Assembly: GCA_041659445.1 (NCBI GenBank)
Contig: JBAZYG010000001.1
Location: forward strand, 155,068-219,067
DNA: 64,000 nt
Reading direction: 5' to 3'
Origin: Candidatus Pacearchaeota archaeon
Lineage (GTDB): Archaea; Nanobdellota; Nanobdellia; Pacearchaeales; GW2011-AR1
Shown here one piece after another: positions 1 to 64,000 of this stretch. The translations under genes were made by a program, and so were the position numbers. The number at the start of each line of letters is the position of its first letter. Positions within the stretch are counted from its first letter, which is position 1. The notes below the pieces were generated by a model. The model had not been told where the DNA came from and did no database searches. It worked only from the letters and a program-made list of their open reading frames with translations.

Positions 1-357
1 AAAAATATTTTAGAGTATTTAGTTAAACAAGTTAAACAAAGAGAAAAAAGTTTTCTTCCAAAAAATCCTTTAATTATTTCTAATTTAGAAATTGTAAATG
101 ATAATAATCCAGATAATTTTTATGGACTTTTATTAAAACTTAGAGAAGATTCAATTCTTGAAAATGATGAAAGATTTGCTTTTGGAAAAAATAAAATAAA
201 ATTTGAAAATGAATTAGGAAATGCTGAAAAAAATCTTTGGACAAAAGAAAAAGATTTGTCTGGGGTTTTTGCGGATAATAGTCAGAGTGTGAATTCTGAC
301 AATGACAATTTGTATAGTTCCAATAATAGTGGCTGGGTGGTTTTTGTGAGAGATTAA
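1..357 (+). CDS. 3' end of an upstream gene, partial (C-terminal ~118 aa ...NSGWVVFVRD*). Hypothetical.
   Basis: Open frame runs from the window edge to a TAA at 355-357. It is not in the ORF track because the start lies outside the window. No recognisable motif. Confidence 0.35.
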   Translation, partial: KNILEYLVKQVKQREKSFLPKNPLIISNLEIVNDNNPDNFYGLLLKLREDSILENDERFAFGKNKIKFENELGNAEKNLWTKEKDLSGVFADNSQSVNSDNDNLYSSNNSGWVVFVRD

Positions 358-369
358 AAAAATAAAATT

Positions 370-1218
370 TTAAAAAATTGGTTTTGGAGGCATCATTGAA
401 TTATTAAAATTTTGAGAATTTGACATTCCAAAAGGTGATGGTGGTTGGTCCATATTTAAATTGTTCATTTTTTTAATCATGAAGTGAATTTGATTTTCTG
501 TTTTAATTAAAGTTAAAATTAAATTTCCTAATGCAATTCTTGAAATTCCTTCAGAAATTGGTATTTTGGATTTTGATGAAAATTCATTCAAGATATTATT
601 TATTTCTGTTTGGTTTAAAATTATTTCAGTAGGTTTTCTTCCCATTGTTCCTTCGACAACAACTTTTTCATTTGCACCCGGACATTCTATTAAATTAACA
701 TTTGAATCTTTTATTAAAACATCTAATTTTCCTAATTGAACATATTCAAATGTTTCAGAAGGTTGCAAATATTGTAATTTTTCTGGAAGTCTTGGTTCTG
801 GAATTCTTAAAATTCTTGTATCTTTTTGGGTGTTTTGCGATGAGGGTTTTATTATTTCTATAAATTCAGGAAATTCTTTGTTCTTTGAAAAATCTATTTT
901 ACTTTTTTCTTTAGGTTGTTCAGTTTTTAATGGAGATTTTAATTCTTTTAAAATTTCTTCATTTGTTTTGTTGTGACTTTTTTCTTTTACTTTTTCAATT
1001 ATTTGTTCTCTTGTTAATGGTTTTATTATTCTTATTCTTCCAGGATAATTTAATTTTTGTTTTTGATTAATTAATGCATTTAATCTATATATTGGGTCTA
1101 ACTTGTAATTTTTTATTAATTCTTTTGTAAAAGTCATTAGAAAAATTTCCCTTTTTTCAACGGGAATTTCTTTTATCATTTTGTAATTTAATTTGGAACA
1201 TTGAATTCTGGAGACCAA
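370..1218 (-). CDS. Hypothetical protein (282 aa).
   Basis: Long ORF with typical coding composition. No clear catalytic motif and no P-loop. Confidence 0.45.
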   Translation of the reverse strand: MVSRIQCSKLNYKMIKEIPVEKREIFLMTFTKELIKNYKLDPIYRLNALINQKQKLNYPGRIRIIKPLTREQIIEKVKEKSHNKTNEEILKELKSPLKTEQPKEKSKIDFSKNKEFPEFIEIIKPSSQNTQKDTRILRIPEPRLPEKLQYLQPSETFEYVQLGKLDVLIKDSNVNLIECPGANEKVVVEGTMGRKPTEIILNQTEINNILNEFSSKSKIPISEGISRIALGNLILTLIKTENQIHFMIKKMNNLNMDQPPSPFGMSNSQNFNNSMMPPKPIF

Positions 1219-1721
1219 TCAGTATCTTCACCTTCTTCTTGCACAACTGATTTTTTTGTTCCCAATTCTTCTTGAATTTTATTTAATGGTTTTATTGTTT
1301 CGTTATTTGATTTTTTAGACATTGGATATTTTGAAGGAATTTCATTCATTGGTTTTGGTGTTGAAAATTCATTGTATCTTTCTGTTGGTTTTGAATCATG
1401 AATCATGGTTATTCCTCTTGCAATTATTTTATTTTGTTCTAATAATTTATCTATTCGTGAAAGTAATTCTGGATTGTTGTCTTTTTCTTCTGTTATTTTA
1501 AAATCTTTTGCTGTAAGAGTTTTTGCAGATTCTTCAAATAAATCTAAAAGTTCTGTCATTCTGTTTGATAAATTTTCGAAGTTTTCAGAAAGAGATGTCA
1601 TAACTTTTTGAAGAGAAACAAAGTTTTCAATTAATTTTGATTCAAATTCTTTATTAGATGCTTTTTTTGGAGATTTTTCTTTGTTTGTTTTTTTTGTCAT
1701 AATCCCCTCTTTTTTAGTCAT
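1188..1721 (-). CDS. Hypothetical K/E-rich coiled-coil protein (177 aa).
   Basis: ORF overlaps the downstream gene by 31 nt, operon-like. Charged, probably helical composition. Confidence 0.4.
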   Translation of the reverse strand: MTKKEGIMTKKTNKEKSPKKASNKEFESKLIENFVSLQKVMTSLSENFENLSNRMTELLDLFEESAKTLTAKDFKITEEKDNNPELLSRIDKLLEQNKIIARGITMIHDSKPTERYNEFSTPKPMNEIPSKYPMSKKSNNETIKPLNKIQEELGTKKSVVQEEGEDTDWSPEFNVPN

Positions 1722-1760
1722 ATCTCTAAGATGTGATTTATATTTATAAACTTTGTTGAG

Positions 1761-4184
1761 TTAAAAAATTCCTAGAATATCTGAATCTTTTTTTGATAAG
1801 TGTTCTGTTGAATTTTGGTTTTCAAAATCTTTTTCAATTCTTTGTTTTTCTTTATGCACTTCGTAATTTCTCATTTCTTTATCTGTTCCTTTTAATATTT
1901 CTTGTTCTAGTTCATGAATATAATCACTTATTTCTTTTGCTACATCTGCATTAACACTTATGCTGTCAATTTCGTTTTCTATCAAAAATTTTACCATTTC
2001 TTTTTTACTTCCAGATTGTCCGCAAATACTTGTTTCAACATTTCTTCTTTTACAGACTCTTATCACATACGCAATTTGGTGCAATATTGCAGGATGCATT
2101 TCATTGTAAAGATGTTGAACTTGTTCGTTTCCTCTATCAACTGCTAAAATATATTGTGTTAAATCATTTGTTCCGAATGAAATAAAGTCAATTCCTTCTT
2201 CACATAATTCTTGTATTAATTGAACTGCAGCAGGAGTTTCTATCATCACTCCAACTTTTGCATTTTCAAATTTTAATTCTTTCATAATTTTTTTTACTTG
2301 CTTTATTTCATCAACGCTTATAACTTGTGGAAGCAAAATTCCAATTGTTGTTCCTTCTTCAGAAATTTTTTTCAATGCATTTAATTCAGCCTTTAATATT
2401 TTAGGGTTTTTTAACCCAAATCTGATTCCATGCATACCTAACATTGGATTTGTTTCAATTTCTTTTGGAGCACCTTCGAGATCATGAAATTCATCACTTC
2501 TTATATCTGAAGTTCTTACCCAAATTTCTTCAAAGTATTTTGAAATTCCTTTTACTCCTTTGAAAATTACTTCTTCATATTCTGTCATTTTATTATTTGT
2601 TAAAAAATAATTTGGATGAATTCCAGATTCTGCAATTATTCCTTCAAGTCTTGTTAATCCAACTTTTTTTATTCCTGTTTTTGATGCTCTTTCTGCAAAG
2701 CTTGGTAAATCTACAATAACTTTTAATTTTGTTTTAGTAATTTTTGTTATTGGTTCTATTTCTTTTAATTTATTTTCTGAAGTTTTCCCAAGATAAACTT
2801 TTCCTTCATATCCGTCGACAGTTATTTCTTGTCCGTCTTGTAATTTTTCTGTTGCAGTTCTTGTTCCGACAACTGCAGGAATTCCCATTTCTCTTGATAC
2901 AATTGCAGCATGTGCAGTCATACCTCCTTCATCAGTAACTATTGCAGAAGATTTTTGCATTGTTACAACCATATCTGGATTTGTCATGATTGTAACTAAA
3001 ACATCGCCTTTTTGAATTTTGTTTAAATCTTTTAAATCTTTAATTATTTTCACTTTTCCCGAGGCGATTCCAGGAGAAGCTGCTAATCCTGTTAAAATTA
3101 TTTCTCCTTTTATTTTTTCGTCTTGTTTTCTAGAATTTTTTCCTAAAGTTGTAATTGGTCTTGTTTGAACAATATAAATGTCGTCGTTTTCAATTGCAAA
3201 CTCCATGTCTTGTGGTTTTGAATAATGTTCTTCTAAAATATTTGCAAAATCTGCTAATTTTTTTATTTCATAATCTTTCAGAACTTGGGCTTTTGAACGT
3301 TCTTCTCGTAATTCAAGAATTTTTGTTTCACCAGAAGCAGTTCGTCTTATTGCAATTTTTTTTTCTTCAATTCTTTTACTTAAAATGTTTAAATTTTTTG
3401 AAATTGTATATGTATCTGGGGTTATTCTTCCTGAAACAATTCCTTCTCCTAATCCCCAAACAGCCTCGATAATTATATTTTCTGTTTGCATTGTTGGGTC
3501 TTTTGAAAAAATTACGCCTGATTTTTCTGAATTAATCATTCTTTGAATTACTACTGCTAAACTTGCTTTTACGTTTGCAAATCCTTGTTTGTTTCTATAA
3601 TAAATTGCTCTTGATGTAAACAAAGATGCAAAACATTTTTTTATTGCTTCTATTAATTCTTCATTTCCTTTTATGTTCACGTATGTTTCTTGTTGTCCTG
3701 CAAAACTAGCTTCTGCTAAATCTTCTGTTGTTGCACTGGAACGAACTGCGACGAAAATTGGTTCTTGAGCATTGTGTAAAATGTCATAAGCAGAGCCTCT
3801 TTCAATATCTAATTTATCTGAACTTAAAGTTTCATAGGATTCTATAATTTCTTCTTTCATTTCTCTTGGGAATTTTGAATTTAAAATTAATTCTCTTATT
3901 TTTTCAGATATTCTGTCTAGTTCTTTTGTGTTTTCATAATCAATGTCTTTTAGAAGTTCATTTATTCTGTCGAGTATTCCTGCTTCTTTTATAAAATAAT
4001 CATAAGCTTGAGCTGTTATTACAAATCCTTCTGGAACAGGTATTTTTGCGTTGAAAATTTCAGCGAGATTTGCACCTTTTCCTCCTGCGATACTTCCAGA
4101 ACTTTTATTTAATTCAGAAAACCACTTCACAAAATCTGGGTGTTGTTCTGAATCTTCGATGCTTTTACCTCTTTTTTCAAACAT
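1761..4184 (-). CDS. ppsA: Phosphoenolpyruvate synthase (pyruvate, water dikinase).
   Basis: 807 aa. N-terminal ATP-grasp motif GGKGANLAEI. Central phosphohistidine swivel domain GGMTAHAAIVSREMGIPAVVG. C-terminal PEP-utilising domain MIETPAAV. Confidence 0.9.
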   Translation of the reverse strand: MFEKRGKSIEDSEQHPDFVKWFSELNKSSGSIAGGKGANLAEIFNAKIPVPEGFVITAQAYDYFIKEAGILDRINELLKDIDYENTKELDRISEKIRELILNSKFPREMKEEIIESYETLSSDKLDIERGSAYDILHNAQEPIFVAVRSSATTEDLAEASFAGQQETYVNIKGNEELIEAIKKCFASLFTSRAIYYRNKQGFANVKASLAVVIQRMINSEKSGVIFSKDPTMQTENIIIEAVWGLGEGIVSGRITPDTYTISKNLNILSKRIEEKKIAIRRTASGETKILELREERSKAQVLKDYEIKKLADFANILEEHYSKPQDMEFAIENDDIYIVQTRPITTLGKNSRKQDEKIKGEIILTGLAASPGIASGKVKIIKDLKDLNKIQKGDVLVTIMTNPDMVVTMQKSSAIVTDEGGMTAHAAIVSREMGIPAVVGTRTATEKLQDGQEITVDGYEGKVYLGKTSENKLKEIEPITKITKTKLKVIVDLPSFAERASKTGIKKVGLTRLEGIIAESGIHPNYFLTNNKMTEYEEVIFKGVKGISKYFEEIWVRTSDIRSDEFHDLEGAPKEIETNPMLGMHGIRFGLKNPKILKAELNALKKISEEGTTIGILLPQVISVDEIKQVKKIMKELKFENAKVGVMIETPAAVQLIQELCEEGIDFISFGTNDLTQYILAVDRGNEQVQHLYNEMHPAILHQIAYVIRVCKRRNVETSICGQSGSKKEMVKFLIENEIDSISVNADVAKEISDYIHELEQEILKGTDKEMRNYEVHKEKQRIEKDFENQNSTEHLSKKDSDILGIF

Positions 4185-4254
4185 AAATAGAATAATTAAT
4201 TAGAATTAATAAAGGTTTTTATGGGAATTATTATACGAGTTTTATCTTTATTTT

Positions 4255-4431
4255 TTAATTTGAAATAGCATTTACAGGACAAGATTCAATTGCTTTTTTT
4301 ATGCATTTTGCTTTTTTATCTGCGTTTTTTTTAACTTGTGCTTTTCCATCTTCACTCATTTCAAAAACGTCAGGGCAAATTCCAGGACAAGTTCCACAAC
4401 CTATACACTTCTTTTTGTCAACTTTTACCAT
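4255..4431 (-). CDS. Small single-cluster [4Fe-4S] ferredoxin (58 aa). Missing from the ORF track, presumably because it falls below the length cut-off.
   Basis: Hand translation gives MVKVDKKKCIGCGTCPGICPDVFEMSEDGKAQVKKNADKKAKCIKKAIESCPVNAISN. It has CxxCxxC...CP plus a distal C...CP, the pattern of Pyrococcus/Thermotoga-type ferredoxins. It replaces the low-complexity + strand ORF at 4301-4603. Confidence 0.75.
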   Translation of the reverse strand: MVKVDKKKCIGCGTCPGICPDVFEMSEDGKAQVKKNADKKAKCIKKAIESCPVNAISN

Positions 4432-4535
4432 GTTTGGAAGTATATTTTTTAGTTTAATAATGTTTTTATGGAAATTTCATTTATATTATGTTCTAAGCGT
4501 TAGATTAATAAATTATCCTGAATTAATTAAATATT

Positions 4536-5420
4536 ATGAAGATATTAATTATCGGTGCTGGTTCTATTGGAGTTTATCTTGGTACTTTATTATTTTCAAA
4601 TAATCATGAAGTTATTCTCTTGGGCAGAACAAAATTAAAGAAGCTTAATGAAACAATTTTAATTGGAGAAAACCCTTATAATTTACCTCCAAGAATTTAT
4701 AAAATGCCTAAAAATAAAACCTTTGATTTTATATTTATAACATCAAAACTTTATGATTTACAAAAAAATTTACAATCTGTCATTGAAAATAATTTAAAAT
4801 CAAATTATTTAATAAGCATTCAAAATGGAATTGTTGACGAGAGTTTATATGAGCCTTATGTAAAAAATTCGAAATTTACTTCCATTTCAGTATTTGAAGG
4901 TTTTAGGTTAATAGAAAATCAATTGGTTGCTTCTTACTCAAAAGCTGGTTGGAAGACAGACAATTCTGAAACAGGGAAAGTGGTTTCAAAATTACTTTTT
5001 GATTCTAAAATAAATTGCACTATTGAAAAAGATTTGAATTTAGTTAAAGCAGAAAAAACAATAATGAATTGCTCTGTCAATCTCTTATCTGCTATTGAAA
5101 AGAAAACTTTTTATGAATTGTTTTCTGATGAAAAAACTCTAAATAAAATCAACAAGCTTTTTGATGAATCTTATAATATTTTGAAGAAATTATACACCTT
5201 AAGAAGTAAGGAGGTATTGAAAAAAGAATTTTATAATATTGCTTCTAAAATGAAACATTATTCTTCGACTTATCAAGATGCTATTTCTAAAAGAAAAACA
5301 GAAGCGGAATTTCTTAATGGATTAATTGTTAGGTTAGGAAAAAAGATGAAAATGCCAACTCCTGAAAATAAAAATATTCTTGAAGAGTTTTATAGGATAT
5401 ATTCGGATAGAAATAAATAG
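4536..5420 (+). CDS. 2-dehydropantoate 2-reductase family protein (ApbA/PanE-like).
   Basis: N-terminal Rossmann motif MKILIIGAGSIG. The C-terminal region (STYQDAISKRKTEAEFLNGLIVRLGKKMKMPTP) resembles the ApbA_C domain. Confidence 0.6.
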   Translation: MKILIIGAGSIGVYLGTLLFSNNHEVILLGRTKLKKLNETILIGENPYNLPPRIYKMPKNKTFDFIFITSKLYDLQKNLQSVIENNLKSNYLISIQNGIVDESLYEPYVKNSKFTSISVFEGFRLIENQLVASYSKAGWKTDNSETGKVVSKLLFDSKINCTIEKDLNLVKAEKTIMNCSVNLLSAIEKKTFYELFSDEKTLNKINKLFDESYNILKKLYTLRSKEVLKKEFYNIASKMKHYSSTYQDAISKRKTEAEFLNGLIVRLGKKMKMPTPENKNILEEFYRIYSDRNK

Positions 5421-5450
5421 TTTTATAAATCTATTTTAGTATATATAAAC

Positions 5451-6005
5451 ATGATAATTATAGCATGGGTTTTGATTATTTTAGCAGTTTTAATAGTAAT
5501 AATGCTTTTCAGTTATTACAATAGGTTTGTTGTTTTAGCAAATAGAATTGATAATTCATTAAGTCAAATTGATGTTCAATTAAAACGAAGAGCAGATTTA
5601 ATTCCAAATCTTTTGGAAACTGTTAAAGGTTATGCTAAACATGAAAAAGTAATAATGGAAACAGTTACTAAAGCAAGAAGTGCAATGATTTCTGCTAAAG
5701 ACTTGCCTTCAAAAATAAAAGCTAATAATGTTTTGGAAGGTGCTTTAGGAAAATTATTCGCAATTGCCGAGGGTTATCCTGATTTAAAAGCAAATACAAA
5801 TTTCTTAGAATTACAAAAAGAACTTTCTGCAACAGAAGATAGAGTTGCTTATTCAAGACAATTTTACAATGATTCAATTTTGAGTTATAATAACATGGTT
5901 CAAAAATTCCCAGGATTAATTTTTGCAGGAATTTTTGGAAGAAAAGAAAAAGAATATTTGAAAATTGAAGAAGTTGATAAAAAACTTCCTAAAGTTGAAT
6001 TTTAA
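5451..6005 (+). CDS. lemA: LemA family membrane protein.
   Basis: N-terminal TM segment followed by the LemA signature ...QIDVQLKRRADLIPNLLETVKGYAKHE... Confidence 0.85.
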   Translation: MIIIAWVLIILAVLIVIMLFSYYNRFVVLANRIDNSLSQIDVQLKRRADLIPNLLETVKGYAKHEKVIMETVTKARSAMISAKDLPSKIKANNVLEGALGKLFAIAEGYPDLKANTNFLELQKELSATEDRVAYSRQFYNDSILSYNNMVQKFPGLIFAGIFGRKEKEYLKIEEVDKKLPKVEF

Positions 6006-6050
6006 TTAATTTTTGAAAATATAAATCTTTATTAAGTTTCTCAAATTATT

Positions 6051-6338
6051 TTGATAATGTTAAAAAAAGGATATATTAAGTGCAATTATTCTAAAGGAAT
6101 GTTTAGTGATGAATATTTTGTGAATTTTAAAGGTTCTTTTGAAAGGGATTCAGGTATTGATGGGAATTATCTTGTTATGAAAGACAGAGTGATTACTAAA
6201 GATGAAAGTTTTGGATTATTAAAAATTATAATTTTAGGGACAAAAGGAAAATCAACTAAAATATTGATTGATGGTGCAAAAGATGTTGGAGCAGGAGTTT
6301 TTTTTGAAGTTCCTAATGAAGAAATAATATTTAATTAA
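6051..6338 (+). CDS. Hypothetical protein (95 aa).
   Basis: ORF only. Confidence 0.3.
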   Translation: MIMLKKGYIKCNYSKGMFSDEYFVNFKGSFERDSGIDGNYLVMKDRVITKDESFGLLKIIILGTKGKSTKILIDGAKDVGAGVFFEVPNEEIIFN

Positions 6339-6387
6339 TATCTTTAAATATACATATATTTTTAAATAATTAATTTATTGGTTTTTT

Positions 6388-6882
6388 ATGAATACTAAAG
6401 AATTCGTTCAGTTAATAAGAAATCACGGATGGAATCTTTATAAGATACCTAATTTAACTGCTCCTAGTTTTGAAGAAATGCAAAAAAATGGTCCTGTAGA
6501 TTTTTTATATTCAGGAGAACATTCTTATTTTTTTGCTCCTAAACAGATGGGAAATCAAACTCTTAGAGAAGCTTATAGTATTACAAAAGGGCTTGGGCCT
6601 TCATTAGTTATTTATCCTAAATATGAAGGTTTGTTAGAAGTTTATAAAGGAACAAGCACTTGTGAGATGGATAATGAAATATTTTTTAGCAGATTATTTT
6701 TTGAAAAAGAAAGTAGTACTCTTATGACTCCTAAAACCACATATAATTTTGACCCTAGCGCAGCACTTTTAGAGACAAGATTATTATTAGATATCTTTAA
6801 GAATAATTTTAGGATTGTTAGACCAGGAAAATATGGTAAAACCATTCCAATTCCGATGATTCAAAACCCTAGAGATAATTGA
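6388..6882 (+). CDS. Hypothetical protein (164 aa).
   Basis: ORF with coding-like composition. No motif recognised. Confidence 0.4.
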   Translation: MNTKEFVQLIRNHGWNLYKIPNLTAPSFEEMQKNGPVDFLYSGEHSYFFAPKQMGNQTLREAYSITKGLGPSLVIYPKYEGLLEVYKGTSTCEMDNEIFFSRLFFEKESSTLMTPKTTYNFDPSAALLETRLLLDIFKNNFRIVRPGKYGKTIPIPMIQNPRDN

Positions 6883-7629
6883 TTAATTAATATACTTAAC
6901 TTTTCCAAAATCATAAACTTTATTCTTTTCAACTAAAAAAGCTTCAAATTGCATTAATTGTTTTATTGAAATTATTTGATCTGATTCTTTTCTTATTCCT
7001 AAATTTTCTACTTCAGAACCTTCTGTTAAAGGCAAAAAACTAGGGACAATTATTAGTTTCTTTTTTTTGAAATTTCCAATTAAAAATGCTTTATATTTTT
7101 CAGATTTTATTCCTTTTTTGTCTTTTAATTTTACAGAAGGATGTAAATGTCCTATTATTACTATTTTTATTTTTTTATCATTTAATTCTTTAAACCATTT
7201 ATCTCCATGAGTAAATGCAAGATTTTCTTGAATGTAAAAATCTTTTAATTCATAATTTTTTAAAGTAAAAGTATCATGATTTCCTTTTATTAGGATTATA
7301 TTTTCTTTTTCTAGGAATTTCTCTAAAAATCTTAAAAAATCTCTTACTTCAAATATTTCATCTTTATCAAATGAAAAATAATGTTTAATATCTCCAAGTA
7401 AAATTATTTTATTTAATTTGTATAAAGCTTTTACTCTTTTTAGGATAATTTCAATTTCTTTTTTTGTTTCTTCTAATTGATTAAATGGAAGAAAAATTCC
7501 CTGAGATTTTAGCATTTGTTCATATCCTAAATGTAAATCTCCAATTGCAAGAATTCCTTGTTTTGGAAAGAATATTGTTTTTGAAATGAATTTAAATTCT
7601 GGTGTTTTTGAGGATTTTTGGGGTTTCAT
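6883..7629 (-). CDS. Calcineurin-like metallophosphoesterase (small archaeal SbcD/Mre11-related phosphoesterase type).
   Basis: Motifs GDLHLG, GDIKHYF, GNHD and GHLHP in the canonical order. 248 aa. Confidence 0.7.
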   Translation of the reverse strand: MKPQKSSKTPEFKFISKTIFFPKQGILAIGDLHLGYEQMLKSQGIFLPFNQLEETKKEIEIILKRVKALYKLNKIILLGDIKHYFSFDKDEIFEVRDFLRFLEKFLEKENIILIKGNHDTFTLKNYELKDFYIQENLAFTHGDKWFKELNDKKIKIVIIGHLHPSVKLKDKKGIKSEKYKAFLIGNFKKKKLIIVPSFLPLTEGSEVENLGIRKESDQIISIKQLMQFEAFLVEKNKVYDFGKVKYIN

Positions 7630-7681
7630 GAAAATAGGGAGAAAAGGTAGTTTTTTATATTTGTGGGTGTTATGAAAGGGT

Positions 7682-8089
7682 ATGGCACAGTTAATGACTA
7701 ATGATGAAAGAGATTTTTATCAAAGTCAGTCAGAATTATCAAGAGTTCAGATGAAATTCTTAAAAAGCCAAAATAAAATTTCTGAAGAGCAAGTTGATAT
7801 TTCAAAAAAGCAAATAGAAATTTTAGAAAAACAAAATAAATTAATGGAAAATCAAACAAAATTTTCCAAAATTTTAGCAATAGCAACGGTGGTTTTGGCT
7901 CTTGCTGGATTTTCTCAATCCATATATTATTTTGAACTTTTTAGTCAAGGGATGATTAAAGATTTTTATGATGGTTTGGCTTTCATTCTTTTAGCAATTG
8001 TCGTATTTGCAATTGGAATGTTAATAGTAAACTTGCTTTTTAATTGGAAATTATTTCAAGAGGAAAAAAGAGCAAATAAAATTAATTAA
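7682..8089 (+). CDS. Hypothetical membrane-anchored coiled-coil protein.
   Basis: N-terminal Q/K/E-rich heptads. Two C-terminal hydrophobic segments. Confidence 0.4.
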   Translation: MAQLMTNDERDFYQSQSELSRVQMKFLKSQNKISEEQVDISKKQIEILEKQNKLMENQTKFSKILAIATVVLALAGFSQSIYYFELFSQGMIKDFYDGLAFILLAIVVFAIGMLIVNLLFNWKLFQEEKRANKIN

Positions 8090-8099
8090 AATAAGATTT

Positions 8100-8711
8100 T
8101 TAACGATAATCTATCCATTTCCAAGCTATTAATGCAAGAATTATTGCTATTATCCACAATCCCCACGTTGGAATTCCATATATCATACCATATGCAAAAA
8201 AATGTGGACTTTGAGAATAAAAATATGTTATAACTAAAATTGCTAGTCCTACAATAAATCCAAATGAAATTTTTGGAAATTTAAAATTCTCTCCTCTGTG
8301 ATGATGTTCTCCTTCCTTAAAATTTATTCTATTTAAAAAATTTACAGAAATTGATAATATTGCGCCCATTAACAAGAGTGTCCATATTTCTTTTGGCAGT
8401 TCTTTAAATAGGGAGAGTATTACTTCTTTGACTATCCAAATTAAAGCCATAAATAAAATTATCCAAAATAAAATTTTTAAATCAATTCTTAATCTTTTCT
8501 TTTTTATTGATGAATGAATTGTTTTTGATAAAAAGGCTAAAAGAATTCCCATAAATAAAAAATAAAATACTCTATAATCTATAAAGAAGTTCATACTTGA
8601 AAAAACCTTTGTTAAAAATAAATTAGAGACCCAAAATAATATTGCATAAATAATTGTCCATACAGCAATCCATTTTAATTGATTTAATTGTCTTTTATAA
8701 ACTTCTTTCAT
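8100..8711 (-). CDS. Hypothetical polytopic membrane protein (203 aa).
   Basis: About five hydrophobic helices. Lies directly downstream of the Lhr helicase gene on the same strand. Confidence 0.45.
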   Translation of the reverse strand: MKEVYKRQLNQLKWIAVWTIIYAILFWVSNLFLTKVFSSMNFFIDYRVFYFLFMGILLAFLSKTIHSSIKKKRLRIDLKILFWIILFMALIWIVKEVILSLFKELPKEIWTLLLMGAILSISVNFLNRINFKEGEHHHRGENFKFPKISFGFIVGLAILVITYFYSQSPHFFAYGMIYGIPTWGLWIIAIILALIAWKWIDYR

Positions 8712-8741
8712 AAATCTTAACTAATTTCAAAATTTAAAAAC

Positions 8742-11381
8742 CTATTTATCCAACCATTCTAAATCACTATAATCATAAATATAATCTGGTTTTTTTTCTT
8801 TATTTATTTCTGAAACATAATAATCATGCATTCTTTTTAAAAATTCTTGTTTGTCTTCTATTCTCATCAAATCCATATGTCCTTGAAGAATAAGATTAAG
8901 AGAGAAAGGAGATGGGACTTTCACAAAATCAGTTATTATTTTTACTTTTCCTTCTTTTATCCAAGACAAAACTTTTTTTGCATTTTCAATATCCATTAAA
9001 TCTTCTAAAACTTCTCTTTTTGCTTCTTTTAAAATTGGGAAATCTGAACTTATTTTTTTTACACTAGCAATTAAAAAATGACTATTCATTTGTTGTCTTT
9101 TTACGCTTTTTTTATTTCCTTTGTAATTTCTTAAAATCATTAATGAACGAGTTGCACAATGTCTAAACCTTCTTGTTAAAATGTCTGTTTTTTCAATTGC
9201 TTTTCTTAGAATCTCTTCAATATTTTTTTCTGAAAGATTTGAAATTGCTTTGTCAAAATTTAATTTTTCAGAAGACAGGTAAAAACCCCTGTCGCTTATT
9301 CCTATTTCAACATCTCTTTCTCCTTCTTTTCCAATTAAAAAAGCTAAAGCTCTTGAAAGTGCGTCATTTACTCTTCTTCCATATAAACTATTTATTAGAA
9401 GATATTTTTTTTCATCTCTTTCATCAGTATATTCTTCTACTGTGATTGTTTCTGAATCAGAAATTTCAAAGAATTTGTATTGCTGATAAATATAATTGTA
9501 AATTTCATTTGCAATTTTTTCATTCACATAAGTATATTCTTTAATAAATTCAATTATTTTTTCTTTTGGTTTTTTTGCTTTTAATCTTTCTTTAATTTTT
9601 TTTCTGAATTCATTAATTTCTAATGCAGATTCAAAACTCAATGGAAGCACTTCAGAAAACCATGAAGGAATTGTTGGTGCTCTTGATAATTCTGGTTTTA
9701 CATAAAGGTTCATTCCTTTTGTATACATATACTGATATTTATTTCCACCAAGAACAAAAATATCTCCTTTTTTCATTCGATTTAAAAAAGATTCATCAAT
9801 TTTTCCAACTTTTTCTTCTGAATTAATTTTCACATCCACAAAAGATTCTTCAGGAATTGTTCCAATATTTGTCAAATAAATTACACGAGCCATTTTTCCT
9901 TTTTTTCCTATTGTTCCTTCTTTTTCATCATACCATATTTTGCTGTAAATTTTATTTTTTTCTAAATCATATTGTCCTGAGAGATAACTTATAACAGATA
10001 AAAAATCAATTCTTGATAATTCAGAGTAACAATAACTTTTTTTTATCAAGGAAAACATTTCATCTTTTTTCCAAATCTTATTTATAGCCATTCCAAATAT
10101 TTGTTGAGATAATACATCAAGACAATTTTTAGGAAAATGGATGTTGTCTATTTTTCCTTCTATCATTTCTTTTTGAATTATACTGCATTCAACTAAATCA
10201 TCTCTGTCTAAAACTATAAATTTTCCTTTTGCTGTTTCATGAAGTTTATGTCCTGCACGTCCAACTCTTTGAAGAGCTCTTGAACTTGCTTTTGGACTTC
10301 CAAGCATTATTACTAAATCTATATATCCAATATCAATTCCTAATTCTAAAGAAGTGGAGCAAACAACAACTTTTAATTTTCCGTCTCTTAAATCATCTTC
10401 TATTTTTTTTCTGTGGTCTTTGCTTAAAGATGAATGATGTGCTGCAATATTTTCATCAGTGTATGCCGTCGGAAATTTGTCTTTTAAATAATTCACAACT
10501 CTTTCAGTTGCAGAACGAGTATTTGTGAAAACCAATGTTGTTTTATGTTTTTCAATTAATTCATGAACAAGTTTGTATAAATCATTGTAAGGGTTTTCGT
10601 GTTCTATTAAATTTTCTACTGGCGTTAATACTTCAATATCTAATTTTTTATTTGAAGGAATTTTTGCAATTTCAATTATTCTTTTTTCGTCCTCGCCAAT
10701 TAAAAATCTTGCAATTTCTTCTAAAGGTTCTATTGTTGCACTTAAACCTATTTTTACAGGAAAAGTTTTGCTTAATTCATTTAATCTTTCTAAACTTAAA
10801 CTTAAGTAAACTCCTCTTTTGTTTCCAAGTGAATGTATTTCATCGACGATGCAAAATTCGACATTTTCAAAAGCTTCTATAAATTTTTTAGTTGTCAAAA
10901 CAATTGCTAAAGATTCTGGAGTTGTAATTAAAATGTGCGGAGGGTTTTTTGCCATTTTTGCTTTTTCAGAAATTGAAGTGTCACCAGTCCTTAACCCAAT
11001 TCGAATTTTTTGGAGTTTTATTTCTTTAGTTTTTGCAAGTTCAGTTATTTCTTCTAAAGGTTCAATTAAATTTTTGTGAATATCATTACTCAATGCTTTT
11101 AATGGAGAAGTATAAACTGCATAAACTTTGTTTTCAAGTTGGTTTTTTTCTGCTAAATTTATTAAATGATTTAAAATAGACAAAAATGCAGTTAAGGTTT
11201 TACCTCCTCCTGTTGGCGCTGAAATTAATGTGCTTTTTCTTTCATAAATATTCAAAACTCCGTATTTTTGTGAATCTGAAAAGTCTTTAAATTTAGAGAA
11301 AAACCATTCACGAATAAGAGGGTTTAATTTTTCTTTTATTTCTTCTGTTTTTCTTGGTTTTGCTATTAATACTTCTGTCAT
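8742..11381 (-). CDS. lhr: Lhr-type superfamily II ATP-dependent helicase (Lhr-core like).
   Basis: 879 aa. Walker A APTGGGKT. DEIH box (CIVDEIHSL). SAT motif (SATIEP). Long C-terminal extension typical of Lhr rather than Hel308. Confidence 0.8.
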   Translation of the reverse strand: MTEVLIAKPRKTEEIKEKLNPLIREWFFSKFKDFSDSQKYGVLNIYERKSTLISAPTGGGKTLTAFLSILNHLINLAEKNQLENKVYAVYTSPLKALSNDIHKNLIEPLEEITELAKTKEIKLQKIRIGLRTGDTSISEKAKMAKNPPHILITTPESLAIVLTTKKFIEAFENVEFCIVDEIHSLGNKRGVYLSLSLERLNELSKTFPVKIGLSATIEPLEEIARFLIGEDEKRIIEIAKIPSNKKLDIEVLTPVENLIEHENPYNDLYKLVHELIEKHKTTLVFTNTRSATERVVNYLKDKFPTAYTDENIAAHHSSLSKDHRKKIEDDLRDGKLKVVVCSTSLELGIDIGYIDLVIMLGSPKASSRALQRVGRAGHKLHETAKGKFIVLDRDDLVECSIIQKEMIEGKIDNIHFPKNCLDVLSQQIFGMAINKIWKKDEMFSLIKKSYCYSELSRIDFLSVISYLSGQYDLEKNKIYSKIWYDEKEGTIGKKGKMARVIYLTNIGTIPEESFVDVKINSEEKVGKIDESFLNRMKKGDIFVLGGNKYQYMYTKGMNLYVKPELSRAPTIPSWFSEVLPLSFESALEINEFRKKIKERLKAKKPKEKIIEFIKEYTYVNEKIANEIYNYIYQQYKFFEISDSETITVEEYTDERDEKKYLLINSLYGRRVNDALSRALAFLIGKEGERDVEIGISDRGFYLSSEKLNFDKAISNLSEKNIEEILRKAIEKTDILTRRFRHCATRSLMILRNYKGNKKSVKRQQMNSHFLIASVKKISSDFPILKEAKREVLEDLMDIENAKKVLSWIKEGKVKIITDFVKVPSPFSLNLILQGHMDLMRIEDKQEFLKRMHDYYVSEINKEKKPDYIYDYSDLEWLDK

Positions 11382-11510
11382 TTTAACAATTAGAAAAATT
11401 TAATAAGAAACTTATAAAACCAAGATTTATAAGATTTTTGATTTCTTGAAGAGTAGTTTATTGCACTTTGGAATATAAATCTTTTTAAATGAAGAGAATA
11501 AATAATAATT

Positions 11511-11795
11511 ATGGTAACCTACTCTAAGACTAACATTTATATTAAAGATAAGTCTGAAGTGAATTTAGATAATTTAAAAACAGAATTAGAAATTAAAGGA
11601 GATCCTTATTATCAAAATTGTTTTAATCCTGAACGAAAGGAGTTTCATTATTTTATGGAAAATTCAGTGATATATTTAATTGAAAAAGAAAAAGAAGTCG
11701 ATATAAATATTATTTCTAAGTATGAACTGTATGTGAGTGAGTGGAGAAAAACCCTCGAAGCGATTTTAAACGAAGCTAAAATAAAAAAGCCTTAA
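11511..11795 (+). CDS. Hypothetical protein (94 aa).
   Basis: ORF only. Confidence 0.35.
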   Translation: MVTYSKTNIYIKDKSEVNLDNLKTELEIKGDPYYQNCFNPERKEFHYFMENSVIYLIEKEKEVDINIISKYELYVSEWRKTLEAILNEAKIKKP

Positions 11796-11819
11796 AAACA
11801 GAATTTTCTTAATTAATTT

Positions 11820-12704
11820 ATGGAAAGAATTGATTTTAGAGATCAAATTTCAAAGAACAAAACAAAATCATTTTTCTTGATGTTTTCTATATTTGCAATA
11901 ATAATTATTTTGGGTTATGTAATTTCATTGGCTTTTGATCCGTTGTATTTTAGTTTTGTCATGATTATAGCAACTATTTTTTCCATAAGTTATCTTTTGA
12001 TTATGTATTATAATTCAGACAAAATTGCGATTTCAAGTGTTGGGGCAAAACTTGCAGATAGGAGTAAATACAAAGATTATTATTCTTTAGTTGAAGGATT
12101 AACTCTTGCTTCTGGTTTGCCGATGCCAAAACTTTATGTAATGTCATCAAAGCAAATTAATGCGTTTGCTTCTGGACGAAACCCCAATCATGCTGTTGTG
12201 TGTGTCACAGAAGGTGCTTTGGAAAAATTAGAAAAGAAAGAACTAGAAGGGGTTTTGGCTCATGAGTTGAGTCATATTGCAAGTTTTGATATTCGATACA
12301 TGACATTGGTTGCAGTGATGGTTGGAATTATTTCAATTATTTCTCAAATTTTTTTAAGAAGTTTGTGGTTTAGGGGCGGAGGAGATGATAACGGCAAAGC
12401 TCAAATTATTTTTATCTTGATTGGAATTGTCTTGGCTATTTTAGCTCCTATTGTTGTTTATTTTGTCCAGATGTCTATTTCAAGAAAAAGAGAATACAGT
12501 GCAGATGCAATGGCTGTTAAATTTACTAGGTATCCAAATGGCTTGATTGGTGCTTTGAAAAAAATAAAATCAGATAATTCTGTGCCTAGTGAAAGAAAAG
12601 TTTCAAAAGCTTTAGCACCTTTGTTTATTTCAAGTCCTTTTAAAAATCTAGCAAGTTCTCATCCTCCAATTGATGAAAGAATAAAAACATTAGAGAGAAT
12701 GTAA
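11820..12704 (+). CDS. htpX: Zinc metalloprotease HtpX (peptidase M48).
   Basis: Two N-terminal TM segments, an HELSHI (HExxH) motif, further TM helices, and a conserved E in the ...REYSAD... region. Confidence 0.85.
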   Translation: MERIDFRDQISKNKTKSFFLMFSIFAIIIILGYVISLAFDPLYFSFVMIIATIFSISYLLIMYYNSDKIAISSVGAKLADRSKYKDYYSLVEGLTLASGLPMPKLYVMSSKQINAFASGRNPNHAVVCVTEGALEKLEKKELEGVLAHELSHIASFDIRYMTLVAVMVGIISIISQIFLRSLWFRGGGDDNGKAQIIFILIGIVLAILAPIVVYFVQMSISRKREYSADAMAVKFTRYPNGLIGALKKIKSDNSVPSERKVSKALAPLFISSPFKNLASSHPPIDERIKTLERM

Positions 12705-12735
12705 GATTTATAAAGTATTTTTAATTTATTAATTT

Positions 12736-13173
12736 ATGAAGAAAAAGAGGAAAAAGTTATTTTTTATTATTGGAGCTTTTGTGTTAATTATTGCATTTGT
12801 TTTAATTTTGATTTTTACTTTGAGACCCAAATTGACTGATGAGCAGTTATTAACTCTCGTTTATCCCCAAATTAAAGCAGATTGTGATTATCTAAATAGT
12901 CTAAAAGTTTCAGGTAATTATACAGATTGTCTTACAAAATGCGAACTTTCTTCTGAATCTGATTTTTTGGATTCTGATGTTTCTAGGAACACATATACTT
13001 CTTATAAAGAAGGAAGTAACTATGTTTTGGAATTAAGAATGTTTTTGACCTTTGGTAGACCCACATACTCTGGAGACTTAAATTATTATTTTGTTTTTAA
13101 TAAAAAAGGAGAAGTAATTTCTGAAAATGTAAATCCTTCTCTTGAAGAGCTTGAGAGTAGTTGGTGTTACTAA
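12736..13173 (+). CDS. Hypothetical protein with an N-terminal signal/anchor.
   Basis: Basic N-terminus followed by a hydrophobic stretch. Cysteine-containing mature part. Confidence 0.4.
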   Translation: MKKKRKKLFFIIGAFVLIIAFVLILIFTLRPKLTDEQLLTLVYPQIKADCDYLNSLKVSGNYTDCLTKCELSSESDFLDSDVSRNTYTSYKEGSNYVLELRMFLTFGRPTYSGDLNYYFVFNKKGEVISENVNPSLEELESSWCY

Positions 13174-13183
13174 TTCTTTTAGA

Positions 13184-13378
13184 TTAAATAATTAATTTTA
13201 AAAACTCTTTTTTCTTATCTTCTTTTTTAGGTAATTCTCCTTCTACTTCAATTTTTTTTATTTTTAAAGATAAATCTCCTCTTCTAGGTGGTCTTTTATT
13301 ATTGGTTGCTTTATCATACATTTCTTCGTTTATTATTGGTCTTTTTGAATTTAAGATTAATTCATATGTTTCTTTCAT
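13184..13378 (-). CDS. Small basic hypothetical protein (64 aa). Uncertain.
   Basis: Same strand as the upstream 93-aa ORF, 12-nt gap. Competes with the + strand ORF 13302-13484. Confidence 0.25.
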   Translation of the reverse strand: MKETYELILNSKRPIINEEMYDKATNNKRPPRRGDLSLKIKKIEVEGELPKKEDKKKEFLKLII

Positions 13379-13390
13379 TTTTGTTCTTCC

Positions 13391-13672
13391 TCATTTCACT
13401 TTTCTTACTATTTCTGATAGTAATCCTTTGAATTTTATTTTAAAATCTAATTTATATACTGGACACCTTTCCATTGCATCTTGAGAAAAAGTTATGGGAG
13501 TTTTATCATTTGTTAAGTATCCATTATCTGGAGATTTAAGTCCCACACAATACTTTTTAGTATACTTGCAGAACCCCTGTTTTTTTTCTGACCAAGGAAA
13601 TTCTTGTTCCGTGTAACTGTTAGGACATCTTGCGATCACGTTTTCATCTTTTATTGCTTTTATTAATTTCAT
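13391..13672 (-). CDS. Hypothetical cysteine-containing protein (93 aa).
   Basis: Five Cys (CPNSY, FCKY, YCVG, ERCPVY). Confidence 0.4.
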   Translation of the reverse strand: MKLIKAIKDENVIARCPNSYTEQEFPWSEKKQGFCKYTKKYCVGLKSPDNGYLTNDKTPITFSQDAMERCPVYKLDFKIKFKGLLSEIVRKVK

Positions 13673-13788
13673 TTTTATTCTCCCTTAAAGTTGTTTTAAC
13701 TTTATAGTAATATATTGAATGATTAAGATTATAAGCATTTATCCTACTAAATGGTAGGATTTATATATTAGTGATTTTTATTTAGATT

Positions 13789-14514
13789 ATGGATACAGAA
13801 ATATTAGAGGAACTTGGATTAACTAAAACAGAAATTAAAATTTATTTGACTTTACTTGAGTTAGGTTTTTCTTCAGCTGGAAAAATTCTTGTTAAATCTA
13901 AACTTCCAAATTCAACAGTTCATAGAGATTTAAATTCTTTAATAGAAAAAGGATTAATTAGTTTTATTTTAAATGGAAAGAGAAAAATTTATTCTGCTAC
14001 AAATCCAGAAAATTTTTTTGAATTTATAGAAGACAAAAAAAGGAGATTTGAAGAAATTCTTCCTGGATTAAAGGAAAAACAAGAGAAATCTGTTGAAAAA
14101 GAATCTGCTTCAATTTATCAAGGAATTAAAGGAATAAAAGAGGTTTATAATATTATGATTAATTCAAAAGGAAAAGAATACAATACTTTTGGAGGTGGAG
14201 AAATTCCAGTAAAGATTATGGGTTGGACCTGGTGGTTGAATTTACATAAAAGAAGAATCGCAAATAGATTGTTTTCAAGACAAATTTTTGATAAAACTGT
14301 TAAAGATATTGGAAGAGAAATTGAAAAAAATTCATTAACAAAAATAAGATATGTTGATGAAAAATTTGCACAGTTTCAGGAAACTGTTATTGTTGAAAAT
14401 TATGTTGCAATTGCAGTTTTTTCTGAAAATCCTTATGCTTTTTTAATTCATGATAAAAACGTTGCAGATAGTTATAGAAAGCATTTTGAATTATTGTGGG
14501 AGAGTGCAAGATAA
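13789..14514 (+). CDS. TrmB-family transcriptional regulator.
   Basis: N-terminal wHTH LGLTKTEIKIYLTLLELGFSSAGKILVKSKLPNSTVHRDLNSLIEKGLI followed by a TrmB-like C-terminal domain. Confidence 0.7.
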   Translation: MDTEILEELGLTKTEIKIYLTLLELGFSSAGKILVKSKLPNSTVHRDLNSLIEKGLISFILNGKRKIYSATNPENFFEFIEDKKRRFEEILPGLKEKQEKSVEKESASIYQGIKGIKEVYNIMINSKGKEYNTFGGGEIPVKIMGWTWWLNLHKRRIANRLFSRQIFDKTVKDIGREIEKNSLTKIRYVDEKFAQFQETVIVENYVAIAVFSENPYAFLIHDKNVADSYRKHFELLWESAR

Positions 14515-14556
14515 CTAAATAATATATTTTAAAAACTCTTTTTTCTTATTTTATTC

Positions 14557-15405
14557 ATGGGATTTATAAGAGGTGTAGGAGTTTTTCTTTTATGTTTTAT
14601 TCTTTTTTTGTCTCTTTTTTTTATGAATGTTTTTTTAAATTTAAATTGGTCTTTGGAACATGATACTTTAGAACCAAATTTAATTAATTATGCAAATGAT
14701 TTTATTAATTCATCTGGAATTTCACAAGATGTTTCAATGGCTTTAACAGTAATGGAGTTTTATTGCATGACTCATACAAATTATATTTTTAATTATCAAG
14801 ATTTTAACATTGATATTCCGTGTAATGTTGTAGATTATGGGGTAAAAAATGCCACGAATTATATTATTAGTTCTTTAGTTGATAAAATATATTATCAAGA
14901 ATATAATTGTGAATTTTGGACTTGTGTCAAGACATCAGAGGTTCCAGTCGTCTTCATTTCTGAAAAAGCAAAAGATTATTGGTTTTATTTATTTAAAATT
15001 TCAATAATTATTTCTATAATTGCTTTTGTTTTAATGCTTTTAATAACAAGAAAAAAAGCAAATGCCTTTATCAATACTGGTGTTTTGGTTTTGGCTTCTT
15101 CAATTTTGTTCAGAGAATCTAAATTATTATTAAAGATATTTCCAAATAATCCTATACTTGATTTTTTAGAAATTTTCTTTGCTAAAGCAAATACAATTTT
15201 TATTATTATGATTATTATTGGAGTTGTATTCTTAATTGTGGGAATACTTCTTAGATTTTTGAATATTGGAACAAAAATAAGTCAAAAACTTAACAAGGAA
15301 AAAGATGAAAAAGTTCTTTCTAAAGAAGATGTCAAGCAAGCTGTTAGAGAAGAACTTGAAGAAGAAAAAAAATCAAAGAAAAAGAAAATCAGCAAAAAGA
15401 AATGA
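14557..15405 (+). CDS. Hypothetical polytopic membrane protein with a K/E-rich C-terminal tail.
   Basis: Several hydrophobic helices. Tail ...EELEEEKKSKKKKISKKK. Confidence 0.45.
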   Translation: MGFIRGVGVFLLCFILFLSLFFMNVFLNLNWSLEHDTLEPNLINYANDFINSSGISQDVSMALTVMEFYCMTHTNYIFNYQDFNIDIPCNVVDYGVKNATNYIISSLVDKIYYQEYNCEFWTCVKTSEVPVVFISEKAKDYWFYLFKISIIISIIAFVLMLLITRKKANAFINTGVLVLASSILFRESKLLLKIFPNNPILDFLEIFFAKANTIFIIMIIIGVVFLIVGILLRFLNIGTKISQKLNKEKDEKVLSKEDVKQAVREELEEEKKSKKKKISKKK

Positions 15406-15434
15406 TTTTAAACTAGATTATCTATTCTTTTAAA

Positions 15435-15986
15435 ATGTGTAAAAATTGTGAATTAAAACCTGTTTATGAATTTACTAACAAAAGAAAATTATGTAAACAA
15501 TGTTTTATAAATTGGTTTCAAAAAAAATTTCTTTATACAATAAGAAAATTTTCAATGATAAATAAAGAAGAGGTTATTGCGTATGAAAATTCAGGAAATT
15601 TTAGAGATGTTGTTTTAGAAGATTTATTAAAAATATTTTCAGAAAAGTCAAGAATAAGTTTAATTAAACTTCCTTCAAAAAAGAAATTTACAAAAAAGGC
15701 AATTTCAGAAACAATAGATTCTAATTCAATTAAGATAATGCAGTTTATTACAGAAAATAAAATCTCTCAATTAAAGAATTTAAGTGCTTCTGATAAATCA
15801 ATTATAAAACCATTGTATCTTTTTTTAGATTCAGAAGTTTTGCTTTATGCTAAATTAAAGAACTTGAAATTTGAAAAAATTGTCGAGAAGAAAACTAATT
15901 GGAGTTTTTTTATTGATGAATTAGAAATAAAGCATCCTGAAATAAAAAGGGCAATTGTTAATAGTTATTTAGAATTATATAAGTAA
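15435..15986 (+). CDS. NcsA/Ctu1/TtcA-like protein with a degenerate PP-loop. Possibly a non-catalytic homolog.
   Basis: N-terminal CxxC...CxxC as in Ncs6/TtcA (MCKNCELKP...CKQCF). Where SGGKDS is expected the sequence is VIAYENSGNFRDVVL. The C-terminus IKPLYLFLDSEVLLYAKLKNL resembles the family's conserved region. Only 183 aa. Confidence 0.45.
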   Translation: MCKNCELKPVYEFTNKRKLCKQCFINWFQKKFLYTIRKFSMINKEEVIAYENSGNFRDVVLEDLLKIFSEKSRISLIKLPSKKKFTKKAISETIDSNSIKIMQFITENKISQLKNLSASDKSIIKPLYLFLDSEVLLYAKLKNLKFEKIVEKKTNWSFFIDELEIKHPEIKRAIVNSYLELYK

Positions 15987-16480
15987 TTTTTATTTTTTTT
16001 ATATTTCTTGTATGCAAAGAAAACAGCAATTCCAATAATGATTACTAATCCTATAACAATAACAGTTATATTCTTGAAATGCGTTGGGAAATTTTGAGAT
16101 ATTGAATTTTCTTTTTCAGAATTGGTATTATTTTCAGTTTTAATAGAACAACTTTGATTCTCAATAGGTTTTATATTTAAATCAGCATAACAATATGTTT
16201 TTTCCTTTGTGCAGTTTCTTATTTGTATTCCCTCTACACAAGAAGACCAAGGAGAACAACTCCAATTAGTTAAGCAACTGCTACTACCTCCTGTATTATC
16301 GCTACCTGTCTCTCCTATCACTTCGCCTGTTGGAGAGGTTGATGCAGAGTTATTCATAATAAAAGCTTCATCTTCTTGGTCAAAGAAAGTTGTATTAGCA
16401 GATACATTTTCTGTTACTGCTATTAATAAAAATAAGATAATCAGAATAGAATTAAGTAAATTAAATTTAAATATTTGCAT
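15965..16480 (-). CDS. Secreted Cys/Ser-rich protein with a C-terminal TM anchor. The ORF track gives 15965-16570; the start is refined to the internal Met.
   Basis: MQIFKFNLLNSILIILFLLIAVTENVSA looks like a signal peptide. C-terminal ...VIVIGLVIIIGIAVFFAYKKYKKNK anchor. Using the internal Met removes the 80-nt overlap with the upstream gene. Confidence 0.45.
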   Translation of the reverse strand: MQIFKFNLLNSILIILFLLIAVTENVSANTTFFDQEDEAFIMNNSASTSPTGEVIGETGSDNTGGSSSCLTNWSCSPWSSCVEGIQIRNCTKEKTYCYADLNIKPIENQSCSIKTENNTNSEKENSISQNFPTHFKNITVIVIGLVIIIGIAVFFAYKKYKKNKNYLYNSK

Positions 16481-16490
16481 TTTATCATTA

Positions 16491-17915
16491 TTAGTTAACA
16501 GTATTTGTGTAATATGAACCAGTATAAGTGGTAATATTTGCAACAGCAGTTTCTGATTCAAATTGAACAATTAAATTTTTTTGATTTGCATCCGCAAGAA
16601 TCGTGCAAATAATTGTGTTAATAAATGGAACATTCACATCAAGACTCATTGCGCTCTCTCCAGTATTAGCAGAATTTGTGCTCACCGCGATATTATCAAT
16701 ATTTTCTACAGTATCACCTGCTTGAGTCATAAAGTTACAGTTTCCAACAGGTCCTGCATCATTTATAATCACCCTATTTTGAACTGCTACTCCTGCTGTA
16801 GATGAACTTTGTGCCAGATAGACTTTAACAATATTCATTTTACTCGGTGTTAATGCAATAGTGAATATAGTAGTATACTCTGCATTTGTAGCATTTAAAT
16901 TATTTTCCAAATAAACAGGAGTAAGTTCACTTACAGAAGAAATATCATTCCAATCATGGATAGTTGTTCCGTTCAAAGTATAATTAGATGCATTAACATT
17001 TCCAGAAGCATCAATATCTTGAACAAATAATTTAGTTATTCTGTTTATTGAACTTCCCAAGTAATTGAAAAATCCAGTATCATCTGCTGTTATATTTTCT
17101 TGTGAAAATATAGAACCCCTTGATTCAATATCATCTTCTACTAACAAGTCAGCTCCAGTTGCGTCTGTATCACAATCAACATAATTATTTCCCTCGCATA
17201 AAGTAAAGTTCTCATTTACTAACTTGTTTGTTGCATTTCCAACTATTTGAAAACTTCTAGAAACAGTGGTTGCTCTTCCTGATAAATATGCACCGCTAAT
17301 ACACATTTGCATTGTTTCTGTATTTTCATCCCAAAAACATTCTTGCATCCCATAATCATTTGTTTCTGATATAATATCATGAATTAATGAATCTGCAAAA
17401 GAAGAAGGGAGTGTAGATGCAAGTTCTCTTGGAGCATTATATAAAGCAGATGTAATAGTTCCATCAGATTTAATGAAATTGATTTCATCTTGTAATTTTA
17501 AAGGACTTAAACCCTGTAATGTGCCGTGTAATACTAAACTTCCTGTTGAAATTTCATCGGTATCTTTTCTTAAATAGTTCCAAACCACTAATCTTCTTCT
17601 TGGAGTTTGATCTGTTCCATCTATATTTATATTGAGATAATAATCTTTAGAAATATTATTGCAAGCAGAACCCACTCCTTCTTGCTCTATTTTCCACTCA
17701 CCCCAATTGCCTGTTGTTAAATTAGTTATGTTTGAATAACAAGTATTTCCACCAGTTAAAGCATCATAAACACTAAAATTAAATTCATAAGTTCCTGTAT
17801 TAAATGTTGTTCCAGTATAGTACTGCCCTTGCCAGACTAAAACATCTGATGCAGAAACAATGTTGATAATTAATATTAAAATGACACTTATTAAAACCAA
17901 AAATATTTTATTCAT
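16491..17915 (-). CDS. Secreted hypothetical protein (about 474 aa from the internal Met; the ORF track extends to 17987).
   Basis: MNKIFLVLISVILILIINIVSA signal peptide. Many NxS/T sequons. Confidence 0.5.
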   Translation of the reverse strand: MNKIFLVLISVILILIINIVSASDVLVWQGQYYTGTTFNTGTYEFNFSVYDALTGGNTCYSNITNLTTGNWGEWKIEQEGVGSACNNISKDYYLNINIDGTDQTPRRRLVVWNYLRKDTDEISTGSLVLHGTLQGLSPLKLQDEINFIKSDGTITSALYNAPRELASTLPSSFADSLIHDIISETNDYGMQECFWDENTETMQMCISGAYLSGRATTVSRSFQIVGNATNKLVNENFTLCEGNNYVDCDTDATGADLLVEDDIESRGSIFSQENITADDTGFFNYLGSSINRITKLFVQDIDASGNVNASNYTLNGTTIHDWNDISSVSELTPVYLENNLNATNAEYTTIFTIALTPSKMNIVKVYLAQSSSTAGVAVQNRVIINDAGPVGNCNFMTQAGDTVENIDNIAVSTNSANTGESAMSLDVNVPFINTIICTILADANQKNLIVQFESETAVANITTYTGSYYTNTVN

Positions 17916-18138
17916 TTTCTCCCTCCTTTTTAGTCCAAAAATAAATTTTAGCCATGCCAGTTTGTCTTGTTTTGACCTTTTTTGCACCTTCTAAAAATGA
18001 AAAATAATTAGTTACAGTTTGTCTAGAAACACCAAGTTTTGTCGACAATTCAGAAACAGTAAATCCTTTTGAATTTAATTTTAATTCTTTTATAATCTTT
18101 TCTCGATTGTGATTAATGTCTTCTCTTTTTTTCTTCAT
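17908..18138 (-). CDS. Small winged-helix/HTH DNA-binding protein (76 aa).
   Basis: FTVSELSTKLGVSRQTVTNYFSFLEGAKKV is an HTH. Lies directly upstream of two secreted-protein genes on the same strand. Confidence 0.55.
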   Translation of the reverse strand: MKKKREDINHNREKIIKELKLNSKGFTVSELSTKLGVSRQTVTNYFSFLEGAKKVKTRQTGMAKIYFWTKKEGENE

Positions 18139-18293
18139 CTTATTGTAAATGAATATTGCTTATAATGTTGACAACAAAATCATGTTAAATATATTTAGCA
18201 ATATTGTAAAGCAATTAAGAAGAAAAACTTAATAAATAAATCCCGAAATGTTAACAATGTTTATAATGTGGATAATGTTAGTGAAATCTAGAA
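18139..18293. promoter_or_regulatory. AT-rich promoter region with four ATAATGT(T/G) repeats. Possible operator for the adjacent HTH gene.
   Basis: Repeats at about 18162-18174 (tataatgttgaca), 18247-18257 (aatgttaaca), 18263-18270 (ataatgtg) and 18272-18283 (ataatgttagtg). The repeats are visible in the sequence; their function is inferred. Confidence 0.3.
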
Positions 18294-18644
18294 TTATTCT
18301 TCTTTTTCTATATCTTCATTCTTAAGGAAAAAGTTATTAATTTCATTTAAATGATCAAGAACTTTTTTCAGTTGTGGATTTTTATTTACAAAATCTTTAG
18401 TTATAACAGTTTCATCCATTACTGCGAGGTAAATTCTAGCTAAAAAATTTATTTGACTGTCATAAGAAACCCCTCTCCCTCTTTTACTTCTTATTAAATT
18501 TATTATGTCAAAAGAACCACTTTTCATAGCTTGATCTACTTTTTTTCTTGCTACTTCATCAAGAAGTTTAATAGTTCCCTGTTTCAAAGATACGCTTATT
18601 TTTTCTTCTTGTTTATCTTCAGGTGTTTCATTTGGATAGTTCAT
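18294..18644 (-). CDS. Hypothetical protein (116 aa).
   Basis: ORF only. Acidic C-terminus. Confidence 0.4.
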   Translation of the reverse strand: MNYPNETPEDKQEEKISVSLKQGTIKLLDEVARKKVDQAMKSGSFDIINLIRSKRGRGVSYDSQINFLARIYLAVMDETVITKDFVNKNPQLKKVLDHLNEINNFFLKNEDIEKEE

Positions 18645-18816
18645 TTTACAAAAGCCAATTTTTTCTATTGAGGTTCGTACTAATTACTTTAATCTAAATG
18701 AATATAATAAATATATAAATTTGTCGTTTTCATTACTTAATTACTAAGAATTTCCTAATCTTGAATTGTTTTCTTCAATCACAAGTGTTCTATGGAATTT
18801 AGTATATAAGTAATTT

Positions 18817-20838
18817 TTATTGTTGCTGTTGTCTTTTATCTCTTTCCATTCTTTCCATGAATCCTTTTAGAAATGTTGAATTATCTCCAGACTTTCTAAC
18901 TATTTCTTTTATTCTATTTGCAGAAGAATTTCCTAGTTGAACTCTTTCAGTTCTTATTGCTGAAGCTAATTTGTCCTTCATTGCATCACTTAAGTAAATT
19001 TCTTTATCAGCATAATTTGACATTTTTTTCAAGTTTGTCAAAGTATTTGTTATTGGCATGAACTTTATGGAATCTTTTTCAGGTTTTATTACTAAATCTC
19101 CTATGTCTATTGCAACTCCGTAATTCACTTTTTGTTTGAATAATTTATTATGGTTTTTTAATACATCATCAAATTCTCTTGCAATTTCTAGGGCTGTGTT
19201 TTCGTTTTGAAATGTTTTTGTTTTGAATGGAGCAAGTATAACAAATAAGTTATCTCTTGTTTGATAAATTAATCCTTTTCTACTTTCACCAATGCTTGTT
19301 AATTTTTGAAGAGTTTCTTTTAATCCTCCTGAAATTAAATCAGTATAACCTTTTAAGTTAACAGAAACAATTGTAGCTTGTTGTTTTTGTCCTGTTATTG
19401 ATAAAGATAATTCTGCTGTGGATGCAGTTGATGTCAAACTTCCTTTTTTAATTGGTTGGTCTGTTTGTATGTCTGGATGAAGTTCAGAAATATTTCTTAC
19501 TTGAACTGTTGAAGGATATTTTCTTGCTCTTCCATATGAAGGTTGTTTATGCACTCTTTTAATTAAGATTACTGAAACTGCTATTAAAACTAAAAGAACA
19601 AAACCCCAGATAAATGGATTTAATGAGAAGATATTTTCAGAAAAATCTTTAACACTTACTGATTTTCCAGTCAAGCTTACTGTTTGAGAATGATCGCCTA
19701 TTTGAACTACGTATTCTCCGTTTGGAGCTGTTAATTTAAATTTTTTAGATTCTGAAACTCCTAAATTTACTTCAAGGTTTAATGGTTGTTCACCAATTTT
19801 TATCTCGACAATTTCGTTATAAGGAACATTACCAACATTTGTTAATATTAAAGTATTATTTAATATTTCAGATTTGATTTCTTTTTTTTCTTTTATGTCA
19901 AAAGTTTTTACATTTGTCAATTCATTATAATATGCAGAAATTTTCCAAGATGCAGGGGGCTGTGTTTGATTTATTGCATATTCAAATTCCTCATTTGATT
20001 GAAGTTCTAATTTTTTAATTATAGTGTCTTCATTATTTTTTATAGAAGCATAAACAGTTGTTGGAATATTCTCTCCTGTTTGATCATGCAAAGTTATTTT
20101 TCCTTTAAGATTTTCTCCAGGATTTATTGAGAAAGATTGAAGAGTAATTTCTAAACTTGTTGGAACTTGTTTTACTTTTATTGTTGTTGCTGTTGTCCCG
20201 TTATTTAATATTTGTCCTTCTGAATTTTTTTCATAAACGTATAAATAAATTGAATGTTCTCCTGCTTTTAAATTTCCAGGAATTGTAATTTGAATTGAAA
20301 ATTCTCCGTTATTCACAGCATTTGAATAAATTGGGTTTTGTGATAAATTTGTTAAAAGTTTTGCTTCAATTGTTCCTGAAGAAAATTCTCCATTTTGTTT
20401 TGTTGCAGTTCCTATGATAAAAATTGTTTCTCCTGGGGAAACCTCGTTTGTTATTTCATTAAGAGACAAAATTATTTTATTTGAAATTAAAAAGTTTGAA
20501 CTCAAATCTCCTGCTTGTTCTCCTAGTTTATAATAAATTAAACAATTTCCCAATGATTTTCCGATGAATTCATTAACTAAAGGAATAGAAATGTCTCGAA
20601 ATTTTTCACCATCTTGCATAAAAATAGATTCTTTGTATATTTCTGTTTCGATTGTTCCGCATTTTAATATAACACTTAATGAATCACTTATAGGTGTTTC
20701 TGCTGTTATTTTTATTGGAACATTTAATGTGTCACCTAAATTATATATGCTTTGAGGAGTTTGTTCTAAAGTTATTGTTGCTGAAGCTAAAGAAATTGCG
20801 AATATTAGAAAAATTATAAATAATGCCTCTTTTCTCAT
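18817..20838 (-). CDS. Single-pass membrane protein with a large extracellular domain and a ~250-aa cytoplasmic tail.
   Basis: Signal MRKEALFIIFLIFAISLASA. TM FIWGFVLLVLIAVSVILIK near residue 410. Sequons in the ectodomain. Confidence 0.5.
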   Translation of the reverse strand: MRKEALFIIFLIFAISLASATITLEQTPQSIYNLGDTLNVPIKITAETPISDSLSVILKCGTIETEIYKESIFMQDGEKFRDISIPLVNEFIGKSLGNCLIYYKLGEQAGDLSSNFLISNKIILSLNEITNEVSPGETIFIIGTATKQNGEFSSGTIEAKLLTNLSQNPIYSNAVNNGEFSIQITIPGNLKAGEHSIYLYVYEKNSEGQILNNGTTATTIKVKQVPTSLEITLQSFSINPGENLKGKITLHDQTGENIPTTVYASIKNNEDTIIKKLELQSNEEFEYAINQTQPPASWKISAYYNELTNVKTFDIKEKKEIKSEILNNTLILTNVGNVPYNEIVEIKIGEQPLNLEVNLGVSESKKFKLTAPNGEYVVQIGDHSQTVSLTGKSVSVKDFSENIFSLNPFIWGFVLLVLIAVSVILIKRVHKQPSYGRARKYPSTVQVRNISELHPDIQTDQPIKKGSLTSTASTAELSLSITGQKQQATIVSVNLKGYTDLISGGLKETLQKLTSIGESRKGLIYQTRDNLFVILAPFKTKTFQNENTALEIAREFDDVLKNHNKLFKQKVNYGVAIDIGDLVIKPEKDSIKFMPITNTLTNLKKMSNYADKEIYLSDAMKDKLASAIRTERVQLGNSSANRIKEIVRKSGDNSTFLKGFMERMERDKRQQQQ

Positions 20839-20901
20839 TTTTATCTATAAAAATTAGTATTTTTCTATTTATAAAGATTTATGAGGAAGAAGAGTTTAAT
20901 T

Positions 20902-21327
20902 TTAATTAAGTTGTTGCTCTATATTTTTACATATTTTTTTATTATTAAATGAAACTAATGCAAATATTTTTGGAGTTGTTTTATAAAATAAAATGCATCT
21001 TTTTTCGTCTCCTATTACAGCATACATATTGCCAAATTCAGAGTTATTTATTGCATTTAAGGTAATATTCGTTTCTTTTTTTCCAATCAATTTAAGGATG
21101 TTTTCTTCTATTGATGTTATTCCTGTTTTTGAATAAAAGATTTTTAAGTTATCAGATTTTTCAAATATTTTAATTAAAGGAATTTTAAAGGATTTTTCAT
21201 CGGCAAGAAATTTAAATCCATCATCCTTTTCTATTAAGTGTTCTAATGCTTTTTGATATTCCTTATCTGTCATTTCCATATTTTTATTCATTTTATTTGG
21301 AGATTTTTTAATTAAGATTATTTTCAA
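20902..21327 (-). CDS. Hypothetical protein, tandem paralog A (141 aa).
   Basis: Shares the C-terminal block ...KRCILFYKTTPKIFALVSFNNKKICKNIEQQLN with the adjacent ORF. Confidence 0.45.
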   Translation of the reverse strand: MKIILIKKSPNKMNKNMEMTDKEYQKALEHLIEKDDGFKFLADEKSFKIPLIKIFEKSDNLKIFYSKTGITSIEENILKLIGKKETNITLNAINNSEFGNMYAVIGDEKRCILFYKTTPKIFALVSFNNKKICKNIEQQLN

Positions 21328-21721
21328 GATTTTTACATAATTCTTTGTTGTTAAAGCAGATTAATGCAACTGGTTTTCTTTTAGGATTTTTTTCATAAAC
21401 TTTTATTCCATAATAGAGAATATATCTTTTTTTATCCCCCCTAAGACATATATAATCGGGGCTATCTATTTCTTTTATAGTGACATCCTCTTTATTTCTT
21501 TTTTCTAATTTTTTAATAATTTTATTTTTTATTTCTTCCCATTGCTCAGTCATTCTTTCTTTGGGGTAAACAAATTCTAAATTTCTAGAGAGGTTTATCA
21601 TTTTTTCTATAGTGTAATTTAATTCTGAAGGTTTATTATGTAAATATTGAAGGGGATCATCATGAGAAATTAAATTTTCTACAAGGAATTGATATTTTTT
21701 TCTCACTCTATCTTTTGTCAT
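21308..21721 (-). CDS. Hypothetical protein, tandem paralog B (137 aa).
   Basis: C-terminus ...KKRYILYYGIKVYEKNPKRKPVALICFNNKELCKNLENNLN. Overlaps paralog A by 20 nt. Confidence 0.45.
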   Translation of the reverse strand: MTKDRVRKKYQFLVENLISHDDPLQYLHNKPSELNYTIEKMINLSRNLEFVYPKERMTEQWEEIKNKIIKKLEKRNKEDVTIKEIDSPDYICLRGDKKRYILYYGIKVYEKNPKRKPVALICFNNKELCKNLENNLN

Positions 21722-21811
21722 ATTCTTTTTAAATTCTTTTTTGTTTATAAGTATTTATATAGCACAATTAAATTTACATAATTTTAAATATCTTGATTTT
21801 TTATTATTTTT

Positions 21812-22939
21812 ATGGTTAAAAAAAAGAGTGTGGTTAACCCTTATAGTGTTTCTGGTGAAGTTAATTATGAGAAGTTAATTAAAGAGTTTGGAGTTTCAAA
21901 AATTGATTCTAAATTATTAGATAGAATTCAAGCAATTACAAAAGATTTGCATTTTATGCTTAGAAGAGGAGTTTTTTTTGCTCATAGAGATTTGAATTGG
22001 ATTTTAGACGAATACAAAAAAGGAAACAAATTTTTTTTATATACTGGAAGAGCTCCTTCTGGTAAAATACATTTGGGACATTTAATGCCTTGGGTTTTTG
22101 TAAAATGGCTTCAAGATAGGTTTGATGTTGAATTATGGTTTCATTTTCCAGACGAAGAAAAGTTTTTGTTTAAGGGTGATTTGAATTTTGATGAAGTTCA
22201 AAAAACTTTGAAAGATAACATGTTAGATGTTATTGCCTTGGGTTTTGATCCAAAAAAAACACATTTTATCGTCGATACTCTTCATGCAGGAGTTATGTAC
22301 AAAGAAGCTTGCAAAGTTGCTAAGAAAATTACATTCAGTACAATTAAGGCTAGTTTTGGTTTTAATGATCAATCAAATATTGGTTCTATTTTTTATACAA
22401 GTATGCAAACAGTTCCAAGTTTTTTACCATCTGTTTTAAAAAATAAACAAATTCCGTGTTTAATTCCTCATGGTATTGACCAAGATCCACATTTTAGAAT
22501 TGCCAGAGACGTGTTACCTAAACTAGGACATTTAAAACCAGCGTCTATTCAATGCAAATTTCTTCCTGCTTTACAAGGTCCTTCAAGTAAAATGTCGTCG
22601 AGTGCAGAAGCAAGTGCAATTTATACTACTGATGATGCAAAAACTGTTGCAAATAAAATAAATAAGTATGCTTTTTCAGGAGGAGGAGCAACTTTAGTAG
22701 AGCATAAAAAAAATGGTGGAAATCCTGAGGTTGATGTTTCTTTCCAATATTTAAAAATGTTTTTTGAATCTGACGATAAAAGACTTGAAAAGATTAAAGC
22801 AATGTATGAATCTGGAGACTTATCAACAGGTGAATTAAAAAAAATTTTAATTGATAAAATAAATGCTTTTTTAAAAGAACATCAAAAAAAGAGAAAAGAA
22901 GCAGAAAATAAAATTAATGATTTTTTATATAAATTTTAA
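21812..22939 (+). CDS. trpS: Tryptophanyl-tRNA synthetase (archaeal/eukaryotic type).
   Basis: YTGRAPSGKIHLGHLMPWVFVKWLQDRF (HIGH region). KMSSS. Collinear resemblance to archaeal TrpRS (…TKWLQ…EKFLFK…GFDP.KT…IDQDP…). 375 aa. Confidence 0.9.
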   Translation: MVKKKSVVNPYSVSGEVNYEKLIKEFGVSKIDSKLLDRIQAITKDLHFMLRRGVFFAHRDLNWILDEYKKGNKFFLYTGRAPSGKIHLGHLMPWVFVKWLQDRFDVELWFHFPDEEKFLFKGDLNFDEVQKTLKDNMLDVIALGFDPKKTHFIVDTLHAGVMYKEACKVAKKITFSTIKASFGFNDQSNIGSIFYTSMQTVPSFLPSVLKNKQIPCLIPHGIDQDPHFRIARDVLPKLGHLKPASIQCKFLPALQGPSSKMSSSAEASAIYTTDDAKTVANKINKYAFSGGGATLVEHKKNGGNPEVDVSFQYLKMFFESDDKRLEKIKAMYESGDLSTGELKKILIDKINAFLKEHQKKRKEAENKINDFLYKF

Positions 22940-24063
22940 ATTGCTTTTTTTTCTGTCATAGCAATTTCTTTTAAAACTATTTTTTCAAGTGATTTTTCTG
23001 GAATTTGTTCTTTTTCTTTATTATATCTAATTTGTGTAAGTTCGTCGACGAGTAAATCTGTATTATAAAATTCTTTTGTAAATTTTTCCACTTTTTTCAT
23101 TTCTTCGATTAAGTATTTTCTTTGAATTCCTAATTCAGTATCTTTCTTTGCAATTTTATTTCCGCTTTTTTTCCAAATTTCAATGGCTTGATTTGATAAA
23201 TCATCATAATATTCTATTACTGATGCTGGTTTCAAGAAGTTCTTTTCAAAATTTTCTCCTAATATTAATGTTTCATCTTCTGGGTTTTCTTTCTTTTTTA
23301 TTCCGAATGTCCATACATTTGAAGTATTTTCTGGTTGTTGTGCATTCAAAAGAAAAGTTGGATTTCCCCTGTATTCTAAAGGTATTGAATAATTTACAAA
23401 TTTTGCTCCTTCAATTGGTAACCCTATTCTGAAAATTGTTCTAGAGCCATTTATTAAATGTATTAATTTTGAAGAATTATTTCCAAAAATTGTGAAGAGC
23501 CCAGAATTATAGGGTAGTTCTTTATTTTTTAATTCCATTGTTTTAAATTTATGATCTGTTCTTCTTATGTTCTTGTTTTTGCTATAAACCACGCCGTTGT
23601 CTTCAATTCTACTATTTCCATATTCAGTTGTTTTGTATAAAATTTCAAGGTTATCATCCATTTTTGATTCACCGCTAGAATTTCTTTTTGAATAATCCTG
23701 CACGAAAAAACTTTTACCTTTTCTAAATACTGCTGTATCTGTTCCCAAGAGGTTTTGGGGAATGTTATTATAAATTAATTTTTTTAACAAAAAATTTCTG
23801 TCTGAAGGATTTTTGTCTGATAAATATTCTAAAAATAAAACTGATTGGGGCGCTGTAACCATTCTAAATCCTTTGTCTTCTATTTTTTGCTTTAAATCAT
23901 ATGATTTTCCTGGTTCAAAACTGTCTAAGTAAAATTGAAAACTTTCTGGTTTTTGCACTTTTTGGTTTGGTTCTTCATCATAATCTTTTAATAAAGTTTT
24001 TACTGATTGAATTACTTTTTTACTATTTCTTAGATTTCCAAAAATAAAATTGAATATTCCCAT
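22936..24063 (-). CDS. Hypothetical protein (375 aa).
   Basis: ORF with coding composition. No motif recognised. Confidence 0.45.
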   Translation of the reverse strand: MGIFNFIFGNLRNSKKVIQSVKTLLKDYDEEPNQKVQKPESFQFYLDSFEPGKSYDLKQKIEDKGFRMVTAPQSVLFLEYLSDKNPSDRNFLLKKLIYNNIPQNLLGTDTAVFRKGKSFFVQDYSKRNSSGESKMDDNLEILYKTTEYGNSRIEDNGVVYSKNKNIRRTDHKFKTMELKNKELPYNSGLFTIFGNNSSKLIHLINGSRTIFRIGLPIEGAKFVNYSIPLEYRGNPTFLLNAQQPENTSNVWTFGIKKKENPEDETLILGENFEKNFLKPASVIEYYDDLSNQAIEIWKKSGNKIAKKDTELGIQRKYLIEEMKKVEKFTKEFYNTDLLVDELTQIRYNKEKEQIPEKSLEKIVLKEIAMTEKKAI

Positions 24064-24099
24064 GTTTTTCTGTTTTTTTCAGAGTTTATAAGTCTTTGT

Positions 24100-24843
24100 T
24101 TAGTTTTTATTAAAGTCTTTTGCAGTTGCAAAATAAGTATTTGAATCTTTAGATTTTTCGTCAGCTACATATGTTGGATATAAAATTTCTTTTCTTGATT
24201 CTAATTTTAATTCTTTTGTTTTTATTCTTTCTATTCTTGAGCCCCATTGATGATCAAAAATTAATGCAACTTCTTCTTTTCCTGTTTTTTCATTGTACAC
24301 TATTTCTGAACCTCTGTAAATTGCATTATGTGTTGCAATTACTTTTTTGCCTTTTTCATCTTTGCTATTTGCATAATGACTGTATTTGTAATAAAATCCT
24401 ACAATCATTCCTGGTTGTAATTCTCCTGTCATTGCTAAAGTATCTAATCTCTTCCAATTATCTTCAGGGTTTTTTTCTTTTTTATCTACTAAATATTTCC
24501 AACTTTTTTTAGGATCTTTTTCATTTATTTTTGCAATAACTTTATCATGATAAATTCTATTTTCAGAAGCAACTTGAGTATATTCTTTTTTATATTCTTT
24601 TTTTGCAATCATTCTTGAATATTTAGCACATTCCAATGGAGATAATTTTATTTTTTTATTTAATGCTGGAATTTTTTGTTCTTTTATGTCTTCTAAATTC
24701 CAATGCGGTTTAAGGCTTTCTTTATAATCAAGAACTCTTTTTTCTAATGCTTTTGGATCATTAATATGACTTCCTACATTTGCTTTTATATAAGGCAAAG
24801 TGCTCATTCCTAATGCTAATAAATATGCTGTTAGTTTTTTCAT
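24100..24843 (-). CDS. Secreted protein, possibly a papain-fold (NlpC/P60- or CHAP-like) hydrolase. Tentative.
   Basis: Signal MKKLTAYLLALGMSTLPYIKA. A Cys (ECAKY) and downstream His (THNAIYRG, FDHQWG) are spaced as in a Cys-His hydrolase. Weak call. Confidence 0.35.
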   Translation of the reverse strand: MKKLTAYLLALGMSTLPYIKANVGSHINDPKALEKRVLDYKESLKPHWNLEDIKEQKIPALNKKIKLSPLECAKYSRMIAKKEYKKEYTQVASENRIYHDKVIAKINEKDPKKSWKYLVDKKEKNPEDNWKRLDTLAMTGELQPGMIVGFYYKYSHYANSKDEKGKKVIATHNAIYRGSEIVYNEKTGKEEVALIFDHQWGSRIERIKTKELKLESRKEILYPTYVADEKSKDSNTYFATAKDFNKN

Positions 24844-25070
24844 TTTTTTCTCCTTCTTTTAAGATTTTTCTTATCGAATTTTCTGGATTGTTTTCCATTT
24901 GTTTTAATTCTCAATTTTTAGAGTATTTAAGGTTTACTCATCTCAAGTCCCTTATTTACTTTATTTTCTTATATCACTAATTAGTGGTAACTATTTATAA
25001 ATGTTTCGTTTTAGATTTAGTAAATTATTAATTTGATTAATTTTATAAAAGAGTAGAACTTTGTTTAAAC

Positions 25071-26780
25071 ATGAAAACATTATACCTTCATGTAGATTAT
25101 ATTGAATTTGAGCCTTTAAAAAAAGCACTAAAAGATGTTGAAAAACTTGGAGAGCAAGATATTTCTAAAAAAAGAATAGAAGAAGCTTTAGTGATTTTAG
25201 TAGCAATTGAAAATGGAGATTCTGTTTCAGATAAATTTCTTGGAGAATTTGTCAACAATACATTGTCTATTTCTGAACAAGTTAAAACAAAAAAAATTGT
25301 TCTTTATCCTTATGCTCATCTTTCAAGAAATTTGGGGAATCCGTCTATTGCAATGGAAATTTTTAAAACATTAGAGACTAGACTTAAAAAAGAAAAATTA
25401 AATGTTACAAGAGCTCCATTTGGATATTACAAAGCTTTTGAATTAAAGGTTAAGGGACATCCTTTGAGTGAATTGTCGAGGGAAATTATTTTAGGAGATG
25501 AATCTAAAGAAATTGAAGAAAAATATGATTCTAAGCAGTTGCTTAGGGAAATTTCAAAATCAAAATTAGATACAACAAAACTCAAAGAAAATGATCATCG
25601 AATTTTGGGACAACAAATGGATTTATTCAGTTTTTCTGAAATTGCACCAGGAATGGTTTTTTGGCATAATAATGGTTTAATTATAAGAAATGAATTAATT
25701 AATTTTTGGAGGGAAGAACATAGAAAAGCAGGGTATAAAGAAATTTTAACTCCTCAAATTATGGATAAAAAGCTATGGCAAATTTCAGGACATTGGGAAA
25801 AATATCGAGAGAATAATTTTTCTACAGAATATGAAAAAAGAAAATTTATGATTAAACCCATGAATTGTCCTGGTGGAATGCTTGTTTTTAAAAGCAAACC
25901 AAAAAGTTATAGAGATTTACCGTTGAGAATGGGTGAACTAGGGGTTGTTCATAGAGTTGAACTTTCAGGTGTTTTAGCTGGTTTGTTTAGAGTTATTCAA
26001 TTTACACAAGATGATGCACATATTTATTGCACTGAAGAGCAAATTAACGACGAGGTAATGTCTATTGTTGATTTAATTAAGTTTTTTTACTCAAAATTTA
26101 ATCTTCCTTTTCATATTGAATTTTCAACAAGACCTGAGAAAAGAATAGGAACAGAAAAAGAATGGGATAAAGCTGAAAAACTTTTAGAAGATGTTTTGAA
26201 AAAAAATAAATTAAAATATAAAATCAACAAAGGAGATGGTGCGTTTTACGGGCCTAAAATTGATTTTCATGTTACTGATTCTTTGGGAAGAACATGGCAA
26301 ACAGCGACGATTCAATTGGATTTACTTCTTCCAGAAAGATTTGATATAGAATATACTGATAAAGATAATGTTAAAAAAAGGCCAATTATTTTGCATAGAA
26401 CAATTTATGGAAGTTTAGAAAGATTTTTGGGAATTTTGTTAGAACATTTTAATGGAAGATTGCCTGTTTGGCTTTGTCCAGTTCAAGTAAGGGTGTTGAG
26501 TTTTACAGATAGAAATATCAAATACAGCGAGAAGGTTGTTGAAAATTTAAGAAAAGAAATTCCAAATTTAAGAATTGATTTTGATTTTAATCAAACAACT
26601 GTTCCTGCAAAAGTCAAAGAAGCAGAATTAATGAAAGTTCCGTATATAATTGTTGTAGGAGATAAAGAAGAAAAAGAAAATACTCTTGCAGTCCGTGTCA
26701 AAGGAAGTAATAAAATTGAAGTTTTTAAGTTAAATGATTTTGTTAAAAAATTAAAAAAAGAGATTGAGGATAGAGGGTAA
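25071..26780 (+). CDS. thrS: Threonyl-tRNA synthetase, archaeal type with an N-terminal editing domain.
   Basis: Class II motifs (HRILGQQMDLF, NCPGGML, ...GPKIDFHV...). Archaeal-type N-terminus MKTLYLHVDYIEFEP. C-terminal anticodon-binding domain. Confidence 0.9.
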   Translation: MKTLYLHVDYIEFEPLKKALKDVEKLGEQDISKKRIEEALVILVAIENGDSVSDKFLGEFVNNTLSISEQVKTKKIVLYPYAHLSRNLGNPSIAMEIFKTLETRLKKEKLNVTRAPFGYYKAFELKVKGHPLSELSREIILGDESKEIEEKYDSKQLLREISKSKLDTTKLKENDHRILGQQMDLFSFSEIAPGMVFWHNNGLIIRNELINFWREEHRKAGYKEILTPQIMDKKLWQISGHWEKYRENNFSTEYEKRKFMIKPMNCPGGMLVFKSKPKSYRDLPLRMGELGVVHRVELSGVLAGLFRVIQFTQDDAHIYCTEEQINDEVMSIVDLIKFFYSKFNLPFHIEFSTRPEKRIGTEKEWDKAEKLLEDVLKKNKLKYKINKGDGAFYGPKIDFHVTDSLGRTWQTATIQLDLLLPERFDIEYTDKDNVKKRPIILHRTIYGSLERFLGILLEHFNGRLPVWLCPVQVRVLSFTDRNIKYSEKVVENLRKEIPNLRIDFDFNQTTVPAKVKEAELMKVPYIIVVGDKEEKENTLAVRVKGSNKIEVFKLNDFVKKLKKEIEDRG

Positions 26781-26812
26781 ATTTTTATAAACTCTAATTT
26801 GATAATTCTTTT

Positions 26813-27313
26813 ATGGAATTCAAGGAATATTCTGAAAAGTTAAAAAAATCCAAAGAATACAAAGATTTTTTAGTAAAAAATAAAGGTGTTTATTTTTTTT
26901 CAGGATTTTTTTCAATAGATCATGAAGGAAAAGAACTTCCACAAATTAATTTTGATTTTTATGTTCCTTCAAGTTCTGAAATTTATAGTTTTAAGTTTGG
27001 AGAAAAAATAGAAATAACTCCAGTAGATAATTATGATAAAAGAATTCCAGAAAAATTATCCCTTGATTTTAATTTTAAATTAGAAGATTTTCAAGATTTA
27101 ATTCTTAAAGAAATGAAAGATAAAGAAATTAAGAATAACATTAAGAAATTTTTGTTTAGTTATCAGTCTTTAGAGAAAAAACCTTATCTTTTGGTTACTG
27201 TTTTTTTATCAAATTTTGGATTATTAAAAGCACATATTGATGTCAAGGAAAAAAGATTCATTTCTTTTGAAAAATCTTCTATCTTAGATATGATGAAAAT
27301 TCTTAAAAAATAA
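26813..27313 (+). CDS. Hypothetical protein (166 aa).
   Basis: ORF only. Confidence 0.4.
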   Translation: MEFKEYSEKLKKSKEYKDFLVKNKGVYFFSGFFSIDHEGKELPQINFDFYVPSSSEIYSFKFGEKIEITPVDNYDKRIPEKLSLDFNFKLEDFQDLILKEMKDKEIKNNIKKFLFSYQSLEKKPYLLVTVFLSNFGLLKAHIDVKEKRFISFEKSSILDMMKILKK

Positions 27314-27353
27314 TTTCAGAAAGGTTTAAAAACAAAATTCAGTCTGAGATAAG

Positions 27354-27593
27354 ATGGTAACAGATGATAATAATATTCCGTATCTTTTGGATAATATCCC
27401 TTATTCAGAAAATGGACTTGAAGAGGATTTGTCTATTTTAGATGGAGATGAAAGAGCTTGCATGAATTGGGAATTGAGAGGCAAGGGTTTTAGTTTTATT
27501 AGAAATCCTTTATCAGAAAATTCTCGTTCACGTGATGACGAAATTAATAATTTAATTTATAGTGGTGAGCCAATTCAAATTAAAAAAAGATAG
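27354..27593 (+). CDS. Hypothetical protein (79 aa).
   Basis: ORF only. Confidence 0.3.
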   Translation: MVTDDNNIPYLLDNIPYSENGLEEDLSILDGDERACMNWELRGKGFSFIRNPLSENSRSRDDEINNLIYSGEPIQIKKR

Positions 27594-28190
27594 TTATTTT
27601 TCAACAATGAAATTAATCATCATTTCGGTATTGTGAGTTGAAAGAATTTTAAATTTTGCTTTTTTGAATAAGTCATGAATTTCTTTTTCATCAAATAAAT
27701 AATAATATCTTTTTCCTTTTTTTCTCCAATCAATTAGTTTTTCTTTTCCTTTTTTTTGATTAAATCTTTTTGAATTAAAATTCCAAACTCCAATTAAAGA
27801 TTTTGAATTTTTTTTCATTACCCTGTATAATTCTTTGATTGCTTTTTGATGTTCTTTTGGTTTTAGGCAGTGAATTGCTGAGATGCAAATCGAAAAGTCA
27901 AAAAAATTGTTTTCAAATGGTAGAGACTTTAAATCTGCTACAAAAAATTCTGCTGGAATTTTCAATTTTTTTGCTTTTTTTTCTGCTAATTTAATCATTT
28001 TTTCTGAGAAATCTACTAAATACATTTTTCCGTCTTTCATTTTTTTTAAATGTCTTCCACTTCCACTTCCTAAATCAAGAATTTTTCCAGAACAATTTTT
28101 CAAAAAATCTTCACTTAATTTTGAAGGAATTTGCTTAAATTTTTCCCATTCAGGTGCAATGTTGTTCCAGATTTTTTGTTGAGTTTGCAT
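27594..28190 (-). CDS. Class I SAM-dependent methyltransferase.
   Basis: Motif I ILDLGSGSGRH, followed by an acidic residue after beta2 (YLVDFSEKM). Confidence 0.8.
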   Translation of the reverse strand: MQTQQKIWNNIAPEWEKFKQIPSKLSEDFLKNCSGKILDLGSGSGRHLKKMKDGKMYLVDFSEKMIKLAEKKAKKLKIPAEFFVADLKSLPFENNFFDFSICISAIHCLKPKEHQKAIKELYRVMKKNSKSLIGVWNFNSKRFNQKKGKEKLIDWRKKGKRYYYLFDEKEIHDLFKKAKFKILSTHNTEMMINFIVEK

Positions 28191-28267
28191 GAATATTCTA
28201 AGAATCAGGAAATTAAAATCTTTTCTTTTTCAATTAGTTTTTTATACACTGAATTCTTTTTACTTTT

Positions 28268-30202
28268 ATGGATAATTATAAAAAAAAGAGGAAATTCAAA
28301 AAGAGGTTTATAATTTTTGGAGTTCTTTTATTAATAATCGCTTTGGTCTTTTTGTTTACTCGAGCTTATCTTTATTTAAATTTCCTTTTGGGAAATGATA
28401 TTGTAATAACTTTAAATGCAGATAAAAGTCATTTTTTTCTTAAACATGGTGAAAGCGAAACTGTTTCTTTAAAATCTCAAACTTTTGCAAATCCTTTTTG
28501 TAGTTTAGAATGCTCTTCAAGTTTTAAAAATTTAAATACTGGAGAAATTCTTGATGAAGATAGTTTTACTTTAAAATCAACTTTATCTTATACTCGAGAA
28601 TACAATCTTACATCAAATAATATAGGGGCAGGTCAAGAGTTTTATAGATTTGAAATTAAATGTAAAAGCATAAAAAAGGTTCTTTGTCAAACAAGTGGTG
28701 AAGAAAAAACAAGAAATATTTTAGTGACTTTGGATTATAATTTGAACGATTATGAACAAGAAATAAAAAATTCTTCTAAAGAGAACATTTCTTTAATATT
28801 TCAAGAAATAAATAATATGCAAGCAAATCTTATAGAAATTAATGATAATTTATTAATTTTAGAAAAAAACGACACATCTAATCTTCTTTTTAATGACATA
28901 AATAATCTTTCTAATTCTATAAATATTTTGAATCAAACTTGTTTTTATCTAATAAATTTATGGGAAAATGAAAGTTATTCAAATCTTGAACAAGAAATGT
29001 TTGGATTTGACGAAGATTTTCAAAAAGTTAAAACTAATTTTGCAAATGTAAATGAAACTTTTTATTTTCTTACTTTTGAAAATAATCTTTTGTTTAACAA
29101 TTTTACTTATGCAAGAGAAGGATTAGAATCTTTAAAACAGCAAAATGTTTCTTTTAATGAAACACTTGAAATCAATTCTTTAATAAGCAAATTTAATCTT
29201 ATTTCAGACAATGAAAGTAATTACAACGAAATTTATGGTTTGATTTTTGAAATAAATAATTTTAATATTAGCGGTGAAAAATGTTGTTATGCTTCTGGTT
29301 TTCTTTCTGAAGTTCCTATTTCTGAAATTTATTTAAATGAAATTAATGAATCTTATTCTCTTATTTTTAATGAAAAAAAACCTGTTTGTTGCTTTTTTGG
29401 AAAGTGCGAAGATTGTTCAAATAATGAAACTAATTATCCAATAGTTTTTGTTCATGGACATAGTTTTAATCATAAAGTTTCTGCAGAATATAGTTTTGAT
29501 TCTTTTGAAGAAATGCAAGAAAAATTAGAAGAAGATGGATTTATCAACGGAGGGACTTTAATTTCTGTTTCAAATTCTGAATCCGAGGGAGTTTTTGGAA
29601 AATTAAATTATCCTTTTACATTTAGAGTGAGTTATTATTTTGATATTTTCAAAAGTTCAGATTCAGTAAAAGTAATTCAAACCAAAAAGGACAATATAGA
29701 TACTTATGCTATTCGTTTGAATGATATTATTGAAGAAATTAAATTTCAAACTGGAAAAGATAAAGTAATAATTATTTCTCATAGCATGGGCGGAATTGTT
29801 TCTAGAAGATATATGCAAATTTTTGGTGAAGATGATGTTTACAAATTTATTAGTATTGGTTCTCCACATCATGGAATAAGTAAAAAAATTTATGATTATT
29901 GTAAATTATTTGGAGCAACAGCAGAATGCGACGATATGAAAGCCGATAGTTTGTTAATAAATAAAATTAATCAAGATATTTTGGAAGTTCCATCTTACAG
30001 CATTATTGGTGTTGGATGTGATATGAATGGTGAGGATGGAGATGGAATTGTCGAGAATTCAACTGCTTACTTGGATTTTGCTCAAAATTATTATATAAAT
30101 GGTTCGTGTCCTGGAAATTTTGAATATTTACATTTGGACATGGTTAAACCAGATAAGTATCCTGATGTTTATGAAATAATTGTAGAGATTTTAAAAGAAT
30201 AA
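28268..30202 (+). CDS. Membrane-anchored extracellular protein with a C-terminal alpha/beta-hydrolase lipase/esterase domain (Bacillus LipA/class-2-lipase-like).
   Basis: N-terminal TM (FIIFGVLLLIIALVFLF). About 380 aa of sequon-rich domain. Then PIVFVHGH (oxyanion region), GxSxG nucleophile ISHSMGG, and IGSPHHG, collinear with LipA-type lipases. Confidence 0.65.
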   Translation: MDNYKKKRKFKKRFIIFGVLLLIIALVFLFTRAYLYLNFLLGNDIVITLNADKSHFFLKHGESETVSLKSQTFANPFCSLECSSSFKNLNTGEILDEDSFTLKSTLSYTREYNLTSNNIGAGQEFYRFEIKCKSIKKVLCQTSGEEKTRNILVTLDYNLNDYEQEIKNSSKENISLIFQEINNMQANLIEINDNLLILEKNDTSNLLFNDINNLSNSINILNQTCFYLINLWENESYSNLEQEMFGFDEDFQKVKTNFANVNETFYFLTFENNLLFNNFTYAREGLESLKQQNVSFNETLEINSLISKFNLISDNESNYNEIYGLIFEINNFNISGEKCCYASGFLSEVPISEIYLNEINESYSLIFNEKKPVCCFFGKCEDCSNNETNYPIVFVHGHSFNHKVSAEYSFDSFEEMQEKLEEDGFINGGTLISVSNSESEGVFGKLNYPFTFRVSYYFDIFKSSDSVKVIQTKKDNIDTYAIRLNDIIEEIKFQTGKDKVIIISHSMGGIVSRRYMQIFGEDDVYKFISIGSPHHGISKKIYDYCKLFGATAECDDMKADSLLINKINQDILEVPSYSIIGVGCDMNGEDGDGIVENSTAYLDFAQNYYINGSCPGNFEYLHLDMVKPDKYPDVYEIIVEILKE

Positions 30203-30209
30203 ATTTATT

Positions 30210-30647
30210 TTATAAAATATGATTAAGCAATATTAATTTTTTATTTTCTATATCTGCTTGTAATCTTCTTATTCTACCTGGTTGTGCTAAATTCAATATT
30301 CCTCTATTTGCATCAAAAATATCTTTTAAATAGGGATATATCTCTTCTTTGTCTTTTTCAACTAAATTTGTAAAATAATTTAATACATTTCCAGTATAAC
30401 TTTCATTTTTTAATTCCTTAATTTTATTTAAAGGCATGAAATTGCCATTTTGAAATTCAATCCATTCCTTTGGAAATTCATCCACAAGTTTTCTTTCAAT
30501 CATGTATGGCTTAAGCAACTCTTCATTTGTAACGTCCAAATTAATTTCAAGTTTTCTAATTGGAATTGTACCTGAATTAATTATATCTCTCATATGTTTT
30601 TCATTGAGGTTGAAAGGTCCAATACGAGTGATTGGTTGATTTGTCAT
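30210..30647 (-). CDS. Hypothetical protein (145 aa).
   Basis: ORF only. Confidence 0.4.
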   Translation of the reverse strand: MTNQPITRIGPFNLNEKHMRDIINSGTIPIRKLEINLDVTNEELLKPYMIERKLVDEFPKEWIEFQNGNFMPLNKIKELKNESYTGNVLNYFTNLVEKDKEEIYPYLKDIFDANRGILNLAQPGRIRRLQADIENKKLILLNHIL

Positions 30648-30697
30648 GATATATCTATTTTAAAATGATTTAAAAAGATTCTTGTTCCATAAAATAT

Positions 30698-32077
30698 ATG
30701 TTGAAACCAGATAAATCTAAAGGCGAAGTGCGAAAACCGACGAAAACAATTTCAGGAATAACTCCTGTTGCAGTTATGTTGCCTCCTCGTGCGTGCGAGC
30801 ATGGGGGTTGTGTTTATTGCCCAAATTTAGGCGTGCCTCAAAGTTATACTCCTAAAAGTCCTGTTGTAATGAGAGCGAGGGAAGTAGAATATGATTCTTT
30901 TAAGCAAGTTCAGGCAAGACTAGAGGCTTTTAAAATTATGAATCATCCTACAGATAAAATTGAGATTATAATTATGGGTGGAACTTTTTTAGAATATCCT
31001 GAATCTTTTCAAAATAATTTTATTAAAGGAATTTATGATGGATTAAATTTTAAAAAATCAAAAAATTTGAGTGAGGCTAAAAAAATAAATGAAACAACAA
31101 AACATAGATGTGTTGCTTTATGTGTTGAAACTCGTCCAGATAAATGTATTAAGTTTATTGATAGAATGCGAGAATGGGGAGTTACAAGAGTTGAGTTAGG
31201 TGTTCAGATTATTGACGATAAAATTTACAAATTAGTTAATAGAGGACATAAAGTTGAAGATGTAGTCCGAGCTACAGAATCTTTGAAAAATGCAGGTTTT
31301 AAAATTGGATATCATATAATGCCTGGATTGCCTGGAAGTAATTTGAAAAAAGATTTAGAGTTATTTAAAAAATTATTTTCAGATGAAAGATTTAAACCTG
31401 ACCAGTTGAAAATTTATCCTTGTCAAGTTATGCCTGGTTCTGTATTAGAAAATTGGTATTGGACAGGAAAATACAAACCATATACAAAAGAGCAAATTGA
31501 AAAAATTTTAATTGAAATGTTAAAAAAAGTTCCAAGATATTGCAGAGTTATGAGAGTAATGAGAGAAATTCCTCCAGAATATATTGTCGCTGGAACAAAA
31601 AATATTGATTTAAGAGCAGATATTGAAAAAGAATTACGAAATAAAAAATTTCAATTAAAAGAAATTCGTTATCGAGAAATTGGGTTTGCATTAAAAGAAA
31701 ATAAGAAATTTGATAAGAATTTAAAATTAAAAATTACAAAATATAATGCTAGTAATGGAAAAGAATATTTTTTAGAAATTATCAATAAAGATGATTTTTT
31801 GTTTGGTTTGTTAAGATTGAGAATTTTTAAAGAAAATAAAATAAAAAAAGCAATTGTTCGAGAACTTCATGTTTATGGCCCGTCTTTAAGATTAGGTGAA
31901 AAAGGAAAAGTTTCTCAGCATTCTGGTTTAGGGAAGTGGTTGTTAGAAGAAGCTGAAAAAATTGTGGAAAAAAATAAAATAAAAAAATTAAATATTATTT
32001 CTGGGATTGGAGTTAGAGAATATTACAAAAAGTTGGGTTATGAATTAGAAAAAGAATATATGGTTAAATATTTATAA
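30698..32077 (+). CDS. elp3: Elongator Elp3-like tRNA uridine(34) acetyltransferase (radical SAM + GNAT).
   Basis: Cys cluster CEHGGCVYCP (radical SAM). C-terminal GNAT ...RELHVYGPSLRLGE...QHSGLGKWLLEEAEKIV...ISGIGVREYYKKLGYELEKEYMVKYL, closely Elp3-like. 459 aa, a short-form Elp3. Confidence 0.85.
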   Translation: MLKPDKSKGEVRKPTKTISGITPVAVMLPPRACEHGGCVYCPNLGVPQSYTPKSPVVMRAREVEYDSFKQVQARLEAFKIMNHPTDKIEIIIMGGTFLEYPESFQNNFIKGIYDGLNFKKSKNLSEAKKINETTKHRCVALCVETRPDKCIKFIDRMREWGVTRVELGVQIIDDKIYKLVNRGHKVEDVVRATESLKNAGFKIGYHIMPGLPGSNLKKDLELFKKLFSDERFKPDQLKIYPCQVMPGSVLENWYWTGKYKPYTKEQIEKILIEMLKKVPRYCRVMRVMREIPPEYIVAGTKNIDLRADIEKELRNKKFQLKEIRYREIGFALKENKKFDKNLKLKITKYNASNGKEYFLEIINKDDFLFGLLRLRIFKENKIKKAIVRELHVYGPSLRLGEKGKVSQHSGLGKWLLEEAEKIVEKNKIKKLNIISGIGVREYYKKLGYELEKEYMVKYL

Positions 32078-32097
32078 TTGAACTTAATTAATATTTT

Positions 32098-32505
32098 ATG
32101 GATTATATTGTTGCATCTGGTCCTGTAATTATTGAAAATGGGAAATTATTAGTCAATAAAGATAATAGGGATGATTTTTACAAACTTCCTGGAGGAAAAA
32201 TAGAAGAGGGAGTTGAAAATTTAGAAGATGCTTGTAAAAGAGAAACAGAAGAAGAAATTAATGGAAAAATTGAGATAATAAAACCATTAAGTCCCATGGT
32301 GTTATGGAAAAATCCACAAACAGGAGAGAAAATGTGCATTTTGCTAATTCATTATTTATCTAAATTAAAAAATAAATCTGAGATTAAACCAATTTCTCCA
32401 ATAAAGGAAATTAAATGGCTTGATATTAAAGAAATTAAGCAAGGTAAATATATTGTTGCTCCAAATATTAAATTCTTAATTGAAAAAGGTGAGATTAATC
32501 TCTAG
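32098..32505 (+). CDS. NUDIX hydrolase.
   Basis: Nudix box GGKIEEGVENLEDACKRETEEEING matches Gx5Ex7REUxEExGU. Confidence 0.8.
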   Translation: MDYIVASGPVIIENGKLLVNKDNRDDFYKLPGGKIEEGVENLEDACKRETEEEINGKIEIIKPLSPMVLWKNPQTGEKMCILLIHYLSKLKNKSEIKPISPIKEIKWLDIKEIKQGKYIVAPNIKFLIEKGEINL

Positions 32506-32707
32506 AATCACTATAAAATTTTTTCCAATTTTCAAATGAAAGAGGGTTAAGGTCTTGTTCACTTCTAACAAAATATTGACGTGGAGTTGGTCCGTGATTA
32601 TTCCATTCTCTTTTTCTTATAAGGAATTCCTCTCTTTTTGCAATTTGGTCAATATAATAATCCATATAATTCTTTAGTAAATTTAATTCTATTTGAAATT
32701 CTTCCAT
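32495..32707 (-). CDS. Small hypothetical protein (70 aa). Uncertain.
   Basis: ORF in an otherwise empty interval. Confidence 0.25.
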   Translation of the reverse strand: MEEFQIELNLLKNYMDYYIDQIAKREEFLIRKREWNNHGPTPRQYFVRSEQDLNPLSFENWKKFYSDSRD

Positions 32708-32840
32708 AAAAATAATGTTAGTTGGAAGTTTATAAAGATTATTATTTTAAATTTTTATTCTAATTTGCATTAATAAATTAAATTAATAATATACAATTTA
32801 GGACACATATCTTTATTAATAAAACTTGATGTTTGGTTAA

Positions 32841-33245
32841 ATGAGCTTTGAAGACATTTTAAAAAGAAATCCTAATTTAACACTTAAAGATTTACAAGAA
32901 CTTCAGAGAGATTATGATAATAGATTTGTAATTCAAAAAGGTTTTTCTGGTTTTAATAAAGTTAGACATACCTATGCTCATATTGGAAAATTAGTTGGGA
33001 GATTAGCAGATTATATTCATGATATGGAAGAAAATTCAAAAAATGTTTCTGAAGAAGATATTAAAAATAAAGTAATACCTGATTTGTTAGTATATTCTGC
33101 TTGGCTTGCTGAGGAATTTAATGTTGATATGGAACAAGCATATCTTAAAAGATTTATTGAGAATTTAAAAAGATTATATTCTGAAAAAGTTTCACCAAAT
33201 GAAATTCAATCGCTTGAGAATTGTATAAAAGAAAAATTTAAATAA
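32841..33245 (+). CDS. Hypothetical protein, possibly a MazG-like all-alpha NTP pyrophosphohydrolase fold.
   Basis: Weak resemblance (…IPDLLVYSAWLAEEFNVDMEQAYLKRF…). Low confidence. Confidence 0.35.
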   Translation: MSFEDILKRNPNLTLKDLQELQRDYDNRFVIQKGFSGFNKVRHTYAHIGKLVGRLADYIHDMEENSKNVSEEDIKNKVIPDLLVYSAWLAEEFNVDMEQAYLKRFIENLKRLYSEKVSPNEIQSLENCIKEKFK

Positions 33246-34098
33246 GATTTAATTTTTTGATACATTCGTTTCCTTTTTTTATGCCTTCTTTATAAAAATT
33301 GTATAATTTATCTTTATCTGTCGTTAGTTGCGATATATTATATGGAGGTTCTATAAAATATACATTTTTTTGTTTTTTTATTTTATTTATATTCGTTGGT
33401 TTTTTTATCTTTTTTAAGAGATACTTAATTCCAAAATATCTTGTTTCTAATATAATTCTTATAAAATTATATGGGATGTCTTTGAAATCTTGTAATAAAC
33501 TTATTTTTTTATTTAAAGCAATAATTATTCTTTTGTTTGGATATTTTTCAATTATTTCATTAATATTCAATCCATCTATTATTTGCCCATCAAAAAATTT
33601 TATTTTTTTAGAACTTGCATACGGAACTGCACTAGAAGCTTCTTTTAATTTTTTTAACATATCTTTTTTACCATTTACCCATTTTACTTCCATTTTTCTT
33701 GGGTTAAATAATTTAATCCAAAATTCTATTTTGGATTTTTCTATTTTATCTTGATTTAATTTTGTTTTTGTTTTTTCAATATTTTTCAAATATTCTAGAT
33801 TTAAAATATCTAAAGTTTTCTTTTTAATAAAAAATCTTTTTATTTTGTGTACCATTTTTTTAAAAGAAAGAGTTTTAATAAATTTGTTTTTTATTGTTAA
33901 ATCCTCATAGTAAACTTTTGCACCATTTTTTGCATTTTCTGATAAAAAGTATGCTCCGTTATGAGCTCCTGCAGATATTCCATAAATGCTATGGATGTGT
34001 TGATAAATATTTTTTTCTTGAAAACTTACTACAATTCCTGCTCCAAAGACACCTTCCATTGCTCCACCATCCAAGATAAGAATAACATCTCTTTTCAT
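33238..34098 (-). CDS. Patatin-like phospholipase domain protein.
   Basis: ILDGGAMEGVFGAGIV (glycine-rich oxyanion region). GxSxG nucleophile GISAG. 286 aa. Confidence 0.7.
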   Translation of the reverse strand: MKRDVILILDGGAMEGVFGAGIVVSFQEKNIYQHIHSIYGISAGAHNGAYFLSENAKNGAKVYYEDLTIKNKFIKTLSFKKMVHKIKRFFIKKKTLDILNLEYLKNIEKTKTKLNQDKIEKSKIEFWIKLFNPRKMEVKWVNGKKDMLKKLKEASSAVPYASSKKIKFFDGQIIDGLNINEIIEKYPNKRIIIALNKKISLLQDFKDIPYNFIRIILETRYFGIKYLLKKIKKPTNINKIKKQKNVYFIEPPYNISQLTTDKDKLYNFYKEGIKKGNECIKKLNLI

Positions 34099-34099
34099 C

Positions 34100-34930
34100 T
34101 TAAATTTTAATATTTCCTTTTTGCCAATCTTTTAAAATTAATCTGGCTGTTTTGTCTTCGTCGACAAATCCACCTTTTTTTAAAAATCCTCTGGATTTTC
34201 CAAGTTTTTCAATTAAATATTCTGAATTTCCATTTGCATTTATTTTGTAATATTTTTCTAAAATTTCTGGATATTTCTCCATAATGCTTTGAACCACAAG
34301 TTCAGGATCTTTTACTTGAGTATAAGAACGACCTCCAGCAATTGTTTGTTCTGAAATTTTGTCTTTTTGTTCTTGAGAATATTTTTCTTTTGGAATTACT
34401 CCTGGACTGTCAATTAAAACAATATTTTCAGTTAATTTTATTTTTTGAATTCCTTTTGTGAATCCTGCTTCAGAACCAACTCCTGCAGAACTTTTTCCAA
34501 TTAAAATATTTAAAAGAGAACTTTTTCCAGTATTTGGATAACCAATAACTCCGACGAAAACTTTTTTATTTTCTTCTAAAGGAATTTTTTTTGAAAGTTT
34601 TTTAATCAAATCTCTTAAATTTTTAATTCCTTTTCTATCTTTACAAGATACTAAAATTTTTGGGGTTAAATTTTTGTAACCATAAGTTTTTTTATTTATT
34701 ACTAAATCAGATTTATTTAAGACATAAACTAAAATTTTTTTTCTCTTTTTTATTTCTTCTTCAATTTCCAAATTCCTTGTTTCTTCAGGAAATCTTGCAT
34801 CAAGTATTTCTAAGATTATGTCTGAACTTTCTATTATTTTTTCGTGCAATTCAGAATATTTTGATTTTTGCTTTTTTATTTTATCTATATGCCTATTTCT
34901 TCTAGAAGAAAAACTATATCTTGGTCTCAT
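34100..34930 (-). CDS. Circularly permuted GTPase (YlqF/RbgA/Nug1-like ribosome-biogenesis GTPase family).
   Basis: G4 (VLNKSDL) precedes G1 (GVIGYPNTGKSSLLN), G2 and G3. Basic N-terminus. Confidence 0.7.
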   Translation of the reverse strand: MRPRYSFSSRRNRHIDKIKKQKSKYSELHEKIIESSDIILEILDARFPEETRNLEIEEEIKKRKKILVYVLNKSDLVINKKTYGYKNLTPKILVSCKDRKGIKNLRDLIKKLSKKIPLEENKKVFVGVIGYPNTGKSSLLNILIGKSSAGVGSEAGFTKGIQKIKLTENIVLIDSPGVIPKEKYSQEQKDKISEQTIAGGRSYTQVKDPELVVQSIMEKYPEILEKYYKINANGNSEYLIEKLGKSRGFLKKGGFVDEDKTARLILKDWQKGNIKI

Positions 34931-35019
34931 TCTTTTATTACGTTTAATGGGTTTTTAGAATTTTTGTAATAAGAAGCTTTAAGAATTTCAAGAAATTTAT
35001 TTAACATATAAACTTAATC

Positions 35020-35727
35020 ATGTTAAGCATAATTATTCCTACAAAAAATGAAGGAAAGTATTTGGGTCTTTTACTAAAATCAATTAAAAATCAAAGTTTT
35101 AAAAATTTTGAAATTATTGTTGCAGATGCAAATTCAAAGGATAATACTAAAGAAATAGCTAAAAAGTATGGTTGCAAGATTGTAAAAGGTGGTATGCCTT
35201 GGACAGGAAGAAATAACGGTGCAAAAATTGCTGAAGGAGACTTCTTTGTTTTTATAGATGCAGATGTTGTTTTACCTGAAAAAAATTTTGTTGAAAATTG
35301 TTTGAAAGAAATTTCTGAAAGAAATTTGGATGTTGCTGGAGTTTTATTAAAACCAAGGATAGATAAAAAAAAGCATCTTTTGTTTTTTTACAAATTAATA
35401 TATTCTTTTTTGAATTTTTTGATGAAGATTTCTCAAAACTCTAAATCTCCTTTAATGCAAAATTGTATGTTTTCTAAAAAAAATATTTATACTAAAATTA
35501 ATGGTTTTGATGAAACTCTTGTATATGCAGAAGATTCGGATTATGCTAGACGAGCAGTTAATAAAATTCATGCTAAGTTTGGAATAATAAATAAAAAGAT
35601 TTATGTTTCAACAAGAAGACTTGAAGAAAAAGGATTTAAACTTATTTTTAAAGTAATTTATATGGCAATTTTGAGAAATTTTAAGGAATTAAGAAAAAAA
35701 AATTCTAAAATTAGATATTTTGATTAA
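35020..35727 (+). CDS. Family 2 glycosyltransferase.
   Basis: MLSIIIPTKNEGKYLGLLLKSIKNQSFKNFEIIVADANSKDNT..., DAD and DxD-like (FIDADV) motifs. Confidence 0.85.
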   Translation: MLSIIIPTKNEGKYLGLLLKSIKNQSFKNFEIIVADANSKDNTKEIAKKYGCKIVKGGMPWTGRNNGAKIAEGDFFVFIDADVVLPEKNFVENCLKEISERNLDVAGVLLKPRIDKKKHLLFFYKLIYSFLNFLMKISQNSKSPLMQNCMFSKKNIYTKINGFDETLVYAEDSDYARRAVNKIHAKFGIINKKIYVSTRRLEEKGFKLIFKVIYMAILRNFKELRKKNSKIRYFD

Positions 35728-36176
35728 AGCTCTTTTTTTGTCATTTTTGACAAAATATATCTATATAAATTAATTGAAATTAAGAAAAATAAAAAAGATA
35801 GCAATTGCGATAATGCAATTGAGTATACTTCTTTGTAATTTTCTAATAAGAGATGTTTTGAGATTGTAAAAAGTGAAGGATAATAAATCAAACAAGTTAA
35901 TAGAAATGCTGCCGGCGTAAAGTATAATATATCTTGTCCGAATTTTTTTCTTGAAAATTCTTTTCTGGTAAATTTATCATATATTCTTGTGCATGTCCAA
36001 AAAAGAGAAGCCCCTATAATTGAACCTAATACAATTAAACCTGAAATCCAATTTACTGAAATATTTGTTTTTGAAAAAACATATCCAAATATTTGGGCTC
36101 CAAAAATTGCTCCGATTTCTCCGAAAATTATTTCTTTATTAAAATTAAAAAAGGATTTTGAAATTTTCATGTTCAA
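35724..36176 (-). CDS. Hypothetical membrane protein (150 aa).
   Basis: About four TM helices. Confidence 0.45.
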   Translation of the reverse strand: MNMKISKSFFNFNKEIIFGEIGAIFGAQIFGYVFSKTNISVNWISGLIVLGSIIGASLFWTCTRIYDKFTRKEFSRKKFGQDILYFTPAAFLLTCLIYYPSLFTISKHLLLENYKEVYSIALSQLLSFLFFLISINLYRYILSKMTKKEL

Positions 36177-36418
36177 TCTTTTTTAAGAATTCCTTTTATC
36201 TTTATTGGAACATATTTTTTTATTTTTAATTCAGATTCAGGAATTTCCTTAGAATAAAAAATTTGTTTTAAATTAAAAACAAGTTTATTTTCGTCTTCTG
36301 TCGCGATTTTAAATAATTCTCCTTTTATCCACATTATCTTTCCTTTGTAGTCCAATTCTCTACCATAATGTTTTATCTTAAGAAGATAACATTTTTTTTC
36401 TTCAATTTTTTTAACCAT
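36173..36418 (-). CDS. Hypothetical protein (81 aa).
   Basis: ORF in a co-directional run, 4-nt overlap. Confidence 0.35.
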   Translation of the reverse strand: MVKKIEEKKCYLLKIKHYGRELDYKGKIMWIKGELFKIATEDENKLVFNLKQIFYSKEIPESELKIKKYVPIKIKGILKKD

Positions 36419-36440
36419 ATTATTTTTGATGTTTTGTTGT

Positions 36441-36938
36441 TTAAATATTTTGGGAATGGTTTTTTAATTTTTTTGAGAGTATGTAATAAAAATCTTGATA
36501 TTGTGTTCTTATTTTCATAGTTCTTCTTAACATGTAGTCTGTTCCGAAATAAGGGTAATTATCTAAAATATCAAATATAATCCACATTGGCCAGCATTTA
36601 ACCATAATTTTGTATATATCTTCTTTAGTTTTAGCACTTTTAGATTCTTCAATTAATTCAAAATACTTTTCACACATTTTATTAAATAATTTTTCGGTTA
36701 ATTTTTCTTTTAATGCCTTGTCTAATTCTTCACATTCTTTAAGATTATTATAAGATGTAACACTACCGTTATTAAATATAAATTTGGTTTTATACATTCC
36801 AACCCCCAACCATTTTTTTAACTCATCTCCTGAACCTTGTTTCCAGATTTGAACATCTAACTTAGTAAATCCGATTTTTGTGCAATCATAACCATATTCC
36901 TCATTATTTTTTATATCTTGTTTTTCTTCATTTTCCAT
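36441..36938 (-). CDS. Hypothetical protein (165 aa).
   Basis: ORF only. Confidence 0.4.
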   Translation of the reverse strand: MENEEKQDIKNNEEYGYDCTKIGFTKLDVQIWKQGSGDELKKWLGVGMYKTKFIFNNGSVTSYNNLKECEELDKALKEKLTEKLFNKMCEKYFELIEESKSAKTKEDIYKIMVKCWPMWIIFDILDNYPYFGTDYMLRRTMKIRTQYQDFYYILSKKLKNHSQNI

Positions 36939-37000
36939 TTTACTTATATTTTTTTAAATGTATTATTTTTAATATTTTATTGTTTAAATATTTTGAGAAA

Positions 37001-37378
37001 TTACCATAGCTTTTTATGACAAGTTTTACATCTGACGTCGATTTGTTTTCCAAATAAACCCGATATTTCTGGGAATTTTTTGCATATTTTTGGTTTTATT
37101 TTTTCTAATGAACATTCTGTTATGTTGCCTTTAAATTTTAAAAATTGGCAATATTTATTTTTTCTTTTAATATATCCATGCTTTGTAATAAAATCCGAAT
37201 ATCCTGCTTTTTTTATTTTTTTAATTTCTTCTTTTGATAATTTTACTTTTAATCCACAGCACAATCCGCATCTTAAGCACTTGAATTTTTTTCTTGCAAG
37301 GACATACGGACGAATAAATAAAACATAAAGATAAAAAAGAATCATTAAGAATAAAATTATATTTATTAATACATTCAT
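37001..37378 (-). CDS. YkgJ/UPF0153-type CxxCxxCC zinc/iron-chelating domain protein with an N-terminal TM helix.
   Basis: CLRCGLCCG motif plus distal Cys residues (CQF..., CKTC). Confidence 0.55.
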   Translation of the reverse strand: MNVLINIILFLMILFYLYVLFIRPYVLARKKFKCLRCGLCCGLKVKLSKEEIKKIKKAGYSDFITKHGYIKRKNKYCQFLKFKGNITECSLEKIKPKICKKFPEISGLFGKQIDVRCKTCHKKLW

Positions 37379-37415
37379 CTTATTTATTAGAATTCTTTTA
37401 TTATAAATTTAACCA

Positions 37416-37488
37416 TGCCCCGTCCGGGATTCGGACCCGGGTTCCAGCCTTGAAAGGGCTGTGTCCTTGGCCTCTAGACTAACGGGGC
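37416..37488 (-). tRNA. tRNA-Glu (anticodon TTC), 73 nt, no encoded CCA.
   Basis: Hand fold: acceptor GCCCCGT/ACGGGGC, D-arm GTCT-AGAGGCCAA-GGAC, anticodon arm CAGCC-CTTTCAA-GGCTG, variable GAAC, T-arm CCGGG-TCCGAAT-CCCGG, discriminator A. The T-loop reads TCCGAAT (C at position 55 instead of the near-universal U), which is unusual. Confidence 0.75.
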
Positions 37489-37591
37489 GTAAAATTAATT
37501 GTTTGAGTTAGTTTAAAAAAGTAACTATGCTTGTTATTTTTCCCTAATAATAACTTTTAAATATGTAAATTTGTTTGGAAAAATGTTAAAT

Positions 37592-37615
37592 GAGCCTGTA
37601 GCTCAGCCTGGTTAG
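37592..37615 (+). repeat. 24-nt exact duplicate of the 5' end of the downstream tRNA-Ile gene (gagcctgtagctcagcctggttag).
   Basis: Identical to 37654-37677 (acceptor 5' strand plus D-arm). Separated from the gene by 38 nt. Confidence 0.7.
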
Positions 37616-37653
37616 GTTGAATTAAATTTGTCATTAACCATTCTGAGTTGAAC

Positions 37654-37776
37654 GAGCCTGTAGCTCAGCCTGGTTAGAGCACCGCTCTTATATGAATGTT
37701 GCTTTCAAAAAGCAATATCCTTTCTGGATTAGTCTAAGAAAGGCGGGGGTCCTCGGTTCAAATCCGAGCAGGCTCA
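37654..37776 (+). tRNA. tRNA-Ile (anticodon TAT, reads AUA) with a 48-nt intron at the canonical 37/38 position (intron 37693-37740).
   Basis: Hand fold: acceptor GAGCCTG/CAGGCTC, D-arm GCTC-AGCCTGGTTA-GAGC, anticodon stem CCGCT/GGCGG, exon loop C-T-TAT-A|A, variable GGGTC, T-arm CTCGG-TTCAAAT-CCGAG, discriminator A. BHB-like motif: 4-bp helix CTTA/TAAG flanked by 3-nt bulges TAT and AAA. Mature length 75 nt. Confidence 0.8.
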
Positions 37777-37988
37777 TTTTATTTTTTATTTTAATAACTT
37801 TTTGTTAATTTTTTTCTTAAAAACTGTAAGTAAAATTTATTTTAATTAATAATTAATTTCTTTTTAAAATAGTTTATATTAATTTAATTTTTATCGACGA
37901 TAAATTAAGTGTAGGTAAAAGCAATATTTATATAGTATAATTGTGTAGGATAACTATAAAAAATAATTAAGATTATTGATAAAAAAAG

Positions 37989-40900
37989 ATGGTGAAAAAG
38001 TTTAAAATCTATTTGTTAATTTGTATAATATTATTTGTGATTTTAATTGATTTTTTATCTGCAGAATCAATTTCTGATACTCTTCATTTAAACATTCAAA
38101 CAACTTATTCAAATGGGACAATTCAACCTGGAACTTTTACTTTTGTTTTTAATATAACTACAGATTCTGCATGTTCAAATGTTGTTTATTCAAATTCTTC
38201 AACCTTGACTACTGATTCAAGAGGAATTATTTCTTATTATCTTGAAAATGTAAATTTGAATTTTACAAATCAGTATTACTTATGTTATTACAGAGACGGT
38301 GTTTTGATTAATAATTCTAAAATTGCAAGAAGCCCATATTCTTTTACAACAAAAAACGCAACAGTTAGTGGATTAATTAAAGATGCTAATTTAAACATGA
38401 CTGGATATAATATTAGTGCAGATTATTTTTCAGGGACAGGAGCAAATTTAACAGAAAATTTAACTATTGGGAAAAAAATCATTTTTGGATTTGGTGAAAC
38501 AATTGATAATTTAGTCAGTGGTTGGATTAAAATAACTGGAAGTGCTAATGTTACAGGAAGTTTAATTGTCAACGGAAATATTAATTCTACTACTGGAGAT
38601 ATTTGTATAACAGGAGGAAATTGTTTGAGTACAGTTGCTTCAGGAACAGAACCTTTATGGACAGCAAACTTTACTGCTTATAACACGTCGTGGAGTTCAA
38701 CTTATAATTCAAGTTATGTTCCTTATACTGGCTCAACTGCGAATGTTAGTTTAGGAGCTTATAATTTCAGCGTCGGAGGAACTGATTTTTTTGTTAATTC
38801 AAATAAAGATTCAATTTCATCTGGAGGTTCAACAGCTTCGGGATTATATTCTGTTGCTTTAGGTGAATCAAATATTGCTTCAGGAGATGATTCAGTATCT
38901 TTAGGTTATAGTAATACTGCTTCAGATACTGGTGCTGTTGCCATTGGTTATCAATCAACTTCTTCTGCACCTTATTCAACAGCCTTAGGATATATGACAA
39001 CTGCTTCTGGACAAAAATCAACTGCTTTTGGTGCATCAACAATAGCGTCATCAGATTATGCAATTGCAATGGGTTATTCAACTATTGCATCAGGAACATA
39101 TTCTACAGCAATTGGTAGAGGAATAAATGTTTCTGGTTCAAATTCTGTTGGTATTGGATTAAATGATCAATCAGGAACTGTTCTTAGTCAAGCAAATACA
39201 ATGTCAATTATGGGTGGAACAGTTGGAATAAATACAACAGCTCCTAAAAATACTTTAAATGTCATCGGAACAGGAAATATAACTGGAAATGTAACTTCAC
39301 AAACTGATTTTTGTATTGAAGGTGGAAATTGTTTAAGTAGTGCTGTTGGAAGTTTAGGAAATATTTCAGGAGGTGGAGTAGAAAATTATATTCCTAAATG
39401 GATTGGATCAGCAAGTTTAGGGAATTCACTTGTTTATGATAATGGAACTTATGTTGGTATTGGAACAGCAACTCCAACATATCTTCTCGACGTGAATGGA
39501 AGTGGAAATATTGTGAATGATTTTAGAGTTGGAAATGATTTATTTGTTACAGGTTGGGTAAATTCAAGTGAAGATGTTTGCATTGTTGGAGGAAATTGTT
39601 TGAGTACAGTTGCTTCAGGAACAGAACCATTATGGACTGCTAACTTTACTGCTTATAATTCTTCTTGGTCATTTACTTATAATGCAACTTATGACTCTTA
39701 TAATTCAACTGGATTAATTAAAGATTGGAATTCTTCGGGTTTAATAATAAATTGGAGTACTGAATCTGGAATTGAATCTGATCCTTTATGGACTGCTAAC
39801 TTTACTGCTTATAACTCGTCGTGGTCTTCAACTTATAATTCAAGTTATAATACTGCTTATAATTATACAATAAATGGGACATTTATGAGGAAAGATGGAG
39901 ACAATGGTACTGGAGTTTATAATTTTGGAGGAGCTTGGAACGACGGAGGATTAACAATTTCTAATGGAAATTTGTATGCTCAAACTGTTTATGTTTATAA
40001 TATAACTTCTTTGCAAGTTTCAAATTTAAACATTAATGGTTCTTTAATTCCGCAAATTGGTTTTGATAATACTTTTGATGTTGGAAGTTCTTCATTAAGA
40101 TGGAGAGATTTATACGTCGGTAGAAATATTTTTTCAAATGGAAGTATTAATGTTGATTCAGGAGGAGATATTTGTATTGTTGGGGGAAATTGTTTGTCAA
40201 CATCTGGAACAGGTTCTGGAACAATTACAGGAGCTGGAACAGCGACGTATGTTCCCTTATGGAACGGAACTTCTTCGTTGAATAACTCAGTGATTTATCA
40301 AAATGGAAGTAAAATTGGAATTAATACCACTATTCCGACAGCGACATTAGATGTTAATGGAAATATTCATGCTTCAGATATTTTTGCAACAGATGTTATT
40401 TCTGGAAGCACTGTTGGTTTTGTTTCAGTTGGTTTAGGTGGTTCTATTGGTGCACATAAAACTAATTATGATGCTAAAATTACCTTTCCTGAAACAGATG
40501 ATATTTCTATTTATACAGGACTTTCTGGAGAATTATTAAGAATTTCTGGGGATGATGGTGCTGTTGGAATTGGCGAATCAATTCCAGTGTATAAATTAGA
40601 GATTAAGGGAGTTCCTATGCCCTTGGAAACACCGTCGGGTAATGGTTATTTTGGAATAACTAATATTTCAGATGGAGATATTTTAGAAATTGATTATTCT
40701 GGGAATGTTGGTATAAATACTTCAACTCCACAAAATAAATTAAATGTCGTCGGAGATGGAAATTTTACAGGAAATTTATATTCTAATGGAGCACAAGTTT
40801 TAACATCTTATACTGAAACAGAACCATTATGGACAGCAAACTTTACTGCTTATAACACGTCGTGGAGTTCAACTTACAATTCAACATATGCAAATTGGAA

Positions 40901-42527
40901 TAAAACTTATGCTGATACTTTATATTCATCAATCTCAGAACCTTTATGGACAGCAAACTTTACTGCTTATAACACGTCGTGGAGTTCAACTTATAATGCA
41001 AGTTATGATGCAAAATTAAGTGGAGTAGGAACTTCAGGTTATATTGCTGCGTGGAATGGAACTTCTTCGTTGAATAATTCAATTATTTATCAAAATGGAA
41101 CTACCTTAAATATTTCTGGAAATATCTTTGTTCAAGGCGGTTCTGGAGATGTGAATAGTAATGGTGCTGTTAATTCAGCTGATTCATTATGGGTTAAACA
41201 ATATTTAGCAGGAGCAGTTAATTTAACTGCAAAGCAATATGCAGAAGCAGATGTAAATGGAGATGGAAGAGTTGATTATTCAGATGTAGATTTAATTGAG
41301 CAAAAACTTACTGTTGAAGGATTGCCTTTAAATGAAGTTCAAAGAGAAGGAAAAAGAGCTGTTGATTCAGCATATTTTATTGATTATGACAAAGATTTTG
41401 GGATAGGAAATTATTTTTCTGATGCTGGAGATTATAATCTTACAAGTAAACTTTATGTTAATGGAACAGGAAATATCACACAAGATTTTTATGTTGGAAA
41501 TGATTTAATTGTTACAGGTTGGGTAAATTCAAGTGAAGATTTTTGTATTGTTGGAGGAAATTGTTTAAGTAATAGTGCAGATGTTTCAGAACCTTTATGG
41601 ACTGCAAACTTTACTGCTTATAACACGTCGTGGAGTTCAACTTATAATTCAAGTTATGTTCCTTATACTGGCTCAACTGCAAATGTTACTTTAGGAGATT
41701 ATAATTTTTCAGTTGGGACTTCTGATTTTTTTGTTAATGCGGATTTAAGTTCAATTTCGTCTGGGGCAAGCTCAACAGCTTCGGGATTATATTCTGTTGC
41801 TTTAGGATATGTATCAACAGCTTTAGGGCCTTCTTCAGTAGCTGTTGGGAATCATGCATTCTCTTCAGGTGATTCTTCAATAGCATTAGGGCATTATACA
41901 AATGCTTCAGGTGATTCTTCAATAGCATTAGGTGATTTAACAAATGCTTCAGGAGCTTCTTCAACAGCGACTGGTTTTGCAACAACAGCTTCGGGATTTT
42001 TATCAACAGCAATGGGTAGAGAAATTATTGCAGGAGGAGATTATAGTTTTGCTATTGCATTGAATGATCAAAATAATTTGAATGTTTCTCAAGCAAATAC
42101 AATGGCAATTATGGGGGGAAATGTTGGTATTGGAACAGCGACTCCTAATTCTATTTTAACAACTAAAGGAAATAATGTTTCATTTTTATCTGTTGGTGGA
42201 GAAAAAAGATTTTATTTTTTATCAAACGCAGATGGTAATGAAGCTGTTTTTACAATGTATGATTTTTCAGAAACTGCAAGAATTTATTTGAATACTTATT
42301 CAGATAGTTACCTTAATGTTCCAACTGGAAAATTTGGTATTAATACTTCAGCTCCTAAAAATACATTAAATGTTGTCGGAGATGGAAATTTTACTACAAA
42401 TCTTTTTGTTGGAAGTAATATAACAACAGAAAAATTAGTTTTTGAAACAAGTGCTTCTCATTACATCGACGATAATTCAACTTGTGTTAAAATTTACGGA
42501 AGTACAAGTATTTTAGAAATATGTTAA
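37989..42527 (+). CDS. Giant secreted adhesin-like surface protein (1512 aa) with Hep_Hag/YadA-head-like repeats, tail-fibre-like 'VGIGTxxPxxxLxVxG' motifs, six 'EPLWTANFTAYNTSWSSTYNSSY' repeats and an internal dockerin module.
   Basis: Signal MVKKFKIYLLICIILFVILIDFLSA. Runs of (S/T)xA(L/I)G heptads (e.g. SVALGESNIASGDDSVSLGYSNTASDTGAVAIGYQS...). Dockerin duplicate GDVNSNGAVNSAD...ADVNGDGRVDYSD at about 41140-41310. NxS/T sequons throughout. Confidence 0.7.
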   Translation: MVKKFKIYLLICIILFVILIDFLSAESISDTLHLNIQTTYSNGTIQPGTFTFVFNITTDSACSNVVYSNSSTLTTDSRGIISYYLENVNLNFTNQYYLCYYRDGVLINNSKIARSPYSFTTKNATVSGLIKDANLNMTGYNISADYFSGTGANLTENLTIGKKIIFGFGETIDNLVSGWIKITGSANVTGSLIVNGNINSTTGDICITGGNCLSTVASGTEPLWTANFTAYNTSWSSTYNSSYVPYTGSTANVSLGAYNFSVGGTDFFVNSNKDSISSGGSTASGLYSVALGESNIASGDDSVSLGYSNTASDTGAVAIGYQSTSSAPYSTALGYMTTASGQKSTAFGASTIASSDYAIAMGYSTIASGTYSTAIGRGINVSGSNSVGIGLNDQSGTVLSQANTMSIMGGTVGINTTAPKNTLNVIGTGNITGNVTSQTDFCIEGGNCLSSAVGSLGNISGGGVENYIPKWIGSASLGNSLVYDNGTYVGIGTATPTYLLDVNGSGNIVNDFRVGNDLFVTGWVNSSEDVCIVGGNCLSTVASGTEPLWTANFTAYNSSWSFTYNATYDSYNSTGLIKDWNSSGLIINWSTESGIESDPLWTANFTAYNSSWSSTYNSSYNTAYNYTINGTFMRKDGDNGTGVYNFGGAWNDGGLTISNGNLYAQTVYVYNITSLQVSNLNINGSLIPQIGFDNTFDVGSSSLRWRDLYVGRNIFSNGSINVDSGGDICIVGGNCLSTSGTGSGTITGAGTATYVPLWNGTSSLNNSVIYQNGSKIGINTTIPTATLDVNGNIHASDIFATDVISGSTVGFVSVGLGGSIGAHKTNYDAKITFPETDDISIYTGLSGELLRISGDDGAVGIGESIPVYKLEIKGVPMPLETPSGNGYFGITNISDGDILEIDYSGNVGINTSTPQNKLNVVGDGNFTGNLYSNGAQVLTSYTETEPLWTANFTAYNTSWSSTYNSTYANWNKTYADTLYSSISEPLWTANFTAYNTSWSSTYNASYDAKLSGVGTSGYIAAWNGTSSLNNSIIYQNGTTLNISGNIFVQGGSGDVNSNGAVNSADSLWVKQYLAGAVNLTAKQYAEADVNGDGRVDYSDVDLIEQKLTVEGLPLNEVQREGKRAVDSAYFIDYDKDFGIGNYFSDAGDYNLTSKLYVNGTGNITQDFYVGNDLIVTGWVNSSEDFCIVGGNCLSNSADVSEPLWTANFTAYNTSWSSTYNSSYVPYTGSTANVTLGDYNFSVGTSDFFVNADLSSISSGASSTASGLYSVALGYVSTALGPSSVAVGNHAFSSGDSSIALGHYTNASGDSSIALGDLTNASGASSTATGFATTASGFLSTAMGREIIAGGDYSFAIALNDQNNLNVSQANTMAIMGGNVGIGTATPNSILTTKGNNVSFLSVGGEKRFYFLSNADGNEAVFTMYDFSETARIYLNTYSDSYLNVPTGKFGINTSAPKNTLNVVGDGNFTTNLFVGSNITTEKLVFETSASHYIDDNSTCVKIYGSTSILEIC
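38590..41720 (+). repeat. Family of near-identical intragenic DNA repeats (>=6 copies of the ~70-nt unit gaacc(t/a)ttatggac(a/t)gc(a/t)aactttactgcttataac(a/t)cgtcgtgg...). The outermost copies extend to ~130 nt of near-identity.
   Basis: Copies start near 38649, 39624, 39781, 40821, 40938 and 41589. Blocks 38641-38780 and 41581-41720 are almost identical. A second repeat, ggaggaaattgtttgagtacagttgcttcaggaacagaacc, occurs at about 38610 and about 39590. Confidence 0.8.
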
Positions 42528-42528
42528 A

Positions 42529-45500
42529 ATGGTTAATATTAAATCAAAAAAAAAGTTTTTTTTATTTTTGTTAGTCGTAACTTTTTTTATAATTCTTTTT
42601 GAAATTAGCTCGACTTCTGCTTGGCTTACTGGATATGATTACAGAAAACAAATTAATCTTACTGGAGGAACTAATGCAGGAAATGATTATCAAATAAAAT
42701 TAACAATAGGAAATACATCAGGAGGAGATTTTAATTTAGGTGGAAATGCAACAAATTTTCCAAATGATATAAGATTTACAGATGACGACGGAGAAACACT
42801 CTTGCCCTATTGGATTGAAAATACAACAAGTCCAGCAATTTTTTGGGTTAAAGTAAATGATTCTCTTAATTCAAATCAAATTATTTATATTTATTATGGA
42901 AACTCAACTGTTTCAAGTGCAACTAACGGAACTGCGACTTTTGTAATGTTTGATGATTTTGAAAGCACTGCTTTAAATGCAGTCCCAGATTCAAGCAAAT
43001 GGGTAATTACTGGAACAGACGCAAACGATAATGTAACTATTTATTTAGACCCAGCAAATGCTTCAAATCAAGTTGCAAGGACAATTGAACAAATTGATGG
43101 AGTTGGAACAAGATTATGGGTTAAAAATCTTACTTCAAGTAATTATTCTTTTGATTTTGATTATAGAACAAGTGTAAATAGAGTTTATTATTTTTACATA
43201 TATGATGGTGCTACTATTAGGACAACTATGAATCTTGATACTACATTTCATTGGTATAATGGGGCAGCTTATCAAAATTTTGCCCCAGCAACTCCATCTC
43301 ATTCTACAAATACTTGGTACGATACCGAAATATTTGTAGCAGGACCTTTTTTAAATATGACTATTAATGGAGTAAATTATAAAGGAGGAGTTCGTTCAAA
43401 TGCAACAGCATCAGTTACCTCATTAGTGATGAATCCACATACTGCAAGTTTAACTCCTCCATTATACCAATATGTTGATGATTTTAGAGTAAGAAAGTTC
43501 TCTATGAATCCTCCAGTATTAAGTGCTGTCGGAGGACAAGAATTAATTCAAGGATTGACCTGTGGAAACTTATCTGATGGAACTTATACACTCACACAAA
43601 ATGTAACAAGTAACACTACTTGTTTTATAACAAATTCTACAAATGTTATTCTTGATTGTCAAGGATTTTATATTTATGGAAATAATTCTCCATCTTCTTA
43701 TGGAGTATATTCAAATTATCCCAATACCACAGTTAAAAATTGTAATATTTTTAATTATTCTTCAGGTATAATTTTAGACAGCAATGCAAATTCAACATTA
43801 GAAAACAATACTATAAATGTTACTTTTAGCTCGGGTTCTGATGATTATGGAATTAAATTGGGTTCTGGAGTAAATTCAACAACTAAAAATAATATAATTA
43901 ATGGTTCAGGAACAAATATTTATGCTTATATGTCTTATGCAATAAATAGTTCTTCAATTAATGACACAATATTTGTCCCTTCGGGTAGGGCTTCATTTTA
44001 TTCCGTTGGAACTACAATGAATCAAGTTTTTAATTTCACAAAACTAAATGGGAAAGGAGTAATATTTTATCAAGGAAATCCTTCATTTTACAATTTAAAA
44101 ATGAATACAACTTCAGGTTCATCTATGGATTTACCAAGAAATATTACCTTAAAAAACATAACAATAAATACAAATGGAGATGCTGATGCTGTAACAATAT
44201 CAGGTGTAGGCGTTCATTTAGATTGTGAAAACGGAGTAATTAATGGTTCAAATATAGCATCAAGAAGTGGAGTATATTCTTCAGTAGGAAATGCTAAAAT
44301 TAAAAATTGCAATATAAATAATTTCAATTATTGTATTAGGATATATGGAGGTATGAATAATTCTGTTGAAAATATTATTGCAACAACATCTTATAATGGT
44401 GGGATTCCATTAAATATTTATTTTCAATCAAATTATACTCTTGTGAATAATTTCACAGGTTCAGCTCTTGTTAATGGTTTTGGTTTATCAATTCAATATT
44501 CAAGCCATAATGTAATTAATAATTCTAACTTTAATTCACTTGGAGGTAGAGGAATTTATTTTTATGGTTTAATTGGAACAGGTTTAACTTTAAATAACAC
44601 CCTAAACAATTCTTCAGGGAATTCTTCTTCAAATTATGGAATTCAACTTTCAAGTTCTAATGATAATCTTATTTATAATTCCAATGGTTCAAGTAATACC
44701 TTAACAGGAATAGATTTAACAGATTCAAGTAATAATTATTTTAATAATATAATTGGAAATTTAACAAACAATCCTACATCAACAGGTGACGGAATTACTC
44801 TCGAATCTAATTCAATAAATAATACTTTTGAAAATTCTTTTGCAATATCAAACTCTCAAAAGGTAGATTCTTACAATTCTGCTTTTAGAATTTTTTACAG
44901 CAATAATAACACTCTTAATAATGTCACAGCAAATGTTACAGGAATTAATGCAACAGGGATTTCCTTATATTCTTCAAATTATACTTTAATTAATGGTTCT
45001 GTTGGAGATAGCAACAATTTTAATAATTCGGGTTCAGGTATGCTGTTATCAAATTCAAGTCATAATGTACTTAATAATTCTGTTGCAATAAGTGGTCTAG
45101 GAAATGGGGCTTTGGGATTAAATACAAATAGTAATTATAATAATATTGTAAATTTTATTGGAATTGCAAACTCAACTGAATATGGATGCAAATCTGTTGA
45201 GCCAAAATTAACTAACAACGTTGCCATTTTCATAACAACAAGTAGTAGTTATAATAATTTAACAAATGTTTCAGGTTATAGTCGAAGTGAAGACGGAATT
45301 GCATTTTATAATAATTCTGCAAACAATATTGTAAATAATAGTTTGGGTTTAACTTATTCAAGTGTTGGGATTTTATTAACCAATTGGGCGTCTGATAATC
45401 AAGTTATTAATAGCACAGCAATCGCAATGGGTGGTTCTTGTGGAGGTGGAAAAGCATTTGGTATTGCAGATAATTCAAGTAGAAATAATATAACTAATAT

Positions 45501-46248
45501 AACAGCAATTCAATATGGTGCTGTTTCAACAGATGGGGCTTTTTTTATACGATGCATTGGGGCAACAGCCGAATGTCATCCTAATTTTAATAATACAGTA
45601 ATTAATTCTAAAATTTTAATTTACAATTCTACAAATGGTATTTCAATAACAGACAATTCAACAGGAAATGTAATAAGAAATATTTCAATAAATTCAACAT
45701 ATACTTCTTCAACATTAAGTTTGCTAAAAGTTAATTCATCAAATAATGTTTTTTGCTTAAACAATTTTACAAGTAATCTTGGAATTTATATAAATGATTC
45801 AAATGGAAGCAATACTTATAATTGCTCTTATGGTGGAAAGGTTCAAGGAAATATTTATGAAAATGTGAATAATGGAACAATAAATGTTCTCGGTTCAGAA
45901 AATTCTTCAATAGCAAATTACTATATTGGAAAATATGGTTCTGGATATCCTTATAATCAAACAAATTCTTTAAATAAAATCTATGGTGCGGTAGACTACG
46001 TTCCTTTAACAATTTATTTAACTTCTTGCGCTTATTCTGGTTCTGGAAATTGGGTAATAAATTGTTCAGAAAATTGCACCATATTAAGTAATACAGATGT
46101 AGTGGAAAATAATATTTCTATACTTGGAGTAGGAACTTTTAGAACTTCTGCAAATATAACTGGTTTTAGTAAATTAATAATTGCAGGAATAGATTCTTCA
46201 AATATTTGTAGAGTTACTTGTTTTGATGGGGGATGTTTTAAAGATTAA
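42529..46248 (+). CDS. Giant secreted protein (1239 aa): DUF2341-like N-terminal domain, LamG/concanavalin-like region, long parallel beta-helix (PbH1-like) repeat region.
   Basis: Signal/anchor KKFFLFLLVVTFFIILFEISSTSA. WLTGYDYRKQINLTGG...NFPNDIRFTDDDGETLLPYWIEN...WVKVN...IYIYYGN matches the DUF2341 pattern. Then dozens of N-x-(I/V)-x-N-x-S / SSNNxIxNN turns. Start is 1 nt after the preceding stop. Confidence 0.7.
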   Translation: MVNIKSKKKFFLFLLVVTFFIILFEISSTSAWLTGYDYRKQINLTGGTNAGNDYQIKLTIGNTSGGDFNLGGNATNFPNDIRFTDDDGETLLPYWIENTTSPAIFWVKVNDSLNSNQIIYIYYGNSTVSSATNGTATFVMFDDFESTALNAVPDSSKWVITGTDANDNVTIYLDPANASNQVARTIEQIDGVGTRLWVKNLTSSNYSFDFDYRTSVNRVYYFYIYDGATIRTTMNLDTTFHWYNGAAYQNFAPATPSHSTNTWYDTEIFVAGPFLNMTINGVNYKGGVRSNATASVTSLVMNPHTASLTPPLYQYVDDFRVRKFSMNPPVLSAVGGQELIQGLTCGNLSDGTYTLTQNVTSNTTCFITNSTNVILDCQGFYIYGNNSPSSYGVYSNYPNTTVKNCNIFNYSSGIILDSNANSTLENNTINVTFSSGSDDYGIKLGSGVNSTTKNNIINGSGTNIYAYMSYAINSSSINDTIFVPSGRASFYSVGTTMNQVFNFTKLNGKGVIFYQGNPSFYNLKMNTTSGSSMDLPRNITLKNITINTNGDADAVTISGVGVHLDCENGVINGSNIASRSGVYSSVGNAKIKNCNINNFNYCIRIYGGMNNSVENIIATTSYNGGIPLNIYFQSNYTLVNNFTGSALVNGFGLSIQYSSHNVINNSNFNSLGGRGIYFYGLIGTGLTLNNTLNNSSGNSSSNYGIQLSSSNDNLIYNSNGSSNTLTGIDLTDSSNNYFNNIIGNLTNNPTSTGDGITLESNSINNTFENSFAISNSQKVDSYNSAFRIFYSNNNTLNNVTANVTGINATGISLYSSNYTLINGSVGDSNNFNNSGSGMLLSNSSHNVLNNSVAISGLGNGALGLNTNSNYNNIVNFIGIANSTEYGCKSVEPKLTNNVAIFITTSSSYNNLTNVSGYSRSEDGIAFYNNSANNIVNNSLGLTYSSVGILLTNWASDNQVINSTAIAMGGSCGGGKAFGIADNSSRNNITNITAIQYGAVSTDGAFFIRCIGATAECHPNFNNTVINSKILIYNSTNGISITDNSTGNVIRNISINSTYTSSTLSLLKVNSSNNVFCLNNFTSNLGIYINDSNGSNTYNCSYGGKVQGNIYENVNNGTINVLGSENSSIANYYIGKYGSGYPYNQTNSLNKIYGAVDYVPLTIYLTSCAYSGSGNWVINCSENCTILSNTDVVENNISILGVGTFRTSANITGFSKLIIAGIDSSNICRVTCFDGGCFKD

Positions 46249-47443
46249 AATGAAAATTGGAAATTTATTTTTTGTTTTTTTTATTTTTCTTTTTTCAATT
46301 TTAACTTTTGTAATTGTTTCAGCAGATGTTATTTCTGTTAATTCAGGAGGAAGTGAAAATGTAATAATAACTGCAGATAAATATCTTGAAGGTTTTTTCT
46401 TTTCTTCAAGAGACATTAATAATTTACCGAGCAATCCTTTAAATGTAAAATTGGTTTCCTTGAATGGAAGAAATGAGTCAGATACTGATTTGAATTGTTC
46501 AGGATATATTACTGACGTTGAGAATTTGACTTTGACAGTATATGTAGATTGGATTAAAGATGATAATTCACAATTTATTCAAGTTTTTGAAAATCAATTA
46601 AACAATTCTGTGTTTTCAACTTTGTTAAATAATGGAAATTTAAGTTTAGGAGATGTTTGGAAATGTTCATTGAAAGTTTCTGATGGAGAATATAATAGTA
46701 GTTGGATTGACTCAAATGAATTAACTATTATTGATATAACAAATCCAAATGTAACAATTGTTCATCCAAATTCTTCTGCTAATTACACAAGTTTAGATAT
46801 TGATTTCAATATTTCGATTTCTGAAAATGAAAATATTTCTTGGTGTGGTTACAGCGTCAATGGAACAGCGAATGTAACAATGATTAGATTAAATGATTCT
46901 TATTTTTGGCATGAACCCCCAAACTTAACAGTTGGATTAAATAATGTAACTTTTTATTGTAATGATACTTCTGGAAATTGGGGAACAAATTTCACGAATT
47001 TTACAATTTTAGACGAGGCTGCAATTGCAATTCAATTGTCTCCTGCATTAAGTTTAACTGTTAATTGGACTTTGGAAAGTTTGCCTGCTAATGATTTGAA
47101 CGCAGAAGGAAATAATTTAACTGGAGATACTTTGTATTGGGTAAATTTATCTGTAACTGCAACTACTGCAGATTTATACGTGAAAGCCGACGGAGATTTG
47201 CAAACTTTAGATTTAGATATTCTTGGTTTAGGAAATGAAACTTTTTGTGCAAATTTAACAAATTCTTCTGTTCCTGATTTAAATAGATTGATTATGAATA
47301 CAAGTTATGTTTTAATTGCTGAAGATCTTCCTAGTAGTATAATTTATTTGAAATTTTATCTTGATGCTCCGTCGGGACAAGCAGCAGGAACTTATTTGAA
47401 TAATTTAGATTTCAAAGCAGTAAATCATGGAAACACTCCTTAA
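46223..47443 (+). CDS. Secreted protein (406 aa). The C-terminal half belongs to the paralog family defined by ...F(W/Y)LD.P.GQAAGTY.N...FK.V.
   Basis: Signal ...FLFSILTFVIVSA|DV. C-terminus ...YLKFYLDAPSGQAAGTYLNNLDFKAVNHGNTP. The region from ~residue 250 aligns with the full length of the two ~200-aa paralogs. Overlaps the upstream gene by 26 nt. Confidence 0.55.
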   Translation: MMGDVLKIKMKIGNLFFVFFIFLFSILTFVIVSADVISVNSGGSENVIITADKYLEGFFFSSRDINNLPSNPLNVKLVSLNGRNESDTDLNCSGYITDVENLTLTVYVDWIKDDNSQFIQVFENQLNNSVFSTLLNNGNLSLGDVWKCSLKVSDGEYNSSWIDSNELTIIDITNPNVTIVHPNSSANYTSLDIDFNISISENENISWCGYSVNGTANVTMIRLNDSYFWHEPPNLTVGLNNVTFYCNDTSGNWGTNFTNFTILDEAAIAIQLSPALSLTVNWTLESLPANDLNAEGNNLTGDTLYWVNLSVTATTADLYVKADGDLQTLDLDILGLGNETFCANLTNSSVPDLNRLIMNTSYVLIAEDLPSSIIYLKFYLDAPSGQAAGTYLNNLDFKAVNHGNTP

Positions 47444-47518
47444 TTTTTTAAAAGAAATTAATTTCACTAGAAAAAATAAATCTTTATAAAGTATATTCTC
47501 TTATTTAAATCAATTAAT

Positions 47519-48136
47519 ATGAAAAAGAAAGGTGTGATATTTTATCGTTTGATTTTGATTTTAATTCTTTTAGCAGTTATTGTTTTATTAATTGTTCAAA
47601 ATCTTCCTAAAGTTACTGGAAATTCAATTACTGGTTTTGCAACAAGTGGAAATACTACTTCAAATGTTACAATTACTTCTTATTTATCAATTGCGTTTTG
47701 TGATAATTTATCTACAGGAATTTGGTTTGGAGAAGTTGCAAGTTTACCTGTAACAAATCAAAATGGAACACATAATGCAGATGGTGCTAGTAGTGGAAGT
47801 ACTTATTGTTTGAATGTTTCTGCTGATTCAAATACAAATGTTGATTTTTGTACAAAAGCAAGTGGAAATTTGACAACAACCGGAGCAGATGTTATTGTTT
47901 TAGCAAATGAAACTTGGAATAATGCAACAACCACAGATGCAACAACTCCATCTTATGCTACTGAAAATATTTTGACAACAGATTATGTCAAATCCGGTGG
48001 TAATGTTGCTAGCGACGGTACTGGTGTCAATTATTACAGATTCTGGTTAGATATTCCAGGTGGACAAGCAGCAGGAACATATAATAATACTGTATTTTTC
48101 AAAGGAGTAAATACTGGAAATCCATGTGGTGCATAA
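47519..48136 (+). CDS. Small secreted protein, paralog family member (205 aa).
   Basis: N-terminal hydrophobic segment. ...NTNVDFCTKASGNL...ANETWNNAT...YVKSGGNV...YYRFWLDIPGGQAAGTYNNTVFFKGVNTGNPCGA. Confidence 0.55.
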   Translation: MKKKGVIFYRLILILILLAVIVLLIVQNLPKVTGNSITGFATSGNTTSNVTITSYLSIAFCDNLSTGIWFGEVASLPVTNQNGTHNADGASSGSTYCLNVSADSNTNVDFCTKASGNLTTTGADVIVLANETWNNATTTDATTPSYATENILTTDYVKSGGNVASDGTGVNYYRFWLDIPGGQAAGTYNNTVFFKGVNTGNPCGA

Positions 48137-48773
48137 AATTAAAATGAAGAAAAAAAAGGTGACATTCGTTGAGAAAATTTTGTTTTTAAGTTTAGTCTTG
48201 ACTTTGATTTTACCTTTGGCAACTGCAGGTGTTGGTGTTAAATGGAGTAAAGAATCTTCTTTAGTTTCAGAAAATTCAAAAGTTTGTATGTCTTATGATG
48301 TTTATAATCCATGGCCACAAGATACTTATGCTACAATTAGTTTATCTCCGGAATTAATGGAAATTATTGATTATATTGGTTCAGATATTGTTTTCCTTCC
48401 TAATGAGACATCAAGTACAAATGCTATTCCTGTTGAATTTTGTTTTAAAACACCAAAAGTTTATGAAAAAGATTGTTGGGTTGGAGATGTATTTTTTTGT
48501 AAGCAAGATTGTTTAGAAGAAATGAAAACTTATGAAGGTGAAGTGTTGGTAATGGAAACTTCTCCAGATCAATCATCTCAATCTGCACAAGGTTCTGCTA
48601 CTAAAATGTCTGTTTCTGCACCTTTGAGAATTAGAGTTCAATGTGAAGCACAAAATAGAAATTTCAGTGCATTGTATGTTCTTGTTGGACTTATTGCATT
48701 AATATTATTGATAATAAATTTAGTTAAAAACAAGAAAAGCAAGCAAAATAAAAAGATTAAGAAAAAGAAATAA
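48126..48773 (+). CDS. Secreted Cys-containing protein with a C-terminal TM anchor and a poly-Lys tail (215 aa).
   Basis: Signal ...LILPLATA|GV. C-terminus ...ALYVLVGLIALILLIINLVKNKKSKQNKKIKKKK. The true start may be the internal MKKKKV (48144), which contains an A8 tract. Confidence 0.5.
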   Translation: MVHKIKMKKKKVTFVEKILFLSLVLTLILPLATAGVGVKWSKESSLVSENSKVCMSYDVYNPWPQDTYATISLSPELMEIIDYIGSDIVFLPNETSSTNAIPVEFCFKTPKVYEKDCWVGDVFFCKQDCLEEMKTYEGEVLVMETSPDQSSQSAQGSATKMSVSAPLRIRVQCEAQNRNFSALYVLVGLIALILLIINLVKNKKSKQNKKIKKKK

Positions 48774-48779
48774 AATCAT

Positions 48780-49364
48780 ATGATTTCTAAAAATCAAATT
48801 TTTTATAAGACTTTTTTGATTGTGATAATTTTTTTATGCGTTATCTTAATTATTTTTCAAAATTCAAATAATTTTACTGGAAATTATTTATTAAATACTA
48901 CATCTAATGTTTCATTATTTAAATATTATTCAATTGCGTTTAGTGATAATTTGTCTTCTGGAATTGAATTTGGAACAATAGAAAATCTTCCTGCAGTTAG
49001 TGTTAATGCAACATATAATTATTTGGGTTTGAGTAATTCAACAGAATATTTTATTAATGTTTCAAATGATTCAAATACAAATATTGATTTTTGCATAAAA
49101 GCCGACGGAGATTTAGAAAGTATTGCAAGTGATATTTTGGGATTAGGAAATGAAACTTATAATAATGCAACATTCACTAATTTATCCTCGCCCTCGGATA
49201 CAGAGGTTTTGTTGACGACTTCTTATGTTAAATCAGGAAGTAATGTTTTAATTGGTGGAGTAAATTATTATCGTTTTTGGCTTGATGTTCCATCAGGACA
49301 AGCAGCTGGAACATATAACAATACTGTTAATTTCAAAGCAGTTGAAACAGATTATTCTTGTTAA
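48780..49364 (+). CDS. Small secreted protein, paralog family member (194 aa).
   Basis: ...NTNIDFCIKADGDLESIASDILGLGNETYNNAT...YVKSGSNV...YYRFWLDVPSGQAAGTYNNTVNFKAVETDYSC. Collinear with the 47519 protein over its full length. Confidence 0.55.
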   Translation: MISKNQIFYKTFLIVIIFLCVILIIFQNSNNFTGNYLLNTTSNVSLFKYYSIAFSDNLSSGIEFGTIENLPAVSVNATYNYLGLSNSTEYFINVSNDSNTNIDFCIKADGDLESIASDILGLGNETYNNATFTNLSSPSDTEVLLTTSYVKSGSNVLIGGVNYYRFWLDVPSGQAAGTYNNTVNFKAVETDYSC

Positions 49365-49402
49365 TTAGAAAGCATTAAAAATCTGAAATTATTATTTTCT
49401 TT

Positions 49403-50863
49403 ATGATTAAAAAAGAGGTGTTTATTTTTATCTTTATTTTTTGTGTATCTCTTGTGTTTGCAATAACTGGTTATGTTACAGAAGGAAATTCTCCGTCATC
49501 AGTTACTATTGAAGGTTTGAGAATTGTTTATTCTACTTTTAATGGTTCTACAACTAATTTTAATTCCTTGAATACATCTGAATTAAATAATTTATCATTG
49601 ATGACTTTAGAAAAATCTAGTTATGGTAAAGTTATTTTTAATCAAAGTGTTAATTTGACTTTAACTGCAGGAGTGGATAAAATTGTTAATTTTGATTTGG
49701 ATTTGAACATTTCTAATAATTTAATTTATATTGATGATTCGGATTTACCTTATTTAAATAAAACAGTTACTATGTTTTTATATGGTCTTAGTTATACAAA
49801 TCCAAGGATAATTCATAATGGTGTTGTTTGTAGTGATTGTACTAAATTAAGTTATTCTGGAGGTAATTTAACTTTTTCAGCAACTACTTTTAGTGGAACT
49901 TATTATGCACAAGAAACTCCTGTTTCTCCTGTATGTGGAAATGGTGTTTGTGAATCTGGAGAAACTTCTACTAGCTGTTCTGCAGATTGTGGAAGTGGTG
50001 GTGGAGGCGGTGGAGGGGGAGGCGGAGGCGGTGGTGGAGTTACTCCTCCGATGACAACAGGCGTTAGTTTTTACATTGTTCCAGATTTTTTAGCAATTTC
50101 AATGTATAGAGGAGAATATTTTCAAAAAAATATTATTATTGTTAATAACGGAACCGAGGATTTAATAATTGGAGCATTTGTTTCAGGATTAGATAAATTT
50201 GTTTTTCCTCAAGAAGAAATATTTGAAGTTAAAGCTGGACAAAATTATACTTTAAGATTAAATATTTATGTTTCTAGTTCAACAAATATTGATGTTTACG
50301 TCGGTAAGGTTTTATTTCAATCAAAATCACTTGATAAAAGTATTAATTTTATTTTAGATGTTAAAGAAAAAGGGGCGTTATTTGACATTAGAACAAATGT
50401 TACAAAAAGATATGTTCCTCCAGGAAGAGATGTTCTTGCAAAAATTTTAATTATAAATAAAGGAGAATTAAGAAATTTTGATGTTTCTTTAGAATATAAA
50501 ATTTTAGATTTTGAAAATAATAGTTATATGCCCAAACAAGAAGATTTTGCAATAAATGAAACTTTTGCAAATACCTTTTCCTTGCATGTTCCTTCTGATC
50601 TTCCAATTGGACAATATTTATTCTACGCTAAAGTTAATTATGGAAATGTTAGTGCAACTAGTTATGATACATTTATTGTTGAAACAGTTTCATTTTGGTC
50701 TTGGATAATTTTAATAATAGTTATTATAATTTTGATTGCAATAATCTTTTTTATCTTGAGAAAAAGGAAAAAGAAAAAAGAAGGGAAACTTAAACCAAAA
50801 TCATTTTTTAAGAAACCTTCTTTAGTTAAAAGAAAATTAAGATATCCTAAAATAAATGAATAA
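49403..50863 (+). CDS. Surface protein: signal peptide, N-domain, CGNGVCESGE...C..DC knot-like motif, Gly14 linker, two Ig-like segments, C-terminal TM plus basic tail.
   Basis: MIKKEVFIFIFIFCVSLVFA signal. PVCGNGVCESGETSTSCSADCGSGGGGGGGGGGGGGGVTPP. C-terminus FWSWIILIIVIIILIAIIFFILRKRKKKKEGK. Confidence 0.55.
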   Translation: MIKKEVFIFIFIFCVSLVFAITGYVTEGNSPSSVTIEGLRIVYSTFNGSTTNFNSLNTSELNNLSLMTLEKSSYGKVIFNQSVNLTLTAGVDKIVNFDLDLNISNNLIYIDDSDLPYLNKTVTMFLYGLSYTNPRIIHNGVVCSDCTKLSYSGGNLTFSATTFSGTYYAQETPVSPVCGNGVCESGETSTSCSADCGSGGGGGGGGGGGGGGVTPPMTTGVSFYIVPDFLAISMYRGEYFQKNIIIVNNGTEDLIIGAFVSGLDKFVFPQEEIFEVKAGQNYTLRLNIYVSSSTNIDVYVGKVLFQSKSLDKSINFILDVKEKGALFDIRTNVTKRYVPPGRDVLAKILIINKGELRNFDVSLEYKILDFENNSYMPKQEDFAINETFANTFSLHVPSDLPIGQYLFYAKVNYGNVSATSYDTFIVETVSFWSWIILIIVIIILIAIIFFILRKRKKKKEGKLKPKSFFKKPSLVKRKLRYPKINE

Positions 50864-50908
50864 ATCTTTCACCGCAATTCATATAAACTTTGTTTTTAAT
50901 TTAATTTT

Positions 50909-52093
50909 ATGTTAATAGGGCTTGTTGGAAAACCTTCTGTTGGGAAAAGTACATTTTTTAAAGCAGCAACTTTAGCAGAAGTAGAAATTGCAAGTTATCC
51001 TTTCACGACGATAAAAGCAAATCATGGTGTTGGTTATGTCAAAGTAGATTGTATTGATAAAGAATTTAATGTTAAGTGTAATCCGAGTCATGGTTTTTGT
51101 ATTAATCATAAAAGATTTGTGCCAATTGATTTAATGGATGTTGCTGGTTTAGTGCCTGGAGCTTCTGAAGGTAAAGGTTTAGGAAATCAATTTTTGGATG
51201 ATTTAAGACAAGCAGATTGTTTTATTCACATTGTTGATATTTCTGGTGAAACAGACGTCGAAGGAAAACCAACAAAAGGTCATGATCCAAAAGAAGATAT
51301 TTTATTTTTAGAAGAAGAACTTGATAAATGGTATCATGGAATTTTAATAAAAGTATGGACTTCATTTTCAAAAAAAGTAGATAATGAAAAAAGAAAATTT
51401 TCAGAAGCAATTGTTAAACAATTTTCAGGATTAAAAGTTAAAGAAGAACATGTCAAAGAAGTTTTGTTAAAATTAAATCTTCCTGAGAAATCTTCTATTT
51501 GGAGTGAAGAACAAGTTAAATCTTTTGCAAAAAAACTTAGACAAATTTCAAAGCCTATGATTATTGCTGCAAATAAAATAGAACTTAGCGATGGTAAAAG
51601 AAATTACGAGAAAGTTAAAAAAGAATTTCCTGAGTTGAAAATAATTCCTTGCTCTGCAGATTCAGAATTAGCTTTAAGGCAAGCTACGAAAGCAGGTTTG
51701 ATTGAATATATTCCTGGTGAAAATCATTTTGAAATTTTAAAAGAATTAAATGAAAAACAAAAATCTGCTTTGATTAAAATTCAAAAAGAAATTTTGGATG
51801 TTTTTGAATTTGGGACAGGAGTTCAAGAAGTTTTGAATTATGCTATTTTTGATATTTTAAAATATCTTGCAATTTTTCCTGCATCTGCAAATAAATTAGG
51901 AGATAGTAAAGGAAATATTCTTCCAGATTGTTTTTTATTGCCTCCAGATTCAACAGCGTTGGATTTTGCTTTCTATCTTCATACTGATTTTGGTAAAAAT
52001 TTTATTAAGGCAATTAATGCAAGAACAAAAATGGCTCTTGGAAAAGATTACAAATTAAAGAATAGAGATGCTTTAGAAATTATTACAAGATAA
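50909..52093 (+). CDS. Obg-family GTPase of the archaeal YchF/Ygr210-like type.
   Basis: G1 GLVGKPSVGKSTFFKAAT. G3 DVAGLV. G4 NKIE. C-terminal TGS-like domain. 394 aa. Confidence 0.8.
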   Translation: MLIGLVGKPSVGKSTFFKAATLAEVEIASYPFTTIKANHGVGYVKVDCIDKEFNVKCNPSHGFCINHKRFVPIDLMDVAGLVPGASEGKGLGNQFLDDLRQADCFIHIVDISGETDVEGKPTKGHDPKEDILFLEEELDKWYHGILIKVWTSFSKKVDNEKRKFSEAIVKQFSGLKVKEEHVKEVLLKLNLPEKSSIWSEEQVKSFAKKLRQISKPMIIAANKIELSDGKRNYEKVKKEFPELKIIPCSADSELALRQATKAGLIEYIPGENHFEILKELNEKQKSALIKIQKEILDVFEFGTGVQEVLNYAIFDILKYLAIFPASANKLGDSKGNILPDCFLLPPDSTALDFAFYLHTDFGKNFIKAINARTKMALGKDYKLKNRDALEIITR

Positions 52094-52223
52094 TTTAATC
52101 TTTTATTTTGATAGATTAGTCTAATTAAAAGTGGATATAATAAATGTTAAACAACGTTTGGGTTTGAGCTAGAAAGATATTTTCATCTAACTTAATCTTA
52201 TAAAAAAATAGAAACCGAAAAAT

Positions 52224-52544
52224 TTATCGTTTGAAAAATATGCCCCAAGAATCTCTTACACGATTTGGACAAATTACTCTTACTTCTTTTGGTAATGGTC
52301 CTTCACTTAATTCGCCATTTATAATATTTCCTAGTTCCCTTCTTGGTCTAGTGTCAACGAAATTAGCATTTTGTATTGCTGGAATGTCTGTTCCTTGTAG
52401 TACATATGCATCATACATTAATTGCATCCCATCAACTTTTATAAATTTGATTTCTCTGGCTCTAGGATTTAATCTTATTTGCAAATCAATTTCCTCACCA
52501 ATCATATCGTAAGATTCGTTTGCTATTAATTTGTAGTTTTTCAT
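52224..52544 (-). CDS. Hypothetical protein (106 aa).
   Basis: ORF with protein-like composition. Several small-protein families were considered and none matched convincingly. Confidence 0.4.
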   Translation of the reverse strand: MKNYKLIANESYDMIGEEIDLQIRLNPRAREIKFIKVDGMQLMYDAYVLQGTDIPAIQNANFVDTRPRRELGNIINGELSEGPLPKEVRVICPNRVRDSWGIFFKR

Positions 52545-52751
52545 GTTACAATTAGGATAAAATCCTACTTTATAAATCTTTCGATTTATTTACCACTTTA
52601 AAGTTACTCATTAACAACTACAACATCAAAGAATTTTCGGAGATTGAAAATTCACAAGATTACTTACTTCATTGTTATGTCATGCCTTGTAGAATAGTGA
52701 TTACATGAAATTTTCGAAAATTTTTAAAAGCTATGGTGTTTTATTGATTTA

Positions 52752-52964
52752 ATGAAAATTAAGATAAAAGTTCATGCAAATTCTTCACAGGAAAAAATTG
52801 TTAAGATAAATGAAGAAGAATTTGAAGTTTGGATAAAACAAAAACCCATTGATGGAAAAGCAAATATTTTTTTAGAAAAATTATTAAAAAATTATTTTAA
52901 AAAAAGTGTTAAATTAATTAAAGGTATTACTTCGCAAATTAAAATTTTTGAATTTATTGAATAA
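52752..52964 (+). CDS. DUF167/YggU-family small protein.
   Basis: MKIKIKVHANSSQEKIVKINEEEFEVWIKQKPIDGKANIFLEKLLKNYF...VKLIKGITSQIKIFEF fits the YggU pattern (…V.V.A……P.dGkAN…i.G..s..K.…). Confidence 0.6.
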   Translation: MKIKIKVHANSSQEKIVKINEEEFEVWIKQKPIDGKANIFLEKLLKNYFKKSVKLIKGITSQIKIFEFIE

Positions 52965-54015
52965 ACTTTTTTCTTCCTGTTTTTCCTGCTTTTATCTTTA
53001 ATAATTCTACATTACCATTTCTTCTTAGGTTATCTATTTTAAAATAAAATTTAGAACCTAGTTCTCTTTTTATTTCAGACATAGACAAATCATTTCCATA
53101 TTTTGTTCTTAAATTTTCTATTTTTTCATATATGTCAGCTAAATTATATTTATTTCTTCTTTTATTTGATTTCGGTGTTTTTTCATTTAATTGAATATTT
53201 GTTATTTCAAATTCTTTTAAAATATTATAATCTAAACTTCTTGCTTTATGAATTAAATTACATTTTCTCATTTCTTCTGGGGTAAATTTTTCATTGTTTA
53301 ATCTCTCAATTAATGCTTTTGCCAAATAAGAAGAATCTTCTGATTCAATTTCAAAGATTAAATATCCTCTTGCATAATTGAAATCAGTTTCTTTCATAGT
53401 TATTGTTTTATCTTTTTCAGGAGAGACTTTTTTTCCTTTTGTAATCATATCTATAAACTTATTTCCTAATAAATTAGCTAAATTATTCTTTTTTGAATCC
53501 TCTGTTATAGGAGTTAATATATAACATTTATTTCCATGATTAAAAACATAAGAAAATATTTCTTTTTCTTGAGAAGTGTCTTCTAATTCTGAATTTTGAA
53601 CCAATTCTTTTATCTCATCTTTAAGATTATCTATTAATATTCTTTTGCTTTCATCATCTATTCTTGATAGTGTCTTTTTAATTTCTAAAGCATTTTGGAT
53701 ATTTTCTTTTGGAAAATCTTGATAATAACATCTTCTACTCATTGATTGTTCGTCATCCTGTAAATCTACTAAAAGTGCTTCTGAAGATGTGCTGTAATAA
53801 TCTTTTTTTAGATTTGAAAACTTTCCCTGATATTCTGAATTAATTTTACCAGTATCTTTTTCTTTATTTTTCTTTTTTTTAATTATTTCCTTTTGAAGAG
53901 CAGTTATTTCATTACTGTATTTTGTTTCAATTTCTAATAATCTTTCCCTTTGAGATGCCTCTATTTTTCCGTGTTCTGTTTCAAATTTATTAAAAATTTT
54001 ATCTAAATATCTCAT
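52954..54015 (-). CDS. Hypothetical coiled-coil protein (353 aa).
   Basis: K/E-rich helical N-terminal third. No catalytic motif. Confidence 0.45.
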   Translation of the reverse strand: MRYLDKIFNKFETEHGKIEASQRERLLEIETKYSNEITALQKEIIKKKKNKEKDTGKINSEYQGKFSNLKKDYYSTSSEALLVDLQDDEQSMSRRCYYQDFPKENIQNALEIKKTLSRIDDESKRILIDNLKDEIKELVQNSELEDTSQEKEIFSYVFNHGNKCYILTPITEDSKKNNLANLLGNKFIDMITKGKKVSPEKDKTITMKETDFNYARGYLIFEIESEDSSYLAKALIERLNNEKFTPEEMRKCNLIHKARSLDYNILKEFEITNIQLNEKTPKSNKRRNKYNLADIYEKIENLRTKYGNDLSMSEIKRELGSKFYFKIDNLRRNGNVELLKIKAGKTGRKKFIQ

Positions 54016-54125
54016 AAAAATGAGAATTTGCCTTTATTTATAAATGTTTCTATAATCGTAACTATATAATGGTTACATTAATTCAATTAATAATGATTTT
54101 TAAACTCCTTTTGTTTTCTATAATT

Positions 54126-54662
54126 ATGAAATACATCATTGTTTATTTAATAAGGGGCGAAGCAGGGAAATATCATAAGATGCTTGTTAATAATTTCTCT
54201 AAGAAATTTAAGATAAAGAACTTAAATTATCATATTCAAACACATATTACGTTAAAGTATCCTTTTGAAACTAAAAATATTAAAGATATTGAGAAAGTTT
54301 TGATGAATTTTTCTAAAGTGCAAAAATCATCATTAATTAAAATTAAAAAAATTGGACATTTTAGAAACCATGTTCTTTATCTTAAAACAGAATTTTCTAA
54401 AGATTCCAAATTGTTATTTTCGAATTTAATAAAAATTTTGATAAATATTCCTAGAATGAGAGAGAGGAAAATAGATTTGATTGCTAGAGATAATTTTCAT
54501 GCAACTTTAGGATATGCAAAAAGTGAAGTGCAATTTAAGGAAATGTGGGATTTTCTTAAAACTAAGCATTTTAAATTTAATGTTCTTTTTGATAACATAA
54601 CTATACTTAAGAAAAATGATAAAGATAGATGGAGGATTCATAAAATCTTTGAAATAAAATGA
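54126..54662 (+). CDS. 2H phosphoesterase superfamily protein (LigT/ThpR-like 2'-5' RNA ligase / cyclic phosphodiesterase). The ORF track starts at 54069.
   Basis: Two H-x-T/S-x motifs, HITL (…THITLKYPF…) and HATL (…NFHATLGYAK…), at the expected spacing. Start refined to the internal MKYIIVYLIRG. Confidence 0.7.
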   Translation: MKYIIVYLIRGEAGKYHKMLVNNFSKKFKIKNLNYHIQTHITLKYPFETKNIKDIEKVLMNFSKVQKSSLIKIKKIGHFRNHVLYLKTEFSKDSKLLFSNLIKILINIPRMRERKIDLIARDNFHATLGYAKSEVQFKEMWDFLKTKHFKFNVLFDNITILKKNDKDRWRIHKIFEIK

Positions 54663-55051
54663 AATATGAATATGCTTCAGATTTACAAGAACTTGCAGAG
54701 GATATTTCTAAGAAATTGTTTCCTCACGTGATAATGGATAGAGTTAAATGTTATAGGGGTTATGGGACAAGTTCACAAGGAACTATTGCAAGATGTCATA
54801 CAATAAATAAACTGGTTCAAAAAGCACTTGGAATAAAAGCTTATTATATTTTGGAATTTCTGTCTGAAAGGTTTGATAAGTTGCCTAAAGAAGAACAGAT
54901 TAAAATAATCATTCATGAATTAATGCATATTCCCAAGACTTTTGGAGGCGGTTTTAAACATCATGATTTCGTTACAAATAAAAATGTAAATAGTCATTAT
55001 AAATTATATGTCAATTTAAAAGAAAATGAAAAAAATAAAACTTGGTTTTAA
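54659..55051 (+). CDS. Putative HExxH zinc metallopeptidase-like protein (130 aa).
   Basis: IIIHELMHIP motif near the C-terminus. 4-nt overlap with the upstream gene. Confidence 0.5.
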   Translation: MKYEYASDLQELAEDISKKLFPHVIMDRVKCYRGYGTSSQGTIARCHTINKLVQKALGIKAYYILEFLSERFDKLPKEEQIKIIIHELMHIPKTFGGGFKHHDFVTNKNVNSHYKLYVNLKENEKNKTWF

Positions 55052-55388
55052 TTTAAATAACCGAAAAATCTTTTTAGATGCAGTTAAAGTTCCTTGGTGG
55101 TATAAGGGAATTGGATTGATGTTTAAGTCAAAGATAAGAGCCAAAGCTTTATTGTTTGATTTTGAAAAAAAAACAAATATTTCTTTGCATTCTTTTTTTG
55201 TTTTTTTTGATTTTTATGCCTTGTGGCTCGACGATAAAAACAATGTTCTTGAAATTCAAAGAGTAAAACCATTTCAATTATCCGTGAATTCAAAAAAATC
55301 GTTTTTAAAAGTATTGGAAATCCCTATAACAAAAAGGTATTTCAAGTTTTTAAGAACTTATCGACGAGAATTCGAAAGATTTAAATAG
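55026..55388 (+). CDS. DUF192-family protein.
   Basis: …AVKVPWWYKGIGLMFKSKI…FFDFYALWLDDKNNVLEIQ… fits the DUF192 pattern (GLMFR, tandem aromatic, LD…V). 26-nt overlap with the upstream gene. Confidence 0.65.
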   Translation: MKKIKLGFNLNNRKIFLDAVKVPWWYKGIGLMFKSKIRAKALLFDFEKKTNISLHSFFVFFDFYALWLDDKNNVLEIQRVKPFQLSVNSKKSFLKVLEIPITKRYFKFLRTYRREFERFK

Positions 55389-55423
55389 GTTATAGTCGTA
55401 TTTTATTTATAATAGTTATAAAA

Positions 55424-55429
55424 GGAGGT
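55424..55429 (+). promoter_or_regulatory. Shine-Dalgarno-like GGAGGT 5 nt upstream of the small ORF start.
   Basis: Read directly: aaaaggaggttaaaaATGgga. Confidence 0.4.
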
Positions 55430-55434
55430 TAAAA

Positions 55435-55581
55435 ATGGGATCAATAATCGCAAAGAACATTGTGAAAAGAAAGCCAGGTTACCTTTACTATGTAGATGGA
55501 AAAGGAAATGTTTGTGAAGCTAAAATGGCTAGAGGCGGAAAGAAGAAAAAGAAAACTGTAAAGAAAAAGAAAAAAAGATAA
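55435..55581 (+). CDS. Small Lys-rich protein (48 aa), not in the ORF track. Possible nucleic-acid- or ribosome-associated protein.
   Basis: MGSIIAKNIVKRKPGYLYYVDGKGNVCEAKMARGGKKKKKTVKKKKKR. Strong RBS. Located upstream of kae1 and the ribosomal protein genes. Confidence 0.45.
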   Translation: MGSIIAKNIVKRKPGYLYYVDGKGNVCEAKMARGGKKKKKTVKKKKKR

Positions 55582-55638
55582 ATTTTCTTTAAACAGTTTA
55601 TTATTTTTTTATTTTTAATTAATATTTTTTATTTTTTA

Positions 55639-55824
55639 TTAACCTTTATTTGAAATACAACCTTGTTTTTGAAAGCATCCTCCGCAATAAACTAATTCAT
55701 CATCGTGATGACAAATTCTAATTCTTCCATTGTTATTTTTTATCAAGTTTAACCAAAAAGGATGAATTGTTTTTGGAATAAAATGTCTATATAATGTTTG
55801 TTGTATTTTTGAATAACTATTCAA
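55639..55824 (-). CDS. Small hypothetical Cys/His-containing protein (61 aa). Uncertain.
   Basis: …ICHHDDELVYCGGCFQKQGC… may bind a metal. Confidence 0.25.
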   Translation of the reverse strand: MNSYSKIQQTLYRHFIPKTIHPFWLNLIKNNNGRIRICHHDDELVYCGGCFQKQGCISNKG

Positions 55825-55857
55825 TAGATTTTTATATTTATTTTATTTTATTTTTTT

Positions 55858-56847
55858 ATGTTAATCATCCTTGGAATTGAATCTACTGCACACACTTTTG
55901 GAATTGGAATTGTGAAAAATGGAAAAATTCTTTCAAATGTTCGAGATATGTATACCACTGAATCTGGAGGAATTATTCCAATAGATTCTGCAAAACACCA
56001 TCGTGAATGTTGTGAAAATATTTATAAAAAGTCTTTAGAAGATGCAAAAATTTCAGAAAATAAAATTGATGCAATTGCTTTTTCCCAAGGTCCGGGTTTG
56101 GCTCCTTGTTTGTTGGAAGGAATTAAATTTGCAAAAAAAATTTCTAAAAAATTAAACAAACCATTAATTCCAGTTAATCATTGTGTTGCACATCTTGAAA
56201 TTGGACGAGTTACAAATGCTAAAGACCCTGTTTTACTTTATGTTTCAGGAGCAAATACTCAAGTGATTGCTTATGCTGCTGGAAAATATCGTGTGTTTGG
56301 AGAAACGTTAGATATTGGTGTTGGAAATTTTATTGATAATTTTGCTCGTTATGCAAACATTGGTTTTCCAGGTGGACCTAAAATAGAAAAACTTGCATTA
56401 GAAAGTAAAAATTATATTGAATTGCCGTATAAAGTAAAAGGAATGGATGTTGCATTGTCTGGGATTTTAACAAATCTTCATCAAAAATTAAAATCTGGAA
56501 ATTATAAAATTGAAGATTTGTCTTATTCAATGCAAGAAACTGTTTTTGCAATGCTTGTTGAAACTGCAGAAAGAGCTTTGGCTCACGTCGGTAAAAAAGA
56601 ATTGTTGCTTGGAGGAGGTGTTGCTTGTAATTCTAGATTGCAAGAAATGTGTAAAATAATGTGTGAACAAAGAGGATGTAAATTTTTTGTGCCAGAAAAA
56701 TCTTTGCTTGTTGATAATGGTGCAATGATTGCGTATCTCGGAGAAATAATGTTTAAAAAAGGAATTAAATTTCTTGAAAAAGATTTTGATAAATTAGATA
56801 TTCTTCCGAGACAACGTACAGATGATGTGATTGTGAATTGGAAATAA
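55858..56847 (+). CDS. kae1: tRNA N6-adenosine threonylcarbamoyltransferase Kae1 (KEOPS catalytic subunit), not fused to Bud32.
   Basis: LGIESTAHTFGIGIV…, …YVSGANTQVIA…, …GGGVACNSRL… are the Kae1/TsaD/Qri7 signature regions. 329 aa. Confidence 0.9.
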   Translation: MLIILGIESTAHTFGIGIVKNGKILSNVRDMYTTESGGIIPIDSAKHHRECCENIYKKSLEDAKISENKIDAIAFSQGPGLAPCLLEGIKFAKKISKKLNKPLIPVNHCVAHLEIGRVTNAKDPVLLYVSGANTQVIAYAAGKYRVFGETLDIGVGNFIDNFARYANIGFPGGPKIEKLALESKNYIELPYKVKGMDVALSGILTNLHQKLKSGNYKIEDLSYSMQETVFAMLVETAERALAHVGKKELLLGGGVACNSRLQEMCKIMCEQRGCKFFVPEKSLLVDNGAMIAYLGEIMFKKGIKFLEKDFDKLDILPRQRTDDVIVNWK

Positions 56848-56848
56848 T

Positions 56849-57091
56849 TTAATTTAAATCATATGGTGGGATTATTGGTTGGTCCAACCCCGCGATATAT
56901 TCATCTTTTATCATTTTTTCAATATCCACTTCTTCAATCGATAAAATTTCTAAATTTTTTTTGCAAATTCTCTTGAATAATCCAACAATTCCAAAATTTT
57001 GCTCTTTAATTCTTGTACTTACTTTTGCTCCAATTTTTATTCTTCCTCTTAATTTTCCTATTTTTCCACCCCACAATTCCCAATCTGACAT
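56849..57091 (-). CDS. Hypothetical protein. The frame stays open ~48 codons upstream of the ATG with no alternative start, so this is a possible N-terminally truncated or alternative-start gene.
   Basis: The upstream in-frame region reads …DFGIKVIEKGNSTIYCIDSEKNIHGFYREGLRHY|MSDWELW… until a TAA. Confidence 0.3.
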   Translation of the reverse strand: MSDWELWGGKIGKLRGRIKIGAKVSTRIKEQNFGIVGLFKRICKKNLEILSIEEVDIEKMIKDEYIAGLDQPIIPPYDLN

Positions 57092-57472
57092 ATAATGTCT
57101 AAGTCCTTCTCTATAAAACCCATGAATATTTTTTTCTGAATCTATACAATAAATTGTGGAATTTCCTTTTTCAATTACTTTTATTCCAAAATCCTTAATT
57201 TCTCTTAAATTTTTTTTATTATTGTTGTTTGAATGATAAAAAATTATTTCCTTCTTTGAATATTTTAAAAAAGAAAGTTAATTTAGAGGATGTTGTTTTT
57301 TCTTTTTGTTTAGATAAAGATTCTGCAGAATTTTCTAAAAGAAAATTAATTGAGGGGGGTTTTGCTTTTAATGTAGACATTGATCCTATATCTAGAGATT
57401 CTTTTAATTTATAAGAAAATAATTATCTTTTATTACAATAATCTTTTTAAATAAAGTATTTATTGGTTTTAT

Positions 57473-57832
57473 ATGACAATTAATCTTGAAGATTTTAGAG
57501 GCCCTATGTTGGGATTTCCTTTGTTTAACTATTTTGATTTTAAAAAAGCAATTGAACTTTCTGATAGAGATTTTGCAGAACTTTATTTAAAATTAATGGA
57601 AGAATATAGATATAAAGATGGTTGGTGGACTGAAAGCAAAGGAATACCCTCTTGTTCAAAATGCAATGAAAAAATTTCTGGACCAAAAGATTTGAGAAGA
57701 TATTGTGGTAGGTCTTTACATCCTAATTGTTTTACAGAGGAGATTAAAATAGAAATGAAATCTATGAATTCAATTATGAAGAAATATTTTAATAGAGTTT
57801 TAAAAGTAGACTTTTCTTTATTAGATAATTAA
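57473..57832 (+). CDS. Hypothetical protein (119 aa) with a C…C…C…C region.
   Basis: …CSKCNEKISGPKDLRRYCGRSLHPNC…. Confidence 0.4.
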   Translation: MTINLEDFRGPMLGFPLFNYFDFKKAIELSDRDFAELYLKLMEEYRYKDGWWTESKGIPSCSKCNEKISGPKDLRRYCGRSLHPNCFTEEIKIEMKSMNSIMKKYFNRVLKVDFSLLDN

Positions 57833-57890
57833 TATTTATTTTAATTTTTTCCAGAAACATTTATAAAGCAACTATTTCTAAATATTTTAT

Positions 57891-57920
57891 CCGATGAGCA
57901 ATTAAGTTCAGATGAGGACT
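57891..57920 (+). promoter_or_regulatory. Two GATGAG (C-box / K-turn-like) motifs in the 5' leader of rpl7ae. Candidate L7Ae autoregulatory K-turn.
   Basis: ccGATGAGcaattaagttcaGATGAGGact, 36-65 nt upstream of the ATG at 57956. L7Ae binds K-turns, and autoregulation via a leader K-turn is described in other archaea. Confidence 0.3.
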
Positions 57921-57955
57921 TGATTGTTCTTAATTAAATAAAAACCAAACACAAA

Positions 57956-58258
57956 ATGGACGCATATCAAATAATTGAAAAGGCAAAAAGAACTGGCAAA
58001 ATTGAAAAAGGAACAAACGAAGTTACAAAAGCTATTGAGAGAGGAACTGCTAAGTTTGTTGCTTATGCAAAAGATGTTGATCCTAAAGAAATCATAGCTC
58101 ATTTATCAGCACTTTGCAAGGAAAAAAATATTCCTTATTCTGAAGTCGATAGTAAGCAAAAATTAGGAATTGCTGTTGGAATTCAAGTCGTAGCATCTTC
58201 AGTAGCAGTTATCGAGGCTGGAGAAGCAGATAAAGATATTGCTAGTTTAAAGAAATAA
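57956..58258 (+). CDS. rpl7ae: Ribosomal protein L7Ae (K-turn binding; also an sRNP/RNase P component).
   Basis: [76 protein letters not shown] is near-collinear with the canonical archaeal L7Ae. Confidence 0.9.
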
Positions 58259-58270
58259 TAAAATATTAAA

Positions 58271-58561
58271 ATGGCGAAAAATCAGGGAAAAAAAGATACA
58301 AAGCAGCAAAGTACGAAGGGAAGTGACAAAATTTTAGGTGAAGCTGTTCCTGCTGTTGTTCAAGAAATTTTAGGGAGAACTGGTTTCAGAGGAGAAATTA
58401 CTCAAATTAAAGTTTTGGTTCAAGAAGGTAGAGATAAAGGACGAGCAATGAGAAGAAATATTAAAGGTCCTGTGAGAATTGGTGATGTATTAATATTAAG
58501 AGAAACTGAAATTGAAGCAAGAAAAATTAAATCAAGTATTACAAAGGGAAGTTATAGTTAA
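58271..58561 (+). CDS. rps28e: Ribosomal protein S28e.
   Basis: …[59 protein letters not shown]… is the S28e signature. Confidence 0.9.
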
Positions 58562-58562
58562 A

Positions 58563-58772
58563 ATGGGAATTCATGGAATTATTTTAGAGCATGTTCTTAA
58601 TGGATTAAATATTTTAGAAAGTGGAAGTATGAAAGAAGTTATTATTAATACTAATATTGATGATAAATGGGATGCAAATAATTTAGCTGGAAAGATTAGT
58701 AATTATAATGTTAAAGTAGAAGAAAGTATGGGTTATTATCTTTTAAAAATTTCAAAGAAGGAGAAAAAATAA
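58563..58772 (+). CDS. Hypothetical small protein (69 aa from the Met directly after the S28e stop; the ORF track gives 58512-58772).
   Basis: MGIHGIILEHVLNGLNILESGSMKEV… Starts 1 nt after the rps28e stop. Stop 1 nt before the next ORF. Confidence 0.35.
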   Translation: MGIHGIILEHVLNGLNILESGSMKEVIINTNIDDKWDANNLAGKISNYNVKVEESMGYYLLKISKKEKK

Positions 58773-58773
58773 A

Positions 58774-59148
58774 ATGCAATTTAATATTGAGCTTCCAGAG
58801 GATGAAAGAGGAAATATTGATTTTAATAAATTGGAAAGAGAATTATCTAAAAATTTATCTAGCAATCCTCAAGAAGATGTTTGTGTTTACAAAACTAAAG
58901 ATGAAAAAATTGTGAATTTTATTAAAGATTATTTTATAAATTCTTATGATTTTAGTGTTGCAATTTCTTATAAAAAAGATGGAGATTATTTAATTAAATT
59001 TTCAACAGATGTTGTTTTAGAAAAAACAGGACTTGAAAAAACAAATGAAGCAAAATTTTTAGATTATATGAACAGATTAAATTTAGAACTAGGAAGTGCA
59101 GATCCTTTTGTACCATTGTATCGATTTAACGGAGGTTTAAATGCCTAA
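58774..59148 (+). CDS. Hypothetical protein (124 aa), translationally coupled to rpl24e.
   Basis: Its stop overlaps the rpl24e start (ATGCCTAA). Confidence 0.45.
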   Translation: MQFNIELPEDERGNIDFNKLERELSKNLSSNPQEDVCVYKTKDEKIVNFIKDYFINSYDFSVAISYKKDGDYLIKFSTDVVLEKTGLEKTNEAKFLDYMNRLNLELGSADPFVPLYRFNGGLNA

Positions 59149-59314
59149 ATGTGTTTATTGTGGAAAAACTTATGAATTTCCGAGAGGATTAACTTTAGTT
59201 GGAAAAGATGGAAATATAAATTATTTATGTTCTTCAAAATGCCGAAAAAACATGGCTATGAAAAGGCGTAAAGTCCGTTGGATATCTAAAAAGAAAAAAG
59301 TAAAGATTGAATAA
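59141..59314 (+). CDS. rpl24e: Ribosomal protein L24e (57 aa), not in the ORF track.
   Basis: MPKCVYCGKTYEFPRGLTLVGKDGNINYLCSSKCRKNMAMKRRKVRWISKKKKVKIE. C4 zinc-ribbon pattern typical of L24e. Confidence 0.85.
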   Translation: MPKCVYCGKTYEFPRGLTLVGKDGNINYLCSSKCRKNMAMKRRKVRWISKKKKVKIE

Positions 59315-59356
59315 AATCACGAAAATCTTTAAATAGTCTTTTAAATAGATTTTTTA

Positions 59357-59842
59357 ATGCCAAAAAGAAATTTGTTGATAGTAGTTGAAAATAAATCTAA
59401 ATATAATTCTTTAGAAGAAGCAACTTTATCTGGTTATTTTAATGTTGATGTTGTTAGTGATTTTGTTGAGGCTAATGAAAAATTAAAAAATCTTTATGAT
59501 ACAATTTTTTTAGAATTGCAAGGTATTGCATTACTTTCTCCTGAAAAGATTCCTCCTTTTGTTCCTGAAACTATCTATCAAGAATATAATAAAGACCCAA
59601 TTAATTTTGTAGGTAAATATTTATTAGAAAAAATAAGAAATGATAAATGTTCTTTGAATAAAAATACTCCTATTATAGTTCGTGTTGATGGTAGTCCAGA
59701 AAATCGACGTGATAAAGCCAAGTTTATAAGTATGGGTGCAACAAATGTAATTTACATTCCTTCTGAACTTGATGAACTTGAAGAATTTATTAAACCATTT
59801 GATATTTCTTTAGAGAGTCTTAAATCAAAATATTCTAAGTGA
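59357..59842 (+). CDS. Hypothetical protein with a degenerate CheY-like receiver pattern (161 aa). Occupies the position where ndk usually follows rpl24e.
   Basis: LLIVVENKSKYNSLEEATLSGYFNVDVVSDFVEANEKLKNLYDTIFLEL resembles a receiver domain, but the acidic pocket reads E-N and the phospho-acceptor position reads E (FLEL). No NDK motifs. Confidence 0.4.
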   Translation: MPKRNLLIVVENKSKYNSLEEATLSGYFNVDVVSDFVEANEKLKNLYDTIFLELQGIALLSPEKIPPFVPETIYQEYNKDPINFVGKYLLEKIRNDKCSLNKNTPIIVRVDGSPENRRDKAKFISMGATNVIYIPSELDELEEFIKPFDISLESLKSKYSK

Positions 59843-60055
59843 AATTAAATTTTATCTTATAAGTCCTTAATTTTTTATTTATATTTTTTTATTTCAAAAA
59901 TAAGCTCTTTTTTACATGTATTTTTGTTTTATCGTCGATAAAACCCCAGAAAACTTTATAAAGCAAGTTGTTTTCTTTTTAATATAATTAGGCAGTTTCT
60001 GTCCTAAAAATTACAGAAAATGATAAAAAATAGGGGAAAATATTTCAAATTTTAA

Positions 60056-61945
<1,890 letters not shown>

Positions 61946-62031
61946 GTTGTTTACCTCCATGGTCCTCGATAAAACATCTGCGGATTTAAATTTAAAAAAT
62001 TTAAATAAGGAGGCAAACTTAGAAATATAAA

Positions 62032-62340
62032 ATGAAAAAAGCAAAATTATCAACGCCTACATGGATTTTAGAAGGTTATGATAGCCTCGAGGCTTACAAC
62101 AAAGCCAAAGGCCTTAACAAAAAATCAAAAAAATCTGGTAAAACTTACAAGATAAAAATATGTCCAAAATGTAAAAGTGATAATGTTGGAGTTGTGTTAA
62201 TTGAAAGTAGTGAAGAAACAGGTGGAGGAAAAGAATGGGAATGTAGAAAATGCAAATGGAAAGGAAAAAGTCCTGTTGATAAAGAATTAACAGAAGATGA
62301 ATTTTTAGAGCATTTAGATAAACAAGAGGGAAAGAAATAA
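62032..62340 (+). CDS. Small Lys-rich zinc-ribbon protein (102 aa).
   Basis: CPKCKSD…(23 aa)…CRKCKWKG. Acidic C-terminus. Lies between gyrB and gyrA. Confidence 0.45.
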   Translation: MKKAKLSTPTWILEGYDSLEAYNKAKGLNKKSKKSGKTYKIKICPKCKSDNVGVVLIESSEETGGGKEWECRKCKWKGKSPVDKELTEDEFLEHLDKQEGKK

Positions 62341-62341
62341 A

Positions 62342-62755
62342 ATGGAAAAAATTCAAAAAAAGAAAACTTTAGAAATGAATGTCTACATAGCTGGATATCG
62401 AATAACTTTTGATGGGGTCGCTAAAGACTATAAAGGAATGTATTGTTCAGAATTTGATGGAAAATATTTAAATATGGTTCGTTGTAATGTTGAAAAATTT
62501 CCAACAATTGCTTTGTCTTTATTAGAAAATTCAGTGAAACCAAATCTTGTTAATGAAGTAATAATAAATTTTCCTGAAGGTGATAAAAATTTTACTTTGT
62601 CAATGGACGGATATTTTGGAAGACCTGCAGTTCTTTATGGTTCCCAAAGATTGAAGTCTGTTACTAAAAAAGATAGAAAAACGCTCACAAAAATTATTAA
62701 CCAAATTAATTCATTTGAAGTAAAAGGAAAGAAAATCGCTTTAAGAACAAATTAA
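62342..62755 (+). CDS. Hypothetical protein (137 aa).
   Basis: Starts 2 nt after the previous stop. Same operon as gyrB/gyrA. Confidence 0.45.
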   Translation: MEKIQKKKTLEMNVYIAGYRITFDGVAKDYKGMYCSEFDGKYLNMVRCNVEKFPTIALSLLENSVKPNLVNEVIINFPEGDKNFTLSMDGYFGRPAVLYGSQRLKSVTKKDRKTLTKIINQINSFEVKGKKIALRTN

Positions 62756-62756
62756 A

Positions 62757-63014
62757 ATGCCAGAAGAAAATAATGAAGAAGAAAACGATGAAGTTGAAGT
62801 TATAGAATTTAGCTTGAGCTTAGATGAAATAAACGAACTTATGGAAAAACTAGATTTTTTAAGGAGAACAAAAACAGAAATTTCATTTTCAGTCGACGAG
62901 TATAACGAACTTTTGATACATTATTTTGATGAAAATGCAGAAGATGAAGATTTAGATTTAGATGAGAAAGAAGAAGATTCTGAGGAAGACGAGGAATTCG
63001 AGGGAGAATATTAA
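62757..63014 (+). CDS. Hyper-acidic small protein (85 aa, roughly 40% D/E).
   Basis: MPEENNEEENDEVEVIEF…DENAEDEDLDLDEKEEDSEEDEEFEGEY. Its stop abuts the gyrA start. Confidence 0.45.
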   Translation: MPEENNEEENDEVEVIEFSLSLDEINELMEKLDFLRRTKTEISFSVDEYNELLIHYFDENAEDEDLDLDEKEEDSEEDEEFEGEY

Positions 63015-64000
63015 ATGACAGAAAATAAAGAAGAAAAAAATCTTGTGAATGAAAAAGGTGTTTTGAATAGCGAAGTCTCTGAAGAAATGAAAAAATCTTA
63101 TTTGGATTATGCAATGAGTGTTATTGTTTCTAGAGCTATTCCTGCAATTGAAGATGGTTTGAAACCTGTTCAGAGAAGAATTTTATTTTCAATGAATTTA
63201 ATGGGATTAAAACCAAACACACAAACAAAAAAATCAGCTAGAATCGTCGGAGATGTTATAGGTAAATATCATCCACACGGAGATACTGCTGTTTATGATG
63301 CAATGGTTCGTATGGCTCAAGATTTTTCTTTGAGATATCCTTTAGTTTATGGGCAAGGTAATTTTGGTTCTATTGACGGAGATCCTCCTGCTGCTTATCG
63401 TTATACTGAGGCTAAGCTTGAAGAGATTTCAGAAGAATTATTACAAGACATTGACAAAGAAACAGTTGAATTTATTCCTAATTTTGATAATTCACTCAAA
63501 GAGCCAGTTTTATTACCTGGAAAACTTCCAACTTTACTTTTGAATGGTGCATCTGGTATTGCCGTCGGTATGGCTACAAATATTCCTCCTCATAATTTAA
63601 CAGAAGTTTGTGATGCAATAATTAGTTATGTTGATAATCCAGAAATTTCGTTGAAAGAATTAACTGGAATTATTCAAGGTCCAGATTTTCCAACAGGTGG
63701 GATTATTCAAGGAGATATGAATGAATTATATTCGACAGGTAGAGGAAAATTAGTTGTCAGAGGAAGAGTAACTACAGAAGAAAGCAAGAAAAAAGATTTG
63801 GTTGTTATTACAGAAATTCCATACATGGTCAACAAAGCTACTTTAATTGAGCAAATTGCTGGTTTAGTTCGTGATAAAAAAATAAAAGATGTTTCTGATT
63901 TAAGAGACGAATCTAGTAAAGGAAAAATTAGAATTGTTTTGGAATTAAGAAAAGGAACTGATGCAAAATTTGCAATAAATGCATTATACAAATATACAAG
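63015..64000 (+). CDS. gyrA: DNA gyrase subunit A, N-terminal ~328 aa (continues beyond the window). Not in the ORF track because no stop lies within the window.
   Basis: …[29 protein letters not shown]…[41 protein letters not shown]…AYRYTEAKL… is the canonical GyrA N-terminus with catalytic-Tyr region (AYRYTE). Confidence 0.9.

What the first reader, a model, noticed from the sequence alone, without database searches (positions are those of the whole stretch)
37989..50863. Co-directional 12.9-kb locus of seven secreted or surface proteins downstream of a tRNA pair: candidate cell-surface adhesion or host-attachment system
Seven consecutive + strand genes all carry N-terminal signal peptides. 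The locus opens with two giant, sequon-laden proteins (1512 aa and 1239 aa) that are translationally coupled with a 1-nt gap. The first has trimeric-adhesin/tail-fibre-like Hep_Hag repeats plus a dockerin. The second has DUF2341, LamG and beta-helix regions. These are followed by three paralogs of an unrecognised small secreted family and two C-terminally membrane-anchored surface proteins. No enzyme or housekeeping gene interrupts the run. In a streamlined, AT-rich archaeal genome, likely an episymbiont, such a block is the prime candidate for the machinery mediating attachment to a host or substrate. The pairing of a dockerin-bearing giant protein with small co-encoded secreted proteins suggests a modular, cellulosome-like assembly that, as far as I know, has not been described for this kind of organism.
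Basis: partly seen in the sequence, partly recalled or inferred. Interest (0 to 1): 0.8.

Follow-up and report, generated by a model that had tools for sequence, protein, structure and literature searches.

The report
Pilin-like adhesin-display operon of Pacearchaeota
This stretch of a tiny symbiotic archaeon's genome holds a conserved, previously uncharacterised five-gene kit, made of pilin-like and chaperone-like surface modules, that most likely anchors a variable, sugar-coated adhesin on the cell, preceded by two extra giant surface proteins; it is a strong candidate for how these archaea hold on to hosts or surfaces.

Summary
There are seven co-directional genes with N-terminal hydrophobic leaders, and five of them are very sequon-rich. 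g1 has YadA_head (the old Hep_Hag) repeats and a type I dockerin. g2 has DUF2341 and a marginal beta-helix; its LamG is not confirmed.

The cellulosome reading is not supported. No cohesin is present, and g1 and g2 recur in only one related lineage.

The real unit is g3-g7. Its parts are a protein ending in a pilin-like (PIL) domain, one to three small PIL-only proteins, a membrane-anchored Ig protein (g5, ANC), and a second anchored protein (g7, G7). This module recurs in about 60 Pacearchaeota/Woesearchaeota genomes, usually next to the same Obg-like GTPase.

- The AF2 model of g4 best matches donor-strand pilins (CsuA/B, CupE, Fim, Pap, CfaB, archaeal threads and cannulae).
- Small PILs and G7 share an N-terminal cassette (TG-x-A-T-E...SNVT-I; hhalign 91%).

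My best reading (confidence about 0.42) is a membrane-anchored stalk assembled by beta-strand complementation. It has the architecture of Firmicute WxL clusters and chaperone-usher pili but is a sequence member of neither. I rate it a new variant of a known kind, interest about 0.7. Multimer modelling or cryo-EM would be decisive.

The parts
37989..42527 (+). g1: a 1512-aa giant secreted fibrous glycoprotein. It has no PIL domain and no TM anchor. I treat it as an accessory, lineage-variable adhesin.
   Evidence: - ORF.
- Pfam YadA_head E 3e-31 and Dockerin_1.
- Internal repeats: CIxGGNCLS x5, EPLWTANFTAYN x6, GINTxxPxxxLNV x6.
- 76 sequons against 36 expected.
- Relatives found only in L005/L007.
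- No hit to the PIL profile.
38829..39157 (+). g1 YadA_head (Hep_Hag) repeat block 1
   Evidence: Pfam best stretch at aa 297-323; repeat family D5.
41145..41309 (+). g1 type I dockerin (aa 1053-1107)
   Evidence: Pfam Dockerin_1, E 6.5e-13, 49.1 bits against a cutoff of 22.9. Two DxNxDGxxD-type loops are visible in the sequence.
41772..42016 (+). g1 YadA_head repeat block 2
   Evidence: Repeat family D5; PHROG 25468 hit at aa 1263-1358.
42529..46248 (+). g2: a 1239-aa giant secreted glycoprotein with DUF2341 and an Asn-rich beta-helix-like body. It sits 1 nt after g1. I treat it as accessory.
   Evidence: -.
- DUF2341 at aa 79-159 (nt 42763-43005), E 5e-23.
- Beta_helix 25.6 bits against a 25.9 cutoff.
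- 78 sequons against 42 expected.
- The C-terminal 79 aa are 57% identical to the 1313-aa protein of L005/L007.
46250..47443 (+). g3: the 'large PIL' protein (397 aa from the ATG at 46250). It has a leader, two beta-rich domains and a C-terminal pilin-like (PIL) domain at nt 46991-47434. Proposed distal cap or adhesin carrier.
   Evidence: - PIL profile hit E 5e-27 at the extreme C-terminus.
- Full-length orthologues of 394-410 aa in six genomes, and ~700-aa forms with a LamG insert.
- 43 of 46 distinct large proteins end with the PIL domain.
47519..48136 (+). g4: small PIL protein (205 aa). It has a hydrophobic N-terminal helix, an N-terminal cassette (nt 47624-47671) and a PIL domain.
   Evidence: - Family of at least 602 cluster representatives with no Pfam match.
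- AF2 model pLDDT 89.8.
48144..48773 (+). g5 (ANC): a signal peptide, one ~135-aa PapD/WxLIP-like Ig domain with 6 conserved Cys, a C-terminal TM helix (nt 48657-48734) and a Lys-rich tail.
   Evidence: - Alignment A4.
- AF2 pLDDT 90.6.
- Present in nearly every related locus.
48780..49364 (+). g6: second small PIL protein (194 aa); cassette at nt 48870-48917.
   Evidence: 56% identical to g4; profile hit E 6e-84.
49403..50863 (+). g7 (G7). In order it has:
- a leader;
- an N-terminal cassette shared with the small PILs (nt 49463-49516);
- an N-domain;
- a CGNGVCE...C..DC motif;
- a poly-Gly linker;
- two PapD/ASH-like Ig domains;
- a TM helix (nt 50669-50773);
- a basic tail.

Proposed membrane anchor and strand donor.
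   Evidence: - Alignments A5 and A6.
- Cassette: hhalign against PIL, prob 91.2%, E 1e-6, plus motif statistics.
- Ig1 is homologous to ANC by hhalign, prob 88.6%.
- Sub-threshold WxLIP_PGBD, Cep192 and HYDIN Ig hits.

Best explanation
**Two things are joined in this 12.9-kb run**
1. A conserved five-gene core, g3-g7 (46250-50863).
2. Two lineage-variable giant glycoprotein genes, g1 and g2, translationally coupled upstream of it.

**What the core encodes**
I read the core as a membrane-anchored adhesin-display apparatus built from Ig-like modules joined by beta-strand complementation. Its parts are:
- A pilin-like PIL domain. It makes up the small proteins g4 and g6, and it closes the C-terminus of the 'large' protein g3. 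In relatives the large protein runs from about 260 to more than 3300 aa and often carries LamG domains.
- Two C-terminally membrane-anchored PapD/WxLIP-like Ig proteins, g5 (ANC) and g7 (G7).
- A 16-18-residue N-terminal cassette ([ILMF]TG[YHFN][AV]TE..[ST][TP]SNV[TS][IV]) shared by G7 and the small PILs. I take this to be the donated strand.

**Proposed assembly**
1. G7 sits in the membrane and gives its cassette to a small PIL.
2. Small PILs link cassette-to-groove into a short stalk.
3. The large protein accepts a strand with its C-terminal PIL domain. It caps the distal end and presents its variable N-terminal binding domains.
4. ANC acts as a membrane-tethered chaperone or holder of unassembled PIL domains.
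5. The whole structure is heavily N-glycosylated.
6. g1 and g2 are additional secreted adhesins of this lineage. How they are retained on the cell is unknown.

**Shown versus inferred**
- Shown: gene content and order, conservation across genomes, domain sharing, fold resemblance, and the shared cassette.
- Inferred: strand complementation itself, the order of assembly, polymer length, and the role in host or substrate attachment.
For: **Conservation**
- The module large-PIL | small PIL x1-3 | ANC | G7 recurs in about 60 loci, all but one labelled as DPANN archaea (Pacearchaeota, Woesearchaeota, Nanoarchaeota, a few Aenigmatarchaeota) or simply 'archaeon'.
- The commonest gene orders are LpAG (15 loci), LpApG (11) and LppAG (7).
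- It often sits next to the same Obg-like GTPase.
- Core proteins are 40-65% identical across genomes.
- The large protein varies about tenfold in length.

**PIL domain placement**
- It ends within 6 aa of the C-terminus in 43 of 46 distinct large proteins.
- This is the FimH / large-WxL logic.

**Folds**
- The g4 model (pLDDT 89.8) hits donor-strand pilins by two methods.
  - Foldseek: CfaB, TLP-1a and CsuA/B with probabilities 0.96-0.99.
- Its residues 29-50 are low-confidence, as donor strands are in monomer models (compare PMC11494351).

**Cassette**
- It is present in 87% of small PILs and 58% of G7 proteins. It is present in 1.1% of 262 other proteins with N-terminal hydrophobic segments.
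- By a related pattern search it is absent from large PILs and from ANC.
- G7 keeps it even where the following domain differs.
- hhalign of PIL against G7 aligns only this segment: prob 91.2%, E 1e-6.
- Within-locus PIL-G7 cassette identity exceeds permuted pairings; 15 of 10,000 permutations reach the observed value.

**Other links**
- ANC and the first Ig domain of G7 are distant homologues (hhalign prob 88.6%).
- G7 members give sub-threshold hits to WxLIP_PGBD (13 of 60), Cep192, HYDIN and FixG Ig families.

**Precedents**
- TapA donates its N-terminus to TasA (PMC10151520).
- Saci_0405 is a donor-only cap (PMC9715654).
- A WxLIP strand is predicted to fill a gap in WxL (PMC10599100).
Against: - No multimer model or structure shows a groove or an inserted strand. 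I could not inspect the model coordinates.
- The C-terminal PIL domain of the large proteins still aligns over the SNVTI-like segment. The clean split between a 'tip that lacks the donor strand' and the other subunits is therefore not demonstrated.
- The hydrophobic N-terminal segments of small PILs are long (median 20 aa).
- A ~290-aa subclass has a ~95-aa cytoplasmic coiled coil before that segment. The segment may therefore be an uncleaved anchor, which would tether the cassette to the membrane.
- The cassette contains a near-invariant sequon. It could instead be a processing or glycosylation signal.
- No usher-like or other secretion component is in the locus.
- There is no expression, proteomic or imaging evidence for any fibre in these uncultivated archaea.
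Confidence: 0.42

Rival explanations
1. **WxL-type, non-polymeric surface complex.** The membrane-anchored Ig proteins (ANC and/or G7) each hold one PIL domain by inserting one of their own strands, as predicted for WxLIP and WxL. The large protein is thereby displayed directly at the membrane. The small PIL proteins act as adaptors, stabilisers or competitors. No fibre is formed.
For: - The gene inventory is the same as in Firmicute WxL clusters (PMC10599100, PMC9772566). That inventory is a small domain-only protein, a large protein with the same domain always C-terminal, and a signal-peptide Ig protein with a C-terminal TM helix.
- 13 of 60 G7 members give sub-threshold WxLIP_PGBD hits.
- Only 1-3 small PIL genes occur per locus.
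- The long N-terminal hydrophobic segments suggest that small PILs may stay membrane-bound.
Against: - It does not by itself explain why G7 and the small PILs share an N-terminal cassette that ANC lacks.
- The PIL model matches polymerising pilins best.
- No WxL Pfam hit appears in any of 63 members even at E up to 10.
- Archaea have no peptidoglycan for a WxL-like wall-binding role (established knowledge).
Confidence: 0.25
2. **Core envelope scaffold (S-layer-like or pseudo-periplasmic lattice).** The small PILs, ANC and G7 are constitutive envelope proteins forming a planar, membrane-anchored array. G7 and ANC would act as stalks, in the manner of SlaB. The large protein would be only one decoration of that array.
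For: - The module is near-universal and sits at a fixed chromosomal position beside a housekeeping GTPase.
- Core sequences are well conserved.
- The secreted parts are sequon-rich.
- All the small components may be membrane-tethered.
Against: - Known archaeal S-layer proteins are large, and none matched by sequence or fold.
- A 160-aa domain with pilin-like topology, and its fusion to the C-terminus of hypervariable adhesin-like proteins, fits display of an adhesin better than a lattice.
- There is no abundance data.
Confidence: 0.1
3. **The first reader's model: a cellulosome-like assembly.** The dockerin of g1 plugs into cohesin-like small co-encoded proteins.
For: g1 has a bona fide type I dockerin (49.1 bits against a cutoff of 22.9) and no anchor of its own.
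Against: - No cohesin by Pfam in g2-g7 or in other exported proteins of the window.
- The g4 and g5 models do not list cohesins among their top 60 structural matches.
- The core module is conserved without any recorded dockerin protein in relatives.
- g1-like genes occur only in L005/L007.
Confidence: 0.03
4. **Type IV pilin-like filament.** The N-terminal hydrophobic helix of the small PILs is retained after prepilin-peptidase cleavage and forms the filament core. The Ig domain decorates the outside.
For: The model shows an N-terminal helix at residues 4-28 followed by a beta-sandwich. g4 begins MKKKG-hydrophobic.
Against: - There is no conserved [KR][GA] cleavage motif across the family.
- A ~25-30-residue low-confidence linker separates the helix from the sandwich.
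- No assembly ATPase or platform gene lies in any locus.
- No archaeal type IV pilin or archaellin is among the top structural hits.
Confidence: 0.03

Closest known systems
WxL / Csc cell-surface clusters of Firmicutes (small WxL, large WxL, WxLIP = DUF916-DUF3324-TM)
   Same: - The three-part logic is the same: a domain-only small protein, a large protein with variable N-terminal binding domains and the same domain always at the C-terminus, and an exported Ig protein with a C-terminal TM helix.
- Strand insertion between partners is predicted for WxL/WxLIP (PMC10599100).
- The best PDB match of g5 is WxLIP.
   Different: - There is no sequence membership. No WxL Pfam hit was found, and WxLIP_PGBD appears only below threshold.
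- ANC has one Ig domain, not two.
- There is a second anchored protein (G7) carrying a cassette shared with the small proteins.
- The organism is an archaeon without peptidoglycan.
- No LPXTG protein is present.
Chaperone-usher pili (type 1, P, CFA/I, archaic Csu/CupE)
   Same: - Pilin-like Ig fold of the subunit.
- Adhesin with N-terminal binding domains and a C-terminal pilin domain (FimH/PapG logic).
- PapD-like fold of a co-encoded partner.
- An N-terminal conserved segment as candidate donor strand.
   Different: - No outer membrane and no usher.
- The chaperone-like protein is single-domain and membrane-tethered.
- The proposed terminator/anchor (G7) is a TM protein.
- No sequence relation was found.
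TasA/TapA/SipW fibres and archaeal TasA-like filaments (bundling pili AbpA, threads Saci_0406/0405, cannulae CanX, DUF1102 tubes)
   Same: - Sec-exported, glycosylated beta-sandwich subunits that polymerise by N-terminal donor strands without an usher.
- An accessory protein that shares or mimics the donor strand (TapA, Saci_0405), as G7 would.
- All of them are among the structural hits.
   Different: - Those systems have no subunit domain fused to giant adhesins, and no PapD/WxLIP-like membrane protein.
- This locus holds no SipW-type peptidase.
- No sequence hits.
- The cannula paper reports thread, AbpA and CanX homologues mainly in Thermoproteota (PMC12518558).
Trimeric autotransporter adhesins (YadA family) and cellulosomal dockerin proteins, for g1 only
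   Same: YadA_head repeats and a type I dockerin pass Pfam thresholds.
   Different: - No YadA beta-barrel anchor.
- No cohesin partner.
- Archaeal host.
- g1 is not part of the conserved core.

Membership tests
WxL cluster (Firmicutes) | WxL domain (Pfam PF13731) with two Trp-x-Leu motifs | tested here: not met
   No WxL hit in any of 63 PIL-family members, even at E up to 10. The conserved motif is RFWLD...GxYNN, not a dual WxL.
WxL cluster (Firmicutes) | At least one small domain-only protein plus one large protein with the same domain as its C-terminal domain, clustered together | tested here: met
   43 of 46 large proteins end with the PIL domain, and 1-3 small PILs lie adjacent.
WxL cluster (Firmicutes) | WxLIP: DUF916 (PGBD) + DUF3324 (HBD) + C-terminal TM helix | tested here: inconclusive
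- G7: two Ig domains and a TM helix. WxLIP_PGBD is hit below threshold in 13 of 60 members, best E 0.007.
Chaperone-usher pili | Pilin subunit with an incomplete Ig fold completed by a donor strand | tested here: inconclusive
Chaperone-usher pili | Outer-membrane usher and a soluble two-domain periplasmic chaperone | tested here: not met
   No usher or other large beta-barrel family appears in the locus or in related loci. The chaperone-like g5 has a single domain and is TM-anchored.
TasA/camelysin superfamily (including archaeal AbpA, thread, CanX) | Sequence membership (Peptidase_M73 / TasA-like profile) and an adjacent SipW-type signal peptidase | tested here: not met
Type I dockerin / cellulosome | Dockerin domain | tested here: met
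   g1 aa 1053-1107, 49.1 bits against a cutoff of 22.9.
Type I dockerin / cellulosome | Cognate cohesin-bearing scaffoldin or anchor | tested here: not met
   No Cohesin hit in the seven proteins or in ten other window proteins tested, eight of which have an N-terminal hydrophobic segment. The rest of the genome was not available.
Trimeric autotransporter adhesin | YadA head repeats plus a C-terminal YadA beta-barrel anchor | tested here: not met
   Head repeats are present at 107.5 bits. There is no anchor domain. The NCBIfam YadA and BimA models score 20-28 bits against cutoffs of 600-800.
Archaeal type IV pilins | Class III signal peptide ([KR][GA] cleavage before the hydrophobic helix) and an assembly ATPase/platform | tested here: not met
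   No conserved cleavage motif in alignment A3. No ATPase or platform gene in the loci.

The most novel reading that the evidence does not exclude
Pacearchaeota and Woesearchaeota carry an usher-less, membrane-anchored donor-strand pilus. Its tip is a hypervariable giant glycoprotein adhesin, and its partners are PapD/WxLIP-like membrane proteins. It would be the principal host- or substrate-attachment organelle of this large DPANN radiation. It would share ancestry, or a striking convergence, with Firmicute WxL clusters and bacterial chaperone-usher pili.
Probability: 0.3. Interest if true: 0.85.

Novelty: new variant of a known kind. Interest (0 to 1): 0.7.

Why it matters
**DPANN biology.** How DPANN archaea such as Pacearchaeota and Woesearchaeota attach to hosts or particles is essentially unknown, because almost none are cultivated. 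A conserved, recognisable five-gene module with a hypervariable adhesin gives a concrete target.
- It offers genes to follow in metatranscriptomes and proteomes.
- It offers proteins to express and image.
- It offers a marker for host-range evolution, through the variable large protein.

**Evolution of surface assembly.** If the strand-complementation model holds, the pilin plus PapD-like partner plus C-terminally fused adhesin logic of bacterial chaperone-usher pili and Firmicute WxL clusters extends to Archaea.
- It would fill a gap in what is known of archaeal donor-strand filaments, for which no adhesin-fused subunit and no chaperone-like partner have been described in the papers read here.
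- It would define at least three new protein families (PIL, ANC, G7). These families have no Pfam model above its curated threshold; a few G7 members carry DUF4215.

Tried and rejected
1. **Sequence annotation of the small family and of g5/g7.**
   - Pfam, NCBIfam and PHROGs gave nothing above threshold.
   - Profile searches of the PDB sequences found nothing.
2. **Integrated island at the tRNA.** The 24-nt copy of the tRNA 5' end occurs only 62 nt upstream of the tRNA and nowhere at the far side of the locus. The module also sits at a conserved chromosomal position. Rejected.
4. **Cohesin partner for the g1 dockerin.** None found.
5. **Type IV pilin reading.** The motif and the machinery are absent.
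6. **PIL and ANC as homologues.** hhalign gives a probability of only 11.6%, with some motif echo. Left open.
7. **Foldseek against AFDB to test PIL against predicted WxL domains.** The library was unavailable.
8. **G7 N-domain as an autopeptidase.** The hits to Nup98 S59 are consistent but sub-threshold, and the H-F-S catalytic triplet is not conserved. Fold only.
9. **Literature search for a prior description in DPANN.** Nothing relevant was found.
10. **Cassette co-variation, first attempt.** The regex anchoring put sequences in inconsistent registers. It was redone with a scored anchor.

Full report
**What is in the sequence**

The window is about 26% G+C. It comes from a Candidatus Pacearchaeota MAG; the 205- and 194-aa proteins are exact matches to WC812_01290 and WC812_01300 on a 486-kb contig.

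Seven plus-strand ORFs lie between 37989 and 50863:

| Gene | Coordinates | Length |
|---|---|---|
| g1 | 37989-42527 | 1512 aa |
| g2 | 42529-46248 | 1239 aa |
| g3 | 46250-47443 | 397 aa |
| g4 | 47519-48136 | 205 aa |
| g5 | 48144-48773 | 209 aa |
| g6 | 48780-49364 | 194 aa |
| g7 | 49403-50863 | 486 aa |

- The list tool starts g3 at a TTG at 46223. The ATG at 46250, 1 nt after the g2 stop, gives a normal leader.
- The g1/g2 and g2/g3 junctions therefore both have 1-nt gaps. The other gaps are 6-75 nt.
- Upstream lie tRNA-Glu on the minus strand and an intron-containing tRNA on the plus strand.
- Downstream lies an Obg-like GTPase.
- All seven products have an N-terminal hydrophobic segment. 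Only g5 and g7 have a C-terminal TM helix.
- Sequon density is 4.4-6.5 per 100 aa in g1-g4 and g6, against 0.8 in the other 51 ORFs, and about twice the number expected from composition. The membrane-proximal g5 has 1.0.
- Pfam confirms YadA_head (the family once named Hep_Hag) and a type I dockerin in g1, and DUF2341 in g2. Beta_helix falls just under its cutoff.
- LamG is not detected in g2. The only hint is a concanavalin-like hit at E 0.022.

**The small 'unrecognised' family is the key**

- g4, g6 and the C-terminal ~150 aa of g3 are paralogues.
- A profile of them finds 396 close relatives. Those that carry a source name are labelled Pacearchaeota, Nanoarchaeota or simply 'archaeon'. None has a Pfam domain.
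- An exhaustive profile search finds 602 cluster representatives.
- Most are ~195-aa proteins. The domain also closes the C-terminus of much longer proteins (545, 1569, 1755 and 3174 aa).
- I call the domain PIL.

**Genomic context**

I looked at five contigs chosen through the look-up of encoding contigs and at 59 species-level genomes from the GTDB scan. I annotated all of them with my own HMMs. They show one recurring module:

1. a large protein ending in PIL;
2. one to three small PIL proteins;
3. a g5-type protein (ANC);
4. a g7-type protein (G7).

- The commonest orders are L-p-A-G (15 loci), L-p-A-p-G (11; the window's order) and L-p-p-A-G (7).
- The module is often followed by the same GTPase.
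- The large protein ranges from about 260 to more than 3300 aa. It often carries Laminin_G_3.
- PIL ends within 6 residues of the C-terminus in 43 of 46 distinct large proteins.
- g3 has full-length ~400-aa orthologues (48-67% identity) in six genomes. It matches the C-terminal 340 aa of ~700-aa LamG-containing forms.
- g1- and g2-like genes occur only in L005/L007, and neither has a PIL domain.

The 12.9-kb block is therefore a conserved five-gene core plus two accessory giant genes.

**Folds**

*g4.*
- The AF2 model has mean pLDDT 89.8. It shows an N-terminal helix (4-28), a low-confidence stretch (29-50) and a beta-sandwich.
  - the environmental TLP-1b fibril (7.8) and CsuA/B (7.7);
  - CupE (6.8) and FimI/FimA (6.5);
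  - the Pyrobaculum bundling pilin (6.4) and the DUF1102 tube (6.0);
  - the Saci_0406 thread (5.9), PapA/E/F/K/H, CfaB and CanX (5.5);
  - TasA (5.2).
- Foldseek independently ranks CfaB, TLP-1a, CsuA/B, SafA, FimA, the thread, PapE and CanX first. Probabilities reach 0.99, but E-values are 0.009 or higher.
- The resemblance is therefore moderate in score but very consistent in kind.

*g5.*
- The model has pLDDT 90.6. It shows a signal peptide, one ~135-aa sandwich and a TM helix.

*G7.*
- It contains a Cys-rich DUF4215-type motif, a poly-Gly linker and two Ig domains.
- Those domains give consistent sub-threshold hits: WxLIP_PGBD in 13 of 60 members, plus Cep192, HYDIN/VesB and FixG_C Ig families.
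- Its first Ig domain aligns with ANC by hhalign (prob 88.6%, E 2.6e-6).

**A shared N-terminal cassette**

- Small PILs and G7 proteins carry the same 16-18-residue segment directly after the leader's hydrophobic region: [ILMF]TG[YHFN][AV]TE..[ST][TP]SNV[TS][IV].
- Examples from the window are g4 ITGFATSGNTTSNVTI and g7 ITGYVTEGNSPSSVTI.
- A loose pattern finds it in 31 of 85 small PILs and 16 of 39 long G7 proteins. It finds it in none of 49 large PILs, 61 ANC proteins or 1361 other ORFs.
- With a scored anchor it is present in 87% of small PILs and 58% of G7. It is present in 1.1% of 262 other proteins that have an N-terminal hydrophobic segment.
- G7 keeps it even where the next domain is different or missing (L002, L012, L013, L021 and others).
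- hhalign of the PIL and G7 profiles aligns exactly this segment and nothing else: 19 columns, 53% identity, prob 91.2%, E 1e-6.
- Within a locus the PIL and G7 cassettes are more alike than across loci: 5.76 against 5.22 +/- 0.17 identities of 18. Only 15 of 10,000 permutations reach the observed value.
- That difference may partly reflect shared lineage.

**Interpretation**

The inventory has five elements:
- a pilin-like domain;
- the same domain fused to the C-terminus of variable adhesin-like proteins;
- PapD/WxLIP-like partners tethered to the membrane;
- an N-terminal strand-like cassette shared between the subunits and a TM-anchored protein;
- heavy glycosylation of the secreted parts.

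This fits a surface-display apparatus held together by beta-strand complementation.

Three precedents exist for each element:
- FimH/PapG-type adhesins and PapD chaperones in chaperone-usher pili;
- TapA donating its N-terminus to TasA (PMC10151520), and the donor-only Saci_0405 cap of archaeal threads (PMC9715654);
- above all the WxL clusters of Firmicutes. These consist of a small WxL protein, a large WxL protein with the domain always C-terminal, and WxLIP with a C-terminal TM helix. A WxLIP strand is predicted to fill a gap in the WxL sandwich (PMC10599100, PMC9772566).

I therefore commit, at confidence about 0.42, to this model:
1. G7 is the anchor and a donor only.
2. The small PILs both donate and accept.
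3. The large protein is the distal acceptor that presents the binding domains.
4. ANC is a tethered chaperone or holder.

The main rival, at about 0.25, is a WxL-type 1:1 complex without polymerisation.

What is shown is the architecture, conservation, folds and cassette. Strand exchange, polarity, polymer length and the attachment function are inferred.

**Caveats**

- I could not run multimer predictions or inspect coordinates.
- The PIL fold scores are modest.
- The PIL domain of the large proteins still aligns over the SNVTI-like segment.
- The N-terminal hydrophobic segments of small PILs are long (median 20 aa).
- A ~290-aa subclass has a cytoplasmic coiled coil in front of that segment. 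The segment may therefore be an uncleaved type II anchor.
- The cassette includes a near-invariant sequon and might be a processing or glycosylation signal.

- 'Surface adhesion or host-attachment system' is supported in general terms.
- 'Cellulosome-like dockerin pairing with the small proteins' is not supported:
  - no cohesin was found;
  - the small proteins are pilin-like;
  - the dockerin-bearing g1 is not part of the conserved module.
- How g1 and g2 stay on the cell is unexplained. Their conserved C-terminal ends are a lead.

**Novelty**

- No Pfam, NCBIfam or PHROG model covers PIL or ANC. For G7, only the Cys-rich DUF4215 motif is recognised, in a few members.
- The paper library holds no description of such a module in DPANN.
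- The cannula paper reports thread, AbpA and CanX homologues mainly in Thermoproteota, with AbpX/TasA homologues spread more widely across archaeal phyla.
- I rate this a new variant of a known kind. It belongs with donor-strand and WxL-type surface assemblies, but it is a sequence member of none of them. It would be the first in Archaea with an adhesin-fused subunit and a PapD/WxLIP-like partner.

Noticed in passing
window 37585-37776: An intron-containing tRNA lies at 37654-37776. ARAGORN with introns calls it Ser(tga) with a 48-nt intron at position 36/37, but its short variable loop argues against Ser. Read by eye, a canonical 37/38 splice gives anticodon UAU (Ile). An exact 24-nt copy of its 5' end (acceptor plus D arm) lies 62 nt upstream at 37592-37615. 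It may be a pseudo-tRNA, a recombination scar or a split-tRNA remnant.
   Followed up: partly
window 49547-49756 (g7 aa ~49-118) and G7 homologues P0352-P0411: The N-domain of G7 gives consistent sub-threshold hits to the Nup98-96 autopeptidase S59 family (38 of 60 members, best E 2.2e-4). The catalytic H-F-S triplet is not conserved: it is FSG here and FEG in relatives. It is probably the fold only.
   Followed up: partly
P0235, P0245; L050 7608-8543; L060 (275-aa PIL): A ~290-aa subclass of PIL proteins has a ~95-residue coiled-coil N-terminus, predicted to be cytoplasmic, before the hydrophobic segment. This implies a type II membrane anchor rather than a cleaved signal peptide. In those loci the usual G7 is missing or atypical.
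   Followed up: partly
P0404: A G7 homologue (47% identity over half its length) is labelled 'Patescibacteria group bacterium'. This is either a mis-binned contig or a DPANN/CPR gene transfer.
   Followed up: no
P0207 (698 aa): A single ORF joins a complete small PIL to a complete G7, with G7's own leader retained internally. It may be a read-through, an assembly artefact or a real fusion. Either way it confirms that the two genes are adjacent.
   Followed up: no
window 45850-46245 (g2 C-terminus) and 42069-42524 (g1 C-terminus): The last ~80 aa of g2 (57% identical) and the last ~150 aa of g1 (38% identical) are conserved with the otherwise divergent giant proteins of L005/L007. These could be retention or assembly modules. 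No family was recognised.
   Followed up: partly
window 38001-42000: G+C is 0.32-0.34 over g1, against about 0.25 in the flanks. This probably reflects the Gly/Ser/Thr-rich repeats rather than foreign origin.
   Followed up: no
window 28268-30202 (+), 18817-20838 (-), 5451-6005 (+), 35020-35727 (+): Other envelope-related genes in the window:
- a 644-aa exported lipase-like alpha/beta-hydrolase;
- a 673-aa exported protein with a weak MG2 (alpha-2-macroglobulin) hit;
- a LemA protein;
- a GT2 glycosyltransferase, 2.3 kb upstream of g1.
   Followed up: no
L057 (contig CAYLKE010000004.1): A complete module sits on a contig labelled 'uncultured Methanosarcinales archaeon'. A few other modules sit on contigs labelled Aenigmatarchaeota. 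These are likely mis-binning or labelling differences rather than a wider distribution.
   Followed up: no

Follow-up and report, generated by a model that had tools for sequence, protein, structure and literature searches.

Intragenic repeats as a probable substrate for in-frame size change in a modular surface-protein gene of a Pacearchaeota archaeon

Introduction

The alpha C/Rib proteins of group B Streptococcus and the M proteins are encoded by genes with DNA-identical intragenic repeats, arranged in long tandem arrays, and in-frame changes in copy number give rise to surface-protein size variants. Another parallel is BadA, the trimeric autotransporter adhesin (TAA) of Bartonella henselae, which has repetitive domain arrays (PMC8859334). 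BadA isolates differ in length and domain order; these differences were shown by long reads on isolates and are attributed to recombination among the repeats, and adjacent paralogous copies join in the exchange (PMC8859334). For the archaeal gene described here, such variation is only what we infer.

The window (the whole 64,000-nt stretch of DNA analyzed) comes from Candidatus Pacearchaeota archaeon, and one of its genes, like that of BadA, encodes a surface fibre of modular build, in which YadA-like head elements occur together with repeated modules of similar DNA sequence (Table 1). BadA belongs to the bacterial outer membrane, with a beta-barrel anchor at its C-terminus and coiled-coil repeats in its neck and stalk. 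The archaeal protein studied here lacks an anchor domain and contains a dockerin, and what is repeated in it is a 23-aa module rich in Trp, Tyr, Asn and sequons, without a confident fold. In common with BadA and the Alp-type proteins, the gene has DNA-conserved intragenic direct repeats (five of the six copies) with frame-keeping spacing. Unlike the long tandem arrays of the alpha C/Rib and M proteins, the copies here are short, and most of them lie scattered among unrelated modules at spacings of 117-2940 nt.

Results

The ORF is intact over 4.5 kb, and its product has a hydrophobic N-terminal signal/anchor and many N-x-S/T sequons. Pfam recognized only two kinds of domain, YadA_head (E 3.1e-31; positive in both head cassettes) and Dockerin_1 (E 6.5e-13), which gives two YadA-like heads and one dockerin; the dockerin, predicted from sequence, also had matches among PDB dockerins. 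The head of cassette 1 was modeled by AlphaFold2 as a monomer with pLDDT 95-99, and Foldseek matched it to TAA heads; the PDB sequence matches of the heads were BpaC, BoaA, and YadA. The protein thus has the left-handed beta-roll of 14-residue repeats that is typical of a TAA head. A C-terminal YadA-type beta-barrel membrane anchor was absent, as judged from Pfam and from the C-terminal sequence (...CVKIYGSTSILEIC), and the host is an archaeon, as shown by an intron-containing tRNA and the Pacearchaeota annotation. For these two reasons the protein is not a TAA, and the word adhesin would apply to it by analogy.

Table 1. Features of the gene, in window coordinates
Feature	Position	Strand	Remarks
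Gene for modular secreted/surface protein	37989..42527	+	1512 aa; NCBI MFA5953200.1, Candidatus Pacearchaeota archaeon
Conserved N-terminal family domain (LHLNIQTT...YYLCYYRDG...ARSPYSF)	37989..38393	+	Common to 53/121 proteins from homologue search
Head cassette 1	38586..39296	+	Cys motif, module, YVPYTG, YadA-like beta-roll head (~38766-39212), SQANTMSIMGG / GINT
Outer long repeat, left arm (module + YVPYTGSTANV.LG.YNF)	38647..38767	+	77-nt exact core 38664-38740
Module copy 1 (EPLWTANFTAYNTSWSSTYNSSY)	38649..38717	+	
Segment upstream of copy 2	39492..39606	+	86 % to 41457-41571, upstream of copy 6
Module copy 2, diverged	39624..39692	+	~80 % DNA identity to other copies
Module copy 3	39780..39848	+	86-93 % to others; then conserved FMRKDGDNGTG...RWRD module
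Module copy 4	40821..40889	+	
Module copy 5	40938..41006	+	117 nt after copy 4; 62-nt exact match with copy 1
Dockerin type I domain, aa 1053-1107	41145..41309	+	Between module copies 5 and 6
Head cassette 2, old duplicate of cassette 1	41526..42194	+	~70 % DNA identity overall
Outer long repeat, right arm	41587..41707	+	2940 nt (980 codons) downstream of left arm
Module copy 6	41589..41657	+	
42-nt (14-aa) tandem array, 2.5-3.5 copies	41863..42011	+	Within head 2

The gene belongs to an unnamed family of modular surface-fibre genes in DPANN archaea, recognized by the N-terminal 'HLNIQ...YYLCYYR' domain. Family members have this conserved 130-aa domain (68 % aa identity to P0002 in our protein) followed by a variable array of short modules, among them a Cys motif, EPLW, YVPYTG, G.VGIGT, and WNGTSSLNNS. 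Bacterial proteins annotated as 'tail fiber domain-containing protein' or having YadA_head + Peptidase_S74 (Patescibacteria, Bacteroidota, and others) have the same YadA-like head blocks and recurrent G.VGIGT..P module, but they usually end in an endosialidase-chaperone domain (PF13884), and neither the EPLW module nor the N-terminal HLNIQ domain of the archaeal proteins is present in them. Comparison with phage protein families (PHROGs) was uninformative (two families of unknown function matched), and the search for literature on DPANN together with YadA or dockerin surface proteins found nothing specific. An exact look-up of the 1512-aa form returned no record, while a 1496-aa start variant is on record.

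The 23-aa module, [E/D]PLWTANFTAYN.SWS.TYN..Y, occurs in six copies, all in the frame of the ORF; AlphaFold2 gave no confident structure for the module region (pLDDT < 50). An earlier note on this DNA had described all six as conserved at the nucleotide level, which holds for five of them. Copies 1, 3, 4, 5, and 6 are 86-99 % identical in DNA, and copies 1, 4, 5, and 6 are mutually 93-99 % identical over the 69-nt unit. Counting only residues identical in both copies, pairs of the five similar copies use the same codon in 16/19 to 20/20 cases, whereas about 10-11 are expected from the codon usage of the window (p <= 0.005). Their DNA likeness is therefore far beyond codon bias. In copy 2 the synonymous sites are at chance (11/17 against 9.7 expected, not significant), and this unhomogenized unit counts against an explanation by recombination.

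Copies 1, 4, 5, and 6 also have the rare codons ACG-TCG in common (ACG is 1.8 % and TCG 1.9 % of the Thr and Ser codons, respectively, in the genes of the window), in all four on the N-T-S sequon. Such sharing might come from selection on the nucleotide sequence itself, through mRNA structure or through ACG-TCG pausing that aids folding or N-glycosylation of the NTS/NSS sequons, with no recombination involved. We regard this as highly improbable, given that other family genes use different codons at that place and are still homogeneous within each gene, and that the identity reaches into flanks whose content differs from pair to pair.

The earlier note had also drawn attention to about 130 nt of near-identity between two outer copies 2.9 kb apart. 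This was confirmed over slightly narrower limits than the claimed 38641-38780 and 41581-41720: the two arms agree at 117/121 positions, with four mismatches (A>T, G>A, G>C, C>A) and a longest exact run of 77 nt, and weaker similarity reaches to about +230 nt. Each outer copy is followed by a head block, as had been proposed (YadA_head E 3.3e-22 and 5.5e-15). Only the 5' 120-240 nt of head cassette 2 are young or homogenized; between the two cassettes the same codon is used at 33/35 positions in the first 40 codons and at 51/82 in the remainder (Fisher p = 2.5e-4), so that a young 5' tract lies on top of an old duplication. The sequences that flank the two head blocks on the 3' side agree to only 77 % and share no exact run of at least 20 nt, and for this reason the suggested swapping of heads is doubtful.

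The sequence of the repeats clearly records past recombination inside the gene, and the pattern appears to be one of concerted evolution. In five family genes, the module unit has 91.8 % identity when copies of one gene are compared and 64.2 % when copies of different genes are. Each protein has its own variant of it, NFTAYN here and NFSLYN in P0002, with private variants in P0004, P0011, P0016, and P0046. In the comparison with the positional orthologue P0002, the same-codon baseline is 56-67 % in the N-terminal domain, the C-terminal tail, and the F module; the module itself has 25-67 %, against 85-100 % among the five similar copies within the gene. Synonymous identity within the gene being so much higher than identity to P0002, the homogenization post-dates the species split, despite the conserved contexts of the copies.

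Some of the similarity has another source: the module is conserved as a protein across the family, and purifying selection explains part of the likeness. The copies could be a passive relic, left when a linker module required for structure was recently duplicated a few times in a fast-evolving gene, with no meaningful present recombination and no function in variation. That exact homology extends to at most 77 nt agrees with this reading, which we nevertheless consider unlikely on balance. The flanks of most copies are unrelated to one another, which makes simple segmental duplication inadequate; a copy in a conserved context resembles its paralogues more than it does the orthologue; and pairwise similarity is mosaic, as the pairs 1 and 2, 2 and 6, and 1 and 6 share different stretches with different breakpoints. 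Thus 39588-39628, at copy 2, is identical to 38613-38653, at copy 1, while the segment upstream of copy 2 (39492-39606) resembles the one that precedes copy 6.

The reading that we prefer, with a probability of roughly 0.7, is that the gene is kept alike internally by recombination and that its repeats are a substrate for in-frame size change. Homologous recombination (gene conversion or unequal crossing-over) would have kept the copies, and up to about 120-240 nt around the outer pair, alike, the module being a 23-residue unit that recurs in the large DPANN surface-fibre family. The longest exact repeats in the gene are 77, 62, 50, and 50 nt, and all 16 pairs of exact repeats of at least 20 nt lie at distances divisible by 3, so that any crossover product is in frame. 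Exact runs of 41-77 nt could support deletions or duplications of 39 to 980 codons, which would be in frame because every module copy is in the same frame, and such events would remove or duplicate YadA-like head, dockerin, or spacer modules. If the outer copies were to cross over with each other, a 532-aa protein that keeps head 2 only would result. As the homology tracts are short, event rates are possibly low.

Phase variation, in the sense of an on/off switch, had been suggested as well and is rejected: with all repeats in frame every product stays in frame, and the gene with its 5' region (37777-42527) contains no homopolymer of at least 8 A/T and no dinucleotide-to-octanucleotide tract, only one G6 run. 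DPANN surface proteins are known targets of diversity-generating retroelements, and at about 120 nt the outer repeats have a length that would suit the template and variable repeats of such an element. The chance that they are such a pair is negligible, since both arms are coding and lie in the same ORF, the copies number six, and the mismatches are not adenine-specific; the mismatch spectrum is what led us to reject this candidate. A scan of 10 neighboring ORFs found no reverse transcriptase.

A second allele of the gene was not found in the collections searched (JGI metagenome contigs, GTDB species genomes, and a search of 5.8 billion proteins). The JGI metagenome contigs, scanned with a 50-nt repeat consensus, gave nothing; the GTDB species genomes, among whose representatives the source genome is absent, gave only distant bacterial and archaeal YadA-head relatives of the protein; and the protein search gave, as alleles of this gene, only the identical protein, in two records.

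A second assembly, an ENA k141 contig, matches exactly over 23,378 nt, and the window extends past the end of that contig; the two assemblies may derive from the same reads. The agreement counts against an artefact of assembly, with reads joined at repeats in duplicate or as chimeras, which the earlier note had named as a possible refutation. Short-read metagenome assemblies are error-prone at repeats, and at a related locus two of the three contigs carrying P0046 end in or just after the neighboring giant gene. In the gene itself, however, the longest exact repeat is shorter than the 141-mer, and each module copy has private substitutions and unique flanks within an uninterrupted reading frame. 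An artefact is thus very improbable.

Size variants were sought in related genes, the comparison data being short-read metagenome consensus assemblies, in which repeats can be collapsed or wrongly joined. P0141 and P0050 differ by a 279-nt in-frame indel flanked by an exact 77-nt repeat, and P0154 and P0013 by a 315-nt in-frame indel at repeats; P0156 and P0022 differ by one exact 30-aa unit, and P0150 and P0075 by two 36-aa units with a module-like SLWTLNYSTYL. Apart from the indels, these four allele pairs are 99.8-100 % identical, and the junctions fall within direct repeats that match in size class those described here. At a syntenic locus in a relative, contigs agree exactly for 15,384 nt and then part within the module array of the following gene, into forms with 3 and 1 module copies and a different 3' part; the second form was recovered in three samples. 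At the L034 locus, adjacent genes have 1.3 kb in common at 98.7 %, which may be compared with the exchange between BadA and its neighboring paralogues.

Near-identical alleles that differ by repeat-bounded indels are not what a passive relic would leave, although P0046, a syntenic family member with three identical tandem modules, was invariant in three samples, and the gene itself is known from one allele; both of these points fit a relic. The proposal that the repeats serve recombination and size variation is accordingly favored by inference from the relatives, where comparison of alleles revealed the expected in-frame, repeat-bounded indels, and the gene at 37989-42527 contributes its single allele.

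Discussion

In-frame shrinking and growth by repeats is a kind of behavior already known from adhesin genes of bacterial pathogens (compare BadA), and the principle of repeat-mediated variation is well known from bacterial adhesins. In the source population, recombination events would be ongoing, and the resulting variants in size and composition would matter for attachment to a host or substrate. That the arrangement is a selected 'built-in mechanism' for surface variation, as was first proposed, is conjecture.

DPANN archaea are very small and often symbiotic. Attachment to other cells is their presumed way of life, and evolution of their surface proteins is rapid. In Nanoarchaeota, enrichment of non-synonymous SNPs has been described for the predicted surface proteins (PMC6142677). 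From the gene and its relatives, diversity would seem to have a second source, recombination at the level of modules, which alters fibre length and head/dockerin content. Should reads confirm the recombination, these loci would be markers of strain-level adaptation to hosts, and they would serve as a warning that such genes are easily mis-assembled or mis-binned.

More tentatively, the EPLW, YVPYTG, and G.VGIGT..P modules might act as shared recombination junctions across the whole DPANN fibre family, so that heads, dockerins, and spacers would be lost, duplicated, and traded, both inside a gene and with the paralogous gene next to it. If so, archaea would have a 'conserved-linker / variable-cassette' shuffling analogous to the antigenic variation of pathogens, and near-clonal populations of episymbiotic archaea would come to differ from strain to strain in the structure of their attachment apparatus.

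Module copies in the fibre gene

All module repeats lie inside a single ORF, the fibre gene, in the AT-rich (about 26% G+C) archaeal window (see the feature table). The predicted surface protein has a hydrophobic signal or anchor at its N-terminus, abundant N-x-S/T sequons throughout, and YadA_head repeats in seven stretches (Pfam, E 3.1e-31). An identical protein is on record as [quoted passage not shown] (NCBI MFA5953200.1). Its one type I dockerin sits between module copies 5 and 6, within an archaeal YadA-head protein. The repeated 23-aa module, [E/D]PLWTANFTAYN.SWS.TYN..Y, occurs in six copies, and a scan of the whole window found its motif nowhere else.

Features of the fibre gene and its neighbourhood (window coordinates)
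Feature	Position	Strand	Remarks
62-nt direct repeat	36395-36456; 36938-36999		84%
Two small ORFs	36441-36938; 37001-37378	-	62-nt repeat at 3′ ends
tRNA-Glu(UUC)	37416-37488	-	Directly upstream of fibre gene
tRNA, 123 nt, presumably intron-containing	37654-37776	+	Rfam only; directly upstream of fibre gene
Fibre gene	37989-42527	+	1512 aa
Module copies 1 to 6 (69 nt)	Starts 38649, 39624, 39780, 40821, 40938, 41589	+	
Head cassette 1	38586-39296	+	Outer repeat (copy 1) is its 5′ end
Outer pair, left and right arms	38647-38767; 41587-41707	+	Copies 1 and 6 with flanks
Type I dockerin	41145-41309	+	aa 1053-1107; Pfam, E 6.5e-13
Head cassette 2	41526-42194	+	Outer repeat (copy 6) is its 5′ end
Tandem array	41863-42011	+	42-nt (14-aa) unit
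DUF2341 and right-handed β-helix repeat gene	42529-46248	+	1239-aa secreted protein; begins 2 nt past fibre-gene stop
Five-ORF run	46223-50863		406, 205, 215, 194, 486 aa
YGR210-type GTPase gene	50909-52093		

Copies 1, 4, 5, and 6 shared 93-99% DNA identity among themselves over the 69-nt unit, copy 3 was 86-93% identical to the other copies, and copy 2 about 80%. Because codon bias by itself raises the similarity of copies at 26% G+C, we compared observed with expected same-codon use, restricted to residues identical in both copies. Five similar copies used the same codon in 16/19 to 20/20 cases, where about 10-11 were expected (p ≤ 0.005). Copy 2 did not differ significantly from expectation (11/17 vs. 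9.7). The earlier note had described all six copies as conserved in DNA; this holds, beyond what the protein requires, for five of them, but copy 2 is at chance. The pair ACG-TCG is common to copies 1, 4, 5, and 6, and these codons make up only 1.8% of Thr (ACG) and 1.9% of Ser (TCG) codons in the genes of the window.

The near-identity proposed for the outer copies was confirmed (117/121 nt), as was the head block after each (YadA_head, E 3.3e-22 and 5.5e-15). Further exact runs between copies measured 62, 50, 50, 45, 41, and 41 nt. The repeats are unlikely to be an assembly artefact: the contig of a second assembly agrees without a mismatch for 23,378 nt, no exact repeat exceeds 77 nt (the core of the outer pair), and the fibre ORF is intact. 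A diversity-generating retroelement was rejected, as the mismatches are not confined to adenines and each arm lies in coding sequence.

Probable concerted evolution of the modules

Hits in the protein search ran to hundreds of modular proteins, among them ones from DPANN archaea, Patescibacteria, and Bacteroidota. The archaeal N-terminal domain was common to 53 of the 121 proteins examined, and the module was present in 15 of 119 others (1-4 copies each). The six copies of the fibre gene are the highest count seen. Each protein has a private variant, the same in all its copies: NFTAYN in the fibre protein, NFSLYN in P0002, and other forms in P0004, P0011, P0016, and P0046. In five family genes, unit DNA identity was 91.8% within genes vs. 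64.2% between genes.

P0002 (1893 aa) is the positional orthologue, with the same N- and C-termini and a β-helix gene downstream; its internal module order differs. At identical residues, the fibre gene and P0002 used the same codon in 56-67% of cases in the N-terminal domain, C-terminal tail, and F module, and in 25-67% within the module, vs. 85-100% among the five similar copies within the fibre gene. Copies in conserved contexts (module plus F module; Cys motif plus module plus YVPYTG) therefore resemble their paralogues more closely than their orthologues. Such a pattern is the mark of concerted evolution, through gene conversion or unequal exchange, and would not arise if the copies had been conserved independently. 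On the best-supported reading, the repeats are paralogous modules that recombine and are homogenised within the fibre gene.

Similarity among the copies is mosaic. The segment upstream of copy 2 (39492-39606) is 86% identical to that upstream of copy 6 (41457-41571), and 39588-39628 in the copy 2 region matches 38613-38653 in that of copy 1 exactly over 41 nt, whereas copies 1 and 6 match on the downstream side. Both head cassettes run from a Cys motif (C..GGNCLS) through the module, a YVPYTG module, and a YadA-like head to SQANTM.IMGG / G.VGI.T, and are about 70% identical overall. Over the 40 codons that begin with the module, the two used the same codon in 33/35 cases, against 51/82 over the remainder (Fisher p = 2.5e-4), which indicates a young or homogenised tract on an old duplication.

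In the AlphaFold2 model of cassette 1, the β-roll head was very confident (pLDDT 95-99) and matched the heads of BpaC, BoaA, CbpF, AtaA, EibD, UspA1, and YadA (Foldseek); the repeated module had a pLDDT below 50. Inside head 2 lies a tandem array of 2.5-3.5 copies (79-89% matches), apparently the result of a recent local expansion of the head repeat and a possible second slippage site.

Neighbouring genes

The presumably intron-containing tRNA marks the window as archaeal. The 62-nt repeat upstream may be a shared terminator or intergenic element. Since a β-helix gene is also directly downstream at the P0002 (there also laminin-G) and P0004 loci, it and the fibre gene appear to be a conserved pair. 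The five-ORF run between this pair and the GTPase gene had no Pfam match above curated cut-offs.

Length alleles in relatives

No second allele of the fibre gene was found in the protein, metagenome-contig, and GTDB species-genome collections searched. Eight clusters of relatives (≥90% identity) hold several full-length or nearly full-length members. In six of them, members match at 98.9-100% apart from internal in-frame indels, which lie in repeated sequence (presumably so in the P0003 cluster).

Length alleles among family proteins
Proteins	Length (aa)	Difference	Junction
P0050 / P0141	1546 / 1639	93 aa	Within 25 identical residues
P0013 / P0154	1798 / 1903	105 aa	Within 31 identical residues
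P0022 / P0156	1624 / 1654	One exact 30-aa tandem unit	In tandem repeat (31 identical residues)
P0075 / P0150 (Pacearchaeota)	1240 / 1312	Two 36-aa units, module-like SLWTLNYSTYL	Tandem units
P0138 / P0047 / P0139	1622 / 1647 / 1667	25-aa units	Tandem units
P0003 cluster (P0124, P0130)	1883 / 1896, start-call differences removed	One 13-aa segment	aa 1838 of P0003

In the P0141 DNA, an exact 77-nt direct repeat flanks the 279 nt absent from P0050; the repeat flanking the 315-nt indel of P0154 is about 150 nt long and roughly 95% identical. Tracts of this size class also occur in the fibre gene. The sites noted along with these alleles include nt 1677 and 1956 of the L038 gene.

P0046, a member with three DNA-identical 105-nt tandem modules, sits in a syntenic locus of a relative, flanked by the same genes as the fibre-gene locus (radical SAM upstream, YGR210-type GTPase downstream), and is identical in three samples. 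Two contigs from separate JGI samples, L034 and L035, match at 100% over 15,384 nt; beyond this point they part, within the module array of the next gene, which codes for a giant surface protein. On L034 this gene (1598 aa) carries three module copies and, after them, a 1.3-kb segment that it shares at 98.7% identity with the 3′ part of the adjacent P0046 gene. On L035 (3054 aa) it has one copy and, after "...GRVGIGTSSP", an unrelated 3′ part, a junction found again in two more samples (L036 and L037). L036 (3213 aa) leaves L035 exactly at the "GGNVGI" module (L035 position 17315). The breakpoints coincide with conserved modules. Either the contigs represent real recombinants at shared modules, or short-read assembly has produced chimeras.

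Proposed recombination and surface variation

Every repeat distance within the fibre gene is divisible by 3. Crossovers between module repeats could delete or duplicate 39-980 codons in frame; recombination of the outer pair would remove head 1, the dockerin, and all between, leaving 532 aa. The phase variation suggested by the earlier note is not supported, since all products stay in frame and 37777-42527 holds no simple-sequence tracts. The earlier note had also proposed that recombination would swap or delete heads: in-frame deletion through the outer pair would be possible, but swapping is doubtful because it needs a second crossover in 3′ flanks only 77% alike.

Gram-positive surface proteins with variable repeat number exist, and their mechanism resembles that of the fibre gene. 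In mechanism the fibre gene also resembles BadA of Bartonella henselae: long-read data revealed reshuffled homologous domain arrays in the repetitive badA island (PMC8859334). The fibre protein itself was rejected as a trimeric autotransporter (no β-barrel anchor, archaeal host). That surface proteins can evolve fast is already on record for Nanoarchaeota (PMC6142677). We infer that variation may be ongoing in this population and selected for. A "conserved-linker / variable-cassette" shuffling system across this DPANN family is plausible.

Follow-up and report, generated by a model that had tools for sequence, protein, structure and literature searches.

An archaeal protein family with a C-terminal beta-sandwich domain in conserved surface-protein gene clusters of DPANN genomes: parallels to chaperone-usher pili and WxL clusters

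The window analysed here is a stretch of 64,000 nucleotides from a Candidatus Pacearchaeota genome. Within it, two giant surface proteins are directly followed by genes for proteins that we designate A, B, M, C and D (Table 1). The first giant (1512 aa) carries YadA-head repeats and a Dockerin_1 domain (Pfam, E 6.5e-13), the second (1239 aa) combines DUF2341 with a beta-helix. In protein A, the signal peptide has a canonical VSA↓D site, and two Ig-like regions precede a C-terminal domain, termed X in the following, that ends 2-3 residues before the stop codon; in a local hmmsearch, positions 42-193 of the X profile match residues 268-414 of the A ORF. Proteins B and C each comprise a TM/signal helix (residues 4-29 in C), an N-terminal motif, the X domain (a beta-sandwich at residues 52-189 in C) and a cysteine pair (Cys111-Cys203 in B, Cys105-Cys194 in C). 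Protein M exhibits a signal peptide and a single Ig-like beta-sandwich with six conserved cysteines; its C-terminal TM helix is followed by a tail rich in Lys. In protein D, a canonical signal peptide (VFA↓ITG) precedes the same motif as in B and C, which is followed by an N-domain, a Cys-rich segment with a poly-Gly tract and a pair of Ig-like domains, before the protein closes with a C-terminal TM helix (~431-452) and a basic tail.

Table 1. Positions of genes and sequence features in the window
Feature	Position	Strand	Remarks
Two giant surface proteins	37989..46248	+	directly upstream; 2-nt gaps between genes
Upstream giant 1	37989..42527	+	1512 aa
Protein A (large X)	46223..47443	+	406 aa from TTG; likely start ATG 46250, 2 nt past the stop of the upstream gene, giving ~397 aa
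X domain of A	46994..47434	+	
Protein B (small X)	47519..48136	+	205 aa
N-terminal extension motif of B	47627..47674	+	ITGFATSGNTTSNVTI; candidate processing site and donor strand
Protein M	48126..48773	+	215 aa from GTG; 209 aa from ATG 48144 (NCBI record)
Protein C (small X)	48780..49364	+	194 aa
N-terminal extension motif of C	48873..48917	+	FTGNYLLNTTSNVSL; conserved; pLDDT 56-76, no strand in monomer model
Protein D	49403..50863	+	486 aa
N-terminal extension motif of D	49463..49510	+	ITGYVTEGNSPSSVTI; match to pilin N-terminal HMM, E 3e-4

An earlier note on this DNA had correctly placed the three plus-strand ORFs for A, B and C and had described them as a paralogous family of small secreted proteins. 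Their relationship is far beyond chance in BLASTP: B and C are full-length paralogs with 53% identity from end to end (E 2e-69), as had been proposed, and residues 247-400 of A share 43% identity with C (E 9e-27), residues 284-404 of A 35% identity with B (E 9e-15). The shared domain is indeed located C-terminally in A; with ~150 aa (profile positions ~48-194) it is larger than the ~100 aa originally assumed, and A itself is not small but falls into a separate class of large X proteins. B and C have in common an N-terminal segment that is without counterpart in A, namely the TM/signal helix and the motif ITG.A....TSNV(T/S)(I/L), as well as the cysteine pair formed by the cysteine of a DFC sequence and one at the C-terminus. 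Protein A has DLY in place of DFC and lacks the ITG...SNVTI motif. Secretion is supported indirectly by an N-terminal hydrophobic helix in each of the three proteins and by their dense N-glycosylation sequons (4.4-6.4 per 100 aa, against none in two cytoplasmic proteins that the window encodes). Protein M, encoded between B and C, is unrelated to them in sequence and yet a constant partner.

The description of the family as unrecognised stands, as no significant match was obtained in Pfam or NCBIfam, nor among PDB sequences with either one sequence or a profile as query; searches with A, B, C, M and D together with 37 X and 41 M homologs returned only noise. Homologs in other genomes are numerous. 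In total, 748 cluster representatives match the profile, and 73 X loci were found in species-representative genomes, almost all of them DPANN, including metagenome-assembled genomes labelled Pacearchaeota, Woesearchaeota, Nanoarchaeota and Aenigmatarchaeota. X is a large, previously unannotated protein family of DPANN archaea.

Two architectures occur in this family, and they are clearly homologous to each other. Small X proteins (~195 aa) consist of a signal/TM segment, the N-terminal motif ITG.A.E..TSNVTI, the domain and the cysteine pair. Large X proteins are adhesin-like, range from 390 to >3000 aa and carry the domain at their extreme C-terminus, where it ends 1-4 residues from the stop codon in all of the 45 proteins inspected. 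Motif and cysteine pair are present in 95-97% of 94 small forms and lacking in the 45 large ones. The Pfam domains found in large relatives (Laminin_G_3, beta-helix/NosD, PKD, Glug) are of the adhesin type, and an N-terminal motif of protein A, ADVISVNSGG...EGFFF, recurs in 10 of 19 complete large X proteins. Since A and most large X proteins bear a canonical cleavable signal peptide, a non-covalent anchor is needed after export.

The genes are arranged in a conserved order, with a large X gene followed by one to three small X genes, M and D. X, M and D occur together in 58 of 78 loci, the commonest arrangements being XL-Xs-M-D (17), XL-Xs-Xs-M-D (11) and XL-Xs-M-Xs-D, the type present in the window (6). 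The X domain is absent from both giant proteins upstream of A, which are possible cargo or partners of the X cluster.

The AlphaFold model of C (pLDDT 89.8) is a beta-sandwich. With this model, Foldseek retrieved mainly donor-strand pilins: they make up about 35 of the top 50 matches, with E values from 4.5e-3 to 0.1, and include CsuA/B, CupE, CfaB, FimA, SafA and PapA. Chaperone-usher pilins are thus the closest fold matches, although the similarity is weak and the N-terminal beta-sandwiches of GH123 enzymes score equally well. For M, the WxL-interacting protein (WxLIP) is the best structural match, followed by PapD-type pilus chaperones.

The N-terminal motif of small X proteins is shared with D. 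In 24 of 61 D homologs, a 25-column HMM of the small-X N-terminus finds a match at E<1e-3, which invariably lies right behind the signal peptide; at E<1 it matches no M homolog among 82, and at E<0.5 none of the remaining window ORFs. In hhalign, X and D align with 92.6% probability (E 4.4e-7; X versus M as control, 14.6%). This similarity is confined to the N-terminal 39 columns, and homology over the whole domain was therefore rejected. D variants of very different architecture retain the motif directly after the signal peptide, in some cases with an immediately following Pro/Gly linker (loci L007 and L070 and a 156-aa protein of L005). Such retention, whatever comes after it, marks the motif as a free-standing N-terminal module. 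Its conservation equals that of the domain core (2.82 vs 2.55 bits per column), and its positions V43 and I45 are hydrophobic in 100% of cases and alternate with polar residues; with these two strictly hydrophobic positions only, the alternating stretch is short. The motif is unstructured in the AF2 monomer of C, and conservation combined with lack of structure is what is expected for a strand used in trans.

We consider it an evenly balanced proposition that the X domain is the docking module of a DPANN surface assembly which is held together by donor-strand complementation and displays adhesins. Of the functions offered in the earlier note, that of subunits forming a pilus or fibre, tipped by an adhesin, fits best. 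All components of the cluster would be exported via Sec and heavily N-glycosylated. The large X protein (here A) would contribute nothing but an acceptor domain at its extreme C-terminus and form the distal, adhesive end as tip or adhesin subunit. Small X proteins (B and C) would combine an acceptor domain with an N-terminal extension, ITG.A.E..TSNVTI, that is free, presumably after cleavage before ITG, and whose insertion into the domain of the preceding subunit may give rise to an adaptor, a short stalk or a fibre. Protein D, with only the extension and the C-terminal TM helix, would serve as a donor-only membrane anchor or terminator that caps the last subunit and ties the assembly to the membrane, such that the polarity would run from adhesin to anchor. 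The membrane-anchored PapD/WxLIP-like Ig domain of M would either hold subunits as their chaperone until strand exchange or serve as an additional anchor.

Several observations speak against this proposal or parts of it. The long (~20 aa) hydrophobic segment of small X proteins may be an uncleaved anchor in at least some members, and in one subclass a conserved cytoplasmic coiled-coil domain of ~100 aa precedes it; the N-terminus of some small X proteins would then not be free. Only in a subset of small X proteins are the residues preceding ITG compatible with a signal-peptidase site. Rather than a donor strand, the motif common to X and D might be a signal for sorting or processing. With its one Ig domain, M differs from PapD-type chaperones, which have two. 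Nothing points to polymerisation; just one small X gene is present in 40 of 75 loci.

A much wider claim would be that Pacearchaeota, Woesearchaeota, Aenigmatarchaeota and their DPANN relatives have an apparatus of their own for chaperone-assisted donor-strand exchange, in which giant adhesins would be strung via at least one small subunit onto a membrane anchor that gives the last strand. Its assembly chaperone would be a PapD/WxLIP-like protein tethered to the membrane. The apparatus would represent the host-attachment organelle of these episymbionts and an archaeal counterpart, convergent or anciently related, of chaperone-usher pili and WxL clusters. We put this forward tentatively and with somewhat more doubt than confidence.

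The cluster parallels both of these known systems and is demonstrably a member of neither. The resemblance to chaperone-usher pili, especially to the archaic Csu/CupE (SCPU) type that provides the best Foldseek matches of the X model, extends to a tip adhesin that has a C-terminal pilin domain and no donor strand, to subunits with an N-terminal extension, to a PapD-like Ig-fold partner (M) and to a donor-only terminator or anchor analogue (D, cf. PapH). As in pilins, an alternating hydrophobic extension, for which a donor function is predicted, is found in small X and D and in none of the 45 large X proteins. On the other hand, no usher-like gene is present in any X locus and there is no outer membrane, M is a single membrane-anchored domain in place of a two-domain periplasmic chaperone, similarity scores to pilins are weak, and the putative donor strand is short and glycosylatable. 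The Pfam models Fimbrial and SCPU match none of A, B, C and 37 X members.

WxL (Csc) clusters of Firmicutes encode small WxL proteins, large WxL proteins, a WxLIP (DUF916, DUF3324 and a TM segment) and an LPXTG protein. The X cluster resembles them in the placement of the domain, at the C-terminus of large proteins and on its own in small ones, with both kinds of protein adjacent in most loci. DPANN archaea are not known to possess peptidoglycan. Large WxL proteins and chaperone-usher tip adhesins are organised like large X proteins, with an N-terminal part for binding and a C-terminal domain for docking (PMC9772566). By analogy, X domains might form a static platform that is bound to the envelope and stabilised by a strand of M, the WxLIP analogue, with the N-terminal adhesin domains facing outward and neither a donor-strand chain nor a fibre being formed. 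We regard such a platform as unlikely. It leaves unexplained why a free-standing motif is present in D and small X and missing in large X and M; a WxL counterpart of this shared extension has not been described. At the sequence level, a relationship is not detectable either. WxL domains are defined by two conserved Trp-x-Leu motifs, which lie on neighbouring strands at a distance of 68-106 residues (PMC9772566). The FWLD sequence of X, which occurs once in the family consensus and reads W-L-D in place of W-x-L, was rejected as such a motif because order and spacing are wrong and a second motif is lacking. PF13731 gave no match at E<=1 for A, B and C and none at E<=0.1 for 37 X members, and M matches neither PF06030 nor PF11797. 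Furthermore, M has one Ig-like domain and a TM helix, WxLIP two tandem Ig-like domains and a TM helix. Small and large X are clearly homologous, whereas a difference in topology is reported between the WxL domains of the small and the large type (PMC9772566). Finally, WxL proteins are reported as exclusively bacterial and peptidoglycan of Gram-positive cell walls is their proposed ligand, whereas X is hosted by archaea without it.

The motif might also function solely as a signal for export, processing or glycosylation, such as one read by a particular signal peptidase or a sequon for an oligosaccharyltransferase, with X being a lectin-like or S-layer-binding module on glycans of the cell itself or of its host. 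The motif does begin where cleavage is probable, with VFA↓ITG in D and either VNA↓ITG or VSA↓ITG in some of the small X proteins, it holds a near-invariant sequon N-V-T/S, and the equal scores of GH123 sandwiches and pilins agree with such a role for the domain. Likewise, a dedicated type of signal is shared by TasA and TapA (PMC9245690). However, many D motifs lack the sequon (SSVTI, SEVSI), and the motif is missing from A, M and the two giants, which are likewise exported and belong to the same operon. In addition, conservation reaches 10-15 residues past the cleavage site in a beta-strand pattern, and a conserved dedicated peptidase gene was not found in the cluster. Taken together, we hold a pure signal function to be distinctly improbable.

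That X proteins act in the manner of cohesins and receive the dockerin borne by the upstream giant, as the neighbourhood in the window had suggested, is very unlikely: the dockerin-bearing protein does lie in the same string of genes, but Pfam finds no cohesin in X, a neighbouring dockerin protein is not a constant of X loci, dockerins were recorded neither in the upstream large proteins of three further loci nor in seven large relatives scanned, and elsewhere the constant upstream neighbour is a large protein ending in X. Equally, we reject type IV pilin-like subunits packing through the high-pLDDT N-terminal helix of C, common as type IV pili are among archaeal filaments, because a class III signal is missing (the alignment shows neither a conserved [KR]-G/A ahead of the hydrophobic stretch nor a conserved charged residue near its start), the globular portion forms a sandwich of beta-strands only that resembles chaperone-usher pilins, large X proteins carry the domain without such a helix, and genes for a pilus ATPase, platform or prepilin peptidase are absent from the X loci examined.

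Donor-strand complementation within the X cluster would also have to be set apart from other filaments. Concerning the TasA/TapA fibres of Bacillus and the archaeal bundling pili AbpA/AbpB of Pyrobaculum, X has no PF12389 match and its fold match is no better than that to other sandwiches; they lack both a large adhesin with a C-terminal subunit domain and an M-like partner, which the X cluster has. Sulfolobus threads (Saci_0406), cannulae and haloarchaeal Tat-dependent bundling pili show no sequence similarity to X and have a different gene neighbourhood; in the case of threads, a chaperone-like or anchor protein was not identified. Contrary to archaeal donor-strand filaments, the X system comprises a class of fused adhesins and is found almost only in DPANN. 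A literature search on donor-strand, chaperone-usher or Laminin-G surface systems of DPANN yielded nothing relevant, and a search on structure 9ikk ('TLP') found no paper.

The majority of DPANN archaea are regarded as living in attachment to other cells. We know of no means of host attachment for Pacearchaeota and Woesearchaeota, whose giant surface proteins are unannotated. The cluster offers a handle on this problem as a widespread, compact set of genes (large X, small X, M and D in 73 species-level genomes) with explicitly predicted binding partners and with short peptides, ITG...SNVTI, that lend themselves to in-vitro tests. If the proposed assembly is correct, donor-strand assembly would be extended to a third archaeal supergroup, archaea would gain in M their first candidate for a pilus-type chaperone, the WxL systems of Gram-positive bacteria, which are poorly understood, would be tied to non-covalent anchoring of adhesins in general, and new protein-family definitions would be justified for X, M and D. 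A 698-aa protein (P0182) in which X is followed by D was considered as a natural self-complemented fusion and rejected; it still contains the signal peptide of D and hence represents a read-through or gene-calling artefact.

The proteins encoded at 46223, 47519 and 48780 (A, B and C) are paralogs, as had been proposed in the earlier note, because they match each other pairwise: B and C over their full length (53% identity, E 2e-69), residues 247-400 of A with C (43% identity, E 9e-27) and residues 284-404 of A with B (E 9e-15). The shared domain, termed X in the following, comprises approximately 150 residues and not the roughly 100 originally claimed. Its description as unrecognised was correct, as A, B and C together with 37 homologs gave no significant match in Pfam, NCBIfam or PDB sequences; the database record 100% identical to C is a hypothetical protein from a Candidatus Pacearchaeota MAG. 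A local HMM search of the window found no X proteins besides A, B and C. The GC content is about 27%. The three proteins contain 4.4-6.4 N-glycosylation sequons per 100 residues, compared with 0 in two cytoplasmic proteins encoded in the window, and each of the three starts with a hydrophobic helix, sequence features that are consistent with export.

Proteins encoded by the X gene cluster and directly upstream of it
Protein	Position	Strand	Length	Remarks
Giant surface protein	37989-42527		1512 aa	YadA-head repeats, seven stretches (E 3e-31); type I dockerin (E 6.5e-13)
Giant surface protein	42529-46248		1239 aa	DUF2341 (E 4.6e-23); right-handed beta-helix; 78 N-glycosylation sequons
A (large X)	46223-47443	+	406 aa	Counted from TTG; likelier start ATG at 46250
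B (small X)	47519-48136	+	205 aa
M (Ig-like partner)	48126-48773	+	215 aa
C (small X)	48780-49364	+	194 aa
D (second partner)	49403-50863		486 aa

Among the representatives of clusters formed at 50% identity, a profile built from 37 members matched 748 at E<=1e-3 and 485 when the threshold was tightened to E<=1e-10. When one genome per species was scanned, 73 X loci were found, with record titles naming Pacearchaeota, Woesearchaeota, Nanoarchaeota and Aenigmatarchaeota MAGs; outside these labels there were two 'Methanosarcinales' loci and one weak Methanobacterium match. The former (L050 and L072, 'uncultured Methanosarcinales') as well as a D/A-hybrid protein labelled 'Patescibacteria group bacterium' (P0370) probably reflect binning or labelling errors and not occurrences outside the DPANN archaea.

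X proteins exist in two forms. The small form (about 190-205 aa) consists of an N-terminal hydrophobic helix, a conserved segment of the type iTG.aTe.sTtSNVtI, the domain and two cysteines, one in the sequence DFC (97% of members) and the other as the final residue or close to it (95%). The large form, to which A belongs, has between 390 and more than 3000 residues, lacks the N-terminal segment and both cysteines, and carries the X domain at its very end, 1-4 residues short of the stop codon in all 45 of 45 cases, preceded by Laminin_G_3, beta-helix/NosD, PKD or Glug domains. P0255 (1201 aa) deviates from this pattern: about 1000 further residues follow a complete small X that has its terminal cysteine. 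P0182 (698 aa) was set aside as a small X read through into D, as it still contains the signal peptide of D.

Homologs of M and D accompany X nearly everywhere. Among 78 loci, 58 contain X, M and D and 12 contain X and M, and many of the remaining loci are truncated at contig boundaries. The prevailing gene orders are large X-small X-M-D (17 loci), large X-small X-small X-M-D (11), small X-M-D (7) and large X-small X-M-small X-D (6), the last being that of the window. As the housekeeping genes flanking the cluster vary from locus to locus, the linkage goes beyond shared synteny. In the window, the two giant surface proteins upstream of A belong to the same gene string with intergenic gaps of 2 nt, the second one ending 2 nt ahead of the probable start of A; the X domain was not detected in either of them by local HMM search. 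The 1239-aa protein is similar to the N-terminal portions that large X proteins carry in other genomes. The 1512-aa protein repeats the segment EPLWTANFTAYN(T/S)SWSSTYN many times, and no cohesin partner for its dockerin was found within the window. At two distant loci (the contig of P0062 and L006, 4814-5620), a ParA/MinD-type ATPase with CbiA/ParA Pfam matches adjoins the D gene; the ATPase was not seen in the window or at most loci.

Small X and D share an N-terminal motif. D starts with a canonical signal peptide (...SLVFA|ITGYVTEGNSPSSVTI...), and its mature N-terminus repeats the small X segment. A 25-column HMM built exclusively from small X N-termini matched 24 of 61 D homologs (E<1e-3), in each case around residues 20-50, and not a single one of 82 M homologs at E<1; within the window it found B, C and D and no other open reading frame at E<0.5. 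Likewise, profile comparison of X with D by hhalign gave 92.6% probability (E 4.4e-7) confined to the N-terminal 39 columns, as opposed to 14.6% for the X versus M control. The motif is kept directly behind the signal peptide in D-family members of unrelated N-terminal architecture, including a type of about 640 residues, and it therefore behaves as a stand-alone N-terminal extension. In short D forms the motif is followed immediately by a Cys-rich segment or a Pro/Gly linker, and a 156-aa protein of L005 (9209-9679) consists of nothing but signal peptide, motif, poly-Gly tract and transmembrane helix. In small X the motif equals the domain core in conservation (2.82 versus 2.55 bits per column), and its positions V43 and I45 are hydrophobic in 100% of cases and flanked by polar residues. 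In D itself, the region of residues ~178-215 comprises a Cys-rich segment (CGNGVCESGETSTSCSADCG; DUF4215 is annotated in some homologs) and, behind it, 14 consecutive glycines. Large X proteins of L043, L044, L063 and L066 contain, at an internal position, the domain that forms the N-terminal part of D (profile positions ~30-183); this domain is therefore a mobile module among such surface proteins.

The AlphaFold2 model of C, calculated with the family alignment (pLDDT 89.8), shows a helix (residues 4-29), a coil of lower confidence (30-50, pLDDT 56-76) and a beta-sandwich (52-189). Comparison with the PDB by Foldseek gave weak scores (best E 4.5e-3, TM 0.3-0.5), and about 35 of the best 50 matches are chaperone-usher pilins (CsuA/B, CupE, CfaB, FimA, SafA, PapA, FimI). 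A further scored list comprises CsuA/B (7.7), FimA (7.1) and CupE (6.4) next to the Pyrobaculum bundling pilin (6.4), the Sulfolobus thread subunit (6.2), TasA (5.7) and the cannula subunit CanX (5.7). Of the functions suggested earlier, the cohesin-like receptor finds no support, and cohesin appears in neither list; a fibre subunit or adhesin tip is favoured by the pilin-dominated, albeit weakly scoring, matches.

We consider it an even chance that large X, small X, M and D form an assembly held together by putative donor-strand insertion. Large X, offering only an acceptor domain, would be the distal adhesive subunit; small X, with donor motif and acceptor domain, would link in series; D, with donor motif and membrane anchor, would cap and anchor the chain; and M, combining a PapD/WxLIP-like Ig domain with a membrane anchor, would act as chaperone or co-anchor. 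By analogy, these classes would match the donor-strand division of labour into tip adhesin, subunits, terminator/anchor and chaperone. The signal peptide of A and of most other large X proteins is of the ordinary cleavable kind (VSA|D), so that after export these proteins need a non-covalent anchor of this sort. A single small X is present at 40 of 75 loci; small X would form either a polymeric fibre or a short adaptor. Alternatively, the motif shared by small X and D could be a sorting or processing signal instead of a donor strand. Cleavage of B, C and D is predicted directly ahead of ITG; the residues there suit a signal-peptidase site in only some small X proteins.

In organisation, the WxL/Csc cluster of Lactobacillales and Bacillales comes nearest to the X cluster. 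There, a strand of WxLIP is predicted by AlphaFold to complete the WxL sandwich (PMC9772566, PMC10599100). The WxL domain is reported to be restricted to bacteria and to bind peptidoglycan. X lacks the defining features of a WxL domain, having neither the dual W-x-L motif nor a match to PF13731; M matched neither PF06030 nor PF11797. Chaperone-usher pilins are nearest in fold, judged by weak structure scores, but unlike their systems the X cluster contains neither an usher nor a two-domain chaperone, and Pfam gave no match. Archaeal threads and bundling pili establish the donor-strand principle in archaea (PMC9715654, PMC9245690). Cannulae and haloarchaeal Tat-dependent bundling pili are reported as further such filaments. 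In all of them, subunits and gene neighbourhoods differ from those of the X cluster. Our literature search found no paper on the X cluster or on any donor-strand system in DPANN archaea. X, M and D are three unannotated families, demonstrable members of no named family.

In the N-terminal region of A (46250-46400), a canonical VSA| cleavage site is followed by a second conserved motif of the mature protein, (S)AD[IV][ILF]S[IV]NSGG...LIINP...[IL]EGFF[FS]. Of 19 complete large X proteins, 10 have this motif, and it recurs in hybrid proteins with a D-like C-terminal half of Ig domains and transmembrane helix; besides A, occurrences are L001, L003, L009-L012, L019, L022, L036 and L055 as well as P0369-P0372, P0378 and P0340. 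The motif may be a further docking element of the strand type. The hydrophobic segment of small X is long, and in a well-populated subclass of about 280-300 residues (P0199, P0204, P0208, P0211, P0220, P0223, P0230, P0234, P0235, P0249, P0254, P0263) it is preceded by a conserved coiled-coil domain of about 100 residues (...Y..G.IS...Y...W...Y). Such a position implies either that the N-terminus lies on the inner side of the membrane or that the leader is exceptionally long; the coiled-coil domain may be cytoplasmic, and the hydrophobic segment may be a genuine anchor or belong to a long leader. The conserved coiled-coil domain of about 100 residues is also found at the N-terminus of at least one giant large X, that of L005 (2665-6732).
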